This document shows positions 1 through 64,000 of a DNA stretch of 64,000 bases, piece by piece. Numbering within the stretch: the stretch's first letter is position 1; each line of letters opens with the position of its first letter. The DNA comes from Candidatus Woesebacteria bacterium (GTDB lineage Bacteria; Patescibacteriota; Microgenomatia; UBA8517): the NCBI GenBank assembly GCA_963716475.1, contig OY970314.1, positions 237,226-301,225 of the forward strand. The letters are read 5' to 3'. The notes under the pieces are model-generated. The model made no database searches and was not told where the DNA came from. It was given only the letters and a program-made list of their open reading frames with translations. A program made the translations under genes and the position numbers.

Positions 1-14
1 GATGCCTTCGGAAC

Positions 15-242
15 TTGGCCAAAACTGCACCCTGGGTAATATTTATTGATGACGCAACCGATTTTGTTAAATCGGCGGTGGATTCAAAGATCGACAATTT
101 AGTGGCGATAAACATTCCGCAAGGAGTAGTTATGCCGAATTTTCGGCACGAACAGCTTATTGTGATCAAAAGATACCCTGAGAATATTCAGGCAATGTAC
201 CCTTTAATGTTTGCCGTTGATAAAGCCGTAGACGGATGCTAA
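15..242 (+). CDS. hypothetical protein, probably 5'-partial (ORF opens at window edge with TTG)
   Basis: 75-aa ORF from six-frame track; no recognisable motif; may continue upstream of the window. Confidence 0.25.
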   Translation: MAKTAPWVIFIDDATDFVKSAVDSKIDNLVAINIPQGVVMPNFRHEQLIVIKRYPENIQAMYPLMFAVDKAVDGC

Positions 243-278
243 ATTAAATAGTTAGTCGCACAATCATGGGACTCTGCC

Positions 279-1223
279 CTACTCCGGTATTGGTGTATAT
301 TTTGACAGATTGTTTTCATTAAGCATTTCTTCCGGATAACCCATTGACTGGTATTCTATTTTGGGAAAATATTTGTGTTTTACTTTATCGGATATTGAAG
401 AAATATTATCCATAGTTTGCTCACCTTGTGAAACCGGGTGTGTGAGTTCCCTAACCGATTTATATCCCAACTCTTCAAGGTAATTCTCTATGGAAGCTTT
501 AGCCCAATCTAATTCCACATCGATACCTTTTATTTCGGGAAAGACAAGAGTCGCAGCATAATCAACAATGGGTTCACTTAGAGCGTGGTGTGGTAGTAAA
601 CCTTTAGGATATAAAAAGTGTGTCAGTTCGTGAGCCATGAATCTTTTGAATGCCAGTTTGGGAAAATTTTTTTGACTGACCCCCTGTTTTTCAATATATT
701 CCCTGTCGGATTTACATTTTTCTCTAAGTAAATCCATGGAGTTAGGAACCATCATAATACCCAGCTTGCCATAAGTGACCGCGTGTGCAATAAGAATCGA
801 CCCGGCTTCAGTTGAACCCCTGGTGTCTATCATCCGCGCCGCGGGATTTCTCCAGTATTTGTCGGGATTCTCCCCCGGTTGTTCAAACAAATATAAAAAG
901 GCTGTAATCGTATCGGTACCGGTAAATATTATTCTATTCTTTATATTATGCTGATTTACTCCTTCCCTGTCGGGCGGACCAAGTAAATTAACCAGCCGGT
1001 TATACGCCGTCGAAATAATTTCATCCGAATCAATCCACACGGGTTTGGCTTCAATCTCAGTTTTTAAGGCTAAACATGTTTCGTCGTCCCACGTTTGATA
1101 AAAAGCTTCCCTATCAATTACTTTTTCCCGGTTCCTTTTAAATACTTTCGAAAGGATATTTTTCGCTTTTTCCGCAAAATATATTTTTTCCTCTGTTGGT
1201 GCCAAATCCGGATTTTGAGCCAT
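279..1223 (-). CDS. hypothetical protein with HExxH motif (putative zinc metallopeptidase-like)
   Basis: 314-aa ORF; motif MAHELTHF (HExxH) near the middle; lies divergent to the xer-type gene. Confidence 0.5.
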   Translation of the reverse strand: MAQNPDLAPTEEKIYFAEKAKNILSKVFKRNREKVIDREAFYQTWDDETCLALKTEIEAKPVWIDSDEIISTAYNRLVNLLGPPDREGVNQHNIKNRIIFTGTDTITAFLYLFEQPGENPDKYWRNPAARMIDTRGSTEAGSILIAHAVTYGKLGIMMVPNSMDLLREKCKSDREYIEKQGVSQKNFPKLAFKRFMAHELTHFLYPKGLLPHHALSEPIVDYAATLVFPEIKGIDVELDWAKASIENYLEELGYKSVRELTHPVSQGEQTMDNISSISDKVKHKYFPKIEYQSMGYPEEMLNENNLSKYTPIPE

Positions 1224-1325
1224 AACCTAAGTATAGCAAAGCAACGCTCAACCTACTAATGTCGCACAATCTTATTGACACAATCCTCAATCTATCTTAG
1301 TATCAAAGTGTTGAGTCTCTTATAA

Positions 1326-2279
1326 ATGGCTGATGCTGTCCAAAATCAGTCCGAAATAGCTTCGAAAGTAAACCAATTTTTGGAATATCTTCAGGTGGAA
1401 CGGGGCTGCTCTCCCCTAACGATCAGAAATTACCGCCACTACCTTAGTCGTTTTATCTTATGGATGGATTCACAGGGAATTAGGGAGAACCTGACTGATA
1501 TTAACCCCGATGTGATCAGAAGCTTCAGAGTGTATCTTTCTAATTTGCCTGGTGAAAATAAAGCCCTGTTAAGTAGACGCACACAGGGTTATCACGTAAT
1601 TGCCATGAGAAGTTTTCTTAAATGGCTTCTAAAAAATGATTATGCGGTTATGGCACCTGATAAAATTGAACTTCCCAAGGTAGAAGAGAGACAGGTAAAG
1701 TTTTTAAACGGAGAGCAGGTGGACAGGCTCCTTAATGCACCGAGTCAGTCTACTATTCAGGGCAAGCGTGACAAAGCAATTTTGGAAGTCCTTTTTTCCA
1801 CAGGGCTTCGTGTTTCGGAGTTAACAAAACTTGACCGCGATAAAATCGATCTGGACCGGCGCGAGTTTGGAATTATCGGAAAAGGCGGAAAAGCCAGGGT
1901 CGTGTTTTTGTCGCAAAGAGCAGCCGACTGGCTTATTAAATACTTAAACGAACGTGACGATCATTTCAAACCTCTTTTTATTCATCACAAGGGAAAGGTC
2001 GAACCGACCACAAGCGGAGAAAAAATGCGCCTCACTCCGAGGTCTGTTCAAAGAATGGTAAAAAAGTATTCTCACAAAATGAAACTTCCGGTTGAAGTTA
2101 CGCCCCATGTCATGCGCCACAGCTTCGCTACGGATTTACTGATGGCGGGGGCTGATATCAGGAGTGTTCAGGAAATGCTGGGACACAAAAATATTTCAAC
2201 AACTCAGATTTACACCCACGTAACCAATAAGCAGCTAAGGGATATTCACGCGGCATTTCATGGTAAAGGGGGAAATTAG
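1326..2279 (+). CDS. site-specific tyrosine recombinase XerC/XerD family
   Basis: N-terminal core-binding region (LEYLQVERGCSPLTIRNYRHYL); C-terminal catalytic box HVMRHSFATDLL...LGHKNISTTQIYTHV with R-H-R-Y residues. Confidence 0.85.
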   Translation: MADAVQNQSEIASKVNQFLEYLQVERGCSPLTIRNYRHYLSRFILWMDSQGIRENLTDINPDVIRSFRVYLSNLPGENKALLSRRTQGYHVIAMRSFLKWLLKNDYAVMAPDKIELPKVEERQVKFLNGEQVDRLLNAPSQSTIQGKRDKAILEVLFSTGLRVSELTKLDRDKIDLDRREFGIIGKGGKARVVFLSQRAADWLIKYLNERDDHFKPLFIHHKGKVEPTTSGEKMRLTPRSVQRMVKKYSHKMKLPVEVTPHVMRHSFATDLLMAGADIRSVQEMLGHKNISTTQIYTHVTNKQLRDIHAAFHGKGGN

Positions 2280-2281
2280 AG

Positions 2282-3292
2282 TTAGATCATATTTTTGTGA
2301 TTTTCAATTATTCTTGCCCCAATAATCTCTGTTGTTTTTGCAACCTCATGAAATATTGCCCGTTTAAGTTCACTCTTTCTTTGTGTATCGGTGGTCATTT
2401 CAACCTCGTTGGTAATCGGTTTAACAGTATTTTCAATTGCTATTAATTCTTCAAAGGCGGTTTGCACCTCCTCGGGACTCATGGCTCTTGAAATTTTACC
2501 AGCGTATTCCTCTCTTTTTGTATCAGGTTCGGATAGAAGAGCTGCTTTGAGGGGAAATGATTCTACAAAATTTCTGACATAATCCTTTTCGGATATTTTT
2601 CCGAAAATACCCCTTCGTAATATAGGAAAAACGAACTCTTTTACACCATTACCATTGGCAAAAGTTCTTGAGCTATTAATTTCCGGGTAATTTTTTTTGA
2701 AGTAGTGGTAGACGATAGAGTGCCCGGACCCTCCTTGTATAATTGCGAATTTCTTTTGATTGTTTTCAGGTTGACCTATGTACTTTTTGATTTGTTCTGT
2801 GACAGTGTCATTACGAAATTTAAGTTCTGCTGTCATTAGCTGTGTTCTTTTTTTTCGCAGTTCGAAAGAATCTTTTATTTTTCCCTCGTAGAATAATTCG
2901 TAAGACTTTAGGCGCAGATTTTCGGTGTCTGTAATTCCTTCCCCTGTGTCCTCTTCTTGGGATGAATCGATAAAATGAAATTCCTTATTCTCTGAAATAA
3001 CTTTTCTAACAATTGGCATTATGAAATCATGCCCGAGAAAATATTTATTGCAGTCTGCAATTGCGCGGTCTTTCGCTGCTGAATCGCTGGAGGACGAAGC
3101 CAGATTAATTTCTTTCTCCATGTCTTTGCGTGTCGAATCCGACTCTCCATGAAACTCCATTAGAATAACGTCCGCATTCTCACATTCCTGCCAAACCCGG
3201 TTAACATTTTCGGGTATGTGCGTAATATTTAGGAATTTTAAATCGATACTTGGTTTAGCCGGTTCACATTCCGCCACTTCAGATGATTCCAT
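2282..3292 (-). CDS. hypothetical protein
   Basis: 336-aa ORF; coding-like composition; no family recognised. Confidence 0.45.
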   Translation of the reverse strand: MESSEVAECEPAKPSIDLKFLNITHIPENVNRVWQECENADVILMEFHGESDSTRKDMEKEINLASSSSDSAAKDRAIADCNKYFLGHDFIMPIVRKVISENKEFHFIDSSQEEDTGEGITDTENLRLKSYELFYEGKIKDSFELRKKRTQLMTAELKFRNDTVTEQIKKYIGQPENNQKKFAIIQGGSGHSIVYHYFKKNYPEINSSRTFANGNGVKEFVFPILRRGIFGKISEKDYVRNFVESFPLKAALLSEPDTKREEYAGKISRAMSPEEVQTAFEELIAIENTVKPITNEVEMTTDTQRKSELKRAIFHEVAKTTEIIGARIIENHKNMI

Positions 3293-3312
3293 AAGGCTAT
3301 TATTAAGTATAG

Positions 3313-4374
3313 CTACTTCTCAATTTTTTCCCAGGGAAATCCCGGGCGGCCGAAGTGGCCGTAGGAGGCGGTAGCCAGATAGATCGGGGTTTGCAAGTTA
3401 AGTCTTTCGATAATTGAGCGTGGTCTGAAATCATATTTTTTGGCTACGTATTTGGACAGATCTTTCCCTTTTTCGTCTAAGGCGCGAAGCATCAGAGGCT
3501 CAGCCTTACCGATTGCATAGGCGACGGAGACCAGGCAGTCCTTGGCCAGTCCATTTCCTACTATGTTTTTGGCAACAAAACGGCACATATAGGCCCCACT
3601 TCTGTCAACTTTGGTTGGATCCTTTCCTGAAAAACATCCCCCTCCGTGTGGAATAAGTCCGCCATAGGTATCAACCATAATTTTCCGGCCGGTTAAACCC
3701 GTATCGCCCATGAATCCTCCGACTTCAAACCTTCCTGTTGGGTTAACAAGAATATCAATACCTTTGGTATCCCCCACTACTTTCTTAATTAATTTATTTG
3801 TAATTTCGCGTCTTATGGTTTCGATCGGAACTCCTTTTTTATGCTGAGTTGAGACCAGAACAGTTTTAATTTTCCCGTTCTGCATAGTGATCTGGGCTTT
3901 TCCGTCGGGATGGAGCCACTTAATCTTTTTGCTTCTGCGTAAATCCTCCAAACCTCTGGTAAGTTTATGGACCATGGCAACCGCCTTAGGAAGATACTCG
4001 GGAGTTTCGTCTGTCGCAAATCCGTACATGATTCCCTGATCGCCTGCGCCTCCGGTATCAACCCCCATGGCAATATCCGGAGATTGCCTCACGATATTTG
4101 TAATAATTTTAAGCTTGTCCGTGTGCCCGATATCCCTGTAAACTTTTCTTGCGATTTTGGCTGCATCAAATTTTGCGTGTGTTGTAACTTCGCCACCGAC
4201 AATGAAGAGACCGTGACTTCCGAATGACTCTACCGCAACCCGGCTTTTGGGGTCCTCGGTCAGACAGGCATCAAGAACTGCATCGGAAACCTGATCACAA
4301 ATTTTATCTGGGTGCCCGCTGGTCACGGATTCAACTGTGTAATTTTTGAAGGAATCTAAGAAAACATTACTCAT
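3313..4374 (-). CDS. metK: S-adenosylmethionine synthetase
   Basis: GHPDKICDQVSDAVLD, GGGCFSGKDPTKVDRSGAY and other MetK hallmark blocks; likely true start is the internal M (MSNVFLDSF) near 4374 rather than the ORF-track start at 4416. Confidence 0.9.
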   Translation of the reverse strand: MSNVFLDSFKNYTVESVTSGHPDKICDQVSDAVLDACLTEDPKSRVAVESFGSHGLFIVGGEVTTHAKFDAAKIARKVYRDIGHTDKLKIITNIVRQSPDIAMGVDTGGAGDQGIMYGFATDETPEYLPKAVAMVHKLTRGLEDLRRSKKIKWLHPDGKAQITMQNGKIKTVLVSTQHKKGVPIETIRREITNKLIKKVVGDTKGIDILVNPTGRFEVGGFMGDTGLTGRKIMVDTYGGLIPHGGGCFSGKDPTKVDRSGAYMCRFVAKNIVGNGLAKDCLVSVAYAIGKAEPLMLRALDEKGKDLSKYVAKKYDFRPRSIIERLNLQTPIYLATASYGHFGRPGFPWEKIEK

Positions 4375-4391
4375 ATCGGTTTTCCCCCTTC

Positions 4392-4492
4392 CGGAGGACA
4401 AGTCTAGCTTTGGCACCTTCTGAAGCCTTTACTCCAGAGGTTGTCGGCGGATCTTCAGGCTAGCTCCCTCCCCGCACTCTTGATATATGGAT
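4392..4492 (-). promoter_or_regulatory. SAM-I (S-box) riboswitch in metK leader
   Basis: Leader RNA (reverse complement) reads AUCAAGAGUGCGGGGAGGGAGCUAGCCUGAAGAUCCGCCGACAACC...GGUGCCAAAGCUAGAC, matching the conserved SAM-I core (CAAGAG, GAGGGA, GCCxGAxGA, CCGxCAACC, GGUGCCAA); CCUCC just 5' of the GGGGGA RBS suggests SD sequestration. Confidence 0.7.
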
Positions 4493-4494
4493 TC

Positions 4495-4522
4495 ATTCTA
4501 GCTCAGGGCTATCCCATGTCAA
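4495..4522 (-). promoter_or_regulatory. putative sigma70 promoter of metK (TTGACA-16-TAGAAT)
   Basis: Reverse complement reads TTGACAtgggatagccctgagcTAGAAT immediately 5' of the riboswitch. Confidence 0.4.
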
Positions 4523-4546
4523 GTAGAAAAAGGGTATAATTACGTT

Positions 4547-5059
4547 GTGGTTACCATAATTCTACCCGGATATTCAGTCAAAAATAAAGAATGGTTGGAA
4601 GAAACGGCTGAGAAAATTAATTCCAGTAACGAAATTATGCCAATTTATTGGGATCATTGGGTAGATACAGGGAATAAATTCAACCCCGAAGCAAAAGCTC
4701 AGCTTATCAGCGGTGTTGTCGGTATGCGGATATCTGATATTATTGCCAAGTCGATAGGAACACTCGTTGCGGCGTACCTGATTCAGCAAAGTCCTGAAAA
4801 AATCAATAAAGTAATCCTTAACGGGATTTGTCTCAACGACTTGGGCGAGGACGATAAAGAAATAATAAAAGCGGCTTTAAAATTAATTCCTCCCGAAAAC
4901 ATTATTTGTTATCAGAATGAAGATGATCCGCATGGAAATTTAGAACAGGCCAAGAATTTTCTCTCCGGAATAGACTCTGAAATAGTTATAATCTCTAAAG
5001 ACAGAGACGATCACGAATATCCCTATTTTGAAGAATTCCACGATTTTCTCTTAGGTTAG
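4547..5059 (+). CDS. hypothetical protein (possible alpha/beta-hydrolase-fold), GTG start
   Basis: 170-aa ORF; weak resemblance to small serine hydrolases; no clear catalytic motif. Confidence 0.45.
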   Translation: MVTIILPGYSVKNKEWLEETAEKINSSNEIMPIYWDHWVDTGNKFNPEAKAQLISGVVGMRISDIIAKSIGTLVAAYLIQQSPEKINKVILNGICLNDLGEDDKEIIKAALKLIPPENIICYQNEDDPHGNLEQAKNFLSGIDSEIVIISKDRDDHEYPYFEEFHDFLLG

Positions 5060-5060
5060 A

Positions 5061-5840
5061 CTAACGGACTTCGTACGAAAGAGAAACGGTAACGTCTATT
5101 TCGGTGGTTCCTGGTTGAACATTCGGCTGGGTAACCGATTTTTCGGTAACCACACTTCCGGCGCTGGGAGCCATAAGGGGTCGTATGTTAGAAGGAGTTT
5201 CCTCAGACACGTTGATTATTTTCCCGAGAGTTATTCCTGCTGCTTTGGCCAGGCCTTCTGCTTTAGTTTTTGCTTCGGCAACCGCCTGATCCCTGGCGTC
5301 CTGTAGAGTTTTATTTTTAAGGTTGTCGCTTAAATCAAAATTAACTCCGCCAATGGTATTGGCGCCGAAACTTGTGGCGGAAGCGAGCAGATCGTTAATT
5401 TTTGTAAAGTCGCGGATTGTAATTTCATATGAAGTCGAAACCTGATAACCTGTTATTCTTTGGGTAGGAGTCGTGTAGTCATACTGCGGGTAAACATAAT
5501 AGGAAATTGTTTTGATGTCTTTATCCGCGATTCCGGTCTTTTTGATTTGAGCAACCAAATCCTGGGATTTTTTATTGACAGAATCCTGAACGGTTTTAAG
5601 GTTGGTACCCGATTCCTGAATTCCTAAATCAACCTTGGCGATATCGGGAGCAACGGTAGAAGTACCGGTTCCCTGAACGATAAAGGGTTCACCCTTCGTT
5701 TGCGTTACCGAACTAAAGTTAATCGGAGGCCCCCATTTGGCAAAAATGAAAAGAAGAATAAAAAAGATTATTACTGTACCAACTGTTCTGGCGGATGCCG
5801 GGACTTTGTAATCGTCATTCACAAAACAAATATAACACAT
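5061..5840 (-). CDS. SIMPL-domain (DUF541) secreted/membrane-anchored protein
   Basis: N-terminal TM (VGTVIIFFILLFIFAKW) then a SIMPL-like region with VNKKSQDL...TGYQVSTSYEITIRDF...ARDQAVAEAKTKAEGLAKAAG; ORF-track start at 5909 is probably an upstream extension. Confidence 0.65.
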   Translation of the reverse strand: MCYICFVNDDYKVPASARTVGTVIIFFILLFIFAKWGPPINFSSVTQTKGEPFIVQGTGTSTVAPDIAKVDLGIQESGTNLKTVQDSVNKKSQDLVAQIKKTGIADKDIKTISYYVYPQYDYTTPTQRITGYQVSTSYEITIRDFTKINDLLASATSFGANTIGGVNFDLSDNLKNKTLQDARDQAVAEAKTKAEGLAKAAGITLGKIINVSEETPSNIRPLMAPSAGSVVTEKSVTQPNVQPGTTEIDVTVSLSYEVR

Positions 5841-5882
5841 TTTAGTTTGACAGAAAAGCATTTTGTAGAGTAAACTCGCGCT

Positions 5883-6161
5883 ATGACAAAAGAATATGAG
5901 GTATCCCAATTAAACAGAGATGTTATTGAGGGGAATATTGGTATGGTAATTGAACATTTGGCCGACGCCCGCCTCACGCCGACTGAAATTAAAATATTAT
6001 TGGCGACAGCAATACGTTCCAGAGCCAGAGTTAAGGAGTTGGAAGCAAACGCAATTGATGATTCTTTTGGAGATCTGGAACATTCCGGTGGCAAAAGTTC
6101 GTTTGAGAGAAGACGGGCCGAAAACTTACGGGAACTTGCCGAGCAAGTTGAAAAATTTTAA
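5883..6161 (+). CDS. small hypothetical protein (92 aa)
   Basis: Helical charged sequence; fills the gap between convergent genes; uncertain. Confidence 0.3.
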   Translation: MTKEYEVSQLNRDVIEGNIGMVIEHLADARLTPTEIKILLATAIRSRARVKELEANAIDDSFGDLEHSGGKSSFERRRAENLRELAEQVEKF

Positions 6162-6164
6162 GTA

Positions 6165-8807
6165 TTAAATTTCCCCTTCTTCCCCGCCTTTTTCAAGAAC
6201 TGCAGCGGCGGCCACATTATCGCTTTTATCTGCAAAGCGCATAAGAATTACTCCTTGGGTGGCACGCCCAAGTTCAGGAATATTTTTAAGAGGTAATTTA
6301 ATTACCTGTCCCATCTTGCTGGTAATTATCACCTGATCAAAATTTTGTGTAACCATTATTGCCGTTTTAAGATTTCCGGTTTTGGGATTAACTACGGAAG
6401 CCTTAACTCCTTTGCCTGCTCTTTTTTGAACCGGGAAGAGATGTATTGGGGTACGTTTCCCAAGTCCCTTTTCGGCTATCGTCAGGATATCCCTGAAAAA
6501 CTTCTTTCTTTTGTCGGCCGGAACCGTTTCTTTTCCGGGGAAGACCTCCATGCCGATAACTTCATCATCCTTTTCCAATTTTATTCCGGTGACTCCGGTG
6601 GTGGCTCGTCCCATTGGTCTGACATTTGCCTCCGGGAATCTTATTGATTTTGCACCCTTAGTTAGAATAATGATGTGGTCATCCCCCGTCGTAGGATGTA
6701 CCGAAACCAGTTGATCATCAGTACGAAGTTTTATTGCAATAAGTCCCGATGCCCTCAGGTTTTCAAATTCGGATAAAGACGTCTTTTTAATAATCCCTGT
6801 TTTGGTCGCCATGATCAAATGCTTAATTCCCAACTCTTTGGTAAGCGGCACCATGGATTTAATTTCCTCCCCCTGCTCAAGGTTTAACAAATTAACTAAG
6901 GCTTGTCCTTTTGCCTGACGCGAACTTTCGGGAATTTCCCAAGCTTTCAGACCGAAAACACGGCCTTTGTTGGTAAAGAAAAGAATTGTGTCGTGAGTGG
7001 TGGCGTCGATCATGTGCTCTATTTCATCTTCCTCTTTAGTTGCCATCCCGATAACTCCCTTGCCCCCTCTTCTTTGGGCTCTGTATGCTCCTGCCGAAAG
7101 ACGTTTGATGTAACCGGTCCTGGTTACCGTGATCAGGGTTTCTTCTTTGGCAACCAAGTCTTCTTCGCTGAATTCTCCCACAGCGTGTTTATAAATTTTG
7201 GTGCGTCTGGCGTCGCCGTATTTGGCCTTAAGTTCGGCAAGTTCGGTAACTATGATATCGAGAACCCTCTTGGGATCTTTCAAAATAGCGGTCAGAGCAT
7301 CAATCAGTTTCTTTATTTCCGCATATTCCGTTTCAATCTTCTCGCGTTCCAAGGCGGCAAGGCGCCTAAGCTGCATGTCAAGGATTGCAGTTGCCTGAAT
7401 ATCGCTCAAACCAAACCGGGAAATTAAATTTTTCTTGGCATCTTCCTGGGTTCTGCTTTCCCTGATGGTTTTAATAACGGCGTCAAGATTATCGAGAGCA
7501 ATCTTAAGCCCTTCCAAAATGTGGGCTCTCTTTTTGGCTTCGGTTAAATCAAAAATGGTTCTTCTCGTCACCACTCTTTGTCTGTGTTTTACATACTCGA
7601 CCAAAATTTGCTTGAGGTTAAGGGTATGGGGAGTGCCGTCAACCAGGGCCACGAAATTTGCGGAGAATGAACTTTGTAGTTTTGTGTGTTTGAAAAGATT
7701 ATTCAGGACCGATTTTGGTTTTGCATCACGCTTTAGGTCTACCGCAACTCTCATTCCGTCCTTGTCGCTTTCGTCCCTGAGATCGGCGATACCGATAACT
7801 TTTTTGTCTTTAACAAGTTCGGCAATTTTGGCCACAAGTTCGGCCTTATTTACCTGATAAGGAAGTTCGGTAATAATAATTTGCTGTTTGCCTTTGGCAC
7901 CTTCGACTATTTCGGCAATTCCACGGACAACAATGCGTCCCCTACCTGTGGCGTAAACTTCGTTAAGAGAAGCAGCGTCATAAATTACGCCACCTGTCGG
8001 AAAATCCGGACCGGGAACTATTTTTACCAAATCTTCTATAGAAATATCGCTTTCAAAACTGATTTCGCTTGGAGTGACTTCTTCCTGTGTTAACGCCTTT
8101 TCGGCACCGCTGGCAACAAGGTTAATCTTTTTAATAATAAAATCCGTATGGGTTTCCTGGTCTTTTATTTCAGGTACCTCAAAATTGGATTTAATTACAC
8201 GGCCTTTCTTAATTATTTCGGATATGGCGTCTACAAGTTCGCTTAAGTTGTGGGGCGGAATTTTGGTGGCCATCCCGACCGCGATTCCCTCGCTGCCCAT
8301 CAGAAGTAAATTGGGTAAAAGTGCCGGAAGATAAACCGGTTCTTTAAGGGTGGCGTCAAAATTGTCTATAAAGTCCACAGTTTCTTTCTCCATATCTACG
8401 AGAATACTGTCCGCAATTTTGGCAAGTTTTACCTCGGTGTAACGCATGGCAGCCGGCGGATCCCCGTCTACCGAGCCGAAGTTTCCCTGCCCGTGAACCA
8501 GGGGGTAGCGCATGGAAAAAGTCTGGGCAAGACGTACCATAGCGTCGTAAACCGCCATATCCCCGTGCGGATGGTATTTACCTAAAACTTCTCCGACCAC
8601 CTTGGCGCTTTTGGTGGTGCCTGATTGGGAAAAGTGAAGACCCATAAGGTGCATGGCATATAGGATGCGTCTGTGGACCGGCTTGAGGCCGTCCCTGACG
8701 TCCGGAAGGGCGCGGGCGACGATAACACTCATTGCATAATCAAGATAAGATGTAGATAACTCTGAAGTTATTTCAGTTGAGAGAACTTTACCGATATCAG
8801 TGGACAT
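6165..8807 (-). CDS. gyrA: DNA gyrase subunit A
   Basis: [34 protein letters not shown], and C-terminal beta-pinwheel repeats. Confidence 0.95.
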
Positions 8808-8867
8808 AATAATGAGGCTACTTCAGCCTCGACACATTTTATACTTTTGGGGGTTAAGAAGCAATGA

Positions 8868-9254
8868 CTAAACCGTGTCCTCAGGGGGTTTTTGATCTTC
8901 CTCTTTAGTTTCTTCTTCGGCTTTGGGTTCCTCCGGTTTTGGCTGATCCTCTGTCGGGGATTGATTATTTTTCTTACCGGATCGGAAGATAACGTAGCCG
9001 ATAACTGCAATCACCACCAAAACTCCAAGGCTAATCTTTTTGTGCGTCATTATCCACTGAATGGTGCTTTGTGGTGCCGGAGTTGCGGTAACCGGTGTGA
9101 TTGTTGGTTCAATAGTCGGTGCGATAGTTGCAACCGCTGTCGGTTCAACAGTGGCTTTGGCCGCGGCGGCCAAAACAGTAAATGGAACGGCAAGTGAACC
9201 AAGAAGGACAGCGGAGGTTACTGCAGCTGCGATAGTCTTTTGAAAAATCTTCAT
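8868..9254 (-). CDS. small Pro/Thr-rich surface protein with C-terminal THK-TM-FR-KK anchor
   Basis: Signal peptide, PT-rich linker (TVEPTAVATIAPTIEPTITPVTATPAP), then WIMTHKKISLGVLVVIAVIGYVIFRSGKK; this anchor resembles the C-terminus of the 10844..11752 protein. Confidence 0.55.
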   Translation of the reverse strand: MKIFQKTIAAAVTSAVLLGSLAVPFTVLAAAAKATVEPTAVATIAPTIEPTITPVTATPAPQSTIQWIMTHKKISLGVLVVIAVIGYVIFRSGKKNNQSPTEDQPKPEEPKAEEETKEEDQKPPEDTV

Positions 9255-9261
9255 GTTTCTT

Positions 9262-9302
9262 TCAGCTAACTTGCATTATACATAGAGAAATGTATCTGTC
9301 AA
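9262..9302 (-). promoter_or_regulatory. sigma70-type promoter (TTGACA-16-TATAAT) for the 8868..9254 gene
   Basis: Reverse complement reads cTTGACAgatacatttctctatgTATAATgc, 20 nt before the ATG. Confidence 0.45.
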
Positions 9303-9880
9303 GTCGTCAGTCTGGCCTTAATTACGGCACGCTGACCATCAAAGAGTCCCCAGCATGTGTAAATAGTTAATTCTTCAGCGTTGGTTGGAGAAACAAGGTC
9401 TACCCTATCCGGCCCTACGAAATATTTTTGATCTGCAACGTAGTTATATATTTTGCCGCTTTTGGTCTTAATAATAATTTTTTGACCCAGACTAAGGTAT
9501 GGCAGGTTACCAAAAATGATCTTTTTATTGTGTCCGTAGATGACGGTATTTCCCCCACTCCCCGGGGCGGCCGATGTGTTTAAAAATGTTGCAACAGAGT
9601 CGGAAATGAGCCAAACACCGTTCTTAATTTGTCCGGGTTCAACTTTAAGATCAATTTGAATCGAGGGAATAATAATTTCGGCCGGAATATCCATATTCGC
9701 TGTCGAGGTTGCCACAGCTTCGGGAACCTTTGAGAATGAGAGAATTCTGACACGGTAATAATTTACCGCGCCAAAAGAAAAAATGAGTAAACCGGCGAGA
9801 ATTAAAAATAACGGAGCTCTGTTATTTCTTTGAAGCTTTTTTGAGACCTTTGAGACCGAATGCTGAGAGTGTTGCACCAA
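9299..9880 (-). CDS. sortase-family transpeptidase
   Basis: N-terminal TM; His in VIYGHNKK; catalytic Cys in LTIYTCWG; downstream Arg (RAVIKARL), consistent with the sortase His-Cys-Arg triad. Confidence 0.7.
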   Translation of the reverse strand: MVQHSQHSVSKVSKKLQRNNRAPLFLILAGLLIFSFGAVNYYRVRILSFSKVPEAVATSTANMDIPAEIIIPSIQIDLKVEPGQIKNGVWLISDSVATFLNTSAAPGSGGNTVIYGHNKKIIFGNLPYLSLGQKIIIKTKSGKIYNYVADQKYFVGPDRVDLVSPTNAEELTIYTCWGLFDGQRAVIKARLTT

Positions 9881-10781
9881 TACCCATTATAGCCTGATAG
9901 AAGACCTCTGCAAAGGATCCTGTTCCTGCCATTGTTGAGGCACCTAAAACCTGTCCGCCTGTTCCTGTTCCTGCAGGGGTTCCGGGATCTCCTGGCATAC
10001 AATCGTTAACTGCATTGACTGCAAAGTGGTAACCGACTCCGGGCGTAAGACCGTTGATAGTATATGAAGTGACATTTCCTGTGTTGGCTACACCGTACTG
10101 ATAACCGGGGGCACTTCCGTAAACGATTGAGTAATATGTTGCATTAGCAACAGCGCTCCAGGTTAGTATTTCGCTATTTCCTGTACGGACTGCTGAAAGA
10201 ATAGTAGGTGTTCCGGGCTTTGTGGCATTGCATACTGAGGGACCCGCTTGGCTGGACGAATTTCCACCTTCGTTTGAAGGACCGGGTGTGGCTTCGGGTG
10301 TAGGACTAGGTGTAGCATTTGGCTCACAATCTACGATCGGAGCGTCGTTGCAAGCGACTGTCTGTGTATCAGCGGGCACAGTTTTCTGACAACTATTCCC
10401 TACATGGGTATAATCAGCAGGACAACCTGTTGGAGCGGTATGTTCGGGATTAATATCGTTATTGTTTCTGTGGCAACGCTCGTTCCAATTTCCATTATTT
10501 TGCCAATGATAACCGATTGGACAAATACCGTCTGCGTATTCGGTATGGCTTGTTGAACACTCATCATCACTTCCGTTATGATGTTCACAAATCTGGGTCT
10601 TGGTTCCTACACTCGAACCACATTGGGTTGCAACACAATCGGAGGTATCAACCCACCTATTATCAGTATGAGACGTGCCGGCTGAGACTGAGGTTAGGGA
10701 TTTTCCAAGAAGAAAAGCGGCTACAGCCAATACGGCTGTCAGGGCTAAAACTGAAGCTTTACCTGGATTAAATTTGCTCAT
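9822..10781 (-). CDS. Cys-rich secreted surface protein with fibronectin type III domain and C-terminal sorting signal
   Basis: Signal peptide; Cys/His/Trp-rich region; FN3-like TILSAVRTGNSEILTWSAVANATYYSIVYG...GLTPGVGYHFAVNAVN; C-terminus GQVLGASTMAGTGS + hydrophobic stretch + KKASKK. Confidence 0.65.
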   Translation of the reverse strand: MSKFNPGKASVLALTAVLAVAAFLLGKSLTSVSAGTSHTDNRWVDTSDCVATQCGSSVGTKTQICEHHNGSDDECSTSHTEYADGICPIGYHWQNNGNWNERCHRNNNDINPEHTAPTGCPADYTHVGNSCQKTVPADTQTVACNDAPIVDCEPNATPSPTPEATPGPSNEGGNSSSQAGPSVCNATKPGTPTILSAVRTGNSEILTWSAVANATYYSIVYGSAPGYQYGVANTGNVTSYTINGLTPGVGYHFAVNAVNDCMPGDPGTPAGTGTGGQVLGASTMAGTGSFAEVFYQAIMGIGATLSAFGLKGLKKASKK

Positions 10782-10843
10782 ATTTTTATGAACTGGGCTA
10801 TGATATCAGCGATTTCTCAGCTTGTCAAGTACTAACCTATAGG

Positions 10844-11752
10844 TTACGTACTTTTCTTTCTGAAGAGCAGGTAGCCGATTACTATAAGAACCAATACGAC
10901 TCCGAAAGAAATTAATTTGTGTGTCGAAATCCAGTTGCCAAACCCGGAACTTGTGGCCGTGGCGGATACGCCCGTGGCTATTGGGGAAGCTGTTGCGCTT
11001 GGGGTCGGGGTAACTTTGGTTCCTAATACGGATCCTGTTCCTTTCTCTTTAGGAAGGACTGTTACTTTGCCGGAAACAGGTGCGCTTGATGCGCCAAGAA
11101 CCTGAACTGTTGCTCCTGTGTCCCCAACCAGGCCCGACGAGTTGCCTGCGTGATCAATTGCTCTGATGTTGTAGTAATACTCTACGGTAGGATCAAGACC
11201 ATTGTCGTCCCACGTCATTGTATCTCCGGGGTTTCCGCCTGCTTCTACAAGCCTGTGGGAATCATCCGCGTTGAACCCGGCTACCGTACCTCTATATATA
11301 ATTACTTTTGTGTAATCGCTATCCAGCGGGTTTTTCCAGTGAATTTTATAGGTAGTTCCGCCTGCCATTCTGTCCTTTCCGAAGTCAGAAACAGACCCCG
11401 GAGCGGTTGTATCCAAGGTTACCGCCGTTTCACTTGATACTCCGTCTACAATGACCTCAAACCAGAATTTTCCTTCCGATCCAAACTGATACCCGTTTAC
11501 CTGAACCAGACACTGGTTTACCGTCAAATTAATGGCCGGTCCAAAGGCGACGTAGCTTCCTCCATCTTTCTTCGAATAAAACTGTGCGTTGGTTCCGTTG
11601 GAAGTACAGGAAAGTTTAAAATCCGTATAGTTGATATACCCCGGCAATGTTTGGATTTGGACAATAGTTGCAGCATGAGCAGAGCTTACAAATAAAGCCA
11701 AGCCTACCAAACCGCCAAGTAACGAAACAACTATTTTGTTAATTTTTTGCAT
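10844..11752 (-). CDS. secreted FN3-like surface protein with sorting signal and THK-TM anchor
   Basis: Signal peptide (AHA cleavage); FN3-like (YKIHWKNP...EYYYNIRAIDHAGNSSG); VQVLGASS...LPKEKGTGS; C-terminal ISTHKLISFGVVLVLIVIGYLLFRKKST. Confidence 0.65.
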   Translation of the reverse strand: MQKINKIVVSLLGGLVGLALFVSSAHAATIVQIQTLPGYINYTDFKLSCTSNGTNAQFYSKKDGGSYVAFGPAINLTVNQCLVQVNGYQFGSEGKFWFEVIVDGVSSETAVTLDTTAPGSVSDFGKDRMAGGTTYKIHWKNPLDSDYTKVIIYRGTVAGFNADDSHRLVEAGGNPGDTMTWDDNGLDPTVEYYYNIRAIDHAGNSSGLVGDTGATVQVLGASSAPVSGKVTVLPKEKGTGSVLGTKVTPTPSATASPIATGVSATATSSGFGNWISTHKLISFGVVLVLIVIGYLLFRKKST

Positions 11753-14700
11753 GTTTTTTGGTTCCTTTCTTTAGGCTGTACCCCCTCATAAAAAGTCCGA
11801 TTCCCAACGCGCTTAAAGCGAACATGAGTACTTCAGTCGGGCTTCCAGTTCCCGGAAGTTCTGTGGATGCGCCCAATACCTGTCCCTGCAAGTTTCCGCC
11901 GTAGCTATTGCCGTTGCCGATCGTAACGGTAGAATTAGCTTGGGAACAATCTTCGGTGAGACTGGTGTTGTATGTTGCTGTACAGCCTGCGAAGTTTTGA
12001 TAACTTCCGTTCGAAAGAGACGAATCGGTTGTAACCCTGTATGAAAGCGCAACTACCGCACCCGCAGCAAGCGGTCCGAAGTTCCATGTTAATCTGGATC
12101 CGTTTACTGTCGGATCCGTGCCTGTTACGCCTGATGTGGAATTTGTGATGTAAGTAAACCCGCCGGGCAAGATATCGGTAATCTGCACATTACTGAAGTT
12201 AACGTTTCCGTTATTTGTGATTGTCAAAGTATAGGTCACTTGATTTCCTGCATTGATTCCGCCACCGGAATTATTGGACTTTGCAATAGTAATGCTGGGA
12301 TTTTGCCAGGTGTTGGTTATGGTACAAGTCGCACTTTCCCCATTTCCTACCTCTAGCTCTGTACAGTTGTCGTATGAGGCTAGATAACTATCCACTGCCG
12401 GTTCTGTAACAGTATATGTTCCCACATTAACCAGGGATTCGTTTTGCCCGTCAGCCGGATCAAAAGTTATCGCGGTGCCTCCGTTTATCCGGAATGAGAA
12501 ATCGTCAAATGTTGCGTCTCCTCCACTGATTACTTTTTTGACAATTAGCGTTCCAGGCTGGTCATCATTGGTAATGGTGCAGGTCCTGGTTTCTCCTATG
12601 GTGATTGTTCCGGAACAATCTGTTCCGAGTGTCTTGGTATAACCGGCAAAATCTTCCTCGTTAACGGAGTAGTCTCCTGCGTCCAGGGTTACTGTCGTTC
12701 CGGGGTTTTCGGCTCCTGCGAAAGACGGGTCGGAAACATTTGTCCCTGTGACGTTCATCGTGAAGTCCCCGGCCAGTGCCTGCCCGCCGTTATCAGTAAT
12801 TACATGCTTGATGACGGTTAATTGCGGAGATACATCGTTATTGGTAATTGTGCAGGTTTTGGAATCGGCAAGAGTTAAGGTTATTGAACCGTTAGCTGTA
12901 CAATCCCCTCCCCAGTCGGAAGCTGAATAGCCGGGCAAGTTTATTTCACTCGCGTTATGGGCACCTATTGTGAATGGATTAAAATCACCGCTGGTAACTG
13001 TTGTGCTGTCAACTTTAAGGACAAAATCAGCTACGTTTTTGGTACCACCATGGTCATTATTAACTGTTTTGACAAGTTTAAGTTGGGGAGCAATTGCGGT
13101 ATTCGTTATGGTGCAGGTCTTTGTTTCGCCCAAAGCTATGGTTCCGGAACAACCCGCCGAGTCCGACTGAGTGTAGCCTGAAGGGCCGGATTCCGTAACA
13201 TTATATGTTCCAACTGTTGTCAGGGTTTTATTCACTCCACTTTCGCTTCCTGCAAAGGAGTTTCCACCGATTGCAGTTACTCCGCCGATTGTCATGGTAA
13301 AGTCGGCGGCCGTATTTATCGATGCGGTTACTCCATTATTAACGTGCTTAATAACAATTAAATGAGCTGCCTGATCGCTATTGCTTATTGTACAAATGGC
13401 ATTTTGAGCGAGCCCCAAGGTTATAGTACTGCCGGACAAATTACCGATATCGCAGGACCAACTTCCGTCTTGGGCATATCCTGCCAGGTTTGATTCGGAC
13501 AATGTGTATCCAACCCCCGCCGTTACCGCATGGAACGTAGCGGAATCGCCGGTATCAGTGAAGCCGTTAGCATCACCCGTTGCAGTTAAATTCCAATTTG
13601 CCGGTACGGCGCCTCCGCCGTAATTGTTTGCAACTACCTTAACCAATTTTAAAGTTGGGGCAATGTCATCGTTTGTGATAGTGCAAGTTGCTTCCTGGTT
13701 AATTCCGAGAGTAATATTGGAACCGTTTTGTGTCCCTCCCGCACAGACCCAATTACCTGCCGTATAACCGCCGGGATTTGTTTCACTTAAAGCGAAAGTA
13801 TCGGCTTTTAGTGTCGCACCCGAATCAACCGGGCTTGTCCCACTTAGGTCATTTGATCCTGTACCGTTTGCGGTAAGTGTGAAGTTAGCAACCGTGGCAG
13901 CTCCCCCGTTATTATTTACAACAATTTTTCGGAGGTGAAGTATTGGGGCAATATCGTTATTTGTTATGGTGCAGGTGGCAGATTCACCTAACCCGAGGGT
14001 TATATCATTTCCAAATTGATATCCTCCAACGCAGACCCAAGAGCTCGCGTTGTAGCCGCCGGGACCTGATTCAGATAATGCGTATGTACCGGTAGAGAAG
14101 GTGTCACCGCTATCAACAGGAGTTGTGCCACTTAATGGTGTTGCACCTGCAGCCGATAAAGTCCAAGCTGTTGCTGGCGCTGTACCACCATTATCATTAA
14201 CGATAACTTTTCGGAGCTGAAGAGCCGGTGCATTGTCGTTATTTGTTATAGTGCAGGTTGCCGTTCCGCCGTTCGCGATTACAACACCCGAGCAATTGTC
14301 ATACGAAGTTGTATAGCCGGTAAAAGGAGCTTCCGTAACATTATATGTCCCTGCATTTACAGTTAAATCATTTTCTGCATGGAGGTTATCGGTACTCTGG
14401 CTAAAAGTAATTGGATTCCCTCCGTTGACCGAAAAAGTAAAGTCGTTAGCATTTTCGCCCCCACCGTTATTGTTAATCACTACTTTCTTAACTTTCAAGG
14501 TTGCGGTCTTATCGTTGTTGTTAATAGTACAAGTTGCGCTGTCGCCCCCGGCGAGAGTGATTGAGCTTCCGGTTACGGCTTGCCCTCCATTTTTAACACA
14601 ACTCCAATCTCCGGCTGTGTAGCCTGCGGGAGTTGCCGATTCTGAAAGAGTATAAGTTCCAATTCCAACTGAGGCGTTTGTGACATTCGTGCTTCCGGTA

Positions 14701-16409
14701 GCCCCGGAAATTGTATTTGGACCGGTTGCTGTAAGTGTCCAATCTGTTGCAGCTGCCGCTCCCCCATTATCATTTGTTATTGTTTTGACAAGTGTTAAGT
14801 GTGCATTTTGAACAGTGTTGGTGATTGTGCAAAGAATATCTTGGTCGAATGCGGCATTTAGGGTCCAGGGATTTGTTCCTGTTACTGAAACTGGTGTTTG
14901 TGTTTCACTAATTACGCAGGAGACAGCCGACGTATAGTTACTTAGGGAAGTATCTGTTCCAGACGTTTCCCCGATGGAATTTGAACCAGCCGTGACCCCG
15001 ATTTTTCCTGTATCTCCACCATTCCCAATGTTTGTTGCCTTTGTGTTCCCATTCACCTGCAAATTAAATAATCCAGAATCACTTGAAGGAGAAAGAGTTT
15101 TGACTATCTCAATCGATGATGGTGGAACGGGAATGTCTACGGTAAAACCATCTTGGCAATTGCATTTAGATTTCGTCCCAGGGACGGCATCATTTGGCGA
15201 GCTGCATGCACCATCGTTTTGTTGCCAGCTAGTACAATAAGGGAGTTTTAGAAAGCCACTGCTATCTGGATTGCAAGTTGCAGTCATTGTTATGGAGATT
15301 GTCCCGGTTCCGGCACTGCTTATGTCTCCACAAGAATCAGTACCACTTTCTGTAAAAGGTGCAGGAGTACTCGGTAAAATTGTACCCGAGCATAACCCAT
15401 GCAATGCGCTTGTTTGACCATTTGTTGCAAACCAAAGGCCTACATTATAGCGATCACTTGCATTTGAGTGTATTTGCCAATTGGCTGTAAAATTTACGGT
15501 GTCGCCGGGAAATCTACATCCATGACCGTTAATTACAATTCCTGAGACGGAAGCAAGCGAGATGTCGTCAGCTGTGCAAACGAGTCCACTTGGAGATTTG
15601 GTTTGGTCTTGTACACACGCAATATTACTTAAAGTTGTGGCTGATGCACTATCATTAAATGTTGTTGTGGCTACAACTCTCTCCAAATCCTTAATCTCAA
15701 CTTGATAATTTGGCCTGTAGTTGCTGTCAAGTTGGTAGGAATAAACTATCTCGCCTTTATCATTTGCGGTTACGGAACCGGTAAAATTAACAGCCGGGGC
15801 ATCGGAAGAAGTTATATTAATAGTGTAGGTTTTCCCCGTGATGAACCCTACCCCTGTGATTAAGACTGAATCTGTGGGTGCGTAATCAAGCTTATCTGTG
15901 GCTATCGTGGCACTTCCGTCTGTTTGGTATGTAATATCGAATTGATCAATTGTGGAGGTGTCTACTGCGGTGTTTTGTAAAATAGTGGCTGATATATGGC
16001 CATTTTCAACCGGAGCCTCGGAAGTTAATATCGGGCTGGAGATTGGCTGATCCGAGGCAGGAGGACCCTGGACCGTTGGATTGCTCTCAGGTGCCTGGGT
16101 TACTACCGGTTGGTCGGAAGGAGTTGGTGTTACCATATCCGTTGCGGCGGGTGTATCTTCAGGGGTAGGGGTTGCAATCTCTGCGGGCGTAGCATCGGGT
16201 ACAGCCGTGGGAGTGGAGGTGTCGGTTGGCGCAATTGTGGTTTGATTAGCCGATGCATCTGTGTCTATCGGTTGGACAGTCGCTTCAGGAACCGGAGTGG
16301 GAGTTGCTTCCTGGGCTAAAACGGTAAGAGGTGCAGCAAGGGAATTAAAAAGAAGCGCACTAGTGGCGATCACCGACAGGATTTTATTGAAATTAAGCTT
16401 AAATTTCAC
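11739..16409 (-). CDS. giant (1556 aa) LPxTG-type cell-wall-anchored repeat adhesin
   Basis: Signal peptide; about 12 tandem ~100-110 aa repeats (L.L.K.V.NDNGG...W.L.A.G...Y.LSE...GY...W.C...ATCTITN.D); C-terminal DUF11-like block (VTYTLTITNNGNVNFSNVQITDILPGGFTY); C-terminus QVLGASTELPGTGSP + hydrophobic + KKGTKKHAKN. Confidence 0.8.
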   Translation of the reverse strand: MKFKLNFNKILSVIATSALLFNSLAAPLTVLAQEATPTPVPEATVQPIDTDASANQTTIAPTDTSTPTAVPDATPAEIATPTPEDTPAATDMVTPTPSDQPVVTQAPESNPTVQGPPASDQPISSPILTSEAPVENGHISATILQNTAVDTSTIDQFDITYQTDGSATIATDKLDYAPTDSVLITGVGFITGKTYTINITSSDAPAVNFTGSVTANDKGEIVYSYQLDSNYRPNYQVEIKDLERVVATTTFNDSASATTLSNIACVQDQTKSPSGLVCTADDISLASVSGIVINGHGCRFPGDTVNFTANWQIHSNASDRYNVGLWFATNGQTSALHGLCSGTILPSTPAPFTESGTDSCGDISSAGTGTISITMTATCNPDSSGFLKLPYCTSWQQNDGACSSPNDAVPGTKSKCNCQDGFTVDIPVPPSSIEIVKTLSPSSDSGLFNLQVNGNTKATNIGNGGDTGKIGVTAGSNSIGETSGTDTSLSNYTSAVSCVISETQTPVSVTGTNPWTLNAAFDQDILCTITNTVQNAHLTLVKTITNDNGGAAAATDWTLTATGPNTISGATGSTNVTNASVGIGTYTLSESATPAGYTAGDWSCVKNGGQAVTGSSITLAGGDSATCTINNNDKTATLKVKKVVINNNGGGENANDFTFSVNGGNPITFSQSTDNLHAENDLTVNAGTYNVTEAPFTGYTTSYDNCSGVVIANGGTATCTITNNDNAPALQLRKVIVNDNGGTAPATAWTLSAAGATPLSGTTPVDSGDTFSTGTYALSESGPGGYNASSWVCVGGYQFGNDITLGLGESATCTITNNDIAPILHLRKIVVNNNGGAATVANFTLTANGTGSNDLSGTSPVDSGATLKADTFALSETNPGGYTAGNWVCAGGTQNGSNITLGINQEATCTITNDDIAPTLKLVKVVANNYGGGAVPANWNLTATGDANGFTDTGDSATFHAVTAGVGYTLSESNLAGYAQDGSWSCDIGNLSGSTITLGLAQNAICTISNSDQAAHLIVIKHVNNGVTASINTAADFTMTIGGVTAIGGNSFAGSESGVNKTLTTVGTYNVTESGPSGYTQSDSAGCSGTIALGETKTCTITNTAIAPQLKLVKTVNNDHGGTKNVADFVLKVDSTTVTSGDFNPFTIGAHNASEINLPGYSASDWGGDCTANGSITLTLADSKTCTITNNDVSPQLTVIKHVITDNGGQALAGDFTMNVTGTNVSDPSFAGAENPGTTVTLDAGDYSVNEEDFAGYTKTLGTDCSGTITIGETRTCTITNDDQPGTLIVKKVISGGDATFDDFSFRINGGTAITFDPADGQNESLVNVGTYTVTEPAVDSYLASYDNCTELEVGNGESATCTITNTWQNPSITIAKSNNSGGGINAGNQVTYTLTITNNGNVNFSNVQITDILPGGFTYITNSTSGVTGTDPTVNGSRLTWNFGPLAAGAVVALSYRVTTDSSLSNGSYQNFAGCTATYNTSLTEDCSQANSTVTIGNGNSYGGNLQGQVLGASTELPGTGSPTEVLMFALSALGIGLFMRGYSLKKGTKKHAKN

Positions 16410-16532
16410 TTTAATCTGGACAGATACCCGAGATTATACTATCAGATGTATCAATGTCAAGTTTTGCCTTGTAAAGTATTTACTATAAGGGTTCTGGGAA
16501 ATTTTTATAAATATCCTAAATACTTCAACTAC

Positions 16533-16562
16533 AATATAGGTTGTGTAAAAACTGTTGTCAAT
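16533..16562 (-). promoter_or_regulatory. putative promoter (TTGACA-17-TATATT) upstream of giant adhesin gene
   Basis: Reverse complement reads TTGACAacagtttttacacaaccTATATT; near-identical to the promoter at 24711..24739. Confidence 0.4.
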
Positions 16563-16611
16563 GCATTAAATTACATCAAAAAGCAGGATTTGTTTAAACC
16601 GTTATAATTAG

Positions 16612-17511
16612 GTGCCGACCATGAAAAAATATTTACTGCCTTTTTTAGCCTTGTCCGTTGTGGCGTTAATCGTATTTGTTATTTTCTTTTCGTCCAGGAC
16701 GGGAACCCAACCCTCCTCCGTAAACTCCTCGGTTCCTAAATTTGACCACATTGTAGTGATAGTTATGGAAAACAAGACCGAACAAAATATCATCGGAAAT
16801 AAAGACGCGCCTTACATTAATTCTTTGGCCGGAGCTGGTGCTTTAGCTGCCAACTACTCTGCGGTAGGAAGCCCCAGTTTGCCCAATTATTTGGCTCTTT
16901 TGGGGGGAAGCACTTTTGGAGTTACCAGTGATTGCACAGATTGTTTTCAAAATTCCGCCAATTTGGTAGACCAACTGGAACAAAACCATAGAACTTGGAA
17001 AGCCTATATGGAATCTATGCCATCGCCCTGTTTTCTCGGAGACTCAAATCCATATGCCCAAAAGCATAACCCTTTCATATATTTCGACGATATTAAAAAT
17101 AATAGTGACCGTTGCAATAATATTGTCCCAATGGACGGGCTTACTTCCGACCTGGCCACGACTTCCTTTACCCCGGATTTTATTTGGATTAGCCCGAATC
17201 TGTGTAATGATATGCACGACTGCCCTGTCCCGCAGGGCGATACCTGGCTCTCGCAGCAAATTCCGGGAATATTGGAATCCCCCGCTTTTAAACTTCAGAA
17301 ATCGTTATTGGTCCTGACTTGGGATGAGGGGAATTCCTCGGATAAAAAAGTAGCTACGATTTTGGTTGGCGCAGGCGTTAAAGGGGGGTTTGTCTCAAAC
17401 ACTTCATACACCCATTATTCGCTTTTGAAAACAATTGAAGCATCCTGGAATCTTTTGCCCTTAACAGCCAATGATCAAAAGGCCATCCCCCTGTCCGACT
17501 TTTTCCAATAA
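16612..17511 (+). CDS. phosphoesterase-family protein (acid phosphatase / phospholipase C-like), secreted
   Basis: N-terminal TM/signal; HIVVIVMENKT, SLPNYLALLGG and DMHDCPV motifs typical of the PF04185 phosphoesterase family; likely ATG start at about 16621. Confidence 0.65.
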   Translation: MPTMKKYLLPFLALSVVALIVFVIFFSSRTGTQPSSVNSSVPKFDHIVVIVMENKTEQNIIGNKDAPYINSLAGAGALAANYSAVGSPSLPNYLALLGGSTFGVTSDCTDCFQNSANLVDQLEQNHRTWKAYMESMPSPCFLGDSNPYAQKHNPFIYFDDIKNNSDRCNNIVPMDGLTSDLATTSFTPDFIWISPNLCNDMHDCPVPQGDTWLSQQIPGILESPAFKLQKSLLVLTWDEGNSSDKKVATILVGAGVKGGFVSNTSYTHYSLLKTIEASWNLLPLTANDQKAIPLSDFFQ

Positions 17512-17515
17512 GTTT

Positions 17516-17546
17516 TACCAAAAAAGCGGGGCAGACCCGAAGCTGG
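17516..17546 (+). repeat. intergenic A6-GC(A/G)GGGG motif, copy a
   Basis: taccaaaaaagcggggcagacccgaagctgg; between convergent genes; reverse strand gives a GGG..CCC hairpin + T6. Confidence 0.4.
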
Positions 17547-17562
17547 AGATAGTCATAAGGTT

Positions 17563-17805
17563 TTAGCCCAAATCAATTTCTTTCGAACCGGATCTGAATG
17601 GCTGACCCTCGAGAATGTGTTTTCGATTACTCTCTAAATACATTGCGCTTTTTGTTAGGACAAATTCTATTCTTTCCGAGTAATCTATGAGATCCCTTGG
17701 TAAAACAAATCCCGTGTTTGCCTTCTCGGATAGTTCCCTGACGATAGCGACGGCAACATCAACCCGTTCGGTCTTTTTCCACTTCGAGCTCGGATTTAAA
17801 TTCAT
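17563..17805 (-). CDS. hypothetical small protein (80 aa)
   Basis: ORF only; position is consistent with a terminator-like element just downstream. Confidence 0.25.
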   Translation of the reverse strand: MNLNPSSKWKKTERVDVAVAIVRELSEKANTGFVLPRDLIDYSERIEFVLTKSAMYLESNRKHILEGQPFRSGSKEIDLG

Positions 17806-17832
17806 GCCCGTATTCTACCAAAAGAACGACTA

Positions 17833-18543
17833 ATGTCAAAGCTCCCGCAAATTTTGACTTTGTGCCTATGCGGGTATACACTCTCGGGCAAGATGGGAAA
17901 AGAACAAGCTAGAGAAATCTTTAGGCAACAACTTGCAGCCCTTGGAGGAAACGGGGAAGCCGAGGCTGAAAAGTTAAAAAAGAAGAATGATGAGATTGTG
18001 CGTCTGGCCTCCAAATTCGATAAAGAAACGGAAAAATCTCTAATCGAAGCAGAAGAGCGTTTTTTGAAGGAAACAGAACCGGTCGCCTCAGTAGCAGGTA
18101 TTCTCGAAGAAGCTTGCAAAACTATTGAAAAAAGGGAAAGGAAAGAACCCGGGTCAATAAAACAGAGTAAGATTTTTAGAGTAGATATTCTTGGTGATCA
18201 TGGTACTGACAGTTATCCGGAGTATTACAACCAGGTAGACTTTGTAAAGGCCGTAGAGGATGGAAAATCTATCGATAGTTCAATAAGCGGGGTTATCCTG
18301 GCTTATACAGGAAACACCGAAGCAAGCTCGAACTGTGTACATTTGTGGGTAAAGATGGAAAAAGATGAAAAATCACTCATTTTTCCCAGAATCGCCTGGT
18401 ACATAGGAGAAAAGAACGGCGTGGTCGAAATCGGGAATCTTGATGTAACTCCATTTGCAACTCTGGTAGCAGAAAAGGTAGCCAATAGAGACTTCTATAA
18501 AAAGGTAGAGTACCCCGGTTGGGGTGATTGGAGTTTAAATTAA
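17833..18543 (+). CDS. hypothetical protein
   Basis: 236-aa ORF (probable start MGKEQ at about 17893); charged helical N-terminal region then a globular part; the overlapping antisense ORF 17802..18119 looks spurious. Confidence 0.45.
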   Translation: MSKLPQILTLCLCGYTLSGKMGKEQAREIFRQQLAALGGNGEAEAEKLKKKNDEIVRLASKFDKETEKSLIEAEERFLKETEPVASVAGILEEACKTIEKRERKEPGSIKQSKIFRVDILGDHGTDSYPEYYNQVDFVKAVEDGKSIDSSISGVILAYTGNTEASSNCVHLWVKMEKDEKSLIFPRIAWYIGEKNGVVEIGNLDVTPFATLVAEKVANRDFYKKVEYPGWGDWSLN

Positions 18544-18561
18544 TTCCTCCTTATTTGAACT

Positions 18562-18584
18562 GTAAAAAAGCAGGGTGCTTTCAG
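18562..18584 (+). repeat. intergenic A6-GCAGGG motif, copy b
   Basis: gtaaaaaagcagggtgctttcag; overlaps the stop of the minus-strand acyltransferase gene. Confidence 0.4.
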
Positions 18585-19366
18585 TTTCTATACACACCCC
18601 TCATCTCCGGAGGCAGCATATCTGCAAGCCTTTGCATATGAACATCCGCGAGATACTGAGCCCTTTCTTTTGGATCTTTCGGTAGTGAACTCTTTTCGAG
18701 ATTCATTTCTCCCAAACTTAAGGGTTTTCCTACCTCGATTTTTGGGTGATTGGAAAACTTCCCGTAAACAATTGCTACGGGCAGATAACGCAATTTGTCA
18801 GCCTGGTCATATGCCTCAAGATATCCAATACCCTTTTTTGCAGGCAATAGTGCCCCGTTATCACTTCTGGTTCCTTCCGGAGCGATTCCATAAACCGAAC
18901 CGGGAAGTTTCATTACGTTTTCTGTAATTATTCTTAAGTTGGCACTCATTCGTTGGCTTCTTTTATCACTATATATATTTGCATTTGTACTATCTTTATC
19001 CTCAGGTTGGACAATGGGTAAAATTTGGATACCGAGAGGTTTTAAGGCCCTGAGAAGCATGGCGCTTTTGAAATCACGGGCGGGATCATAATGTTTCATT
19101 GCAGCAGGACCAATAATCCTTTTTGCATTTGTCAGAAAATTAAATACCATAGGAACGGCCAATTCGGCATCCGTCATGGATGTATGGCTTATATAGAAGA
19201 CTACGGAATTTTCTTTAAGAAGTTCATTTGCCGATAGAATGTTTTGCCGGCTTTCTTCGGAAAACTCAAGATTCAAACGGCGCAAAAGCCCTTCCCACAC
19301 TTTCCCCGCCGCAGCACGACGAAATTCCCGAAGGGATCCTCCCAACCCGGCTTCATTTTCCCGCAT
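18581..19366 (-). CDS. lysophospholipid (1-acyl-sn-glycerol-3-phosphate) acyltransferase family
   Basis: HxxxxD box (ISHTSMTD) and APEGTRS box characteristic of PlsC-type acyltransferases. Confidence 0.65.
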   Translation of the reverse strand: MRENEAGLGGSLREFRRAAAGKVWEGLLRRLNLEFSEESRQNILSANELLKENSVVFYISHTSMTDAELAVPMVFNFLTNAKRIIGPAAMKHYDPARDFKSAMLLRALKPLGIQILPIVQPEDKDSTNANIYSDKRSQRMSANLRIITENVMKLPGSVYGIAPEGTRSDNGALLPAKKGIGYLEAYDQADKLRYLPVAIVYGKFSNHPKIEVGKPLSLGEMNLEKSSLPKDPKERAQYLADVHMQRLADMLPPEMRGVYRN

Positions 19367-19393
19367 GAAAGTGATTATAACAAATTCAGTTTG

Positions 19394-19417
19394 CCCAAAA
19401 AAAGAGGGGTGCTTTTC
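19394..19417 (+). repeat. intergenic A7-GAGGGG motif, copy c
   Basis: cccaaaaaaagaggggtgcttttc. Confidence 0.35.
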
Positions 19418-19461
19418 TCCCTGTTTACACTAACCTTTATATTTATTAAACTGACTACCGT

Positions 19462-19974
19462 ATGGCTGATGTGACCAACATAGAAGGAACGGTTGCAAAA
19501 TCAATTGACACGGTTGTTACTAAAGAAGTTCCCCGGGAAAATTTAATGATGCGCTGGGCCGACGGGGGTGATCCGGCCACGTTATATTTATCAAAACGTC
19601 AGGCAGAATACACTCTTGATGCCCGTACGGGAATAAGAAACGCCAAAAACCCGGACGCTCCGGTTACTCCGGAATTCACCGAACCTATGCCGGAAGGATC
19701 AATTATAGACCTCGGAGAAGGCCAAACATTTTTGGTTTCACCCTCATCCAATAGGGCGATACAAAATCAGTTTCCGGAATCCGTTTTTGTAAAAAGAATT
19801 CCTACGGAGGATAAGGTTGACGAAAACGGAAAAAATATTGAGGGGTTTGCCGGTTTAAATCAAAGATTCCAGGCGGAAGGAAAAACATATATGGTCTATT
19901 CAAAAGAAAACGGTAATATTCCCCTTTCCAAAAAAACCGTAAACGATCTTCAGGGAACAAAGTTACAGATATAG
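19462..19974 (+). CDS. hypothetical protein
   Basis: 170-aa ORF; no family recognised. Confidence 0.45.
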   Translation: MADVTNIEGTVAKSIDTVVTKEVPRENLMMRWADGGDPATLYLSKRQAEYTLDARTGIRNAKNPDAPVTPEFTEPMPEGSIIDLGEGQTFLVSPSSNRAIQNQFPESVFVKRIPTEDKVDENGKNIEGFAGLNQRFQAEGKTYMVYSKENGNIPLSKKTVNDLQGTKLQI

Positions 19975-19978
19975 TTTT

Positions 19979-20007
19979 TACCAAAAAAAAGCAGGGGGTG
20001 GCTTCAC
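19979..20007 (+). repeat. intergenic A8-GCAGGGGG motif, copy d
   Basis: taccaaaaaaaagcagggggtggcttcac; followed by TTGACT-17-TAGGAT. Confidence 0.4.
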
Positions 20008-20060
20008 TCTTCAGGAAAGTACTTGACTTAAAAAGTATTCAGACTTAGGATGCAAGCACC

Positions 20061-20462
20061 ATGAATGAAAAAGACGAAGGCGCGCTCAGGAACCGGCTTC
20101 TGACTGAGGAATTTGGAAGAGATAGAGAAGTATTTAACTACGCCTATGATGCACTTCCCCACTTAATGACATATCCGGATTCTCATGCCGATGTGAGGAA
20201 GGTAATTGCTAAGGAATTGGACTATAACAAACTGCCTTTTGACGAAGAAAATGAATTATATAAAGGCATTGCTCTCAAAGATCAGGTCGGTATCGTAAAA
20301 GCCAATCAAGGAAGACGGCCTCTTTGTGAGGCTCTCGATATGCTTCCCTGTAAAAAAGAGGCATGTCCTATTTACATCGCGCCTGGAGCAAAAGATTATG
20401 AGGGTAAGGTTATTACTAAAGTTCCACTTTGCCGTGAGTTTAAAATAGCCTTCAAAAAGTAA
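20061..20462 (+). CDS. hypothetical protein
   Basis: 133-aa ORF preceded by a TTGACT-17-TAGGAT promoter-like sequence. Confidence 0.45.
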   Translation: MNEKDEGALRNRLLTEEFGRDREVFNYAYDALPHLMTYPDSHADVRKVIAKELDYNKLPFDEENELYKGIALKDQVGIVKANQGRRPLCEALDMLPCKKEACPIYIAPGAKDYEGKVITKVPLCREFKIAFKK

Positions 20463-20468
20463 GGAACT

Positions 20469-20494
20469 CCACAAAAAACAGAGGGGTCCTTTAC
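20469..20494 (+). repeat. intergenic A6-CAGAGGGG motif, copy e
   Basis: ccacaaaaaacagaggggtcctttac. Confidence 0.35.
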
Positions 20495-20517
20495 CTCAAT
20501 GATATATAATAAGACTG

Positions 20518-20607
20518 ATGAGCTCTAAATTAATCGGCTTGCTGGCACTGCTTATTTTTGGAGTCGGAATATTTGCTGTTATTTTTTGGTCTATATTAAG
20601 TCATTAA
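20518..20607 (+). CDS. unannotated 29-aa single-TM peptide (MSSKLIGLLALLIFGVGIFAVIFWSILSH)
   Basis: Not in ORF track (under 60 aa); TATATAAT box 8 nt upstream; strongly hydrophobic. Confidence 0.3.
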   Translation: MSSKLIGLLALLIFGVGIFAVIFWSILSH

Positions 20608-20619
20608 AGGGTTGTAATT

Positions 20620-20895
20620 CTAGCAAGGTTTGCCGTCGTTATCTTTAGTTTCCTCGTACCAAACAAACAAATCCGCTGCAGCTTTATCTATTTTTTTAAG
20701 GTTACCTAAAACCACATCTCTGATCTGAAGAGAAGTAACTTTTATAAGAGAGTTGGACTTTATCCATTCCGTAACATATATCGCAACGGTTTGCGCGTGT
20801 ACGCCATCAAGCCCGGCAGCCTCCGCTACCCTGACGATCTTGGTTTCGTCATAAACTTCCAGAGTTCCGTCCCTTTTAACAACATTAACGTTCAT
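20620..20895 (-). CDS. ATP-cone domain protein
   Basis: MNVNVVKRDGTLEVYDETKIVRV... resembles the ATP-cone regulatory domain of NrdR or ribonucleotide reductases. Confidence 0.5.
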   Translation of the reverse strand: MNVNVVKRDGTLEVYDETKIVRVAEAAGLDGVHAQTVAIYVTEWIKSNSLIKVTSLQIRDVVLGNLKKIDKAAADLFVWYEETKDNDGKPC

Positions 20896-20927
20896 CAGTC
20901 TATTTTATCAAAATATTTGAGATTTTT

Positions 20928-20957
20928 TACCACAAAAAAGCAGGGGGTGGTTTCAGG
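20928..20957 (+). repeat. intergenic A6-GCAGGGGG motif, copy f
   Basis: accacaaaaaagcagggggtggtttcagg. Confidence 0.4.
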
Positions 20958-20965
20958 ATCTATAT

Positions 20966-21439
20966 TTACAGCCACGGGAGCTTTACTTTACTGCAGTAGT
21001 TGTCCCAAGCGGTACCAAAAGTTTTTGATAATATTTCTTCTTCTTTGGGTGAATATATTCTGGATCCAATATATAAGACAATACCAATTAGAAGTCCTAA
21101 CCAGGAGTTAAGTAAAAAACCAATTAGCGGCAGCACAAGCAAAGACACACTCGTATATATAGGGTGCTTAACTAAAGAATAAGGGCCGCTTGTTATCAGT
21201 TCTTTTCGAGGCACTTTTATTAAAATTAAGACTACTGACCAAAGCCAAATAATAACTCCGGGAATTAATAAAATAACAGAAGCCGCTTTTAAGGTGAATG
21301 ACGATCCCCCAACATTAAAAAAAGATGGAAATATATTAGTCAGGATCAAACCGATTACCAGAAACGGCAACGTAAAAAGCATTATTTTATCTCCGCTTCC
21401 AATAAGTTCTTTTAATTTCATAATCATATCGTACCACAA
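20966..21439 (-). CDS. isoprenylcysteine carboxyl methyltransferase (ICMT/PEMT) family membrane protein
   Basis: Multi-TM; C-terminal GPYSLVKHPIYTSV...EEEILSKTFGTAWDNY matches the ICMT-family signature. Confidence 0.65.
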   Translation of the reverse strand: MWYDMIMKLKELIGSGDKIMLFTLPFLVIGLILTNIFPSFFNVGGSSFTLKAASVILLIPGVIIWLWSVVLILIKVPRKELITSGPYSLVKHPIYTSVSLLVLPLIGFLLNSWLGLLIGIVLYIGSRIYSPKEEEILSKTFGTAWDNYCSKVKLPWL

Positions 21440-21458
21440 TAAGCAGGGGGGATTTTAC
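21433..21458 (+). repeat. intergenic motif, copy g (A-run interrupted)
   Basis: accacaataagcaggggggattttac. Confidence 0.35.
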
Positions 21459-21480
21459 ACCAATATGTTAAACTGAGAAT

Positions 21481-21849
21481 ATGAAGGTTCGCATGTGGAT
21501 CGTTATCCTATTGGGTCTTGCCGGTGCAGCTTTGGAACTTTTAGCAAAGGGCGCATTTATATCCGACGATTTAAGATCAAATTCCGGTTTATTGGCCGTG
21601 ATTGGTTTAGCTCTTTGTGTATGGTATTTAATCTCATTCCTGATGGGTAAAGTCTCGTTGAATGCCAGAAATATTTCACTTTTACTTCTGGGGTTTTTCC
21701 TAAACGGAGCCGTTTTCTTTCTGATGAAAGATGGATTATTTATATTTATTTTATTCCCATTTATCGTAATCTTTGTTGTGATTTTGAGATTAATTTTTAA
21801 TTTTGCACACTATATCTCCGACCAATTTATCAAATCAAAAAATCGATAA
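21481..21849 (+). CDS. hypothetical integral membrane protein
   Basis: 122 aa with 3-4 predicted TM helices. Confidence 0.45.
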   Translation: MKVRMWIVILLGLAGAALELLAKGAFISDDLRSNSGLLAVIGLALCVWYLISFLMGKVSLNARNISLLLLGFFLNGAVFFLMKDGLFIFILFPFIVIFVVILRLIFNFAHYISDQFIKSKNR

Positions 21850-21862
21850 GATTTATTCTTAT

Positions 21863-21888
21863 ACCACAAAAATGCAGGGGCGATTCAC
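21863..21888 (+). repeat. intergenic motif, copy h
   Basis: accacaaaaatgcaggggcgattcac. Confidence 0.35.
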
Positions 21889-21902
21889 CTATGCGAGCGT
21901 TT

Positions 21903-24695
21903 TTATGGAGTATTCCAGAAAGAAATATTAGCGTAACTTTGGGAGGTCTTGGGCGTAGCGCTACCAACATTTGGTATAGTAAGCGTGTCACCACTATTGT
22001 TGTAAGAATCTAGCGCGCTGATAAATGGTTGTATTCCTAACCCTGACGAATAAGCTGCGTCTGCCTGTGAAATTATAAGTTGAATATTTGACGGACACCC
22101 AAAGGCTGCGCAATTAAGTTTGGCTGCAACGAGCTGTTGAAGCAAAGTCATTCTGGATTGATCTACGGAATTTCTTTTGGCACCGGTGGATGTTTTAGGA
22201 ATGCTAGAATAAAAGGCTCCAAACAGTTGGCTGAGTCCTGCAGATGGTGTGTTGGTGATAGTTCCTTTATGTATATTAGTTGCTGGTGAAAGATTCACAC
22301 CGATATAAAACGGATGCTCATTAAATATGAATGAGGTGAAGCTGGTATGTGTTTGCCAGAAACCGAGAGTTCTTGAGGGACTTAGTTTCTTGTTGGCAAA
22401 GGTACAAGTGATGTTTTTACCTGCGGTCAAATTTATAGTTGCGCTAAGCGTGGAATATGTGGTATTTGCATAAGATAGTGAAGTATCGTTGTCGATACAC
22501 GAGATTCCATTCGGTACCCAGAACACATTTGGCTCTGTTTCACCGATTGTAAAGGATCCCGGGAGCAGTTTATTGAAAACTTTGGTATTTAGGCTGCTGC
22601 CGTCATCGATAAGAGAAAAAGGTCCCAACGCCCCACCGCTAAATGAAAAACTCTCTATATCATTCGGTTGTGCATCTTTGATGATAGTAATGCTTCCGTA
22701 TCTGGTATTTGTAATGGTGCATGATTTTGCGTCTCCGGCGATTAATGTTACTGAACCATCTGATGCGCAATCCCCTGCTATAGTCGGACTGTAATTAGAT
22801 AAAGCCGTATTTGTCCCTGCTACCTCTCCAGCGGCATGCTTACCTGCGGTCACAATTACTGCGCCGGTTGTTCCCCTATCTGATACATCAGTAATTTTTG
22901 TAGAACCGTCTATCTGTAGGTCAAAAAGGCCGCCATCGGTACTCGGAAGTAAAACCTTATTTACTGTTAGTGTGGTTAAACTAAAAGGCTCGCACGCAGA
23001 GTCGCCGGCCGTATAATTGTTATCCCCAACATAGTGAGCGATAAAGGAGAATAAACCGTTTGATAAAGGACCTTCGGAACTGGATATTGCAGTTCCAGGA
23101 TCTTTGTTATCCAAGGGAATACTCCCGGCAGACGAACCTGTTGGGGTACATGCTCCATTAGTAAAGAAGGAAAAGTCAACATTTCCACTGGGCTCAAGCC
23201 CTGTTACTCCAATCCCTGCAACAGTTGCCTTATCGTAAACAGTCGAAGTAGAAGCATCTGTCGTTATGATACTGTTATCAAAATTATGAAGTTCTGTGCT
23301 AATTGTCGGAGTAGCTTGGTTCACTGTCAAATTTTCGCACGAGCTGTCGCCAGATAAATAATTTATGTCACCGTTATAGTGAGCCTTGAATGAATATGAA
23401 CCCGTGGAAAGTGGACCCCTACTGTTTGATGGATGGGCAATCCCGCTAGAAAGAACAACAGTCCCCGCAGAAGTATTTCCGGTTGAACAATCGCCACTTG
23501 TGTAGAAAGTAAAATCAACACTTCCGGTTGGAATTCCAAAAGCCCCGGAAGATGTGGCTTGGTCATGAACTGTGGACCCTAATGCAACAGGACCACTTAC
23601 TATACTTTCATTAGCCAAATGAATTTGTGTAGAAATATCTGGTGTAATTTGGTTTACCGTTAACAATTCACACAAGCTATCAGCGGGATTATTATTATCG
23701 TTACCTTCATAATGAGCGATAAATGAATATGTTCCCGCATTCAGTGGTCCTTCGCTATCGGACGGATGAGCTGTTCCGTCTGACAAAGTTACAATTCCTG
23801 CCGAACTTCCCGCATCTTCTGTACAACTACTATTTGGGTAGAAAGTAAAATCAACATTTCCGGTCGGATTATACCCTCCGGATATTGTGGCGCTGTCGTG
23901 AACGGTGGACCCGGCGTCAACTGATGTAATGGGGTTGTGTTCTGGATCATGAATGGTGGTGGAAAGAGTTGGAGACGCTTTATCGATAGTAACTGCTTCG
24001 TTACTGCAATTATCCGTAACAGGGTTATTGTTTGAATCTCCGTTATATGTTGCAATCCAGTGGTAGGTACCCGCCATTAGCGTGGTGTAGCCAGCTGAAG
24101 TTGAAGAACCATTTATTAGAGGCACCTCCACGTCTGTAAATACCGGCGTGTTTGAACAAGTCGAATCATTTGTATCATAAAGATTGAAAGTTACGGTTCC
24201 CGAAGGATCAGATCCCCCGCTAACAGTGGCGGTATCATAGATTTGTATACCCACCACTCCGCCGGCTGAAGGAGTAGTATAAATAGTCGGACTGGCTTTT
24301 TCAGTACCTGTACAATACAAACTTGCGGATTTTGTTTCGAAATTCGAATCAACTCTGTAGTGTGGCCCCCCTGTCCAGGTTGCTAGATCTAGGGTGTAAC
24401 TTGCAGGACTTGTTGACCCAAAAGGGATAGTTTTAAATATTAGGGGATCTGCCGGTACGAATTGGGTTCCATTTCCACCATGTTTATCGTAGAGAGTCAA
24501 AACAATTCCATCGTCCGGAATGATCCCGGTAAAGGTAACTTGTCCTGTTCCGTTACAATCTGCGCTAATGCCGGTAATTGCAAAAGTTGGCGTTTGTGCA
24601 AATGTTGTACTTTGCCTAAAAATACCTAGACGTGTCGTGACGAATCCCAGGAAGAAGACCAAACAAGCAGTGGCAGTCAATAACTTTTTAAACAT
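21903..24695 (-). CDS. large secreted protein (930 aa) with tandem Ig-like repeats and DUF11/prealbumin-like domain
   Basis: Signal peptide; about four ~110-aa repeats (..STVHDQATSSG..TGSVDFTFY..G.C......AGTV.LS.G.AHPS.S.GPL..G.YSF.AHY.GD.NY...S.CE.LTVNQ); then LTVNKVLLPSTDGGLFDLQIDGSTK...SCTITNTRYGSITIIK; no C-terminal sorting signal. Confidence 0.8.
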   Translation of the reverse strand: MFKKLLTATACLVFFLGFVTTRLGIFRQSTTFAQTPTFAITGISADCNGTGQVTFTGIIPDDGIVLTLYDKHGGNGTQFVPADPLIFKTIPFGSTSPASYTLDLATWTGGPHYRVDSNFETKSASLYCTGTEKASPTIYTTPSAGGVVGIQIYDTATVSGGSDPSGTVTFNLYDTNDSTCSNTPVFTDVEVPLINGSSTSAGYTTLMAGTYHWIATYNGDSNNNPVTDNCSNEAVTIDKASPTLSTTIHDPEHNPITSVDAGSTVHDSATISGGYNPTGNVDFTFYPNSSCTEDAGSSAGIVTLSDGTAHPSDSEGPLNAGTYSFIAHYEGNDNNNPADSLCELLTVNQITPDISTQIHLANESIVSGPVALGSTVHDQATSSGAFGIPTGSVDFTFYTSGDCSTGNTSAGTVVLSSGIAHPSNSRGPLSTGSYSFKAHYNGDINYLSGDSSCENLTVNQATPTISTELHNFDNSIITTDASTSTVYDKATVAGIGVTGLEPSGNVDFSFFTNGACTPTGSSAGSIPLDNKDPGTAISSSEGPLSNGLFSFIAHYVGDNNYTAGDSACEPFSLTTLTVNKVLLPSTDGGLFDLQIDGSTKITDVSDRGTTGAVIVTAGKHAAGEVAGTNTALSNYSPTIAGDCASDGSVTLIAGDAKSCTITNTRYGSITIIKDAQPNDIESFSFSGGALGPFSLIDDGSSLNTKVFNKLLPGSFTIGETEPNVFWVPNGISCIDNDTSLSYANTTYSTLSATINLTAGKNITCTFANKKLSPSRTLGFWQTHTSFTSFIFNEHPFYIGVNLSPATNIHKGTITNTPSAGLSQLFGAFYSSIPKTSTGAKRNSVDQSRMTLLQQLVAAKLNCAAFGCPSNIQLIISQADAAYSSGLGIQPFISALDSYNNSGDTLTIPNVGSATPKTSQSYANISFWNTP

Positions 24696-24710
24696 CCTTT
24701 GCTTAGAACA

Positions 24711-24739
24711 TATATAGGTTGTGTAAGATGTTCTGTCAA
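24711..24739 (-). promoter_or_regulatory. strong sigma70-type promoter (TTGACA-17-TATATA) of the 930-aa protein gene
   Basis: Reverse complement reads TTGACAgaacatcttacacaaccTATATAtgttctaagcaaaggATG; shares the spacer core TTACACAACCTATA with the 16533..16562 promoter. Confidence 0.5.
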
Positions 24740-24808
24740 TATCTCAAAATATATCGTTTTTGTCCTATTACCATTCATGATATATATCCTCTGAGCGTAA
24801 ATTATGAG

Positions 24809-24843
24809 TATCAAAAAAGCAGGTAGTCTTTCGTCTCCCTGCA
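24809..24843 (+). repeat. intergenic motif, copy i (doubles as minus-strand intrinsic-terminator-like hairpin)
   Basis: atcaaaaaagcaggtagtctttcgtctccctgcag: GCAGG..CCTGC stem; reverse strand gives stem + T6 right after the sipW-like stop. Confidence 0.45.
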
Positions 24844-24845
24844 GT

Positions 24846-25901
24846 TTAATTTCCCGGGGTTGTGGTAGGTTCTTGAGGCGGGGTTTCAGTCGGCGTAGGG
24901 CTTGGCGTTGGTGTTGGAGGCACTGTTGGTTCTATGGTTGGTAACACTACTGACTCACCGGCAACCTGTGGTTCTGGAGATTTGCATGGTCCCACATAAT
25001 CTTCTTCGTGTCCTGCTTTTGGAGTTCCGTTTTCGTCAAAATGTCCATTTAATGCTTGGGGTGGAATTTCTAGGGTAATATAATTCGCCGGCTCATCTTT
25101 TCTTCCGGCAACATGGCATATTGTGATTTTTTCTGATGGTGTTGGTTCCCAGTTACCGGCAGTAAACGAATTACCTAAACTTAAATCGTGATCAGTAAAG
25201 TACGATGAAGATACTCCAGCTAAAACAAAAAATATTGCAAATATGGGAATTACCATTGAGACTTTGTTTGTGCCATTATCCTCTTCCGAAACTTTTATTT
25301 TTTTTAATAAAAAACCAATTCGCTTTATTGATTCTTTCTTTAGATATTTTAGCTCTTCATATACAATAATAGTTGCTGGAACGATCACCAGAAGTATAAA
25401 TATTTTTGGATCTTTAGCGGAATTTGCCGCATACCCCAAAAACGGTATACCGATTATTACTTTGCCAACTATCTGACTAGGTTTTATTTGCGCACCATCA
25501 ATAGCGGAATTTGCATCGCCTCTTGTTGTATAACTCCCCATTATCACAGAAACTATTCTGTGAGTTATAAAGGATTCTGAGTCTGCGGAATTTTTAAATG
25601 TAACAACGTCGCCAGTTTTGTAATTTTTAAGAGGTGATGAAAAGACAATAGATCCGGTTTGAATTGTCGGTTGCATGGAACCTGACGTAACAATATAAAC
25701 ACTTGGAATACCGGCAATATTTTTAATATCTAAAGATGAAAGATATAAATGATTTTTTACCAAAAATATCCCGACTAAAGCGCCAGTTTCCAATAAGACC
25801 AGCAACAAAAGAGAGGCCAAAATTATATCGTAGATTTTTTTAGACATTTGCCCAATAGATTGCGCGAATACAACCGCGATAACAATCGTATCCGTGTTCA
25901 C
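24846..25901 (-). CDS. SipW-like type I signal peptidase (S26) with C-terminal TM/Pro-Thr-rich extension
   Basis: SGSMQPTIQTGSIVF (Ser box) and downstream His region; N-terminal TM; extra C-terminal TM segments and PTPTPSPTPTETPPQEPTTTPGN tail; GTG start. Confidence 0.65.
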   Translation of the reverse strand: MNTDTIVIAVVFAQSIGQMSKKIYDIILASLLLLVLLETGALVGIFLVKNHLYLSSLDIKNIAGIPSVYIVTSGSMQPTIQTGSIVFSSPLKNYKTGDVVTFKNSADSESFITHRIVSVIMGSYTTRGDANSAIDGAQIKPSQIVGKVIIGIPFLGYAANSAKDPKIFILLVIVPATIIVYEELKYLKKESIKRIGFLLKKIKVSEEDNGTNKVSMVIPIFAIFFVLAGVSSSYFTDHDLSLGNSFTAGNWEPTPSEKITICHVAGRKDEPANYITLEIPPQALNGHFDENGTPKAGHEEDYVGPCKSPEPQVAGESVVLPTIEPTVPPTPTPSPTPTETPPQEPTTTPGN

Positions 25902-25932
25902 GCAATCTCAGGACAAACAATTCGTATCAACA

Positions 25933-26691
25933 TCAATTCTGATGCCCGATTTGTATGTTCATCCAATCAACGATAGCTGACGGCGCAGCAATCGAAATTT
26001 GCGAATCACCAGTGTCTAAACTTGTTAATGCGTCAGCACTTATCTGTGTCGATTTAACGTTAAACGTTAAATCCAAACTTTTACCCTGTAAGGTATTATC
26101 AGCGTTTGGATCCATTGCTAATTGGATACTTAATCTGTATTTATATCCAGGTTTTAATGCACCTGTAAATACTCCACCGCCTGTTCCCATCATATTGTTT
26201 TCAACAATAGAGTTCCAAGTTGTTAGAGATATTTTTCCTGTTGTATCACTTGCAGCCAATGCAGTGTAATAAGCACCATACGTTCCACTACCAGTCCCAT
26301 CAGTTATAAACGGATCTGTGACTTCCCAAGTAGATGTACCATCTGGTTTGAGAAATTCCATTTGGGCCGTTTTTATATACATGTGGTCAGCCATTACACT
26401 TTCACCAGTCCAGCTAAAATAACCAAACCACCCAAGATTTATTGAACCTTCGTTTGTCATCTGAATAGTGGCAAGAGTGGTAGCATCACCTGGTCTTAGA
26501 TTAGTCGTAGTTCCTAAATCATATGTAAATGTGTTACTGGGTGAATCGGCATTAACGTCCATTGCTAGAGTACCGGAGGTCAAAGTGTTTGCATATGAAA
26601 CATCAGTATCATTAAAAAAAGCCCCTGTGGCCTTGACGGCAACTACAGTAACAAGTGCTATTGTTGCAACACTTATTAATATTTTTTTCAT
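25933..26691 (-). CDS. TasA/camelysin-like secreted protein with SipW-cognate-class signal peptide
   Basis: N-terminus MKKILISVATIALVTVVAVKATGAFFNDTDVSYANTLTSGTL matches the A(Y/F)F(S/N)D...N.(L/F)..G.L signal class; beta-rich body; directly downstream of the SipW-like peptidase. Confidence 0.65.
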   Translation of the reverse strand: MKKILISVATIALVTVVAVKATGAFFNDTDVSYANTLTSGTLAMDVNADSPSNTFTYDLGTTTNLRPGDATTLATIQMTNEGSINLGWFGYFSWTGESVMADHMYIKTAQMEFLKPDGTSTWEVTDPFITDGTGSGTYGAYYTALAASDTTGKISLTTWNSIVENNMMGTGGGVFTGALKPGYKYRLSIQLAMDPNADNTLQGKSLDLTFNVKSTQISADALTSLDTGDSQISIAAPSAIVDWMNIQIGHQN

Positions 26692-26919
26692 AAAATTTTC
26701 ACCCCCTTTCCCGTCCCATACTGCGTGGGGACGACACGCATATCAAAATGAAATTTTTCAAAAATACGAGAAGCTACCAATGTAGTCGTTGACTGAAGAG
26801 CCACGTCGAACTTTGTACTATTCATCGTATCGACGAAACCAAGAACTAACCCGTGAGGCAGTTAGGGGTTAATAATTCGAATATGAGACTTTGTTGTAAA
26901 AAGTCAATATATCAAACAT

Positions 26920-26945
26920 ACACAAAAAGGAGGGGGCGCTTTTAG
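26920..26945 (+). repeat. intergenic motif, copy j
   Basis: acacaaaaaggagggggcgcttttag; overlaps the stop of the second sortase gene. Confidence 0.35.
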
Positions 26946-27544
26946 TAGACTTGGTTTGCAATGACGATGAGGCGGTCGAGGGTGGTGCCCGGGGGGTAAC
27001 AGGTTTGCATAGTAAGAGTGTTTTTATCCGGGTTTCCGGTCAGATATTGACTATCATTTGGGGCTACCACTTTTACCTGATCGACTAAATATTTATATTT
27101 TGTGCCTTGATAGTAAATAAATACTTCATCCCCTTTTGTAAGTTTTCCGAGAAGGTAAAAAACGGCATTATAAGTATTGACGTTATAAAAGGCATCCGTC
27201 GAGTGGGCAAAGATATAAACATTTCCCTTACTTCCCGGCAGTGCAGTCCCTTTTGCCTGGGCTACCCCGCGCTTTAAGGCTTTCAGATATTCGGTTTTAT
27301 TTTGTGAATCGACATTGGCAACGACGGGGGCTACGGCGTCAATTTTGGGGATGATTATGGAAAAATCCGTATTAGGGGGTGTCAGGACTTTTGCAGGAGT
27401 GACTGTTTGTTCATCCGCGATTATGAATTTATTGCCGACAGCTTGGTTATAGTTATATTTGATTTCTTCCTTGGCAACGGGCCAGAAAATTGCAACCAAA
27501 ACGACAAGAGCAACAGCAATTAAAATGGTACCGGCGATCTTCAT
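26942..27544 (-). CDS. sortase-family transpeptidase (second copy)
   Basis: N-terminal TM; NVYIFAHS (His); LTMQTCYPPG (catalytic Cys); TLDRLIV (Arg). Confidence 0.7.
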   Translation of the reverse strand: MKIAGTILIAVALVVLVAIFWPVAKEEIKYNYNQAVGNKFIIADEQTVTPAKVLTPPNTDFSIIIPKIDAVAPVVANVDSQNKTEYLKALKRGVAQAKGTALPGSKGNVYIFAHSTDAFYNVNTYNAVFYLLGKLTKGDEVFIYYQGTKYKYLVDQVKVVAPNDSQYLTGNPDKNTLTMQTCYPPGTTLDRLIVIANQVY

Positions 27545-27593
27545 TAATTGATTATATCAGGCAATCACCTTTTGGGAACGGACGGCCGGTGAA

Positions 27594-28859
27594 TTATATA
27601 GGCTTGAGGGTTTTAAATAACAATTTTTGTATTTTGAAAATAAAAGTCTCAGTCCGGCGTTTTAAAATCACAGTTATGGGGCTTCCGTCCGGCGGATTTG
27701 TTATTCCTGCGGGGTAGTATCCGTCTGCGCTGATATTGGCCTTAACACCGGGTGTATCGTAAGGAAGATAAAATTGTCCGGAGCTTCCGGAAATTACGGT
27801 ATTATCTTGACTGACAATAGTTGCTCCGGAAATCCCCCGGCCTGCCTCGTTAATAAGCACTCCTTTCAAAACACTTGGCGTAAAGAAGTTTTTAAGTACA
27901 GCCGCTCCTTGTCTTCCCGTTCCGTTATCATTCCAAATTTGAGTAGTGCCGCCGAACCCTGTCCAATAATTGATACCGATAAGATTATGGTTATTTGCAA
28001 GTAGGGTTAAGGCGGAATTAATCCAATCCGCCTGTTGGGCTTCCGTTAAATTACCCTGTATTGAAGGAATCGGAACGCCGAATTCTCCTAAAACTACCTT
28101 GCCTCCGGAGGAGGTTGCAATATCCGTAATTCCCTGGTTAAGCTGCCCGGGTGTGGGAACGTAATGGTCAATAACTACTACTCCCCCAAGAGCCTGGGTT
28201 GTGGCCGGGTCCATCACAAGGCGGGCAACATCCGCGTTCATTGGAAAATAATTTGTAGTTACGTTCTTGCCGATCTGAGCCATTGCATCCCTGGAAATCT
28301 GGTACTCGTCTATTAAAAATTGCCTGTGTCCTGCCACATCTCCTGTTTGCCTGGGGTCCCCCGGACCTCCGTTTTCGCATTCAGTGCAGGCCGTAAAAAT
28401 ATCTCCGTCGGCAAATAGATTTCCGTTATCCAGAATAAATTGCTTGAGCATAGTCTCATGCAGGGTCCTTGTTATTGGAGGGTAATTAAACCATCCTTCC
28501 CAGCCTGCGAAGTTGCCCCTGAACCAGACATTGAGGTTATATTTACGGGCCGCGTCCACCCACCTTTTTAAAAACGGAATAAATTCGGAGTCATAAGGAG
28601 TTCCGATTGCAATGTAGTTGGCACCGGTTCCCGCGATGGCTTTGACCTGGGTGTCGATGGTTGCGTCGAAAACAGGGTCTCCCGCGTACTGTCTGGCCAG
28701 GTCGCGGCTAAATTTAACGGTATCAACCGACTGCACCTGCCAAAAATGCGCAGGGTAATCGCCGGGAACCACAGGGTTCTTTTTAAAGACGATAACGGTA
28801 CCAATAATTATTATCAGTACAATACAAATGACGGTTAGTATGATGTTAGTTTTTCGCAT
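27594..28859 (-). CDS. membrane-anchored putative glycoside hydrolase (TIM-barrel, GH5/GH113-like) with C-terminal CarboxypepD_reg-like domain
   Basis: N-terminal TM; candidate acid/base and nucleophile Glu (TECENGG, VVLGEFG); C-terminal beta-sandwich-like region GVLINEAGRGISGATIVSQDNTVISGSSGQFYL. Confidence 0.5.
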   Translation of the reverse strand: MRKTNIILTVICIVLIIIIGTVIVFKKNPVVPGDYPAHFWQVQSVDTVKFSRDLARQYAGDPVFDATIDTQVKAIAGTGANYIAIGTPYDSEFIPFLKRWVDAARKYNLNVWFRGNFAGWEGWFNYPPITRTLHETMLKQFILDNGNLFADGDIFTACTECENGGPGDPRQTGDVAGHRQFLIDEYQISRDAMAQIGKNVTTNYFPMNADVARLVMDPATTQALGGVVVIDHYVPTPGQLNQGITDIATSSGGKVVLGEFGVPIPSIQGNLTEAQQADWINSALTLLANNHNLIGINYWTGFGGTTQIWNDNGTGRQGAAVLKNFFTPSVLKGVLINEAGRGISGATIVSQDNTVISGSSGQFYLPYDTPGVKANISADGYYPAGITNPPDGSPITVILKRRTETFIFKIQKLLFKTLKPI

Positions 28860-28876
28860 ATTTCATTTTGGTAGGA

Positions 28877-30511
28877 CTATTTCTGTTTTCCGAGAACGGG
28901 AGTGTAATTAAGGCCTGAAAGGTACTGCGGGTCAATTTCATAAACGTCTGCAAAGGGATAACTTGACACCAGATGGTATTTGGCAAATCCCGGGGCGTTA
29001 GCGATTGCTTTATATGTTAAATCGTTATTATCATAAGTTCTCATCACGATCCAGCGTGCCCATTTGTCCGGCCGGGCAAGTGCGTTTGTCCAGTATAGCC
29101 CCGTTCCTTCATGAATAAACCTGCTCATGGGTAGACCTGAGGAGAATATGATAGCGTCATGACTGGCAACGGAGATTAATATAAAGCCCGGCTGATTCCC
29201 TGCGGCCTGGTTTAGATATCCGGCTACCTGACTGACGTTTTTCTGGGAGCTGCCCACCCTGGCGTCATCAATTGTAACGGCGTCGCCGTTTCTAAAAGCA
29301 AAGAACATTATGAATGCGTAAAGTCCTATTAAAACCCAACGCAGGTTTTTGACTCTTCCTATCAGGTAGCCGATAAATACCGCAAAAGCCGGCATCATCA
29401 TAATTCCGTAGCGGATGTTAAACCAGGTGTTACCGGAAATCCCCTGGACAAAAAGAACTGAAAAGCCCATAACCAGGGCCAATATATTAAAAACAAGGGG
29501 GGCCGCAAGAGATACCGTAGCAAGGCGCGTTGACCCTTTAATATTCTTGTCGGACCAAAGTAAGATTCCGGCAATAAATCCCAATCCCGCCACAAAAGTA
29601 ATACAGTTATAGAGAATTGCATACAAATAAATTTGACCGGACAGGAGAAGGTTGCCTTTAGTCGGCAGATTGCCGGCCGCCAGAAGCTGCATCTGCTGGG
29701 CATGTGCGGAAAAAGGACCCAGTACAAAATAAAGCGGATCTTTAAAAATGGCTGCGTTCCAGCCAAACCAGAGAACGATTCCGACTGCCCCCATGGTAAG
29801 AAAAAGAATCGTAAGCCCTTCGGCTACTTTATAACCCCGGTTTTTCCAGGTTGAAATTGCCACAATTGCTGTTGCAAAGAGAAGAAGAAACCAGCCGTCG
29901 TAACGCACGAGAGTGGAAAGCATAATCCAGAGAGAGGTCTTCATTAAATTAAGTAAGGATTTATCCTCCGCCCAGCAAATCAGGTAATAACAGCCGGCCG
30001 TCATGGTTGCGAGGAGTAAAAGCTCCGTCATTGCAGTGGATTGCAGGTATAAAATGTTGAGGTTGAGGGCAAAGACGGCAACTCCGGCAATACGGCCCAG
30101 TATATTTACATTCAGTTTCTCCAATATCTTATAGATGATGAGTCCGGTGGCAACAAAACTGATCATGTTCCAGATTGCTCCGGCAAACCCCGAGTGCCAG
30201 GCCCAATTATTCCAGACAAGAGGAATCATCAAAATATGATTAAGGGGCAGCCAGACGCTTCCGAGCTGGGCCAATCCCGGCTTGAGATTCTCTACAACCC
30301 TTCTGCCGATATCCAAGTGACTCCTTGCGTCGTTATAACTTAATCCCAAACCGTTTTGCAGAAATACATAGAAATAAGATATGGATAAGACACTTAAAAT
30401 CGCCGCAATCATCCAGAATATATTTCGTTTCAAAAATGAACGTAACTCAATAATCTGTTTTTTGGGAATCGCGAAATCAATAGATTTCTCGGTTGAATAT
30501 ATAGTTTTCAT
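28877..30511 (-). CDS. GT-C fold membrane glycosyltransferase (ArnT/PMT-like)
   Basis: 544 aa, about 11-13 TM helices; first extracytoplasmic loop carries an acidic/Arg motif (YNDARSHLDIGRRV) as in GT-C enzymes; large C-terminal soluble domain. Confidence 0.5.
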   Translation of the reverse strand: MKTIYSTEKSIDFAIPKKQIIELRSFLKRNIFWMIAAILSVLSISYFYVFLQNGLGLSYNDARSHLDIGRRVVENLKPGLAQLGSVWLPLNHILMIPLVWNNWAWHSGFAGAIWNMISFVATGLIIYKILEKLNVNILGRIAGVAVFALNLNILYLQSTAMTELLLLATMTAGCYYLICWAEDKSLLNLMKTSLWIMLSTLVRYDGWFLLLFATAIVAISTWKNRGYKVAEGLTILFLTMGAVGIVLWFGWNAAIFKDPLYFVLGPFSAHAQQMQLLAAGNLPTKGNLLLSGQIYLYAILYNCITFVAGLGFIAGILLWSDKNIKGSTRLATVSLAAPLVFNILALVMGFSVLFVQGISGNTWFNIRYGIMMMPAFAVFIGYLIGRVKNLRWVLIGLYAFIMFFAFRNGDAVTIDDARVGSSQKNVSQVAGYLNQAAGNQPGFILISVASHDAIIFSSGLPMSRFIHEGTGLYWTNALARPDKWARWIVMRTYDNNDLTYKAIANAPGFAKYHLVSSYPFADVYEIDPQYLSGLNYTPVLGKQK

Positions 30512-32043
30512 AGGTTTTTCGGATTTTTTCTTAAGGGAGTTAAGACGAGAGACAAACAGGCAATAATTATTGCTCCGGTAATAATTTCGTAATATTGGTA
30601 AGAAGTAAGAAATTTACTTAGGTAAGATTCATAAATAAATGATTTTGAAACACCCTGCCGCAGCTCGTAAATATTTCGGTCAAACGAATATCGTTGTACC
30701 TGCCCCGAGATTTGTTCGAGATTGGCAGCCTCAACCTGCGGTGGATTTGCACTCGAGGTAAGCGCCCCGGCCGTATTTACGATGACAGAGTAACCGAATA
30801 AGACCGAAAATATAATTAGCCGGAGACTGCTTGTCCGCCATTTATCAAGAAATGCCGCTATACAAATACCCCCCAGGCCGTAAAGCGGAATCAAATATCG
30901 TGAGCCAAAAGCCCAGCCTCCCCAGGGATCTCCCCAAAGTGCATAGAGGATAAGAGTTATCAGCATGACCGCTATTATTACGGAACCTATTTGGCGGTTT
31001 TTTCTGTAAATTACCCAGGCTCCGAGGATGCTTAAAAGTATCACCGGGGTAAATACGATAATTCCCCGATCCGGGCTGATAAGTTCCAGATAGAGACCGT
31101 TTACCAGATAACGTGATTGGAAGAAAGAGAGTGCCGATTTCGCAGGAGGTGTGTCAAAAGTTTTTTCAAGATCTGCGGTTACCGGCCGGGAATTTGCAGG
31201 ATTCCCGTTAGCGTCTATGTTTTTTACGGACTCTACCGTACCCGAAAATTGTAAAGGATTTTGATAGGATTTCAGGTTGAACCAGAGGAAAAATGCAAGC
31301 GGGACCAGAACCGTCAGAAAGCTAAATAAATGCCAAAGCTTTATTTTTAAATGGTAAGTCTTTGAAGTTTGTGTAAGGGTAAAATAATTCGCTAATGCCC
31401 AAATACCGATGGGGGCCATCAAAATGAGATTCGGATAGTCCAAAGGGATAGACATTGCGCACAGAAACCAGACCAGGGCGAGTGACCAGATCTTTTTGGA
31501 ACCGAGAAGTAAATAGAGACTAAGTAAAATCAGGAAAGTGGAGACGTGGTGCTGATAAAGAGTTACGGCATAATTAAATGCCGGTGTCGCAAACAGAAAC
31601 GTTAATGCACCAAGTGTAGACGCTACGGGATGAAAACCAAGTTTAACGGCAATTTGCCTGATTAGAAATACATTCAAGAGAGCAAAGATTGATATAACGG
31701 CATATGCTCCGAGCTGTGAACTTCCCAGAAGCTTACCGATTACATATCCCGGCATGACAATATAAGAAAGTCCCGGGGCGAATAGAGATACATAGTGGCC
31801 GTTAATATAACCAAGGTCAGGAATGGAGAACTGTGCGAGCGGAATAGAAAAGAAAAAGGATTTATTTTCCAGCAACGAATAGACCAACGCGAATCTCCCG
31901 CGCTCCGGTGAAAGTTCAAACGGACCATCACTTGTCCAGTAATTGGTATTAAGCGTATCCGGTGTGGGCGTTCCGATGTGTCCGCGCAAACTGAATAGTA
32001 GTATAACTGCCGCAAATATGAGGTATAGGTATTTGTTTTTCAT
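30508..32043 (-). CDS. GT-C fold membrane glycosyltransferase (paralog)
   Basis: 511 aa, polytopic; loop motif TSDGPFELSPERGRF after TM1; 4-nt overlap with the downstream gene suggests translational coupling. Confidence 0.5.
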   Translation of the reverse strand: MKNKYLYLIFAAVILLFSLRGHIGTPTPDTLNTNYWTSDGPFELSPERGRFALVYSLLENKSFFFSIPLAQFSIPDLGYINGHYVSLFAPGLSYIVMPGYVIGKLLGSSQLGAYAVISIFALLNVFLIRQIAVKLGFHPVASTLGALTFLFATPAFNYAVTLYQHHVSTFLILLSLYLLLGSKKIWSLALVWFLCAMSIPLDYPNLILMAPIGIWALANYFTLTQTSKTYHLKIKLWHLFSFLTVLVPLAFFLWFNLKSYQNPLQFSGTVESVKNIDANGNPANSRPVTADLEKTFDTPPAKSALSFFQSRYLVNGLYLELISPDRGIIVFTPVILLSILGAWVIYRKNRQIGSVIIAVMLITLILYALWGDPWGGWAFGSRYLIPLYGLGGICIAAFLDKWRTSSLRLIIFSVLFGYSVIVNTAGALTSSANPPQVEAANLEQISGQVQRYSFDRNIYELRQGVSKSFIYESYLSKFLTSYQYYEIITGAIIIACLSLVLTPLRKNPKNL

Positions 32044-32843
32044 ATTGAAATTCTGAGATTATTAATAGCGAAGCTGCGTAATTTTATTGCCAGGGTCGAG
32101 GATAATGCTTTAAATTCTATAAAGTCGAGTGTACGTGTTGTTCCGATTCTGGGAACATTTAACCGGTTAATCTTCGTATCCAATATTTTTTCATCCATGG
32201 AAAAACCAAGTGCGTAACCGCTTTTATCAACCAGTTGCAATATATCATTATTATATTTCCCCTTTGGATATGAAAAATAGCGTATAGGAATTTTTAGACG
32301 ATTCTCGAGCGCCAGCTTGCTGCCGCCGATTTCGCGGATCATTTGTTTCCGGTTACAGGTAGTTAAAATTGTGTGAGTAGCACCATGGCTACCGATTTCC
32401 CATCCGTCATTATGCAGGGAAAGTATCTGACTGTCCGACAGGAGCTTCTTCTGATTGCCTAGTTGGCTTCTGTCGGCATGCTCGACGTATGACAAAACGA
32501 ACAGAATCGGTTTAACACGATATTGCCTGAATAATTCTTTTGCCTGAAAAATATCGGCATAGCCGTCATCAAATGTTATTAGAAACTTGGGCTTAATCCA
32601 TCTTTTTTTGCCCTTTAAGTATGCTTCAAGATCCTGCGCGGTTGCCGGTTCAAAGTTTTTAGACATGTATTCAATCTGACGCCCGAGTGTTTCAAGGCTG
32701 ATACCGAATTTCCAGTTATCGTCCCCGACGCTATGGAAACATAAAACCACAAAATCGGGCCTCGTCAACCCCAGTAAACTATTCACGGCGTAGATGCACC
32801 TATTGATAACCTTACGGATAGTAATGAGCATATTTGTTTTCAT
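32040..32843 (-). CDS. polysaccharide deacetylase (NodB homology domain)
   Basis: FLITFDDGYADIF motif, HSVGDD and HGATHTIL His boxes. Confidence 0.75.
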   Translation of the reverse strand: MKTNMLITIRKVINRCIYAVNSLLGLTRPDFVVLCFHSVGDDNWKFGISLETLGRQIEYMSKNFEPATAQDLEAYLKGKKRWIKPKFLITFDDGYADIFQAKELFRQYRVKPILFVLSYVEHADRSQLGNQKKLLSDSQILSLHNDGWEIGSHGATHTILTTCNRKQMIREIGGSKLALENRLKIPIRYFSYPKGKYNNDILQLVDKSGYALGFSMDEKILDTKINRLNVPRIGTTRTLDFIEFKALSSTLAIKLRSFAINNLRISI

Positions 32844-32845
32844 AA

Positions 32846-33751
32846 TTATTTTGACGATCCCGCCAGTTCCCAGGTATTACCGATAACCGCTTTCTGATTA
32901 GAAACGGCAAATGTGTATAGAAATACAAACGGATAACAAATGGCGGCAAGAGGTGCTTTTATAAACATTTTTAGCCCCTCGGTTATGCAGAGAGCGGCGG
33001 GCCAGGCGTTTTGGTTTTGGACAAAGCCGGTTCCGAAGAAATCTTTCATAATTTTTACGGAATGTAAGTAGCGTACGCTTTGTTTTCTATTGTCCCCTAG
33101 AGTTGCCGGAATCCGGTAAAATATTTCGGTGTTTTTTACAAACGCGTATTTAAACCCGTTTTTAATTGCATAAAGGTAGGAAAACATATCCTCGCCATAA
33201 CTGAAAGGAAAATTTATCGATTTATATAGCCGTTTGGAAAAAGCCCTGGCTTGTCCGTGGCAGGTATATAAGTTCATACCCTTTTTGTATTTTTCAAAGA
33301 CACCGGACCGGTAAACGGCACCGAGGGTAAGCACTCTACTTACAAAATTCGAATTGTATAATTCGGACACCTTGCATGAAGTCAGATCAGATTCCCCGTC
33401 TATAATAGGTTTAGCCAATTTTATAAGGAAATCTTTGTTCCTGATCGATATATCGCCGTTCAGGACTATTAGAATATCGGACCCGGTCTTATGAGTAATT
33501 TGGTTCAGACCCCGGGCTATTCCCATCCGCTTTTTATTTTTTATTACGTGTATTAACGGACTTTTTATGGCCCGGATGGTTCCGACCGTATTATCAGTTG
33601 ATCCGTCGGACGAAACAATAATCCTATCTATCTTGATACCATCCTTATCCTGCTTAAGAAGCGCTCTTAAGAGCCGGCCTATGTTTTTTTCTTCATTAAA
33701 TGCAGGTATGCCGACGGTTAGCGTTTTTAAATGTTTGGATTTTTTTGGCAT
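32846..33751 (-). CDS. glycosyltransferase family 2
   Basis: VGIPAFNEEKNIGRLLRALLKQ...IIVSSDGSTDNT, the GT2 DxD/rossmann N-terminus. Confidence 0.8.
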   Translation of the reverse strand: MPKKSKHLKTLTVGIPAFNEEKNIGRLLRALLKQDKDGIKIDRIIVSSDGSTDNTVGTIRAIKSPLIHVIKNKKRMGIARGLNQITHKTGSDILIVLNGDISIRNKDFLIKLAKPIIDGESDLTSCKVSELYNSNFVSRVLTLGAVYRSGVFEKYKKGMNLYTCHGQARAFSKRLYKSINFPFSYGEDMFSYLYAIKNGFKYAFVKNTEIFYRIPATLGDNRKQSVRYLHSVKIMKDFFGTGFVQNQNAWPAALCITEGLKMFIKAPLAAICYPFVFLYTFAVSNQKAVIGNTWELAGSSK

Positions 33752-33752
33752 A

Positions 33753-34661
33753 TTAATCTTTTGTTGAGTTAATGCTGGCCCAGGTACCGTTTATAAGTTT
33801 TGGAGGATTGACATATTTTACTACACGTAAAATAACCTGAATCAGAAGTGCCGTGGGAAGTAGTACCGGAAAGCGGATAAAAGTTTTGAGTATCCCCATA
33901 ATTTTTCTGGATAGGGGCACTTTAAATTCCGGGTTTAAGTCCTCGGTAAAATATTCCTGCACAAGTTTCTTACCGCTGATGAAGCGTACGTTCTGTTTTA
34001 GATAATCCTTAAAATTACCGGCAAGCCTGGTGTAGACAATAGCTTTTGAAGCAAATTTAAATTTGATTTTTTCTTTCCTGGCCAGAAAATATAAATATTT
34101 TGCATCGACGATTAAGCCTTGCGGAAAGTAAACCGTATCGGCAAAATTTTTACGGAGTGCCAAAGCAAGTCCGTTACAATTGTGAACGGAATCACCGCCG
34201 TTCAGATCTTTTCGTGTTTCATACCAAAACTCCTGTGTAACTTCCGTGATTTGTTCGAAGAAACTACGTGGAGGAAAAATCGCATCCCTTCCGCTAGTCA
34301 ACCCCACTGCCCCATTTTTAAACTCTGCCACAAGTTGGTCCAATACATGGTTATCCGATAACATACAGTCTGCATCGAAGGTAACGACAATATCGCTTTT
34401 ATTGATTCTAAAGAGCTGGTTAAGACGGTTAGCTTTACCGACAGAAGTTTCCCCAATCAGACATTCAATTTTTTTGTACCGCTCTCCCATTTTCTTGACA
34501 ATTTGGGGAGTTGCATCCGTACATCCGTCGCAAATCACCAAAATCTTATCCAGCACAAAATTATCCTGTTTTTGAGTAACTATTGACCGTAAAAGAGATT
34601 CGATGTTTTTTGCTTCATTTTTTGCCGGAATCCCTATGGTTACTTTTAATTTTTTAGACAT
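33753..34661 (-). CDS. glycosyltransferase family 2
   Basis: IGIPAKNEAKNIESLLRSIVTQ...ILVICDGCTDAT; paralog of the upstream GT2. Confidence 0.8.
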   Translation of the reverse strand: MSKKLKVTIGIPAKNEAKNIESLLRSIVTQKQDNFVLDKILVICDGCTDATPQIVKKMGERYKKIECLIGETSVGKANRLNQLFRINKSDIVVTFDADCMLSDNHVLDQLVAEFKNGAVGLTSGRDAIFPPRSFFEQITEVTQEFWYETRKDLNGGDSVHNCNGLALALRKNFADTVYFPQGLIVDAKYLYFLARKEKIKFKFASKAIVYTRLAGNFKDYLKQNVRFISGKKLVQEYFTEDLNPEFKVPLSRKIMGILKTFIRFPVLLPTALLIQVILRVVKYVNPPKLINGTWASINSTKD

Positions 34662-35577
34662 ATATTTTGTTCATAAGCTGATTTTTTATTCCGGGGTTTC
34701 TCAAATTGAAAAAGGCCTGACGCAGTGCGATATAGGTTTGCAAATGCTTATTTATTTGCTTTTTAGACACTTTATTAATTGAACGCATCCAAAAATCTTT
34801 TGATTGTGTAACGGCAAGATAATTTAAATCAAAATTGGGAAACGTGGTACCGGCTTCTTCCCAGTCGATTAGCCAAATTTTTCCATTTGTATTGATAATA
34901 TTGTCGGGCGATAGGTCTCCATGCATAAAGACTTTTTTAATACTCCGGTTTTTGTAAAACCAAAGCCAGGAGGCCGCTGCCGTCTTTATAATTTCCTTCG
35001 ATTTTTTTGGCTCATTAATGCAAAGTATTAGCGTATAAAACGGCAATGAAAGTATAGGGCTAACGCCTGCAGCTTTTATTGATTTATCGCGGCTTATGAA
35101 GTTTGACCAGTATCCGACTGAGCCGATTACTTTTTCCATGACCCTTTTTTGAACAGCCTTGTTATAAGAAGTTAAGCGTCGGCCCTTGATGTAAGGGTAG
35201 AAAACCGCAAACAAATTATTTTGCTCGATAGTATCGTGAATGTACGGAATGAATATTTCCTGCTTCCTTTTACTGAATATTTTACTTTTTAACATTTCAA
35301 TAACACGGGACTCATTTTTTAGGTTGTAGTAGTTAATATCTAAAATTTTTCCACGCCATACTTTTGCGAAATAATCTGATTTTCCGTCACTATAAATACC
35401 AAAAGAGAAATTTTCACTCTCTTTCAAATTCTTCTCCAGTTTGTATTTGCCAAGTCTATGAGGCAGCCGGGGGATTTTATTGTCGACTATCCTGTTTATC
35501 AATAGAGCCATATACAGCCATAAAGTAAAATAGGGGTATTTTTTTTGCATATTATGTAGCTCCTTTAAATAGTTCAA
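34654..35577 (-). CDS. protein-kinase-like fold phosphotransferase (APH/CotS/sugar-kinase-like)
   Basis: Catalytic loop HGDLSPDNIIN and DWE motif (Mg-binding Asp) typical of the aminoglycoside/choline-kinase superfamily. Confidence 0.5.
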   Translation of the reverse strand: MNYLKELHNMQKKYPYFTLWLYMALLINRIVDNKIPRLPHRLGKYKLEKNLKESENFSFGIYSDGKSDYFAKVWRGKILDINYYNLKNESRVIEMLKSKIFSKRKQEIFIPYIHDTIEQNNLFAVFYPYIKGRRLTSYNKAVQKRVMEKVIGSVGYWSNFISRDKSIKAAGVSPILSLPFYTLILCINEPKKSKEIIKTAAASWLWFYKNRSIKKVFMHGDLSPDNIINTNGKIWLIDWEEAGTTFPNFDLNYLAVTQSKDFWMRSINKVSKKQINKHLQTYIALRQAFFNLRNPGIKNQLMNKIYV

Positions 35578-38500
35578 GCGTTTGCGACGCGCTTTTATCC
35601 CAGTCGAAATTTCCCGACCACCTGACGGATTCCTTAGACATTTTTCTCCTCAAACCCGGATTTTCGAGAAGCCGCAGGATATTTCTTGTAAATTCGTCAA
35701 CGTCTCCGTATGAAACAAGAAATCCGCTGTGCGGATTATGAACAGCATCTCTTAGGCCCGCGACGTTACTGGCAATTACGGGAGTTCCGCAGGCATTTGC
35801 TTCAATTGTGGTAATTCCCCAACCTTCAATAAGCGACGGATTAACAAACACCCAGGCTTTTTGGTAGAGATTAACTTTCTCTTTTTCGCTAACTTTTCCT
35901 GTAAAAGTAATCTTGTGATCAAGGTGGAGTTTTTTGGTAAGTTTCATAAGGTTTCTCTTTTCGTCGCCGTCGCCTGCAATTACAAATTCAACCGTCGGCA
36001 TTCTTCTTAATATCTTTTTGGCACTTTTAATGAATATAGGAATACTTTTTTGCGGACTGAGCCTGCCTAGGTATAAAACCATGGGACTGACTGATTTCCT
36101 GCCGGGTTTATATATATTTGAGTCAACGCCGTTGTAAACCACATAAGGCTCGTTTTGTGAGATGTTGTGCTCCAAAATATCGGCTTTAGATGACGGTGAC
36201 ACAGTCATTACCTGCGTGTTTCTGTATACCGCCGGCATAGCATATTTTTCAAGAATCATTCCGATCCATGAGAGCGGCGGCTTTAGCCTGATGCGGAAAA
36301 CGTCCTGATGAACATGGTGAATTAAAAGGAATATTTTTTCTTTCGCATAAAGAGGCGTGAAAAAAGGAATTCCGTTTTCCGAATCTATAATTAAATCAAA
36401 ACGGCCTCTGAATTTGAATACATAATATAGAAATGCCCAGATAAATACTGTATAGAATCCTCCGCGGCGGATTATATTTATTCCGTCAATCTGTTCGTTT
36501 CTGGGTGACTTGTGGTCGTCCCCGCAGAATAGTGTGACTTCATGACCCTGCCTTACCCAGCGTTTGGCCAATTCGTGAACATAGACTTCCGCCCCGCCGC
36601 TCCAGACGTGTTTTGTATCGCGCCAGTTGAAGACTAAAATATTGAGTTTATTTTTATTGATAGCCGTAAGAGGCGCCGGCGCCGGTGTAAAAAGTCCCAG
36701 TAGGTCTAGCGTATTTCTGGAAACAGATTGCAGTTTTCGGTAGTTAATATGAACGGAAAGCATCGCAGCAAAGTAAGCAATTCCTCCGATAAACATGACA
36801 TCCACAATTTCGGAAATATTTGCATGGAAGACAAACATTCCTATTATTTGAAGCAATGAAAACATAAATCCAAAATACGGCAACATATGTTCGCCTTTGG
36901 ATTGGTGGTAAAGAATTATGCTAAGGGCTGATGTTTGGAATACCATGGCCAGTGAATAAAGAGGCAGAAAAGGTGTAACCGAGAGAATTTTGGGACCAAA
37001 AAGTATTGGCGCAGTAAACTTTCCAAATACTCCGATACCTATAAACGCAATAAGCGATGATATGACTGTCGCTGTCAGAAGTTTATAAAAAGTAGATTCG
37101 GACTTTTCCCCTTTACCCTCATGCCTGCTAATTAGCGGGATTATAAAGGGTGTAAACTGCGACCCGAAGAAATAAATCATTTTTCCCGTCAGTGAAAGGA
37201 GCGTATAGCGGCCCGCGTCTGCCGGGCTCAGGAAAAGTTTTGCAAGAATTACGTCGAATGTTAAAAATGCTATAACCGACAGATTATTAACGAATGTCGA
37301 AGTGAAAAATCTCTTTGGGAACGTTTCAGGTACGGCCAGCTGAACGCCCTCTTCCCTACTCTTTATGTGACTGGCGAAATACCAGCCTACTATGAAAGAA
37401 ATGAGCAGTGATGCCGGAATTGCCAGATAAACCAAATCATGTAATCCTATTTCTACAAAGAAAATTGAAAGTGATAGCTTAGTTAATGCGACAATTACCC
37501 CCATGAACCCGAAAACAATAAAAAGAAGATTCCCGTTGATGAATCCGGAATCAACCGCATTGGCGAGGCCGATGACCCAAATGGGAACAAAAATTATAAA
37601 AGGAACAATAGTATCGGATTTGAATACGTGTTGAAGAACGGGAGTTAGTAGCAGCCAGACTGTTGCCAGAACGATAGAAACTTTAATACCGTCTTTTCTG
37701 GTTTTTGCCCAAAATCTTTTGGCGGGTGTATCGTTCTTGCCGAGAAGGAAAGCGCTCTTATGAGTAACGGAGTTTGATAAGGCGCTAAAAGGAACCGTTG
37801 CCAGGTATAGGAAGCTTCCAACGAGACCCACCATTCCGAAATCTTCAAGGCTAAGTTTGCGGCCAAGATAGGCGTTATATAAAAAATTTAAAGCATTCTC
37901 AAACATCGTCGCCCCGATCAGAAATGCCCCTGAGAAATATTCTGATTTCACCAGAGTCTTTATTCTTGCGATTCCGGGTATTCTGAGATTTTTAATAAAA
38001 TTGAACTCAAAACTTTTTGCTACTTCTTCTTTAACTTTTACCCTGTCCAGTCCATGGATTGTCTTTTCCCAAAAATGAGGTTTGACGAGCAACTGGTAGA
38101 ATGCAACAAACGCCCCGATACTAGTTAGGAGCCAGTAAAACGGAACCAGGAAAACATATTTTATTATGCTCCACTCTTCTCTCTTGGCTGCGCCGATCAT
38201 GTAGTAGTAGAGGTAAAGAAAATTGCCGAAAACTGCAGAAAACACGGCCATATAAAATATCGAAGGCGGATATAAAGCCTCGATCTGGGGACCGACAAAT
38301 TTATAAAGCAGAAAGTAAGCTGCGGTCATAGCCCACAGAAAAGGATTTATCAGCATAAAACCTACTCTAAGACCCGAAACCAGCTGGAAGATTAAAGAGT
38401 GCACCCGTTTTTCCTTGGCGAAGCTTAGGGGATTTCGCATCTGGACAAAATATGTTTGCATGTAGCCCTTGAGCCACCTACTCCTTTGGCGTATCCAGTT

Positions 38501-40183
38501 TTTGAGATTACTGTTGGCTTCTTCCAAGGTTAACGAATCAATAATTGCGGTTTTATAGCCAGCCCTGAAAAGTCTGGCACCAAGATCCGCATCTTCAGTA
38601 ACATTAAACGGGTCCCAGCCTTCGATCTTCTTTAAACCTGCTGTTCTGAAGTGGTTACTAGTGCCGCCTAAAGGAATTGATGTTCCAATTGTTTGGAGTC
38701 CGGGGAGGACAACATCAAACCACAAAGAATATTCGGCTGTAAAAAGCCTGGTCAGAATATTTTGATGGGGATTATAGTAATTAAGTTTTGCCTGCAGGCA
38801 AATTACGTCTCTCCGTGAATTACGGAATCCTAAGTAAGCCTTTTTAAGTTGTTCCGGCTCAGGTTGATCTTCAGCGTCATAAATAACAATAAAATCCCCT
38901 TTTGCGTGATTCAACCCGTAATTACAGGCTTTGGGTTTGGTTTTTGGCTGTGAATCCGGAACTATTAAGATTCTGAAATAACCGGGAAGATCCATCTTGC
39001 GGGCGGCTTTGATTGTTTCTTTATCGTCATTTTCAAGAAGTAGCAATACGTCGAGTTTGTCCTTAGGCCAATCAAGTTTTTTAATATTTTCCACGAACTG
39101 AGGTAAAACCTCGGTCTCTCTGTAAAGAGGGCAAAGAATGGAGTAAACCGGAAGGCTCCCGTCGGCAATTCCTCTGAGCCGGCTCTCATCAAAGCTAATT
39201 TCAGGAGGACTATGCAAACTTTTAAGAACTAATAACCCGCCGAAAAGTACGTCCAAAAAGTACACAAAGGACAGGAGCGCAAGAAATATTATTGCAGTTA
39301 ACTGGGGACTAAAGACAAGTCCTAAGATAAATATAGCCAGCGCCAGGGATAAAACTAACTTTTGGATGGGTGTAAAGGTTACGATTGCGGATTTTGTCTG
39401 GTGAAGGGTTGTGTGGGTTATAAATCTCCGGTTTTTGTAGAATACACCGGCTCCAAGCATCGAATTTTTTAATTTAGGTTTTAGACGATAAATCTTACCC
39501 GGCGAGAGTCTTAGAGCTATCGCAGTACTAACGATTTGCCAGGAAGTTTTGATAAGGTTAACTTTAGATTTACCGCTTTCTCTTTTCTGAAAGTCAATGT
39601 TAATTGACCCGATTTTCATACCCAGCTGCTTTGCGGTGTGGATAAGATGTAAATCGAAAGCCCAGGGTTTGATATCTTTTGTCTCGAGATGGTAAATTAT
39701 CTCTCTTTTGAAAAGCTTCAAACCAGATTGGGTGTCCAGATCCGTTCCGAGAAGGAATTTGGCATAAATCATATGCCCGGCCTTCGATATAAACCGTCTT
39801 AAACGACCCTCTTTATGGATTTTCCTATTTCCGATTACTATCCCCAAATTGTCTTTTTCTGCTTTTTTCAGCATCTCGGGGATGTATTCAGGTGCATACT
39901 GCAAGTCGCCGTCTATCATGGCGATGTATTCAGCATCTGAATGCTCCGAACCTTCCAAAATCGAGTAGCCTTTTCCGACTCTACCCTGCTTTAATAAAAT
40001 CGTTACAGGGTACTTCCCTGACAGACTTCTGAGAGCTCCGCCGATGTTATCGCTGGAGTGGTCGTCGATAATGATAATACCGTAGGGGATTTTTAACCTG
40101 CCCAGGCTTTTCCCGATTCTGGAGGTTAATTTATAAAGACTTGCGCTTTCATTTAAGACCGGAATAACGACATCAATCTTATT
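35552..40183 (-). CDS. giant multidomain polysaccharide synthase: GT2(Dpm1-like)-TM-GT2(processive, QxxRW)-Wzx-like flippase-GT4 fusion
   Basis: Continuous 1568-codon ORF (track start is TTG at 40258; probable ATG MNKIDVVIPVLNES at about 40183). Domains: VVIPVLNESASL...IIIIDDHSSD...DGDLQ (GT2); DAEDQPE...TEDADLG...QRSRWLKG (cellulose-synthase-like GT2); about 12-TM polysaccharide-biosynthesis/flippase-like segment; C-terminal GT4 (GGAEVYVHELAKRW...EGWGITTIEANACGTPVIAS). Confidence 0.8.
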   Translation of the reverse strand, partial: NKIDVVIPVLNESASLYKLTSRIGKSLGRLKIPYGIIIIDDHSSDNIGGALRSLSGKYPVTILLKQGRVGKGYSILEGSEHSDAEYIAMIDGDLQYAPEYIPEMLKKAEKDNLGIVIGNRKIHKEGRLRRFISKAGHMIYAKFLLGTDLDTQSGLKLFKREIIYHLETKDIKPWAFDLHLIHTAKQLGMKIGSINIDFQKRESGKSKVNLIKTSWQIVSTAIALRLSPGKIYRLKPKLKNSMLGAGVFYKNRRFITHTTLHQTKSAIVTFTPIQKLVLSLALAIFILGLVFSPQLTAIIFLALLSFVYFLDVLFGGLLVLKSLHSPPEISFDESRLRGIADGSLPVYSILCPLYRETEVLPQFVENIKKLDWPKDKLDVLLLLENDDKETIKAARKMDLPGYFRILIVPDSQPKTKPKACNYGLNHAKGDFIVIYDAEDQPEPEQLKKAYLGFRNSRRDVICLQAKLNYYNPHQNILTRLFTAEYSLWFDVVLPGLQTIGTSIPLGGTSNHFRTAGLKKIEGWDPFNVTEDADLGARLFRAGYKTAIIDSLTLEEANSNLKNWIRQRSRWLKGYMQTYFVQMRNPLSFAKEKRVHSLIFQLVSGLRVGFMLINPFLWAMTAAYFLLYKFVGPQIEALYPPSIFYMAVFSAVFGNFLYLYYYMIGAAKREEWSIIKYVFLVPFYWLLTSIGAFVAFYQLLVKPHFWEKTIHGLDRVKVKEEVAKSFEFNFIKNLRIPGIARIKTLVKSEYFSGAFLIGATMFENALNFLYNAYLGRKLSLEDFGMVGLVGSFLYLATVPFSALSNSVTHKSAFLLGKNDTPAKRFWAKTRKDGIKVSIVLATVWLLLTPVLQHVFKSDTIVPFIIFVPIWVIGLANAVDSGFINGNLLFIVFGFMGVIVALTKLSLSIFFVEIGLHDLVYLAIPASLLISFIVGWYFASHIKSREEGVQLAVPETFPKRFFTSTFVNNLSVIAFLTFDVILAKLFLSPADAGRYTLLSLTGKMIYFFGSQFTPFIIPLISRHEGKGEKSESTFYKLLTATVISSLIAFIGIGVFGKFTAPILFGPKILSVTPFLPLYSLAMVFQTSALSIILYHQSKGEHMLPYFGFMFSLLQIIGMFVFHANISEIVDVMFIGGIAYFAAMLSVHINYRKLQSVSRNTLDLLGLFTPAPAPLTAINKNKLNILVFNWRDTKHVWSGGAEVYVHELAKRWVRQGHEVTLFCGDDHKSPRNEQIDGINIIRRGGFYTVFIWAFLYYVFKFRGRFDLIIDSENGIPFFTPLYAKEKIFLLIHHVHQDVFRIRLKPPLSWIGMILEKYAMPAVYRNTQVMTVSPSSKADILEHNISQNEPYVVYNGVDSNIYKPGRKSVSPMVLYLGRLSPQKSIPIFIKSAKKILRRMPTVEFVIAGDGDEKRNLMKLTKKLHLDHKITFTGKVSEKEKVNLYQKAWVFVNPSLIEGWGITTIEANACGTPVIASNVAGLRDAVHNPHSGFLVSYGDVDEFTRNILRLLENPGLRRKMSKESVRWSGNFDWDKSASQTLELFKGAT

Positions 40184-40320
40184 CATATTTTTGCTGACCC
40201 CATATCCTAAGTGAAGGAATCCCCCTCTCGTTATGGGGTTATGAGAACTTGTTGGCAATTATGCAATAAAATGCTGAATAATTGCTGAAATATATAGCTA
40301 AGATTTTATAAGAATGACGG

Positions 40321-42426
40321 TTAAGCTGCGGCTTTTTGGGAGCGGACGATGGAGTAAATCACAATTCCAAGACCAACTATTACAATCAGCCAATAGACGG
40401 GACTGCCTCCCTTGATTGTAATTATAACCGGGGCAATAAGAAGCGCAATCAAATTCATAACTTTAATTAACGGATTTAAAGCCGGACCCGAAGTATCTTT
40501 TAAAGGATCTCCTACGGTATCCCCCACAACTGCCGCCTTATGTTCGTCGCTCCCTTTTCCTCCGGCCGCTCCGGCCTCAATCATTTTCTTGGCATTATCC
40601 CAGGCCCCTCCGGTATTGCTCATAAATACGGCCAAAAGCTGGCCGGTCAAAATAGCTCCGGCAAGATACCCGCCGAGAGCTTCTGCGTGGAGTGTGACCC
40701 CGACCAAAATCGGGACGGTAATTGCGATAAGAGCCGGAGAAGCCAAAGCCGAAATGGCTGCCTTGGTGGTCAAATCTACAACTTTTGCGTAATCCGGCTT
40801 TTGGGTTCCCTTCATGATGCCGGGCATTTCCCTGAACTGTCGCCTGACTTCTTTTATAACTGCAAAGCAGGAATCGGAAACTGCCTTGATTGTCAGACTG
40901 GAGAAGAGGAAGGGTAAAGCCCCTCCGATCAGAAATCCGACAAAGACCAGAGGCTGGGCAATGTTTATTCCGGTTAAGTGTGAACTTTCAAGGTAACTTT
41001 CAAATAGAGAAACTGCAGCAATAACGGCAGAGGCGATGGCGAAACCTTTGGTTGTGGCCTTTGTCGTATTACCGATTGAATCGAGTTTATTTAGGATGCC
41101 CAAGGCTTTACCCTTCATTGCAGCCAACTCGGAAATTCCCTGGGCGTTATCGGAAATGGGACCGTAAGAATCCATCGAAACAATAAGACCTGTGGTTGTC
41201 AGCATTCCCATACCTGCAAGGGCTACTCCATAGGCGGCCATCAGGGGGTTACTGAAAAGCACAAATGAAACCAGGATTGTGGCCCCGATTGCCAGAATTG
41301 CCCAGACGGTTGAGGAAAATCCGCTTGTCAGCCCGGATAAAATTACTGTTGCCGGGCCGGTTTGGGCCTGTTTGACGATTTCTTTAACCGGCTTATGATC
41401 TCCTGTTGCATAGTCGGTAAGAAGGAATATGCCGACCGAAAGGATAATCCCCAAGGTTGTGGCAACTGCCAATTTCCAGTCATGGGTAAAGTAGTTTGAA
41501 AGGTAGAAAAATCCGGCGATGGAAACAACCGCCGCAATTCCAAATCCTTTCAGGATTGAGTTCATACCGTCCTTTATTGAATTTTTGTTTTTGGGATTGA
41601 TACTGAAAATACCGAGCATTGATGTCCCGATTCCGAGGGCCCTGACGGCTAAGGGAAACAAAACTCCGGCAACTCCGAAAGTTGCTGCTCCCAAAATCAT
41701 TGCGGCAACTAAAGTTACTTCATAAGACTCAAAAATATCGGCTGCCATTCCGGCACAATCCCCGACGTTGTCCCCCACCTGATCTGCAATTACTGCGGCA
41801 TTTCTCGGGTCATCCTCGGGAATATCCTTTTCAACTTTTCCGACAAGATCAGCCCCGACGTCCGCCGCCTTAGTGTAGATTCCTCCCCCGACCCTCATGA
41901 ATAGAGCTATAAGGCTTCCCCCGAAACCAAATCCTACCAAAACCTCCGTGGCCAGTGCCCCGTAGTGCCAGTATATGAGCGTAGCCCCGAGAAGCCCTAA
42001 GCCGACCGTTAACATTCCGGTTGTTGCCCCGGCCTTAAGGGCCAAAGAAAGTGCGTCTCCGAAGCTTTTGGTGGCCGCCTGGGCGACTTTAACATTTGAA
42101 CGTGTGGCTATATTCATCCCAAAAGTGCCGATAGCTGCCGAAAATACCGATCCCAAAAGAAACGCCAATGTCCGTCCCAGTGCTGGAGAACCTGCCGGAG
42201 CGCTTATATAAATGAAGACTGCCAAAATGACGATAATCGGAGCTATAGTTTTAAACTGTCTTTTGAGATAGGCGTTGGCACCTGTCTGGACAGCTTTACT
42301 TACTTCCTCCATTTTATCGTTACCCTTTTCCTGCTTTATAGCGTACCAGGCCAGGGCAACGGCGACAAAGATTGCGGCGATTGCGGTTGACAAAATTATT
42401 GTCAGGAACGAATTGGTTGCAAACAT
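40321..42426 (-). CDS. hppA: membrane-bound proton-translocating pyrophosphatase (H+-PPase)
   Basis: GDNVGDCAGMAADIFESY, DNAKK and other V-PPase signature blocks; about 16 TM. Confidence 0.9.
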   Translation of the reverse strand: MFATNSFLTIILSTAIAAIFVAVALAWYAIKQEKGNDKMEEVSKAVQTGANAYLKRQFKTIAPIIVILAVFIYISAPAGSPALGRTLAFLLGSVFSAAIGTFGMNIATRSNVKVAQAATKSFGDALSLALKAGATTGMLTVGLGLLGATLIYWHYGALATEVLVGFGFGGSLIALFMRVGGGIYTKAADVGADLVGKVEKDIPEDDPRNAAVIADQVGDNVGDCAGMAADIFESYEVTLVAAMILGAATFGVAGVLFPLAVRALGIGTSMLGIFSINPKNKNSIKDGMNSILKGFGIAAVVSIAGFFYLSNYFTHDWKLAVATTLGIILSVGIFLLTDYATGDHKPVKEIVKQAQTGPATVILSGLTSGFSSTVWAILAIGATILVSFVLFSNPLMAAYGVALAGMGMLTTTGLIVSMDSYGPISDNAQGISELAAMKGKALGILNKLDSIGNTTKATTKGFAIASAVIAAVSLFESYLESSHLTGINIAQPLVFVGFLIGGALPFLFSSLTIKAVSDSCFAVIKEVRRQFREMPGIMKGTQKPDYAKVVDLTTKAAISALASPALIAITVPILVGVTLHAEALGGYLAGAILTGQLLAVFMSNTGGAWDNAKKMIEAGAAGGKGSDEHKAAVVGDTVGDPLKDTSGPALNPLIKVMNLIALLIAPVIITIKGGSPVYWLIVIVGLGIVIYSIVRSQKAAA

Positions 42427-42591
42427 ACTATATATAGATAATAAAAGGACTCGGTTTTCCTGAGTCCTAAGGCTATTTTAAGAAATCCAGTTTATTTGTC
42501 AATGCCCACGTTGGCCGGTTTACAATACCACTTGACATGAAGTTTGGAATAACACAATACTGGTATATACAGAAATTGGGGGTGAGAAGTA

Positions 42592-42744
42592 ATGGCTAAA
42601 AGAAAAAGTCCAAAGAGAACCGGAAGATCCAAGGGCGTAGTTCGTGGAATTACCGACAACAGAAATTTAAGTGTTCTCGTCGTCGTACTCGCTCTCCTTT
42701 TGTTTGTTTTTTCGGCAGTTTATATGAGTAGGGGCGGAATATAA
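42592..42744 (+). CDS. unannotated 50-aa small basic/TM protein (MAKRKSPKRTGRSKGVVRGITDNRNLSVLVVVLALLLFVFSAVYMSRGGI)
   Basis: Not in ORF track; RBS GGGGGTGAG 5 nt upstream of the ATG; basic N-terminus plus one TM helix. Confidence 0.35.
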   Translation: MAKRKSPKRTGRSKGVVRGITDNRNLSVLVVVLALLLFVFSAVYMSRGGI

Positions 42745-42823
42745 AAACCTTTTATTTGTATATCCGGATTGGAGAGTTTGGTCTTTCGGCTTTGCTTAGG
42801 ACTTCGTTAGCTGAAGTTTATGG

Positions 42824-44764
<1,941 letters not shown>

Positions 44765-44799
44765 CTAACGTATATATTTTTAGCTTTCGTAAAGGGGAT

Positions 44800-45426
44800 C
44801 TAAACAAGGCTGACGACCATGTTTGTAAGATTAAGGGCAACATTTCCGTTAGCTCTAAGATAACTTAGGGTCTGGCTTAAGGTTTCCAGATTTTTAGCGG
44901 TTTCGGGGAAACCGGTCTTTTGTAAATGAAGATTCCCGTGAAGAAAATTGACCAAATTTTCGGCAAATTCTATAGCTTTTTCTCGGTTTTTAATTTTGTC
45001 TACATAAGCAAGTTTTTCCCCCGTTGACAATTTAATAAATAGTTTTGCTTCGCCACTTTCATCTTGTGCCACCTGCCCTTTAACCCTGATTACCTGGCAT
45101 CTTGAAACAATAGTCGGTATTACTTTTCGCGTCGAGGGAGCAGTTAAGGCAAAGTAAATATTTTCCTGCGGTTCCTCCAAATTTTTGAGAAAGGCATTTA
45201 AAGCCTCCTCCCCCGCTTTGTGTATATTCGTAGAGACGACAAGCGTCGGTTCATTAAAACTGAGACGGATTAAACTGTTCAGACTTCTGACGTCATCAAT
45301 TTTAACTAAGGAGAACTCCATCACTTTTGCATGAAGTTTTTTGGCCAGCTTTTCCACTTCAGCATTTAACATTTCAGTATTCGTTCCGATTAGAAGATAT
45401 GCATGCATGGTTTTGACAATTAACAA
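44800..45426 (-). CDS. DNA polymerase III delta'-like subunit (short, P-loop-less)
   Basis: NAFLKNLEEP...TIVSRCQVIRV matches the clamp-loader delta'/tau sensor region; no GxxGxGK Walker A; 208 aa. Confidence 0.6.
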   Translation of the reverse strand: MLIVKTMHAYLLIGTNTEMLNAEVEKLAKKLHAKVMEFSLVKIDDVRSLNSLIRLSFNEPTLVVSTNIHKAGEEALNAFLKNLEEPQENIYFALTAPSTRKVIPTIVSRCQVIRVKGQVAQDESGEAKLFIKLSTGEKLAYVDKIKNREKAIEFAENLVNFLHGNLHLQKTGFPETAKNLETLSQTLSYLRANGNVALNLTNMVVSLV

Positions 45427-45534
45427 TTAGCATTTAACGGTTTAGATTACAAGTTTTTGATCAGTTTGTGTAAATACTGAATGACATGCCTCTAAGGTAC
45501 AACAAATCGGCGTTCAATTCACCCTTGCAACACA

Positions 45535-45596
45535 TTGCAGGGTTTTCTTGAATGCTGTTATAATGAATCAGCAGTTAAAAGTTAATTTGTTAACTG
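45535..45596 (+). promoter_or_regulatory. pilB promoter (TTGCAG-18-TATAAT) with overlapping imperfect palindrome CAGCAGTTAAAAGTTAATTTGTTAACTGTTAGCTG
   Basis: -10 TATAAT at about 45559-45564; about 35-bp dyad (AGTTAA/TTAACT half-sites flanked by CAGC/GCTG) between the -10 and the start codon. Confidence 0.4.
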
Positions 45597-45603
45597 TTAG
45601 CTG

Positions 45604-47349
45604 TTGTTTATCATGCCCACTGCCAAACCTATTCCAATTACGGAGGATAACGGAACCGAAACTCTAGCTGACGTTTTGGTAAAACTCGGAGTTCTTGATG
45701 CGACGCGTGCCAAACAGATAAAACTTGCGGAGATTCAAAGCGGATCGACTCAAGAGGATATTCTCAGACAGGGTAATATGGTGCCTGAGGGAAAATTGGT
45801 CCAGGCAAAAGCTCAACTTTATAATATTCAGTTTATAGATCTGACTGCAATCCCCATAGCTCCGGCTGCCCTTTCGGCACTTCCCGCAGAAGTAGCGGAG
45901 CGTTTCAAAGTTTTTCCTGTAGGAATCGACAGAAAAGACAAAAGCTTAATTCTGGCGATGGCAGACCCCCTGGACCTCTCCGCAATAGAGTTTATCGAGC
46001 AAAAAACAGGTTTTCATATCAGACCACGTGCGGCTCTTGCATCACAGATAGAAGATTTTGTTCAGAACCGCTACACGTCTTCTCTTACCCAGGAGGTATC
46101 GGCGGCGCTTAAGGAAGTCGAGCCCGAGAAGGAAAAAATGGCGGCTCTTCAGAATTCCACAGGGGGGTTCATACGCGAGGAAAAAATTGCCCAGATTGTG
46201 TCGCAAATATTGGAATTTGCCATTAAGAGCAGGGCCAGCGACGTTCATATAGAACCTCAGGAAAAATCCACCAGAGTCCGCTATCGAATCGATGGAATTT
46301 TGCAGGAAAAGCTTTCAATCCCAAGGGAACTCCATGATTCTTTAATTTCGAGAATAAAGATATTAAGCGGAATGAAAATTGATGAGAAAAGAATCCCCCA
46401 GGACGGCAGATTTAATTTTAAAGGCAGTGAGGAGGAGGTCGATCTTCGTATTTCATCTCTTCCGACAACCTGGGGAGAAAAAATTGTCATGAGGCTTCTC
46501 AAAAAATCAGGCGGTGTACCCGACCTTCCCGAACTGGGACTTAGGGGCCGGGGTTTAAAGAATTTACAGGATGCAATCCTCCGGCCTCACGGAATAATTC
46601 TTATCTGCGGACCGACGGGATCCGGTAAAACAACAACACTTTATTCGGTTATATCCAAGCTGAATACTACAAAGGTCAATATTGTTACTTTGGAAGACCC
46701 TATCGAGTATAAAATACCCGGTGTAAATCAGGTGCAGATTAACCCTGCGGTAGGACTGACTTTTGCATCCGGCTTGAGGTCATTCCTTCGTCAGGACCCG
46801 AATATTATTCTGGTCGGGGAAATTAGGGATCGCGAAACTGCCGATTTGGCCGTTCAGGCTTCACTTACGGGGCATTTGGTATTTTCAACTTTGCATACGA
46901 ATGATGCTTCGGGCGCCCTCCCCCGCCTTCTTGATATGGGTGCCGAGCCGTATCTTCTGGCATCGTCAATTACCTGTATTGTGGCTCAGCGTGTGGTTAG
47001 GGAAGTTCACCAAGCCTGCAAAGAGGCCTACTCACCCGATCCTAAAGTTTTGTCTGATATTCAGAAGGAACTGGGTAATCTTTGGCACCCGACGGGGGAA
47101 GTCAAATTTTATAAGGGTAAGGGCGATCCCGATTGCGCCAACTCGGGTTATTACGGCAGGATTGGTATTTTTGAAGTTATTCCCGCTTCGGAAATGATCG
47201 GAAAACTGATTTTGGAAAGGGCTTCCTCGACCGATATAGAGAAAATGGCAAGACAAGAGGGAATGATATCTCTCAAACAGGACGGGTACTTGAAAGTTAC
47301 CGAAGGAATTACTACAGTAGAAGAGGTACTAAGGGTAGCACAGGAATAA
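45604..47349 (+). CDS. pilB: type IV pilus assembly ATPase PilB (GspE family)
   Basis: N-terminal GSPII_E_N domain; Walker A GPTGSGKTTTLYS; Asp box, Walker B and His box. Confidence 0.9.
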   Translation: MFIMPTAKPIPITEDNGTETLADVLVKLGVLDATRAKQIKLAEIQSGSTQEDILRQGNMVPEGKLVQAKAQLYNIQFIDLTAIPIAPAALSALPAEVAERFKVFPVGIDRKDKSLILAMADPLDLSAIEFIEQKTGFHIRPRAALASQIEDFVQNRYTSSLTQEVSAALKEVEPEKEKMAALQNSTGGFIREEKIAQIVSQILEFAIKSRASDVHIEPQEKSTRVRYRIDGILQEKLSIPRELHDSLISRIKILSGMKIDEKRIPQDGRFNFKGSEEEVDLRISSLPTTWGEKIVMRLLKKSGGVPDLPELGLRGRGLKNLQDAILRPHGIILICGPTGSGKTTTLYSVISKLNTTKVNIVTLEDPIEYKIPGVNQVQINPAVGLTFASGLRSFLRQDPNIILVGEIRDRETADLAVQASLTGHLVFSTLHTNDASGALPRLLDMGAEPYLLASSITCIVAQRVVREVHQACKEAYSPDPKVLSDIQKELGNLWHPTGEVKFYKGKGDPDCANSGYYGRIGIFEVIPASEMIGKLILERASSTDIEKMARQEGMISLKQDGYLKVTEGITTVEEVLRVAQE

Positions 47350-47350
47350 C

Positions 47351-48409
47351 ATGAACGTTAAACAATTACTGCAATCCGTGATAGATGCTGAGGCAAGCGA
47401 TTTACATCTTGTAACGGGTATTCCGCCGACTCTGCGTAAAGACGGGGAGCTTATGCCGATTCCCTCTACCGGTGTTCTTACTCCGGATAATATCGGGGAT
47501 CTTCTTAAGGAGATATTGACCAGCGAACAAATCGAGAGACTGGCCGTTAATAAAGAATTGGATTTTTCTCTGTCATTTTCCGAAAAAGGAAGGTTCAGAG
47601 TCAACGCTTATACGCAGAAAGGCTCACTGGCCGCTGCTTTCAGGTTAATTCCTTTAGTAATTCCTTCAATTGAAAATTTGGGACTTCCCTCGATCTTGCA
47701 TTCATTTACCAGTTTGCGTCAGGGTTTTGTTCTGGTAACCGGTCCTACCGGACACGGAAAGTCTACAACACTGGCAGCGATGATTCAGGAAATTAATCAG
47801 ACCCGCCCGGTTCATATTGTGACAATCGAAGATCCGGTCGAGTTTGTTTTTAACCCGGTAAAGGCAATTATTTCCCAAAGAGAAATGCGAAGTGACACTC
47901 ATTCGTGGGAAATTGCTCTCCGCTCGGCTCTTAGGGAGGACCCCGACGTTGTATTTATAGGTGAAATGAGAGATTACGAAACCATTGCGGCGGCTCTGAC
48001 TGTTGCCGAAACCGGGCATCTGGTTTTTGCAACCCTGCATACCAATAATGCGGCGCAGTCAATCGACAGAATTGTGGATGTTTTTCCCGAGGAGCAGCAG
48101 CAGCAGATACGTTTACAACTGAGTAATGTCATCGAGGCAGTCTTTTCTCAAAGACTTATCCAAAGTGCCACCAAAGGCAGAGTGGTCACATATGAAGTAA
48201 TGTTGGGAAGTAGCGCCATCCGGACCACCATCCGCGAGGGCAAGACTCATCAGATTGAGAGCATTATTGAAACTTCCCACGAGGTTGGTATGAGTACTCT
48301 GGAAAGGTCTCTTGCCGATTTGGTCAAAAGAGGCGTGGTTACGCTTGAGGTGGCAGAAAGTTGGTCCCTTCGTCCGGAAGAACTGACACGTCTGATCCGT
48401 ACCACTTAA
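47351..48409 (+). CDS. pilT: twitching-motility/retraction ATPase PilT
   Basis: GPTGHGKSTTLAAMI Walker A; PilT-like length (352 aa) and C-terminal AIRNLIRE-like block (AIRTTIREGK). Confidence 0.85.
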   Translation: MNVKQLLQSVIDAEASDLHLVTGIPPTLRKDGELMPIPSTGVLTPDNIGDLLKEILTSEQIERLAVNKELDFSLSFSEKGRFRVNAYTQKGSLAAAFRLIPLVIPSIENLGLPSILHSFTSLRQGFVLVTGPTGHGKSTTLAAMIQEINQTRPVHIVTIEDPVEFVFNPVKAIISQREMRSDTHSWEIALRSALREDPDVVFIGEMRDYETIAAALTVAETGHLVFATLHTNNAAQSIDRIVDVFPEEQQQQIRLQLSNVIEAVFSQRLIQSATKGRVVTYEVMLGSSAIRTTIREGKTHQIESIIETSHEVGMSTLERSLADLVKRGVVTLEVAESWSLRPEELTRLIRTT

Positions 48410-48435
48410 TATGGTAAGTAAAGGAAACTTCAGTA

Positions 48436-49644
48436 ATGAAAAGGTTTAATTACAAAGCCAAAGACAAGTTAGGGAATCTTGTTACGGGGGAAGTAGAGGC
48501 ATTCACTCCAAATGCGGCTGCAAGGCTGGTTAAGGGCAGAGGTCTTTATGTTATTTCCATAACGCCTAAAATGGACTCCCCCTTTGCCGTTATAAGAAGA
48601 TACAGGGACAGGGTTACCGTTGGTGATGTTGCAACTTTTACACGCCAACTTTCAACGATGATCAACGCGGGTCTCCCCATTACGGAGGCGATTTTAATTT
48701 TGAGATCACAGTCGAAAGGATCGATGCAAAAAATTGTCGCCCAGATTCTTGCGGATATTGAGGCGGGAGATTCTTTTTCCGACTCACTAAGTAAGCACCC
48801 TAAAGTATTCTCCCGTACGTATATTGCCCTCGTCCGGTCGGGGGAGGTCGGCGGAGTAATGGATGCGGTACTTCTCCGGTTGGCCGATAATATGGAGAAA
48901 CAGGAAGAATTCGGCAGCCGCGTGAGAGGGGCAATGATTTACCCGGCAATCATTATTGTAGGAATGGTAGTAGTCAGTTTCGTGATGATGATTTTTGTTA
49001 TCCCTAAGTTAACTTCTCTTTATACGGATTTTGGTGCCACACTCCCCGTCCCGACACAGATACTTATGGGAGTTTCTAGTTTCTTTGTCCGTTTTTGGTA
49101 CATAATGATCCTCCTCGTGGGTGGGGTGCTTTACGCTTACAGAATATATGTTTCAACACCCAAAGGGCGCAGGAATATGGACGCCTTTATATTCAAAATT
49201 CCCGTATATGGTGAGCTGCAGCGTCAGATTATTTTAACGGAATTGACACGTACTCTTTCTCTCATGGTCGGAGCAGGCGTTCCCATTCTTGAGGCTCTGA
49301 CTATTACTTCCGAGGTTGTGACCAATACTATAATTTCAGAAGCCTTGCGGGATGCGGCAACACAGGTTGAAAGAGGATTTCCTATAGCCTTTTCGTTTTC
49401 GCGTCATCCCGAGGCCTTCCCGTATTTATTAAGCCAGATGATAGCAGTGGGAGAAGAAACGGGGAAAATGGATGAAGTTTTGACTAAAATCAGCCACATT
49501 TTCGAAGTGGAAAGCGATGAAAAAGTCAAAGGTCTAACTGCGGCGATTGAACCGCTTGTGATGATAGTTTTGGGTATCGGGGTCGGATTTTTGGTTATTG
49601 CCGTAATACTTCCGATTTATAATTTGACCAGTCAAATTCAATAA
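48436..49644 (+). CDS. pilC: type IV pilus platform protein PilC (GspF family)
   Basis: Two GspF repeats with 3 TM; typical cytoplasmic-domain motifs. Confidence 0.85.
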   Translation: MKRFNYKAKDKLGNLVTGEVEAFTPNAAARLVKGRGLYVISITPKMDSPFAVIRRYRDRVTVGDVATFTRQLSTMINAGLPITEAILILRSQSKGSMQKIVAQILADIEAGDSFSDSLSKHPKVFSRTYIALVRSGEVGGVMDAVLLRLADNMEKQEEFGSRVRGAMIYPAIIIVGMVVVSFVMMIFVIPKLTSLYTDFGATLPVPTQILMGVSSFFVRFWYIMILLVGGVLYAYRIYVSTPKGRRNMDAFIFKIPVYGELQRQIILTELTRTLSLMVGAGVPILEALTITSEVVTNTIISEALRDAATQVERGFPIAFSFSRHPEAFPYLLSQMIAVGEETGKMDEVLTKISHIFEVESDEKVKGLTAAIEPLVMIVLGIGVGFLVIAVILPIYNLTSQIQ

Positions 49645-49702
49645 AATTAGCTTCGGAATAGTACTTGACAAGCAAATTTAGATAGTTAATACTGAATATG
49701 TA

Positions 49703-50287
49703 ATGAAAAGAACACTTGCCCAAGGCTTCACGCTGATTGAACTCCTGATCGTTATCGCAGTCCTCGGAATTTTGGCGGTTGCCGTTCTTTCTGCAATTAA
49801 CCCGATCGAACAGATTGACAGAAGCAGGGATACGGGAAGCCGGTCCGATGCCGAACAGCTTATAGGAGCTGTTGACAGGTTTTATGCTACTCAGGGTTAT
49901 TATCCCTGGAGATCAAGTCCGACTCTCGGTGCAGACGCATATGCCTTTAAGAGGATTACGGCTTTGACTGATTGGCAGGACAATACTGGTGTAAATGTGT
50001 TGGATAAGCTTTCGGGTGTTGGCGTCGGTGCGGCCGGCGAGGTAAAGTTGTCTTTTGTTCAGAGAATAATTGGAGCGGGATATAATTATATGTTTGTTTA
50101 TAACAGAGGAACCTCGGGTGATAGTACTTATGTATGTTTCAGCGGAAAGTCTAAGGCTTTTCAGAAAGAGGCTACGGATCGTTGTGCAGGTACCAATGGA
50201 GCTATACCGGATGATTTAGATAGAGCTTCTGTGTGTAATGTAACTGTGGATGGCGTTGCCGGCAAGAGTATGACGTGTCTTCCTTAG
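49703..50287 (+). CDS. type IV major pilin candidate (PilA-like)
   Basis: Class III signal and N-methylation motif AQGFTLIELLIVIAVLGILAVAVLSAI; first pilin, right after pilC; followed by a T-rich tract. Confidence 0.8.
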   Translation: MKRTLAQGFTLIELLIVIAVLGILAVAVLSAINPIEQIDRSRDTGSRSDAEQLIGAVDRFYATQGYYPWRSSPTLGADAYAFKRITALTDWQDNTGVNVLDKLSGVGVGAAGEVKLSFVQRIIGAGYNYMFVYNRGTSGDSTYVCFSGKSKAFQKEATDRCAGTNGAIPDDLDRASVCNVTVDGVAGKSMTCLP

Positions 50288-51008
50288 TGTCTTTTTTTTT
50301 ATTTTTCTTCTAGGACTTGTTTTTGGTTCGTTTATTTCGGCACTGACGTGGCGCTACCCCCTTGGCATCTCGGTTAATAAAGGAAGAAGTATTTGTCCGA
50401 ACTGTAAGAGTCAAATTTCCTGGAAAGATAATATTCCCCTGCTCTCCTTTATTCTTCTCGGAGGCAGATGCCGGAATTGCAAAAAGCCGATCTCATGGCG
50501 TTATCCTGCGATTGAGCTTGCGACCGGAATCGGTTTTATGCTAATAGGTTATCAAGTTTTGTGGTTAGTAGTCTTTTGTATCCTGGAAGCAATATTTATT
50601 ATTGATCTGGAGCATAGAATTATTCCCGACACATTTGTATTTACAGGAATTCTTTTACTTAGCTTATTCTTTATGTTTAGCGGCTATACGCTACTCCTGC
50701 CCGCTCTTTTGGGTGGTTTTCTTGCGGCAACATTCCTGGTTCTTATTCACTTATTTACCAAAGGGCGCGGTATGGGCCTCGGGGATGTTAAATTTGCCGT
50801 TTTGGGAGGAGTCTTGGTCGGACTGAAACTAACCCCGGTGTGGCTATTTTTGGCTTTCTTGACAGGCGCGGCGGTAGGAAGCATACTGATTTTGGGTAAG
50901 CGCGCACACCTTAAAAGCCAGATAGCTTTTGGACCTTTTTTGGTAGCCGCTATCCCTTTAGCTTTATTTTATGGAGAAAAAATACTTCTCTGGCTTAAGT
51001 TTTATTGA
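50287..51008 (+). CDS. pilD: prepilin peptidase PilD (A24 family); N-terminus lacks an in-frame canonical start (possible frameshift or slippage at T9 tract)
   Basis: Reading frame ..FFFIFLLGLVFGSFISALTWRYP..CPNCKSQISW..CRNCKKPISWRYP (Zn-finger CxxC..CxxC) continues into the track ORF 50538..51008 (A24 TM core with GMGLGDVKF); in this frame a TGA lies just upstream and no ATG/GTG/TTG occurs before the conserved N-terminus; a GTG overlapping the pilin stop is in the +1 frame before a T9 run. Confidence 0.65.
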
Positions 51009-51585
51009 GGTTATGGTCGCCGTAAGTGTTATTGCCATTTTGACCCTGCTTGTAATAAATACTTATCTCGGTCAGACTTTTAAAGGATATGATGCGAAAC
51101 GCAAGGGAGACCTCGATAGAATTAAAGTGGCCACGGAAGAGTACGAAAAGGACAATAATTGCTACCCTCCCGCCGCTCTTGTTAAATGTGAGAATGGAGG
51201 TGCCGGACTTAAACCTTACTTAAACACAATTCCCTGTGACCCGAAAACCCATGAATCGTATGCTTATGAACCGGATCCCGAGGGTTGCCCCATATGGTTT
51301 CGGGCTTATGCCAAATTGGAAAATCTGGGCGACAAGTCAGCAATACCGGGAATTGGCCCGGGCGGAGCCTATAATTATTATGTGTCAAGTCCGAACGCAC
51401 CCCTTCTTGGTGGATTTGCCAGTGAGGTCCCGACCTCTCATTGGGGTTGTTTTAGCGGAATCTGTAAGCCTTTAAAAGAGAATCCTCCGGGAAACCCTGT
51501 TTGCGGCCCTTCCAGTACGACATCCGATTGTTATAGTCTTAACCATTGTATTCCTGAGGGTGCTCAGGATTGGGAGTGTAAATGA
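50971..51585 (+). CDS. pilin-like protein (minor pilin/pseudopilin)
   Basis: N-terminus FSGLSFIEVMVAVSVIAILTLLV (Gly at -1, Glu at +5); Cys-rich C-terminal region; overlaps the pilD 3' end. Confidence 0.6.
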   Translation: MEKKYFSGLSFIEVMVAVSVIAILTLLVINTYLGQTFKGYDAKRKGDLDRIKVATEEYEKDNNCYPPAALVKCENGGAGLKPYLNTIPCDPKTHESYAYEPDPEGCPIWFRAYAKLENLGDKSAIPGIGPGGAYNYYVSSPNAPLLGGFASEVPTSHWGCFSGICKPLKENPPGNPVCGPSSTTSDCYSLNHCIPEGAQDWECK

Positions 51586-52163
51586 AGAAATTTTCCAAAA
51601 CCGAGCTGATTTCAATATTTGTCATTTTTTTTATTTTGATAGCTGTTTCTGTTCCTAATTTTGTTATAAGTATAAGGAGAGCCCGCGATCAGGTAAGGAG
51701 GGACGATATGGGGACATTGGTTCATGCACTGGATCAGTATATGACCGATTTTAAAACGTTTCCGTCTGCTTCTCCTGACGGACGCATGATGGATTGTCTC
51801 AAGCCCGGAGATAAACCGGTTAAAGATAATAAAGGAAATTGGACGTTTAGCCCGATCCCCTGCGACTGGGGGAAAGATTCTTTTGCCAACCTTATAAACG
51901 GTAATATTTATATATCTGTGCTTCCCCGCGACCCGGATTATCAAAAAGGAGCAAAGTATTTGTATTTTAGTGACGGAGACAGATATCAAATCTATGCCGC
52001 AATGGAGGGGTCGGATGAAGCGGAAGTTGATCCAAAAATAGTTGCCAGGGGTCTTTTGTGCGGAACCAGAGTTTGCAATATTGGCCGCTCTTATAATGTT
52101 CCTACTGATATTTCTATCGAGGAATATGATAAATTATTAATAGTACCCAATGTTAAAAAATAA
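51582..52163 (+). CDS. atypical pilin-like protein lacking the conserved Gly before the hydrophobic segment
   Basis: MKKFSKTELISIFVIFFILIAVSV... then RRARDQVRRDDMGTLVHALDQYMTDF (pilin-like alpha1 pattern) and conserved YP..LPRDP block shared with neighbouring pilins. Confidence 0.5.
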   Translation: MKKFSKTELISIFVIFFILIAVSVPNFVISIRRARDQVRRDDMGTLVHALDQYMTDFKTFPSASPDGRMMDCLKPGDKPVKDNKGNWTFSPIPCDWGKDSFANLINGNIYISVLPRDPDYQKGAKYLYFSDGDRYQIYAAMEGSDEAEVDPKIVARGLLCGTRVCNIGRSYNVPTDISIEEYDKLLIVPNVKK

Positions 52164-52710
52164 TCGGAAATTATCTAAAGGTTTTACTCTAATCGAGATT
52201 TTGGTGGTAATGGTAATTTTGGGAATTTTGGTTACCATCGGTCTCGCTTCGTTTGTGTCTGCACAGGCAAGAAGCCGTGATGTCAGGCGTAAAAGTGACC
52301 TTAAGCAAATTGCAACGTCTCTGGATCTTTACTATTCCGATTATGAGGTCTACCCTACGGGTTCGGTTGACGGAAAAATCAAGGGTTGCCCATCCGGTAC
52401 GGGAGTGGCTTGTGTTTGGGGAGGAACTCCGTCGGAATTTAAGGATGGGAAAACTACTTATATGAAAATAGTTCCGGCTGATCCTTTACTGGGGTATAAC
52501 TACTATTATCGGACTATTACCGTTAACTCTTCGGTGGTCGGTTTTCAACTTTATGCACATTTGGAAAACACCAAGGACATCAATTGTCTACCCGATGCAA
52601 CGGGTGTAGCCAACTGCAGTAACCCTGTAATTCCCGCCGGTGTAACATGCGGCGGATCTTCAAAATGTAATTTTTCTTTAACAAGTTCTAACGTAACACC
52701 GACTCAGTAG
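52150..52710 (+). CDS. type IV pilin-like protein
   Basis: KGFTLIEILVVMVILGIL...RSRDVRRKSDLKQIATSLDLYYSDYEVYP...VPADP. Confidence 0.7.
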   Translation: MLKNNRKLSKGFTLIEILVVMVILGILVTIGLASFVSAQARSRDVRRKSDLKQIATSLDLYYSDYEVYPTGSVDGKIKGCPSGTGVACVWGGTPSEFKDGKTTYMKIVPADPLLGYNYYYRTITVNSSVVGFQLYAHLENTKDINCLPDATGVANCSNPVIPAGVTCGGSSKCNFSLTSSNVTPTQ

Positions 52711-52751
52711 TGGTCTTAGAAAACTTTTCGTAGTATCATTTATACAGGAAT

Positions 52752-53252
52752 ATGTCTGCCCGATTTATAAAACTTGGCTTCACACTAATCGAACTTCTGG
52801 TGGTTATTTCTATAATCGGGATTTTGGCAACTCTTGTTGTTGCAAACTTAAATTCCGCAAGATCTCGTGCCCGCGACGCTGCGAGAAAGTCGGATCTTGG
52901 GAATATTTCCACAGCTCTTAGAATTTATTATAACGATAGAAACGTTTATCCGGCCAAAGACGCCTCATATCAGATTGTAGGCTGCAGTTCATACACTACC
53001 CCAGCTACTTGTGCCTGGGGGACCGAATGGTCAGTAGGCTCCGATCCCAATAAGATTACATATATGGCAACGGTTCCGAAAGACCCTCTCCCTTCACAGT
53101 CATACAGGTATGAGCCCGGTGCGACGGGTGATACATTTATCCTGACGGCTTGTTTGGAAAACGGCAGTGACGCTCAAGGCGTAACCACAGTCAGTACAGC
53201 CTACGATACTTTCTGTTCATCGTCCCATTGGATGTTCCAGTTAAAGCAATGA
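52752..53252 (+). CDS. type IV pilin-like protein
   Basis: LGFTLIELLVVISIIGILA...RSRARDAARKSDLGNISTALRIYYNDRNVYP...VPKDP. Confidence 0.7.
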   Translation: MSARFIKLGFTLIELLVVISIIGILATLVVANLNSARSRARDAARKSDLGNISTALRIYYNDRNVYPAKDASYQIVGCSSYTTPATCAWGTEWSVGSDPNKITYMATVPKDPLPSQSYRYEPGATGDTFILTACLENGSDAQGVTTVSTAYDTFCSSSHWMFQLKQ

Positions 53253-53740
53253 AAATTATAAAAAACGGCTTCACACTGATTGAACTTTTGGTAGTTATTT
53301 CTATAATCGGGATTTTGGCTGCAATGGCCACCTTATCCTTCACCTCGGCTCAGAGACAGGCGAGGGACGTCACCAGAAAATCTGATTTAGCGCAATACCG
53401 CACTGCATTGGAAATGTTTGCCAATAAAAATAACGGTTTGTATCCAACTTCTTCTGCGACCTCCGTGTCACGCATCGATCCTAAAAATCTTTGTACTACA
53501 CTGGAACTTGGCACGAACTGTCCTGCCGATCCGAAGACAAGTGACTCTAATTATTATTATAGCTATATAACTGATGTTGCAGCCGCCCCGCTTTTCTCTG
53601 CGCAAGCGACACAGTATGTTCTGTGGGCAAAACTCGAAAACGTTACAACATCACCCACCTACTGGGTACTTTGCTCGGGCGGTAAAAGCGGGGTCCTAGC
53701 TACCGGTGTCACTCCGTCAACCGGAGCGTGTCCTATCTGA
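53228..53740 (+). CDS. type IV pilin-like protein
   Basis: NGFTLIELLVVISIIGILAAMA...RQARDVTRKSDLAQYRTALEMF; probable start MKIIKNGF at about 53249. Confidence 0.7.
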   Translation: MDVPVKAMKIIKNGFTLIELLVVISIIGILAAMATLSFTSAQRQARDVTRKSDLAQYRTALEMFANKNNGLYPTSSATSVSRIDPKNLCTTLELGTNCPADPKTSDSNYYYSYITDVAAAPLFSAQATQYVLWAKLENVTTSPTYWVLCSGGKSGVLATGVTPSTGACPI

Positions 53741-54213
53741 TGAAATTACAAATCCCAAATTCCAAAATACAAACTCTGGCTCGGGGTTTCACTTTGATCG
53801 AACTTCTGGTGGTTATTTCCATTATTGGAATACTTCTGGGGCTTTCGGTTTTTGGCCTGCAGGGGGCAAGGTTGTCTGCCAGGGATGCCCGACGTAAGTC
53901 TGATTTGGAAGCTATTCGGAGCGGACTTGAAATGTATAAGGCGGATTGTAATAGCTACCCTCTTACTGCTCAAGTAGCCGGTGGGACGGCGCTTGTCGGC
54001 GCTGCGGGACTGGCCGGATGTACCGGAAATACTTATATTTCACTGATACCGATGGATCCAGTTTCTCCGGCCCGATCCTATGCGTACGTATCCGCCGGCA
54101 CGACTTATACTTTGTGTGCTGCGTTGGAACAGGCACCATCCCCCGCAATGGCACCGAACCCCGCCTGTGGTAGCTGTACGGTTGGATGTAATTATCGGGT
54201 TATAAATCCATGA
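53728..54213 (+). CDS. type IV pilin-like protein
   Basis: RGFTLIELLVVISIIGILLGL...ARDARRKSDLEAIRSGLEMYKADCNSYP...IPMDP. Confidence 0.7.
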   Translation: MSYLMKLQIPNSKIQTLARGFTLIELLVVISIIGILLGLSVFGLQGARLSARDARRKSDLEAIRSGLEMYKADCNSYPLTAQVAGGTALVGAAGLAGCTGNTYISLIPMDPVSPARSYAYVSAGTTYTLCAALEQAPSPAMAPNPACGSCTVGCNYRVINP

Positions 54214-54220
54214 CCATGAA

Positions 54221-54775
54221 ATGGAAACATCAAATTACAAAAAACAAATACCAAATAAAAAAGGTGGTTATGGGTACACCCCAATAAGAACCATTCGAAA
54301 GAACCCTGTCAGTGTGTATGCCTACACCCTGATTGAAATTCTGGTAACCCTGACAATCATAGGACTTCTTTTTGGCTTCGGATACGCCAATTTTAGGGAT
54401 TTTTCGAGACGGCAGGTACTCAGCGATGCCGTAAAGACGATACAAGGAGACTTGAGGTTTACCCAGGCTAATGCAATAACAGGCCAGAAGCCGACAGGTT
54501 GTGATTTAACCAAAACGCTTGACAGTTATAGCTTCAAAGTTGTTTCTGAAACTGAATACACAATTTTAGCAAACTGCGGAAGTACGACAGTTACAGTAAA
54601 GGATGTAAATATAGCTCCGGGTATTACTATTGCGCCTATTCCCATAACTCTGAATTTTAAAATTTTAGGTCAAGGGACAGACGTGGGCAGTTCCGATTGG
54701 ACACTGACTCTGGTGCAAGACGGAACGGCAAACACGGGAACCGTGACTGTGACGTCGGGAGGAGAAATAAAATGA
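54221..54775 (+). CDS. pseudopilin-like protein (non-canonical AYTLIE leader)
   Basis: Long basic leader then AYTLIEILVTLTIIGLLFGFGYANF; beta-rich C-terminus. Confidence 0.5.
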   Translation: METSNYKKQIPNKKGGYGYTPIRTIRKNPVSVYAYTLIEILVTLTIIGLLFGFGYANFRDFSRRQVLSDAVKTIQGDLRFTQANAITGQKPTGCDLTKTLDSYSFKVVSETEYTILANCGSTTVTVKDVNIAPGITIAPIPITLNFKILGQGTDVGSSDWTLTLVQDGTANTGTVTVTSGGEIK

Positions 54776-55215
54776 AATCACAATCCGGGCAGTCGCTTTT
54801 TGAGCTTGTGGTTGCAATTGCGATTAGCGCTCTGATGATTGTTGCCATGGTTTCCCTGGCGGTAAACTCCATCCAAAATGCAAATTTTGCCAAAAATAAG
54901 GCCCTGGCCTCAACTTATGCCCAGCAGGCGATGGAGTGGCTCAGAGGACAAAGGGATAGCGGAATAGATACCTTTATCGATAATGTAACAATGGCTACCG
55001 GTTCGAGTAGATGTTTAAACGATTTAGCTTGGACAGTTGCTCCCTGCGGTTCGGGTGCAACCATCACGGGGACCCCTTTTATACGTCAAGTAACTTTTAG
55101 CGTAACGACCCAAAACACTAAAAAAGTTGTTAAGGCAGATGTTACGGTTTCCTGGAAGGACTCGCAAGGAACCCATCAAGTAGAAAGTGCCACGAATTTG
55201 GCAGATTTGAGATAG
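54772..55215 (+). CDS. pseudopilin-like protein
   Basis: MKSQSGQSLFELVVAIAISALMIVAMVSLAVN; the track ORF 54697 start is an upstream extension. Confidence 0.55.
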   Translation: MKSQSGQSLFELVVAIAISALMIVAMVSLAVNSIQNANFAKNKALASTYAQQAMEWLRGQRDSGIDTFIDNVTMATGSSRCLNDLAWTVAPCGSGATITGTPFIRQVTFSVTTQNTKKVVKADVTVSWKDSQGTHQVESATNLADLR

Positions 55216-55224
55216 TGTTTAAAA

Positions 55225-55740
55225 ATGACAAATAGTAAATTACGAATCACAAAAGTTGCGGGAAAGGGTATGAGTCTGGTCGAAATTCTTGTTGTGATTA
55301 CAATTTTTGCGGTACTCGGTATTTTGATTACACAATCCGTTATCCTGACTTTGCAGGGTTCTCAAAAGAGTGAATCGATTGTGCGTGCAAGGGAAAACCT
55401 GGATTATTCTCTGAATATAATCGAACGGCAACTCAGAAATGCCGACTCTGTCATATCATGTCCAGACCCCTATACAATTAATTATCTGGACCAAAGCGGT
55501 GTTTCCACTTCATTTTCGTGTCAACAAATGGGGTCAAACGATTCTTATATTGCGTCAGGTTCTGCCAGATTGACGACAGACACGGTTAAAATAACAGGCT
55601 GTACTTTTACCTGTACTCCGGCGACTATGACCAATCCTGCATTGGTTAAAGTAGACCTTATTGTGCAGGAAGATTTTAAATCGGGGGCGCAAAGCGCCAG
55701 TATATCGGCCTCAACGCAGATTTATCTCAGGAATTATTAA
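55225..55740 (+). CDS. pseudopilin-like protein
   Basis: GKGMSLVEILVVITIFAVLGILITQSVILTL. Confidence 0.55.
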   Translation: MTNSKLRITKVAGKGMSLVEILVVITIFAVLGILITQSVILTLQGSQKSESIVRARENLDYSLNIIERQLRNADSVISCPDPYTINYLDQSGVSTSFSCQQMGSNDSYIASGSARLTTDTVKITGCTFTCTPATMTNPALVKVDLIVQEDFKSGAQSASISASTQIYLRNY

Positions 55741-55754
55741 CATTTTCCGGTATT

Positions 55755-57581
55755 TTAGACAACAATTACATTCGTAAATCTACGGTCTTTGTTAAGGAAT
55801 CTTTCAAGATTTTTCTCGTCTTTGCGTGAAAGATTTTCAACGACCATTCTCCAAGTAAAAATTCCATTATGGGTCCGGTTTTCCTGGGGATTAATATTTC
55901 CTCCAAGGGCATCTATTTTGGAAGAAACCAAGGATGTGATGCCGTGTGCATCCGGTCCCTCGATCAAGATTGATGTCAGCCCAAGATGCTCTTTTGTTAT
56001 TTCTGCGTCGTCTAAGTGTTTTTCCAGATCAGCCGTGTCCATCACACCCGCACCGATTTTGTAATAGAGATCTTCGACCAAATTTTTAGTTCCTAATATA
56101 AACAATAAATGCTCGAGATTACCCTTACATTTGTCAATTTTAGACAAATCGGCGAGATCGATTAGACCCCTTTTGGCAATAATATTTCCGATCGCCTCTT
56201 TGCCCTTGATTTTAAGAATCGATCTCTCCTCATCGGACAACATTTCGTCTATTATTTTTATTGTAGCCGGTAAACTATATTCTTTTGATTCTTTTTCCGG
56301 AGCAATTCTTGGTTCTCCCAACTCTATTCTTATACGGGCACCGTTTGGCAAAACCGTTGATATGGGAAATCTTTCACCGTCGATAAAAACATATTTGGCT
56401 CTTGCCCCCATTTGATGGCTGTTTGCAAAAGCAAAATCATAACCGGTAGCTTTTAACTTTAAGAACTTGGCCTCATCAGTCTCAGTGAACACCAGTTTAA
56501 GAGCATGCTTCGATAGATCCGTATCCCCTTTTCTTATGAGACTTACTACCCCCCATCTATTGAAGTCCTCTTTTTCACTGCTCGTGATTGCAATTTCCGT
56601 TGAACCTTGTTGAAAATCCAGAGTCAGTTGTATAGCGCTATAATCGTTGTCTCTTGGTTTGAAGTAAAAGTCGTCAAAACGTTTGTCATCCTCAATTTCT
56701 GCAAAATTTTGTCTGACTGCACCGAGCATTTTATAGACATTGTTTCTTGTATCGGCACTTTCGGCGCCTGGGACTATCACCCTGAAACTTATTAAATCAT
56801 TTATTTTATGGGGAAGATCTTTGCCCATTTTATTTTTTAATTTGGGTAAGCTGATCATTCTGGTTTCGACATTTGCGTCAATCGAGGCGTCTGCGGCGAT
56901 GAATTCCAGGGTTGATTTCAACCAGGCTTTGAATTTTTCCTCAGTCCTGGGATCTGCATTGAGGGTACGTGAGTATTTTTCGAAGTCTTCGGGACAGGAA
57001 TATTCCATAGAAAGATCTTCAAGCTCTCTCATAACCTTCCACATTCCAAGAGATTCCGCCATTTTTGCATAGCTTTTTGTTTCATTGGCTTTTGCAATTT
57101 GCTTATCAACCGGCATAAAACCAAGAGTTCTCATGTTATGTAAACGGTCAGCAAGTTTAAGTACACCAACATTCGGGTCTATAAGGTTCTTACTGAAGAT
57201 TTTTCTTACTGTTTCCCTATCATTTTCAATTTTACTTACACCATTTTGTTTTTCTGATCGAAGTTGGGAAACGCCATCTACCAGGAATGCCACATTTGGT
57301 CCGAATTCGTTTTCGATATCATTTAGTGTTAGTGTCGTATCTTCGATAGTATCGTGAAGTAGTGCCGCTATTCTAAGATCGGGCGAACTGATACCCCATT
57401 CGCTGCTGATTATTTTTTCAACTGCCTTACAGTGCGTGATATATGGGGTGCCTTCTGCCCGGAGGCGTCCTTCGTGGGCCCTTTCGGCCATAGTGTAGGC
57501 AGTAGAATAAATACCCGAATATTCGGGTATATTTTCCAAATGATCTTGGTTTGGGGCACCTCTTTCCATATTGAATTGCAA
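55755..57581 (-). CDS. bifunctional (p)ppGpp synthetase/hydrolase Rel/SpoT homolog
   Basis: HD hydrolase motif (LLHDTIEDT); synthetase block YFKPRDNDYSAIQLTLDF...TEIAITS; TGS-like KYVFIDGERFPISTVLPNGARIRI. Confidence 0.8.
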   Translation of the reverse strand: MQFNMERGAPNQDHLENIPEYSGIYSTAYTMAERAHEGRLRAEGTPYITHCKAVEKIISSEWGISSPDLRIAALLHDTIEDTTLTLNDIENEFGPNVAFLVDGVSQLRSEKQNGVSKIENDRETVRKIFSKNLIDPNVGVLKLADRLHNMRTLGFMPVDKQIAKANETKSYAKMAESLGMWKVMRELEDLSMEYSCPEDFEKYSRTLNADPRTEEKFKAWLKSTLEFIAADASIDANVETRMISLPKLKNKMGKDLPHKINDLISFRVIVPGAESADTRNNVYKMLGAVRQNFAEIEDDKRFDDFYFKPRDNDYSAIQLTLDFQQGSTEIAITSSEKEDFNRWGVVSLIRKGDTDLSKHALKLVFTETDEAKFLKLKATGYDFAFANSHQMGARAKYVFIDGERFPISTVLPNGARIRIELGEPRIAPEKESKEYSLPATIKIIDEMLSDEERSILKIKGKEAIGNIIAKRGLIDLADLSKIDKCKGNLEHLLFILGTKNLVEDLYYKIGAGVMDTADLEKHLDDAEITKEHLGLTSILIEGPDAHGITSLVSSKIDALGGNINPQENRTHNGIFTWRMVVENLSRKDEKNLERFLNKDRRFTNVIVV

Positions 57582-57613
57582 TTATACCACCCACTTGCTA
57601 AACTGGATTTACC

Positions 57614-58519
57614 ATGCAAAAAGATGACTCCGGCCAGGCTTTAGTACTGGTACTTCTTTCGCTTTCTGTTGTTCTAACTTTGATCTTATATATATTGTCC
57701 CGTTCGGTTACCGACGTTGCAGTTTCTTCAAGACAGGAAGAAGCCGTGCGGGCTTTTTCTGCAGCCGAGGCCGGGATCGAACGCTCGCTTGTGGTTGGTA
57801 CAGGATTTCCCGAGACGGGTATCGGAAATGCAAGCTACACAACTTCGGTAACAAGCTTTGCCTCGGGGAGTGGCGAGTTGTCTTTTCCATCCCCGGTTTC
57901 ATATGGAGATGTCGTAACGGTTTGGTTCGTTTCTCATGATAATAGTGGAAAGTTGGTGTGTAACCCTCCCCCGTTGCCTTGTTACTTTGGAACTCAAATG
58001 AAGGTATGTTGGGGTAATCCGGGTACCCCAAGAGATTCACTAACCACTCCTGCGGTTGAGTTGAGTGTGTATTATGAATCCCCTGCCAACAGTGGTTTTG
58101 CCAACCTAAATGTTGGGCGGGTTCTTGTAGATCCCAATTCAGGAAGGAGCGCGGGTAACGCTTTTATTATTTCGCCCGATTGGTCAGCGGGAACGTGTCA
58201 AATCGGGAATCAAACATACGCCTTTCAGAAGACAATAAACTTTTCCGACATGAAGATACCTGCAGGTTCCTATGGGGCCGTGAATGGTATGCAGCTAGCA
58301 CAAATAAGAATGCTCTATAACAGTGATGTTTCTCAGGCAGTTGGCGTTGGTGTTACCGGTAGTACTTTACCGTCTCAGGGGAAAGTAATTGATTCAAGTG
58401 GTTTTGCCGGCGATATTAATAACAGGAGTAACCGTAGGATTATAGTCTATCAGAGTTGGCCGGAATTTCCTTTTACTTCAAGTACAATTATCTCTCCTGT
58501 CGGAATTATAAAGAATTAA
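57614..58519 (+). CDS. PilX-N-like minor pilin/pilus-associated protein
   Basis: N-terminus DSGQALVLVLLSLSVVLTLILYILS resembles the PilX_N class (no Glu+5); beta-rich body. Confidence 0.45.
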   Translation: MQKDDSGQALVLVLLSLSVVLTLILYILSRSVTDVAVSSRQEEAVRAFSAAEAGIERSLVVGTGFPETGIGNASYTTSVTSFASGSGELSFPSPVSYGDVVTVWFVSHDNSGKLVCNPPPLPCYFGTQMKVCWGNPGTPRDSLTTPAVELSVYYESPANSGFANLNVGRVLVDPNSGRSAGNAFIISPDWSAGTCQIGNQTYAFQKTINFSDMKIPAGSYGAVNGMQLAQIRMLYNSDVSQAVGVGVTGSTLPSQGKVIDSSGFAGDINNRSNRRIIVYQSWPEFPFTSSTIISPVGIIKN

Positions 58520-59934
58520 GGCGCCACTTCCTGCCAGCTCATAGTGCGGGCCCCAAGTGAGCCGGGGAATAAAAGAACCTGGTCGGGGGCGAATTCAAAA
58601 AACTCTGCCGGTGTTGTAGAATTTGCCGCTTCAAGATCTCTTTGAAGACCCATACCTCTATAAGTTGCTATTGATCCGCGTACCCGAAGCTGAAGGTCGG
58701 AACTCGTGCTTTTTGTACCTGTTCGGTACTCTCCATCGGCGATAAATATTCCCTCAAGATTGGGGGGCGTATTTTCATTAACGACCGCCGGGTCAAACCC
58801 GACTGTCGGGCTCACTATAATATTCCCCTTTGTTCCGCTGCCGTTGTCTCCGGCAACCAGTAGGAAAAATCCGGCACCTTTGTTCAGATTAATATTTCCT
58901 GTTATGGTAACGTTAGAACCTTTAACGATTATAACCACCTTATTATTACCCAAAGACGTACCTCCGGGATTATTTATTATCAAATCGGATCCCCCGTTTG
59001 ACGCCGGATCATATTCCCACCAATAGATACCGGTTGCCGTATCTTTTTGTGCAGATCCGTTAAAAAGAGAAGCTACGTTTATTGAGGCCGATGAAGAGTT
59101 TATGGTTGTGCCTTCAGGTACTGCATTCAGGAAATAAGCCGAATTGTATGTCTTTGCAGCATTATAGCCCGATTGGGCCAACCAGCCCGTTTCAGAAACA
59201 TTTGCCTGATTAAGGTTGGTATTGCCCTTATGTGCCGGGATACCCGGATATCCACCTCCACCCGTAAGGTCAAAATACTGACTTGATCCTGGGGGAGGAG
59301 GGGTGGGAGTTGGGGCCGGTGTGGGAGTGGCGCATGATGCGGTAGCCGGGCAGGATTTTGTCGTACAGCCACAACTGCCATTCACACCGCCGTCATTTAC
59401 TGTTCCGCCGCCGTAGCCACAACCCGACGGGCAAGGCTGATTGCTGCACCCCGCCTGTGCCGGAGTACAATCGTCAAAACAGGAAGAACAACCATTCCAA
59501 CCGTCGCGGACGCACTGTCCCGCTACAGAGTAACAACTACCGCTTGTCACACAAGACCCAGGAATACAACCACCGACCCATGTGCAGCTTTGAGCGACGG
59601 GATTACAATGGTAAAGACACGAATTCCCCGCCGTGGCATTTTGGCATGAGGCTTGATCTGTATAGGCGCTGCAAGGCAATCCTCCCAGCGAGGTATTGCA
59701 AACAGTACCGCAATTCCAACTACAAGTACCTAATCCGGCAGCGCAATTACCGCCCGCGTTATAACATACTGTAGAATGTGAGAGGCTACAATAACAACCG
59801 GACACATCTTGACCACAAAATATAGTTCCCTGGCAACCTGCATATACTTGTTTTGTTAAGCCGCCGGTACACGCGATAATAATTCCCGAAACAAAAATTA
59901 ATTTAAAAAGCCAATTACTGAAGAATTGTCTCAC
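58516..59934 (-). CDS. secreted Cys-rich protein with Pro/Thr linker and C-terminal beta-rich domain
   Basis: Signal peptide; about 45 Cys in the first ~200 aa; PTPAPTPTPPPP linker; Gly/Asn/Thr-rich C-terminal domain. Confidence 0.55.
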   Translation of the reverse strand: MRQFFSNWLFKLIFVSGIIIACTGGLTKQVYAGCQGTIFCGQDVSGCYCSLSHSTVCYNAGGNCAAGLGTCSWNCGTVCNTSLGGLPCSAYTDQASCQNATAGNSCLYHCNPVAQSCTWVGGCIPGSCVTSGSCYSVAGQCVRDGWNGCSSCFDDCTPAQAGCSNQPCPSGCGYGGGTVNDGGVNGSCGCTTKSCPATASCATPTPAPTPTPPPPGSSQYFDLTGGGGYPGIPAHKGNTNLNQANVSETGWLAQSGYNAAKTYNSAYFLNAVPEGTTINSSSASINVASLFNGSAQKDTATGIYWWEYDPASNGGSDLIINNPGGTSLGNNKVVIIVKGSNVTITGNINLNKGAGFFLLVAGDNGSGTKGNIIVSPTVGFDPAVVNENTPPNLEGIFIADGEYRTGTKSTSSDLQLRVRGSIATYRGMGLQRDLEAANSTTPAEFFEFAPDQVLLFPGSLGARTMSWQEVAP

Positions 59935-59955
59935 ACTTTTACAATATCACCTTGT

Positions 59956-60981
59956 TTAGGGTTTTTCCAGTCCGAAAGGAGGTTGAAAAGCATTCTTGGC
60001 TATCATTTCATTCGTCTGCGCAATTAATAGCTGCCACCAATCATCATCACGCTCGGAAGAACCCTGAAGAGCCCCGCATGTCTGTAAGATGGAACCATGT
60101 TCCAGGCAACGGTTTTCTATATAGCCAAAGGAGCTTAAAATTGCAAAATTTTCATAAACAAATGCGTAATCTTTAACATTTACCCCATCTATAAAAGAGT
60201 CACCGCTCCTTTCATAAGCAAAAAAGGTGTTGGCTGTAAACAATAGCCTCCCATGTCCATCCACGCCAAAAAACATATTGTTTCCAAGGCTGTATGACAT
60301 ACTATATCTTGGATCAAGTTTATCGGATATAAGCATGGAAAAACCCTGTCTTGGATCTATCATTGCCTCTCTTCGGGTAACGCCGTTGTTATCCAGTATC
60401 ATTAAATCAACTTCTCCGCCAGAAGGCTTTTCAAGAAGCTCAAGATACTGCTCGTAGGTCACGTTATTACCCATGACTTTGGTGTAACGGTAATAGGCCG
60501 CCCGTAAAAACATATCTGCCACGTCATTGGTTCCTTCCTGAGTCATCCACACACCGGTAATCGAGTTATTTGGTTGGATATTATCGTGCACCACATCATC
60601 AGAAAGCCCGATGATAATGGGAATATCTAAGGTGCTACCGTTCTCAAGCGTGACTGTGCCGTTCCACTCCTTATGCCATTCTGCAGGAAAGAGGGGCGAG
60701 AATTCAAGACTTGGGCCATGTTCAAGCGGAATTTGCGTTAGTGTCGGTGTTTCAACGAGCGTAGACGTTTCAGTGGAAGTTGGCATTTCACTTGGTGCCG
60801 GTGTTTCGGTGGGGGTAAAAGTCTCCGGAGTTGCGGGGCCGATTGTAATTTCTGTCGGGGCAACTTTTGTTGAGCTAGGGCTGGTTAAATCGGGAGTACC
60901 CGTGGAACTTGGTAATACTTCACATCCGGAGAGCCCCATGGCAACAACAAGTGTTAGGTTTACAATGTCTCTCTTGGACAT
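59956..60981 (-). CDS. putative lipoprotein, function unknown
   Basis: Lipobox VAMGLSGC after an n/h region (likely start MSKRDIVNLTLVV); Thr/Pro-rich spacer then a globular domain. Confidence 0.5.
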   Translation of the reverse strand: MSKRDIVNLTLVVAMGLSGCEVLPSSTGTPDLTSPSSTKVAPTEITIGPATPETFTPTETPAPSEMPTSTETSTLVETPTLTQIPLEHGPSLEFSPLFPAEWHKEWNGTVTLENGSTLDIPIIIGLSDDVVHDNIQPNNSITGVWMTQEGTNDVADMFLRAAYYRYTKVMGNNVTYEQYLELLEKPSGGEVDLMILDNNGVTRREAMIDPRQGFSMLISDKLDPRYSMSYSLGNNMFFGVDGHGRLLFTANTFFAYERSGDSFIDGVNVKDYAFVYENFAILSSFGYIENRCLEHGSILQTCGALQGSSERDDDWWQLLIAQTNEMIAKNAFQPPFGLEKP

Positions 60982-61159
60982 GTTTGCACGCACGCTGCTA
61001 AACATTCCGTCAAGATTGGCCTCAAGTGGATTACTGAATTCAGGCGGATTGATTTCATTTTTCATAGGTTTCGTCGGGATAGCGCTCAATTATAGGCTAT
61101 ATAGTCAAGCAATTCAAATTACGCTAAAGTGTTAGCAATTGTTGTGAGGGAGTTGAAGC

Positions 61160-64000
61160 TTAAGGAACATCACTATTTAGGTCTCCGTTCGTGGATACAT
61201 CCGCGTCTTTAACCTGCCACCAACCGGAGTGGTAAATAACCGTAACGTTCGAACTACCTGAACATTTTGAAACTCCGTTATAAATTGCCGAGGCAGTAAG
61301 AGTTGCACCCGGGGGAGAAAGTGGTGTTGCCCAGGTTGTATAACCGTCAGAAGAATTGTTATCAGAACCAGGACTTACAGTGATAGAGCCTGTATCGCTT
61401 GAGCTAAAAGACACACTGTCGGGGGTAATGTTAGTTAGAGTTGCCGTGAATGGCCAGGCAGGATCTCCCATTACCATGGTTTTTGGGTTAGGTGTTAAGG
61501 TAACGGTGCATGGAGGGACTGTAACAACCGCCGTGTTGCTGCATATTGTTCCTGTGTTCATGGTTGCCCTTGCAGTTATAGTGGAAGTTCCGGCGGAAAT
61601 ACCCGTGGCGATTGTTGTATATGGAGAAGAACCAACACTGCCGGGACTTACGGTAGCTACACCGGTTGTACCTGAGGTAAAAGTGACATTTGAAATGGTT
61701 CCGTTTATCGGAGTAACGGTTGCGGTAAGAGTTGCAGTTTCTCCGATCTTGATGGTGGCAGGAGTTAGGCTAACAGTGCAGGAAGAAGCGGAATATTTGA
61801 AATAAATATCTGCCCAGTCCCCGTTTGAAGGCAAAGTAACCGTAACGGAATTACCGGCAGTATAACTATTTACAGGAGGTGAGGTATCGATGGTATTGGG
61901 AGTATGTGAAATTGTGTAACCGGAGAGGTTGGTGGCAGTAACGGTATATGTACCTGTGGGCAGGGAATTGAAAAGAAAGTAAGGAGAATCGGCAGAACTG
62001 GTGTTAACCGGCCCGGTTATGGTTACGTTTTGGCCGGGAATTACCAGATCCACTCCACTGGTATTAACATGATGTCCCTGGATCATAACGGTAGCGGGTA
62101 GAACCGTGACAACTGCCGTATTGTTGCATGTTGTTCCGGTATTCATGGTGGCCGTTGCAGTTATTGTGGAAGTTCCTACAGCAACACCTGTGGCTATGGT
62201 TGTATATGCAACGGTAGTATCGCTGGCAGGACTAACTGTAGCCTTAGAGGGTGAGCCTGAGGTAAAGGAAACACTGGAAATAGTACCGTTTGTGGGTGTG
62301 ACGGTTGCGGTAAGACCGGCAGTTTCTCCAACATGAACAGTCGCAGGTGTGAGAGTAAGATTGCATGACGGAATGGGGGTATATTTGAAATAAATATCTG
62401 CCCAGTCCCCGTTTGAAGGCAGTGTAACAGTTACTGAATTACCGTTGGTGTAACTATTCGCTGGAGGGGATGTGTCAATAGTATTGGGAGTATGTGAGGT
62501 CGTGTAACCGGCAATATTATTGGCAGTGACGGTATATGTTCCTGTAGGCAGGGAACTAAAATTCCAGTAGGGAGAGGCGGAAGAACTGGTGTTAACCGGC
62601 CCGGTTATGGTTACTCCTTGACCCGGAATTACCAGGTCAACTCCGCTGGTATTAACGTGATGTCCCTGGATCATAACGGTAGCAGGAAGAACAGTAATCG
62701 TTGAGGTACCTGTATTTGTTGCTCCCGTACTCGTATTGCACCTTGCAGTGATGGTAGAAGTTCCGGCGGAAACACCCGTAACAACGGTTGTATATGCAAC
62801 GGTGGTATCACTGGCAGGGTTTACTGTAGCAACGCCGGTTGTACCCGAGACAAAACCTACACTGGAAATAGTATCACCCCATACTGTGGTGTTTCCGGTA
62901 ATGGTTGCAGTATCACCAACCGTAATGGTCGCAGAACCGGGAGTAACGGTGCATGACGGAATGGGGGTATATTTGAAATAAATATCTGCCCAGTCCCCGT
63001 TTGAAGGCAGTGTAACAGTTACGGAATTACCGGCGGTATAACTATTTACAGGAGGTGACGTGTCGATGGTATTGGGAGTATGTGAAATTGTGTAACGGGA
63101 GGGGTCGGGGTTGGTAGCAGTGACGGTATATGTTCCTGTAGGCAGGGAACTAAAATTCCAGTAGGGAGAGGCGGAAGAACTGGTATTGGTAGGTCCGGTG
63201 ATAGTTACGTTTTGGCCGGGAATTACCAGATCCGCTCCGCTTGTATTAACATGATGTCCCTGAATCATGACTGCCGATTGAAGGACTGTCACTACGGCAG
63301 TATTGAAACATGTCGTTCCCGTATTCATAGTGGCCGTTGCAGTTATTGTGGAAGTTCCTACGGCAACACCTGTGGCCACGGTTGTGTATGGAGAAGCATT
63401 GACGGTGCCGGGACTTACTGTAGCTTTAGACGGTGAACCTGAGGTAAAACTGACGCTCGAGATGGTACCGTTTACCGGTGAAACATTTGCGGTAAGGTTT
63501 GCGGTTCCTCCCACATATACGTTTGTGGAAGAAAGAGTGAGACTACAGGAAGGAATGGGAGTGAATTTGAAATAAATATCTGCCCAGTCCCCGTTTGAAG
63601 GCAGAGTAACCGTTACGGAATTACCGGCGGTATAGCCACATGCTGTGGGAGGCGATGTATTAATACAGGAAGTGTGCGAAATTGTGTAATTGGTGGGGTC
63701 GGGATTAGTAGCAGTGATCGTATACGTACCGGTGGGCAGGGAATTAAAAAACCAGGTGGGGGTGTTGGTATTAACAGGCTGCCCTGTAACCGTTACTGCC
63801 TGGCCGGGAATTACTAACGGATTACCGTTAACATCAACATAGCGACCCTCAATCGTGACGGTGGCCTGTGCTATCGTAACAACCGAGGTATTGGTACAGG
63901 TTGTTGTGCCATCATTCATAGTGGCCGTTGCAGTTATTGTGGAAGTTCCTACAGCAACACCCGTGGCTATGGTTGTATATGCAACGGTAGTATCGCTGGC
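61160..64000 (-). CDS. giant repetitive surface protein, 5'-partial (continues beyond window end), with alternating Big_2-like Ig domains
   Basis: At least 919 aa in window; ~195-aa protein repeats (VSFTSGSPSKATVSP...TTVATGVAVGTSTITATATMNTGTTC + QGHHVNTSGVDLVIPGQNVTITGP...GDWADIYFKYTPIPSC); 61790..64000 carries near-identical ~590-bp DNA tandem copies; the M at 63919 is internal because the repeat pattern continues to position 64000. Confidence 0.75.
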   Translation of the reverse strand, partial: ASDTTVAYTTIATGVAVGTSTITATATMNDGTTTCTNTSVVTIAQATVTIEGRYVDVNGNPLVIPGQAVTVTGQPVNTNTPTWFFNSLPTGTYTITATNPDPTNYTISHTSCINTSPPTACGYTAGNSVTVTLPSNGDWADIYFKFTPIPSCSLTLSSTNVYVGGTANLTANVSPVNGTISSVSFTSGSPSKATVSPGTVNASPYTTVATGVAVGTSTITATATMNTGTTCFNTAVVTVLQSAVMIQGHHVNTSGADLVIPGQNVTITGPTNTSSSASPYWNFSSLPTGTYTVTATNPDPSRYTISHTPNTIDTSPPVNSYTAGNSVTVTLPSNGDWADIYFKYTPIPSCTVTPGSATITVGDTATITGNTTVWGDTISSVGFVSGTTGVATVNPASDTTVAYTTVVTGVSAGTSTITARCNTSTGATNTGTSTITVLPATVMIQGHHVNTSGVDLVIPGQGVTITGPVNTSSSASPYWNFSSLPTGTYTVTANNIAGYTTSHTPNTIDTSPPANSYTNGNSVTVTLPSNGDWADIYFKYTPIPSCNLTLTPATVHVGETAGLTATVTPTNGTISSVSFTSGSPSKATVSPASDTTVAYTTIATGVAVGTSTITATATMNTGTTCNNTAVVTVLPATVMIQGHHVNTSGVDLVIPGQNVTITGPVNTSSADSPYFLFNSLPTGTYTVTATNLSGYTISHTPNTIDTSPPVNSYTAGNSVTVTLPSNGDWADIYFKYSASSCTVSLTPATIKIGETATLTATVTPINGTISNVTFTSGTTGVATVSPGSVGSSPYTTIATGISAGTSTITARATMNTGTICSNTAVVTVPPCTVTLTPNPKTMVMGDPAWPFTATLTNITPDSVSFSSSDTGSITVSPGSDNNSSDGYTTWATPLSPPGATLTASAIYNGVSKCSGSSNVTVIYHSGWWQVKDADVSTNGDLNSDVP
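61790..64000. repeat. tandem ~585-597-bp near-identical DNA repeats inside the giant surface protein gene
   Basis: Landmark string tttgaaataaatatctgcccagtccccgtttgaaggca recurs at about 61797, 62385, 62970 and 63567; long identical blocks between copies. Confidence 0.7.

Follow-up and report, generated by a model that had tools for sequence, protein, structure and literature searches.

A conserved type IV pilus locus in Candidatus Woesebacteria with a pilin-like protein that probably escapes prepilin peptidase cleavage

Type IV pili (T4P) are thought to be central to host attachment and DNA uptake by ultrasmall CPR bacteria. In the CPR, T4P are widespread, with co-localised genes and without a secretin (PMC6744442), and in Saccharibacteria they mediate host binding and twitching (PMC11623550). 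The closest described systems are the monoderm and Patescibacteria T4aP of Nanosynbacter lyticus TM7x (T4P-1 and T4P-2; PMC11623550) and Streptococcus sanguinis (PMC6916266), where PilB, PilT, PilC and PilD, one likely major pilin and many minor pilins are encoded at one locus, the minor pilins resemble T2SS pseudopilins, no secretin is present, and a large tip candidate, 'PilX', has a beta-rich head. The head of TM7x PilX1 is described as beta-jelly-roll-like, and both PilX1 and PilX2 of TM7x have a non-canonical signal peptide (PMC11623550).

Prepilin leaders are defined as ending in 'Gly or Ala' (PMC10191384), and reviews describe this residue at the cleavage site as invariable in bacteria (PMC10191384, PMC4471445). 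Published leaders are 6–26 residues long; mutagenesis has shown the final Gly of the leader to be 'absolutely critical' for processing, and Glu5 to be required in assembly but not in cleavage (PMC4471445). For the H-I-J-K tip set, the operon, its gene order and the rule that the cap subunit K lacks Glu5 have been published (PMC10790768, PMC10191384).

Region 45604–58519 of the 64-kb window (the whole stretch of DNA that was analysed) encodes pilB-pilT-pilC, pilin1, pilD, nine pilin-like genes, an antisense relA/spoT gene and a PilX-like gene, as identified from open reading frames and Pfam and NCBIfam matches (Table 1). A preliminary description of this DNA had reported a T4P locus with many pilin and pseudopilin genes, which these matches bear out; the leader strings that it quoted are all present as written, and the antisense relA gene that it placed after the last pseudopilin and before the PilX-like gene is confirmed by its matches on the minus strand. 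The consecutive array after pilD is also present, but consists of nine genes rather than the eight reported. For three of these pilins the true starts are likely to be internal ATGs that overlap the upstream stop codon (pilin6, pilin7 and the I-like gene); in L001, pilin6 was independently called at 163 aa. The locus resembles the TM7x and S. sanguinis systems in all the respects listed above, with no secretin found in the window. It differs from them in its eleven pilin-like genes in fixed order, in the displacement of PilMNO from the locus and the presence of relA inside the operon in this lineage, and in a conserved pilin-like paralog without Gly/Ala at the cleavage site. It also comes from another CPR class than TM7x (Woesebacteria).

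Table 1. Features of the pilus locus and its flank (slash, predicted leader cleavage site; values are E-values unless given in bits)
Feature	Position	Strand	N-terminus or core	Profile matches
pilB, extension ATPase	45604..47349	+		Pfam T2SSE 1.8e-127 (425 bits), MshEN 2e-16
pilT, retraction ATPase, 352 aa	47351..48409	+		Pfam T2SSE 1.2e-43 (149.6 bits)
pilC, platform protein	48436..49644	+		Pfam T2SSF 6e-62 (207.6 bits), two repeats
pilin1, likely major pilin	49703..50287	+	MKRTLAQG/FTLIE	N_methyl 1.6e-7
pilD, prepilin peptidase/methylase	50275..51008	+		Peptidase_A24 1.2e-14
pilin2, GspG-like, Cys-rich C-terminal extension	50971..51585	+	FSG/LSFIE	TIGR01710 GspG 2.8e-7
pilin3, non-canonical pilin-like protein	51582..52163	+	MKK-FSKTE (no Gly/Ala −1, Lys +3, Glu +5)	
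pilin4, GspG-like minor pilin	52150..52710	+	SKG/FTLIE	N_methyl 1.6e-8, GspG 2e-14
pilin5, GspG-like minor pilin	52752..53252	+	KLG/FTLIE	N_methyl, T2SSG 1.2e-4, GspG 1e-15
pilin6 (ORF open from 53228)	53249..53740	+	MKIIKNG/FTLIE	N_methyl 1.7e-8
pilin7 (ORF open from 53728)	53740..54213	+	LARG/FTLIE	N_methyl 4e-7, T2SSG 1.5e-5
H-like minor pilin, 33-aa leader with inserted element	54221..54775	+	VYA/YTLIE	NCBIfam GspH 5.9e-7, Pfam GspH 0.018
19-nt conserved core of insertion in leader-coding region of H-like pilin	54284..54302	+	ATAAGAACCATTCGAAAGA	
I-like minor pilin (ORF open from 54697)	54772..55215	+	MKSQSG/QSLFE	NCBIfam PilV 3.3e-5, GspI 7.9e-5
J-like minor pilin	55225..55740	+	GKG/MSLVE	NCBIfam GspJ 0.0026, under cut-off
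relA/spoT-type (p)ppGpp enzyme	55755..57581	-		HD_4 4e-26, RelA_SpoT, TGS
K-like putative cap minor pilin, PilX_N-like, predicted beta-sandwich head	57614..58519	+	DSG/QALVL without Glu5	
Cys-rich secreted protein, conserved convergent neighbour, clade-specific 257-aa C-terminal domain	58516..59934	-		

The order gyrB-holB followed by pilB-T-C-pilin1-pilD-pilin2 through to K is kept in L002–L006 and, from pilD onward only, in L007. Genome records of the related loci name Woesebacteria, Microgenomates and Patescibacteria, and every gene has a same-position best match in them, except for the K-like gene within the L006 locus. The cluster is a complete, otherwise ordinary T4P locus of an ultrasmall CPR/Woesebacteria cell. 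The best explanation of the region as a whole, in which we have high confidence, is a conserved T4aP-like, monoderm-type pilus cluster of Candidatus Woesebacteria (Microgenomates, Patescibacteria/CPR). In our reading, it encodes a standard retractile pilus of the monoderm type and, in addition, a conserved pilin-like protein that PilD probably does not cleave.

Both ATPase genes lie at the same position in L002–L006. The assignment of pilT, the second T2SSE protein and directly after pilB, is based on the Pfam T2SSE match, position and length (orthologs are also of 352 aa). Searching the 64-kb window by tblastn with PilM, PilN and PilO of L004 gave no match; in L004, L005 and L007 the three genes follow K, and they may be located elsewhere in the present genome. 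The pilD reading frame is broken in a T9 run at 50292–50300. The frame open from 50280 encodes the Cys-box (CPNC...CRNC) and the Peptidase_A24 domain but has no start codon, while the orthologous GTG start at 50275 sits in another frame, and joining the two requires a −1 shift, equal to one extra base. The length of 156 aa listed for pilD reflects the lack of an in-frame start codon for the first 86 codons; when a single T is added, the product is 244 aa long and collinear with PilD of L002. The break may stem from misassembly, slippage or a true frameshift. It counts against our explanation of the region, as expression of the peptidase may be poor or the assembly faulty; so do the absence of PilMNO from the window, the scores of the H-, I- and J-like proteins under every curated family cut-off and the fold of the K-like protein, which is not GspK-like.

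Across 23 loci, the −1 residue in canonical motif matches was Gly in 182 cases and Ala in 28, accounting for all 210. The 'unusual leader diversity' of the preliminary description did not hold for three of its four variants. G/QSLFE is canonical, with both Gly−1 and Glu5, and is kept in five of six related loci, the L006 gene call beginning inside the motif. A/YTLIE is a lineage-specific Gly-to-Ala change, the orthologs having G/YTLIE or G/FTLIE; it is counted as ordinary because Ala−1 falls within the published definition (PMC10191384) and within the canonical motifs of the clade. G/QALVL is counted as ordinary because the published K cap subunit is characterised by a missing Glu5 (PMC10790768). 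The PF07963/TIGR02532 models matched all nine Glu5-containing pilins other than pilin3, whose KFSKTE stands as a leader without Gly.

The N-terminus of pilin3, FSKTE-LISIFVIFFILIAVSVPNF, is a hydrophobic stretch of about 20 residues with Glu at position 5, and its F4 aligns with mature F1 of PulG. The gene is translationally coupled to its upstream neighbour by an ATGA overlap, and the protein is confidently predicted to fold as a GspG-like lollipop pilin. Its family comprises at least 100 clusters at 50% identity with E < 1e-30. Across the 108 homologue clusters that have the motif, Phe+1 and Lys/Arg+3 never vary, Glu+5 is found in 107, Ser/Thr+2 in 98, and Pro+22 is kept. Gly is never seen at −1 and Ala only twice; the three-residue leader ends in a variable residue (P, K, I, R, L, F, S, N, H or A), mostly Pro, Lys, Ile or Arg, with Pro the commonest (46/108). 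Among 106 representatives of the wider family, 19 have Gly/Ala at −1 and longer leaders, and some members retain canonical G/F-x-K-x-E. We found no description of a conserved pilin-like paralog without Gly/Ala in the literature searched.

Since its family has no Gly/Ala at the cleavage site, pilin3 probably escapes the prepilin peptidase, and on balance we favour its acting as an uncleaved pilin-like subunit. A less probable but still serious alternative is that pilin3 is an ordinary processed minor pilin, cut before Phe+1 by PilD or another protease whatever the −1 residue, the mature protein lying along the fibre. The strict conservation of Phe+1 and Ser/Thr+2 would be expected if PilD still recognised pilin3, and together with Glu+5 and Pro+22 covers the needs of a PilD substrate and filament subunit; yet a PilD tolerant of any −1 residue would not leave the other pilins with Gly or Ala in every case. 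One ortholog, that of L019, has MKG/FSKQE, which also counts against an uncleaved pilin3. The gene lies inside the operon with ATGA coupling and a canonical site is present in some wider-family members, but in the pilin3 family Pro is the commonest −1 residue and the free variation there argues that no peptidase pocket constrains it. The leader is also shorter than the published range and does not have the last Gly reported as critical (PMC4471445).

The pilin3 family has kept the pilin fold, Phe+1, Glu+5 and Pro+22, while the Gly/Ala has given way to a variable residue, the leader has been reduced to MKx and Lys/Arg has become fixed at +3. If pilin3 is uncleaved, as we favour, its Glu5 could still dock onto the N-terminal amine of a neighbouring subunit and, speculatively, the positive charge that usually comes from the free Phe1 amine may be provided by Lys+3 or by the retained basic N-terminus. 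Alternatively, these basic residues may keep pilin3 anchored in the membrane as a basal or terminating subunit. Archaeal ArlF and ArlG (FlaF/FlaG) are archaellin-like proteins with an unprocessed N-terminal helix that serve as membrane-anchored machine parts. The likeness is purely conceptual: a homologue of filament subunits is no longer processed by signal peptidase and remains anchored in the membrane. Pilin3 differs in having retained Glu5 and Pro22, and these residues favour a contact of the filament type over a role as stator. More tentatively, pilin3 may represent a widespread Patescibacteria family, K/R(+3)-x-E(+5), that arose from G/F-x-K-x-E ancestors, became independent of the peptidase and enters or terminates the filament uncleaved, with Lys+3 replacing the amine. 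If so, this kind of protein would be a built-in basal, anchor or length-control subunit; to our knowledge, none such has been described for any type IV filament.

The pilin array is closed by four genes in succession, as in the GspH-I-J-K, PilH-I-J-K and ComGD-GF-GE-GG tip complexes. Their best family-specific NCBIfam matches follow the gene order (GspH, PilV/GspI, GspJ, then the PilX_N-like gene), this order is kept in relatives, and the last and largest subunit has no Glu5, again as in these complexes (PMC10790768, PMC10191384). Glu5 is absent from 113 of 120 homologues of the K-like protein, which have L, M or I at +5, and we take G/QALVL to mark the 'K' cap subunit of the set. The locus differs from the known complexes in that all HMM scores fall under the curated cut-offs: both GspH matches of the H-like gene (best NCBIfam and Pfam), both PilV and GspI for the I-like gene, and GspJ for the J-like gene. 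The TIGR02532 domain of the J-like gene, at 19.0 bits, does exceed its cut-off (16.3). Curated GspH, GspI, GspJ or GspK membership is therefore not obtained for the four genes, the head of the K-like protein being beta-sandwich/CBM-like where GspK has an alpha-domain fold.

A further difference is that the antisense relA splits K from J. The gene is found at the J-K junction in L002, L006, L008, L009, L020, L023 and L024, is absent from L003–L005 and is replaced in L007 by a class-I LysRS; it is a lineage-specific insertion. The 19-nt core within the H-like leader has exact copies in five fetched related loci and in five pilin-leader contexts among metagenome contigs, with a chance expectation in the window of 0.04; the insertion has no Rfam match. 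Downstream of the array, the convergent neighbour has no Pfam or PDB match. Its C-terminal domain occurs in the same flank of 11 related loci (36–54% identity) and has only 18 homologue clusters, none of them named; its link with the pilus is putative.

Pilin1 is the most divergent pilin between genomes (36–59% identity, compared to 40–77% for the others, e.g. 46–56% for pilin2 and 52–68% for pilin4). Because the strongest divergence is expected of an exposed major subunit, pilin1 is likely to be the major pilin. The YP...(V/I)P.DP block, previously assigned to four genes, is real by alignment but common to six paralogs, and aligns with the GspG signature YP...LPxDP of PulG (5wda). Compared to GspG/PulG (TIGR01710, PF08334; PDB 5wda, 4lw9), the scores are 34–58 bits, under the equivalog cut-off of 88.85, and the heads are larger, with extra Cys pairs; pilin3 further differs in having no G/F cleavage site and Lys at +3 where GspG has Leu.

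From these parts, a working scheme can be drawn whose steps follow established T4P biology. PilD would remove the cytoplasmic leaders of ten prepilins by cutting behind Gly or Ala, and the H-I-J-K set would prime assembly on the PilC platform. The tip would be formed by the Glu5-less K-like protein, whose beta-sandwich head is a possible adhesin. PilB would polymerise the major pilin, for which pilin1 is the probable candidate, and pilin2 and pilin4–7 would be built in as five GspG-like minor pilins; PilT would retract the fibre. That the cluster is instead a non-retractile pseudopilus, either T2SS-like or a Com-like DNA-uptake machine, seems improbable. Six paralogs are GspG-like by HMM and T2SS and Com systems do have an H-I-J-K set (PMC10790768), but Patescibacteria with homologous loci build real pili used in host binding and twitching (PMC11623550), and with no outer membrane in CPR a T2SS has no obvious role (PMC6744442). 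The lack of a secretin and PilMNO inside the window also fits a pseudopilus, whereas relatives have pilMNO beside the K gene.

The preliminary description had suggested recent duplication or antigenic diversification; we consider recent tandem duplication that serves antigenic or phase diversification to be effectively refuted. Four adjacent genes do have GFTLIELLVV and the YP...P.DP block in common, but the latter is a generic GspG signature. Pilin5 and pilin6 are 89% identical in DNA over 64 nt at the 5′ end, but DNA repeats in the array are limited to this segment, which encodes the N-terminus. Every pilin has a same-position best match in six related loci (36–77% identity), and paralogs are only ∼20–60% identical beyond the leader over short local alignments. 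As weighed against recent duplication, the figures are 52–72% for same-position best matches of the paralogs in six genomes and only ∼35–45% between paralogs of the window outside the leader. These matches indicate that the paralogs are old, not recent duplicates, and we infer an ancient array with a fixed set of specialised subunits rather than a diversification cassette.

Finally, that the odd N-terminus of pilin3 is an artefact of a misplaced start or of gene decay, as the lack of a PF07963/TIGR02532 N-methylation-site match at E ≤ 0.1 might suggest, is refuted by an in-frame TAA directly 5′ of the ATG, by the persistence of an N-terminus lacking Gly in the 108 clusters that have the motif, by 17 genome loci whose upstream in-frame stretch offers no start giving Gly/Ala at −1 (only the L019 ortholog has Gly there, MKG/FSKQE), by ∼120 homologue clusters of 50–77% identity with 13 invariant and 35 nearly invariant columns, and by the confident fold.

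Most of the features first flagged as unusual thus prove to be textbook ones. Woesebacteria maintain eleven pilin-like subunits as a fixed set passed on by vertical descent, which provides a defined parts list. Within this set, the pilin3 family breaks, in a conserved way, the rule of a terminal Gly or Ala in the leader that is called invariable in bacteria. The family is thus a natural case in which to examine the requirements of prepilin peptidase and whether an uncleaved pilin can join or regulate filament assembly.

The cluster was mapped by combining an ORF listing with HMM scans against Pfam and NCBIfam. The gene content given in the preliminary description was borne out by the ORFs and HMM matches, including the relA/spoT gene lying antisense between the J-like and the K-like (PilX-like) genes. 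The pilin-like genes running consecutively after pilD number nine rather than eight, and the cluster has eleven in total. The cluster is a real type IV pilus (T4P) locus of a kind typical for CPR bacteria. From established T4P biology and the role of T4P already known in Patescibacteria (PMC6744442, PMC11623550), we infer by analogy that PilD would process the prepilins and that the H-I-J-K set would then prime assembly on PilC, with polymerisation driven by PilB and retraction by PilT.

Genes of the type IV pilus cluster (window positions; a slash in a leader marks the prepilin cleavage site)
Gene	Start	End	Strand	HMM matches or leader
pilB	45604	47349	+	T2SSE 1.8e-127, MshEN
pilT	47351	48409	+	T2SSE
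pilC	48436	49644	+	T2SSF
pilin1	49703	50287	+	AQG/FTLIE
pilD		51008	+	Peptidase_A24
pilin2	50971		+	SG/LSFIE
pilin3	51582	52163	+	MKK-FSKTE
pilin4	52150		+	G/FTLIE
pilin5	52752		+	G/FTLIE
pilin6	53249		+	G/FTLIE
pilin7	53740		+	G/FTLIE
H-like	54221		+	YA/YTLIE
I-like	54772		+	SG/QSLFE
J-like	55225		+	KG/MSLVE
relA/spoT	55755	57581	-	HD_4, RelA_SpoT, TGS
K-like	57614	58519	+	SG/QALVL; PilX_N 16 bits, cut-off of 25.5 not reached

For pilD, the open frame spans 243 codons, the Cys-box (methylase) domain among them, but contains no ATG, GTG or TTG before codon 87. The TTG start of pilD in the closest relative (locus L002) corresponds to the GTG at 50275, which lies in another frame, with a stop 12 codons on. 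If the T9 run at 50292–50300 were one T longer, the product would be a 244-aa PilD collinear with that of L002 and having the same 20 residues up to GSF. The T9 run is also found in a second assembly, which is 100% identical over 3.8 kb and possibly from the same sample. The frameshift as assembled (50275–50313) may have its cause in a mistake of the assembly, in slippage of transcription or translation at the homopolymer, or in real inactivation of the gene.

A protein on a contig of 982,852 bp is 100% identical to pilin3. Genome records with relatives bear the names Candidatus Woesebacteria, Microgenomates or Patescibacteria, and four are titled ‘uncultured Gammaproteobacteria bacterium’ (L014, CAZYCE010000005.1; L015, CAZAXL010000007.1; L016, CAZSGY010000028.1; L023, CAZBTH010000002.1). 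These four have pilin3 homologues 51–63% identical to the protein of the window, and in three there are further Woesebacteria-type genes of the pilus locus; the four labels are probably taxonomic mislabels.

The comparative synteny proposed in the preliminary description revealed one gene order common to the six related loci L002–L007: gyrB-holB, then pilB-T-C-pilin1-pilD-pilin2-pilin3-pilin4..7-H-I-J-K (from pilD on in L007, which is rearranged upstream of it). When all pilins were compared against all, the best match of each window pilin in every locus was the gene at the same position, with identities of 36–59% for pilin1 and 40–77% for the other pilins. The sole exception was the K-like gene, for which the L006 locus offers no counterpart. 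Outside the leader, the window paralogs share only ∼20–60% identity, over short local alignments, and DNA repeats among the pilin genes are confined to a 64-nt segment that codes for the leader and the first part of the helix. The conserved YP...(V/I)P.DP block is real, common to six paralogs rather than to four, and aligns with the PulG signature YP...LPqDP. The earlier suggestion of recent duplication or antigenic diversification finds no support here, and recent duplication was rejected on the best-match matrix and the repeat search. Because of these matches, the restricted repeats and the PulG-type block, the sequences indicate that the subunits of the array are specialised and form a set that is old and fixed. 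Pilin1, being the most divergent, is the likeliest candidate for the major pilin.

We also noted a 33–36-nt insertion in a pilin leader-coding region (window 54266–54337, core 54284–54302), flanked by a 12–15-nt direct repeat of the G-[FY]-T-L-I codons. The peptide across it reads G[FY]TLI-RTIRK[NS]......-[GA]/[FY]TLIE, and its 19-nt core, ATAAGAACCATTCGRAAGA, is conserved exactly between genomes, even at synonymous sites. Each locus has one copy, and the pilin paralog that carries it differs from genome to genome (L002 12157, L004 12590, L009 9148, L010 12566, L015 11672, and L027, L029, L031, L032 and L033). An Rfam search with this element gave no match.

A relA/spoT gene is present at the J–K junction in L002, L006, L008, L009, L020, L023 and L024 and absent in L003–L005, and L007 has a class-I lysyl-tRNA synthetase instead (L007 14080–15654). 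The presence of relA/spoT there is lineage-specific. The junction (window 55740–57614) has recurrently taken up an antisense housekeeping gene, and other relatives have nothing inserted there; relA and the K-like gene diverge in the window from start codons only 32 nt apart. No PilM, PilN or PilO was found in the window; in L004, L005 and L007 they follow the K gene. The K-like gene converges with a gene for a 472-aa Cys-rich secreted protein (58516–59934, minus strand). In 11 related loci, the 257-aa C-terminal domain of this protein lies in the downstream flank of the pilin array, with 36–54% identity. Searches of the protein against PDB, Pfam and the protein collection returned no fold or family; its homologues amount to only 18 clusters, all unnamed and from Woesebacteria. 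The protein could belong to the cell surface and be associated with the pilus.

Elsewhere in the window lie genes for large surface proteins, glycosyltransferases, GyrA, GyrB and an H+-pyrophosphatase, and the genome is one with a heavy investment in its surface. Giant envelope proteins are encoded on the minus strand at 11739–16409, 21903–24695, 35552–40258 and 61160–63919. The giant proteins comprise one of 1556 aa with eight SpaA_2 prealbumin-like repeats and DUF11, a 930-aa Big_3_5 protein, a 919-aa Big_2/SdrD_B/SpaA protein and a 1568-aa fusion of GT2 and GT4 glycosyltransferase domains. The L004 GyrB ortholog by the pilus locus (L004 1–3220; 1086 aa) carries an intein (Intein_splicing), and the window GyrB (42824–44752; 642 aa) has none.

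All ORFs of the window and of 22 related loci were scanned for the class III motif with any residue allowed at −1, the position before the cleavage site. In the 210 canonical matches, residue −1 was Gly (182) or Ala (28) and never another; a few of the Ala matches are spurious, internal to the K-like protein. Four leaders of the array had been singled out as deviant, and three proved to be textbook features. The I-like G/QSLFE is canonical, with Gly at −1 and Glu at +5 (Glu5), and is conserved in five of the six related loci; in L006 the gene call begins within the motif. The Ala of the H-like A/YTLIE lies inside the published definition, by which the leader ‘invariably ends with... Gly or Ala’ (PMC10191384), and is common in the clade. 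Since the H-like orthologs in the six loci all have Gly (G/YTLIE or G/FTLIE), this leader reflects a lineage-specific Gly-to-Ala change. Published H-I-J-K sets form one operon in which the last, tip-capping subunit lacks Glu5 (PMC10790768, PMC10191384). The K-like G/QALVL shows the same pattern: it lacks Glu5 and closes a set whose best NCBIfam matches, in gene order, are GspH, PilV/GspI and GspJ. In the HMM classification, which had been suggested beforehand, all scores were below the curated cut-offs. Its homologues read G/QAL.. with Leu, Met or Ile at +5 in 113 of 120 cases. By sequence, the K-like protein appears to work like a K subunit from outside the GspK family.

The fourth leader, MKK-FSKTE of pilin3, is a real exception. 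Its ATG overlaps the pilin2 stop codon (ATGA) and is preceded by a TAA codon, so the N-terminus cannot be extended. The in-frame upstream stretch in 17 genome loci contains no start giving Gly or Ala at −1, and only L019 has Gly at this position (MKG/FSKQE). An alternative upstream start, named beforehand as the possible flaw in KFSKTELISIF, is thereby excluded.

A protein-collection search with pilin3 returned 121 proteins, mostly at 50–77% identity. Among the 108 with the N-terminal motif, Phe+1 and Lys/Arg+3 were invariant and Glu+5 was present in 107. Residue −1 was most often Pro (46), followed by Lys (15), Ile (11), Arg (10), Leu (7), Phe (6), Ser (5), Asn (4), His (2) and Ala (2), with no Gly, and the ‘leader’ was three residues long (MKx) in 77. 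The family profile matched PulG (5wda; 4e-7) with F4 opposite mature residue 1, and the NCBIfam GspG match to pilin3 likewise begins at residue 4; the N-methylation-site models PF07963 and TIGR02532 gave no match to pilin3. Searched with the family profile, 1.8 billion cluster representatives yielded 101 proteins at E < 1e-30, and 106 among the top 149 representatives have [KR]+3-x-[ED]+5 and then a hydrophobic helix. Only 19 of these 106 have Gly or Ala at −1, in longer leaders (3–22 residues, median about 6–7), the remainder having mostly a 3-residue leader. Nine begin at +1 (M-T-K-x-E at the very N-terminus), where start-codon miscalls are possible; we do not claim these as ‘leaderless’, their canonical relatives reading G/M-T-[KR]-x-E. 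On this evidence, the pilin3 family appears to descend from canonical G/F-x-K-x-E pilins and to have lost the cleavage determinant, with Glu5 and Pro22 kept.

Published mutagenesis describes the residue at the end of the leader as ‘absolutely critical’ for cleavage, and Glu5 as dispensable for cleavage and needed for assembly (PMC4471445). Since position −1 is under strict Gly/Ala constraint in all other pilins of these genomes and freely variable in pilin3, pilin3 would, on the simplest view, not be a PilD substrate, and on balance we lean towards an uncleaved pilin-like subunit. Its main rival, that pilin3 is still processed, draws support from Phe+1, which is invariant, and from Ser/Thr at +2; we think it less likely. 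An uncleaved pilin3 could still dock via Glu5, and Lys/Arg+3 or the retained basic MKx might replace the positive charge of the free Phe1 amine; alternatively, these residues might anchor pilin3 in the membrane, where it would be a basal or a terminating subunit. No described peptidase-independent or leaderless bacterial pilin was found in the literature searched, which is not proof of novelty. The pilin3 leader marks a conserved pilin-like family without the Gly/Ala determinant and with no prior description found there, and this family merits an experimental cleavage test.

What the first reader, a model, noticed from the sequence alone, without database searches (positions are those of the whole stretch)
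50271..50340. pilD has no in-frame start codon; a T9 homopolymer between the major pilin and pilD could restore frame by +1 slippage
Reading the DNA directly, the prepilin-peptidase frame (..FFFIFLLGLVFGSFISALTWRYP..CPNC..CRNC..) is closed upstream by TGA, and it contains no ATG, GTG or TTG before the conserved zinc-finger N-terminus. A GTG overlapping the pilin stop codon (ccTTAGTGtc) lies in the +1 frame and is followed by a run of nine T. One extra T (T10) would make GTG-S-F-F-F-I-F-L-L-G-L-V-F-G-S-F... in frame. Runs of 9 or more T/A are known to promote transcriptional slippage. This is therefore either a homopolymer sequencing error, a programmed slippage-dependent expression switch for pilD, or a phase-variable pilus locus.
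Basis: seen in the sequence. Interest (0 to 1): 0.58.

Follow-up and report, generated by a model that had tools for sequence, protein, structure and literature searches.

The report
pilD frameshifted at a T9 run
An ordinary prepilin peptidase gene (pilD) in a Woesebacteria-like pilus locus is cut off from its real GTG start because a run of nine Ts is one T too short, which is either a homopolymer sequencing miscall or a recent one-base deletion, not an evolved expression switch.

Summary
The pilin gene ends at TAG 50285-87. A GTG (50287-89) shares its G with that stop. A T9 run (50292-50300) follows and is the only homopolymer of 9 or more in the 64 kb. The PilD frame, open from 50274 after TGA 50271-73, has no ATG, GTG or TTG until ATG 50538, beyond both CxxC motifs. 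T10 (or T7 or T13) gives MSFFFIFLLGLVFGSF..., a 240-aa protein typical of the family.

About 200 related pilD genes all have a canonical in-frame start. Many place it 10 nt or less after the pilin stop or overlapping it, and three share this exact one-base overlap. So the GTG is the real start and the tract is one T short.

No relative is out of frame, and I found no stimulatory RNA structure, terminator or Rfam match. pilD is the only visibly broken gene in the window, and its unannotated N-terminal domain is fully conserved.

A second assembly of run ERR12035932 also reads T9, but I could not establish the sequencing platform.

My estimates:
- Homopolymer miscall: about 0.42.
- Real deletion buffered by RNA polymerase slippage: about 0.30.
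- Off state of a phase-variable tract: about 0.12.
- Evolved switch: about 0.05.

Interest is low.

The parts
45604..47349 (+). PilB-type assembly ATPase (locus context)
   Evidence: PF00437 T2SSE E=1.8e-127 plus MshEN
47351..48409 (+). PilT-type retraction ATPase (context)
   Evidence: PF00437 E=1.2e-43. Logan contig L170 is identical over 47272-49635
48436..49644 (+). PilC platform protein (context)
   Evidence: PF00482 T2SSF E=6e-62
49703..50287 (+). Major pilin gene, 194 aa, ending ...MTCLP then TAG (50285-87)
   Evidence: PF07963 N_methyl. The C-terminal C..CLP/CVPE motif matches the upstream ORFs of relatives. A promoter-like TTGACA-17-AATACT lies at 49665-49693
50271..50273 (+). TGA that closes the PilD reading frame upstream
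50287..50289 (+). GTG, the inferred true pilD start, sharing its G with the pilin TAG (TAGTG, one-base overlap)
   Evidence: The same one-base stop/start overlap occurs in L091 (TGATG), L104 and L011. In 30 of 48 relatives that have an upstream ORF, the start lies 10 nt or less after the stop or overlaps it
50292..50300 (+). T9 homopolymer, one T short of in-frame. It contains the -1 slippery heptamers U UUU UUU (50292-98) and U UUU UUA (50295-301), in phase with the GTG frame
   Evidence: Also T9 in Logan contig L001
50287..50313 (+). Eight-codon ORF read from the GTG as written (MSFFLFFF then TAG)
50301..51008 (+). PilD body: 235 sense codons plus stop in the frame open from 50274. It includes the N-terminal Zn-finger domain (four Cys) and the A24 peptidase domain with GLGDVK
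   Evidence: PF06750 E=3.9e-30 and PF01478 E=4.3e-14. All 69 invariant columns of 30 sequences are kept. The N-domain is 79% identical to homologues on average, the C-domain 67%
50301..50303 (+). ATT, the only in-frame near-cognate start before the conserved core. It would give MFLLGLVFGSF
   Evidence: Homologue P0065/L088 has an equally short N-terminus, MILIGLIFGSF
50538..51008 (+). 156-aa ORF that gene callers report (P0078). It starts at an internal, non-conserved Met and lacks the whole N-domain
50971..55740 (+). Run of 9 further ORFs (50971-55740); 7 match the N_methyl prepilin motif at E<=0.001 (none for 51582-52163; 54697-55215 not scanned); these are PilD substrates

Best explanation
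pilD here is an ordinary prepilin peptidase gene, translationally coupled to the pilin gene. Its real start is the GTG that shares one base with the pilin stop codon (TAGTG). Three bases later comes a T tract that must be 10 long (or 7, or 13) to keep that start in frame with the 235 conserved codons that follow, but the deposited sequence has 9.

My single most likely reading is that the organism has T10 and one T was lost in base-calling or consensus of a long-read metagenome assembly. The product would then simply be MSFFFIFLLGLVFGSF..., 240 aa.

Shown: the geometry, the position of the start in relatives, the uniqueness of the out-of-frame state, and the intactness of the ORF. Inferred: that the missing T is missing from the data rather than from the cell.

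The 'real T9' scenarios listed as rivals together weigh about as much as this one. What is well supported is that this is a tract-length event at a normal gene, not a conserved recoding device.
For: - The start position is fixed by comparison. In 120 homologous proteins and about 100 loci, every pilD has a canonical start 6-31 codons (mode 15) before the GSF motif. GTG plus T10 puts it at 13.
- In 30 of 48 relatives that have an upstream ORF, the start is 10 nt or less after the stop or overlaps it. Three relatives have the same one-base overlap.
- No relative is out of frame.
- The break sits at the longest homopolymer in the window.
- pilD is the only visibly split gene among roughly 57 tightly packed ORFs. 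All T8 and A8 runs that lie inside ORFs are in frame.
- The part of pilD that would go untranslated is fully preserved: complete PF06750, all invariant residues, and 79% mean identity, which is higher than the C-domain. The defect is therefore absent in vivo or very young.
- The source contig is 982,852 bp, which suggests a long-read metagenome assembly. For Nanopore R10.4, homopolymers of 10 or more are said to remain problematic (PMC9262707). The Nanopore-only Microflora Danica MAG study reports homopolymer-linked loss of coding density (PMC12313526).
Against: - Two Logan contigs of run ERR12035932 are 100% identical to the window over 6.2 kb, and one of them (L001) spans the tract and reads T9. 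If that run is Illumina or HiFi, T9 is real.
- The platform could not be established.
- A/T runs of 10 or more are absent from 235 kb of related Patescibacteria loci and from this window, whereas runs of 9 occur 10 times. A true coding T10 would therefore itself be unusual.
- PMC9262707 states that at consensus level most homopolymers shorter than 11 are resolved correctly by R10.4.
Confidence: 0.42

Rival explanations
1. T9 is real: a lineage-specific one-base deletion from T10 whose effect is buffered. RNA polymerase slips on the 9-nt tract and adds one non-templated U in a fraction of transcripts, which puts the GTG in frame. A minor second route is a -1 ribosomal slip on U UUU UUU or U UUU UUA two codons after initiation. 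PilD is made at a reduced level, which may suffice for an enzyme. This would be adventitious rescue, not an evolved device.
For: - T9 appears in two assemblies.
- The ORF downstream is perfectly intact, and the whole pilus locus that depends on PilD is intact.
- Nine As or Ts is the length at which bacterial transcriptional slippage becomes efficient. Established cases are mxiE (extra U in a U run needed for the long product), Thermus dnaX (A9), C. rodentium tssM1 (A11), and Buchnera and Blochmannia poly(A) frameshifts (PMC1088944; PMC5009743; PMC4256274).
- Both slippery heptamers are in phase with the GTG frame.
Against: - There are no expression data.
- The arrangement is unique to this genome.
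- No structure lies downstream of the tract; fold z-scores are +0.4 to +1.2.
- The slippage efficiency of this organism's RNA polymerase is unknown.
- Nine other A9/T9 runs in relatives lie within long open frames rather than at a frame break.
Confidence: 0.3
2. T9 is the OFF state of a phase-variable tract. Replication slippage flips T9 and T10 at high frequency, so the population is a mixture of piliated and non-piliated cells, and the consensus happened to be OFF.
For: A homopolymer within the first five codons is the classic contingency-locus layout (my own knowledge, for example the poly-G tract in Neisseria pilC). ON lengths are T7, T10 and T13 and OFF lengths are T8, T9, T11 and T12. 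Such tracts are hypermutable (PMC1088944).
Against: No length polymorphism was seen, since both assemblies give T9 and no T10 version of this protein exists among 5.8 billion protein clusters. No relative carries a run of 9 or more at this site; the longest there is T8. This cannot be tested without reads.
Confidence: 0.12
3. An evolved, selected slippage-dependent throttle or switch of pilD (programmed recoding).
For: The tract length and phase are suitable, and low PilD relative to pilin is a plausible stoichiometry. A/T9 runs are otherwise depleted in this genome, so this one stands out.
Against: The defining test, conservation of the out-of-frame arrangement in orthologues, fails in about 200 relatives. 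There is no stimulatory structure, terminator or Rfam match.
Confidence: 0.05
4. T9 is real and PilD starts at a non-canonical or internal codon. One option is ATT 50301, reached by re-initiation after the pilin stop, giving MFLLGLVFGSF. The other is ATG 50538, giving a 156-aa peptidase-only protein that retains both catalytic Asp residues.
For: ATT is in frame, 14 nt after the stop. A natural homologue has an equally short N-terminus (P0065/L088). The 156-aa ORF keeps D111, D119 and D171.
Against: AUU is a very weak start (my own knowledge). No Shine-Dalgarno sequence lies before either codon, although this genome uses GGAG-type sites. Met89 is not conserved as a start. The N-domain is more conserved than the C-domain, so it is translated.
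Confidence: 0.05
5. T9 is real and pilD is a very recently dead pseudogene. Pili are lost, or served by another A24 peptidase elsewhere in the genome.
For: As written, there is no start codon for the full-length protein.
Against: The 244 open codons show no further lesion, all invariant residues are kept, and PilB, PilT, PilC, the major pilin and the downstream pilin-like ORFs (seven with the N_methyl motif) are intact. No second peptidase was seen in the window.
Confidence: 0.06

Closest known systems
Homopolymer indel errors in long-read (Nanopore) assemblies
   Same: A single-base length shortfall at the longest A/T run, fragmenting a gene call in an otherwise clean region. A 10-mer is at the stated limit of R10.4 (PMC9262707; PMC12313526).
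   Different: The platform of this assembly is not known. A second assembly of run ERR12035932 agrees on T9.
Shigella flexneri mxiE (transcriptional slippage on a run of Us)
   Same: Two overlapping frames joined only when RNA polymerase adds one non-templated U, which is needed to make the long functional product (PMC1088944; PMC5009743).
   Different: mxiE slippage is shown experimentally. Here nothing is measured, the arrangement is not conserved, and the tract sits two codons after the start.
Rescued frameshifts at poly(A/T) tracts: C. rodentium tssM1 (A11), Buchnera and Blochmannia genes, Thermus dnaX (A9)
   Same: A slippery A/T tract lets an interrupted gene of a secretion or envelope machine, or of a reduced genome, still yield full-length protein (PMC4256274; PMC5009743).
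   Different: Those cases are verified by RNA or protein analysis and, for tssM, conserved in Yersinia. This case is a single unverified genome.
Phase-variable contingency loci (homopolymer in the 5' coding region, e.g. Neisseria pilC poly-G)
   Same: The tract lies in the first codons of a pilus biogenesis gene, and ON/OFF is set by tract length modulo 3.
   Different: No tract-length polymorphism was observed. The comparison rests on my own knowledge, not on a test.
-1 programmed ribosomal frameshifting (dnaX A AAA AAG; HIV-1 U UUU UUA)
   Same: The heptamers U UUU UUU and U UUU UUA are in the correct phase relative to the GTG frame.
   Different: There is no downstream hairpin or pseudoknot, no upstream Shine-Dalgarno-like stimulator was seen, and the site is two codons from initiation and not conserved.
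PilD/A24A prepilin peptidases of Patescibacteria
   Same: Both Pfam domains are present, the four Cys and the Asp motifs are kept, the closest homologue is 79% identical, and the gene order pilB-pilT-pilC-pilin-pilD-minor pilins is the same.
   Different: This is the only one among about 200 examined without an in-frame canonical start.

Membership tests
Prepilin peptidase PilD (MEROPS A24A) | N-terminal A24_N_bact domain with two CxxC pairs | tested here: met
   PF06750 E=3.9e-30, profile 1-83 of 84. C41, C44, C66 and C69 are invariant
Prepilin peptidase PilD (MEROPS A24A) | Peptidase_A24 domain with both catalytic Asp residues (IIPD and GxGD) | tested here: met
   PF01478 E=4.3e-14. D119 and D171 (GLGDVK) are invariant
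Prepilin peptidase PilD (MEROPS A24A) | Sits in a type IV pilus locus with N_methyl prepilin substrates | tested here: met
   PilB, PilT, PilC, the major pilin and seven further genes matching N_methyl at E<=0.001
Prepilin peptidase PilD (MEROPS A24A) | Uninterrupted ORF from a canonical start | tested here: not met
   No ATG, GTG or TTG between TGA 50271 and ATG 50538. The GTG 50287 is one base out of frame
Programmed transcriptional slippage site | Run of 9 or more A or T | tested here: met
   T9 at 50292-50300. The threshold is from PMC1088944
Programmed transcriptional slippage site | Adding or removing tract bases joins two frames into the functional product | tested here: met
   T10 gives a 240-aa PilD; T9 gives an 8-aa peptide
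Programmed transcriptional slippage site | Out-of-frame arrangement and tract conserved in orthologues | tested here: not met
   None of 120 proteins or about 100 loci; the longest T run at this site in relatives is 8, and it is in frame
Programmed transcriptional slippage site | mRNA population heterogeneous in tract length | not testable with these tools
   Needs RNA-seq or cDNA
-1 programmed ribosomal frameshift | X XXY YYZ heptamer in phase | tested here: met
   U UUU UUU at 50292-98 and U UUU UUA at 50295-301, relative to the GTG frame
-1 programmed ribosomal frameshift | Downstream stimulatory structure | tested here: not met
   Folds of 50301-50360 and 50301-50400 are no more stable than shuffles (z +0.39 and +0.88). 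No Rfam hit
Phase-variable contingency locus | Hypermutable repeat in the promoter or 5' coding region | tested here: met
   T9 begins 3 nt after the start codon
Phase-variable contingency locus | Tract-length polymorphism within or between populations | tested here: inconclusive
   Two assemblies both give T9. No T10 protein exists in the databases, but this species is seen in only one sample. Read-level data are not available
Sequencing or assembly artefact | Lesion at a homopolymer at or above the platform's resolution limit, with the rest of the gene intact | tested here: met
   Longest homopolymer in the window, only broken gene, ORF otherwise perfect
Sequencing or assembly artefact | Error-prone platform, and accurate reads disagree with the consensus | not testable with these tools
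   The platform of ERR12035932 was not found

The most novel reading that the evidence does not exclude
T9 is real and functional. In this reduced-genome, probably episymbiotic Woesebacteria-like organism, the amount of PilD, and through it maturation of the major pilin and the pilin-like proteins, would be set by polymerase slippage on a T tract two codons into the gene. RNA polymerase slippage would give graded low expression, and DNA polymerase slippage would give heritable ON/OFF switching. That would be a one-tract master switch for type IV pili in a Candidate Phyla Radiation (CPR, Patescibacteria) bacterium.
Probability: 0.15. Interest if true: 0.5.

Novelty: already known. Interest (0 to 1): 0.2.

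Why it matters
The practical value is for annotation. The 156-aa 'peptidase' now on record for this genome (P0078) should be a 240-aa PilD starting at the GTG that overlaps the pilin stop. It should be flagged as frameshifted or corrected once reads are checked.

If T9 proves real, it adds a Candidate Phyla Radiation (CPR, Patescibacteria) example to the short list of envelope-machine genes kept alive by transcriptional slippage (mxiE, tssM). It would also suggest that reduced-genome CPR bacteria tolerate such lesions as insect endosymbionts do. That would be interesting, but it is a known kind of phenomenon.

A reusable by-product is that, in many of these relatives, pilD starts at or within a few bases of the pilin stop. 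This can guide start-codon calls.

Tried and rejected
- **Alternative genetic code (UGA as sense).** Rejected. All long ORFs are intact under table 11, and other genes end in TGA or TAA normally.
- **Pilin-PilD fusion by a +1 shift in the last pilin codons.** Rejected. There is no slippery context and it makes no biological sense.
- **T run as the tail of an intrinsic terminator after the pilin gene.** No stem was found by the scan or by folding.
- **Known RNA element.** No Rfam match at E of 1 or less in 49500-51100.
- **Systematic homopolymer errors in the window.** I checked ORF junctions, overlaps and gaps (35552/35577, 5819-5909, 9822-9880, 54697-54775). All are normal gene boundaries with Shine-Dalgarno sites.
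- **Other cases in the clade.** Five homologues with short N-termini were suspected. L087 is a mis-called start, and L088 and L089 are genuinely short and in frame. L048 has an in-frame GTG. Nine A9/T9 runs in related loci sit in intact frames.
- **Same-species T10 variant.** None found. The best other PilD is 79% identical among 5.8 billion protein clusters, and both the GTDB and JGI scans gave at most 76%.
- **Platform of run ERR12035932.** Not found in the papers or supplements searched. Accession-neighbourhood searches were uninformative.
- **Ends of the Logan contigs.** They are not at homopolymers or within-window repeats, so they give no clue to the platform.

Full report
**What is there.** The region is a complete type IV pilus locus of a Woesebacteria-like (Patescibacteria) genome:
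- PilB 45604-47349, PilT 47351-48409 and PilC 48436-49644.
- A 194-aa pilin, 49703-50287.
- A prepilin peptidase reading frame.
- Nine further ORFs up to 55740, seven of which match the N_methyl prepilin motif.

The closest PilD homologues are annotated Woesebacteria and reach 79% identity. The deposited gene call for this genome is a 156-aa fragment, P0078, on a 982,852-bp contig.

**Check of the observation.** Every sequence statement is correct.
- The pilin ends ...MTCLP then TAG (50285-87).
- A GTG at 50287-89 shares its G with the stop (TAGTG).
- T9 occupies 50292-50300 and is the only homopolymer of 9 or more in the 64 kb.
- The PilD frame opens after TGA 50271-73 and contains no ATG, GTG or TTG until ATG 50538, which lies beyond both CxxC pairs.
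- Read from the GTG, the sequence gives MSFFLFFF and then a stop.
- With T10 it gives a 240-aa protein beginning MSFFFIFLLGLVFGSF. T7 and T13 also restore the frame.

The frame 50274-51008 carries complete PF06750 (profile 1-83 of 84, beginning just after the T run) and PF01478. Runs of nine T or A are about ninefold depleted in the window relative to dinucleotide-preserving shuffles (1 against 8.8 ± 4.3). The one run present is therefore conspicuous.

**Where pilD should start.** I compared 120 homologous proteins, 80 loci from GTDB species representatives, 22 of the 80 loci from JGI metagenomes, and several contigs fetched by exact protein.
- Every one has a canonical in-frame start 6-31 codons before the conserved GSF motif, with a mode of 15. 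GTG plus T10 places it at 13.
- In 48 of 64 Patescibacteria loci examined, a same-strand ORF ends within 60 nt of the pilD start. It usually has the pilin C-terminal motif CxxC[VLI]P[EQ] or ...SCLP, as here.
- In 30 of those 48, the pilD start is 10 nt or less after the stop or overlaps it.
- L091 (TGATG), L104 and L011 have exactly the one-base overlap seen in the window.

The GTG at 50287 is therefore the expected, translationally coupled start. It has no Shine-Dalgarno sequence of its own, although this genome uses GGAG-type sites elsewhere. That fits termination-reinitiation coupling.

**Is it a device?** The defining test for programmed recoding is conservation of the out-of-frame arrangement. 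That test fails, because no relative is out of frame and none has a run longer than T8 at this site.
- RNA downstream of the tract folds no better than shuffled sequence (z +0.39 and +0.88).
- There is no terminator between the pilin gene and pilD, and no Rfam match.
- Nine other A9/T9 runs found in 235 kb of related loci all sit in intact reading frames.

The tract does form the heptamers U UUU UUU and U UUU UUA in phase with the GTG frame. A -1 ribosomal slip would therefore give the same or nearly the same product as an extra U, but nothing else marks the site as a frameshift signal.

**Artefact or real?** For artefact:
- The lesion is at the longest homopolymer in the window.
- pilD is the only visibly broken gene among roughly 57 tightly packed ORFs. 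T8 and A8 runs that lie inside ORFs are in frame.
- The segment that would go untranslated (codons 10-88) is more conserved than the rest (79% against 67% mean identity) and keeps every invariant residue.
- A 983-kb single contig implies long reads.
- For Nanopore R10.4 the developers of that workflow state that homopolymers of 10 or more remain problematic (PMC9262707). The Nanopore-only Microflora Danica MAG paper links long homopolymers to lost coding density (PMC12313526).

Against artefact:
- Two Logan contigs assembled separately from run ERR12035932 are identical to the window over 6.2 kb, and one of them (L001) spans the tract and reads T9.
- Runs of 10 or more are absent from about 300 kb of this clade's DNA, while runs of 9 occur ten times.
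- R10.4 consensus is said to resolve most runs shorter than 11.

I could not establish whether ERR12035932 is Nanopore, HiFi or Illumina. If it is an accurate platform, T9 is real. No T10 version of this protein exists in the protein collection, but the species is seen in only this one sample.

**If T9 is real.** The best-supported route to PilD is transcriptional slippage.
- Nine As or Ts is the length at which bacterial RNA polymerases slip efficiently and at which selection against such runs becomes visible (PMC1088944).
- In Shigella mxiE, an extra U in a U run is needed for the full-length protein.
- Thermus dnaX (A9), C. rodentium tssM1 (A11), and Buchnera and Blochmannia poly(A) frameshifts are further precedents.
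- The same tract would also be hypermutable in replication, giving T9/T10 phase variation.
- Initiation at ATT 50301 is not excluded on length grounds, because homologue P0065 begins MILIGLIFGSF. It would be weak.
- The annotated 156-aa ORF retains both catalytic Asp residues but starts at a non-conserved internal Met.

**Verdict.** This is a normal pilD with a one-base tract-length discrepancy immediately after its real GTG start. My estimates are:
- Homopolymer miscall: 0.42.
- Real deletion buffered by slippage: 0.30.
- Off state of a phase-variable tract: 0.12.
- Evolved switch: 0.05.
- Alternative start or truncated enzyme: 0.05.
- Fresh pseudogene: 0.06.

Every reading belongs to an already known kind of phenomenon. 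Interest is low (0.2) unless accurate reads confirm T9.

Noticed in passing
window 50285-50289; L091, L104, L011, L088, L039, L089, L092, L010: In many of these Patescibacteria loci pilD starts at or within a few bases of the stop of the upstream (usually pilin-like) ORF. There are one-base overlaps (TGATG, TAATG), four-base ATGA overlaps (L088, L039), or direct abutment. 30 of 48 loci with an upstream ORF have a gap of 10 nt or less. This looks like conserved translational coupling and helps in calling starts.
   Followed up: partly
window, whole: Runs of nine T or A are about ninefold rarer than in dinucleotide-preserving shuffles (1 against 8.8 expected). This fits selection against slippage-prone runs in coding DNA.
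   Followed up: partly
L087 1474-1503 (protein P0116): The database gene call starts at an internal GTG. An ATG 27 nt upstream, 6 nt after the pilin TAA, gives the family-typical MILQLIFIFVLGLIFGSF.
   Followed up: yes
window 50971-51585: The pilin-like gene after pilD overlaps the pilD 3' end by 38 nt if it starts at ATG 50971. The NCBI/ENA call is 190 aa and the Logan call is 204 aa, so its start is uncertain.
   Followed up: no
window 49665-49693: A sigma-70-like TTGACA-17 nt-AATACT (10 of 12 matches) lies just upstream of the major pilin gene. It is a plausible pilin promoter.
   Followed up: no
L002-L007 (Woesebacteria GW2011_GWA1_44_23 and near-identical contigs), about 1376-2980: In the closest named relative, a 534-aa PMT_2/TPR glycosyltransferase-like gene is inserted between the pilin gene and pilD. 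In one assembly (L006) that gene is split in two.
   Followed up: no
window 11739-16409 (-) and 35552-40258 (-): Two very large ORFs (1556 and 1568 aa) were not examined. The 1568-aa product as delimited by the longest ORF is not on record, so its start is probably called differently.
   Followed up: no
window 42427-42823 and 26692-26941: These are the largest ORF-free gaps in the window (397 and 250 nt). There are no tRNAs anywhere in the window.
   Followed up: no
L001 (window 50012-53814) and L170 (window 47272-49635): Logan contigs of run ERR12035932 are short (3.8 and 2.4 kb) and 100% identical to the window. They end at positions that are neither homopolymers nor within-window repeats. 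The contig index exceeds 11.5 million, so the run is a very large, complex metagenome.
   Followed up: partly
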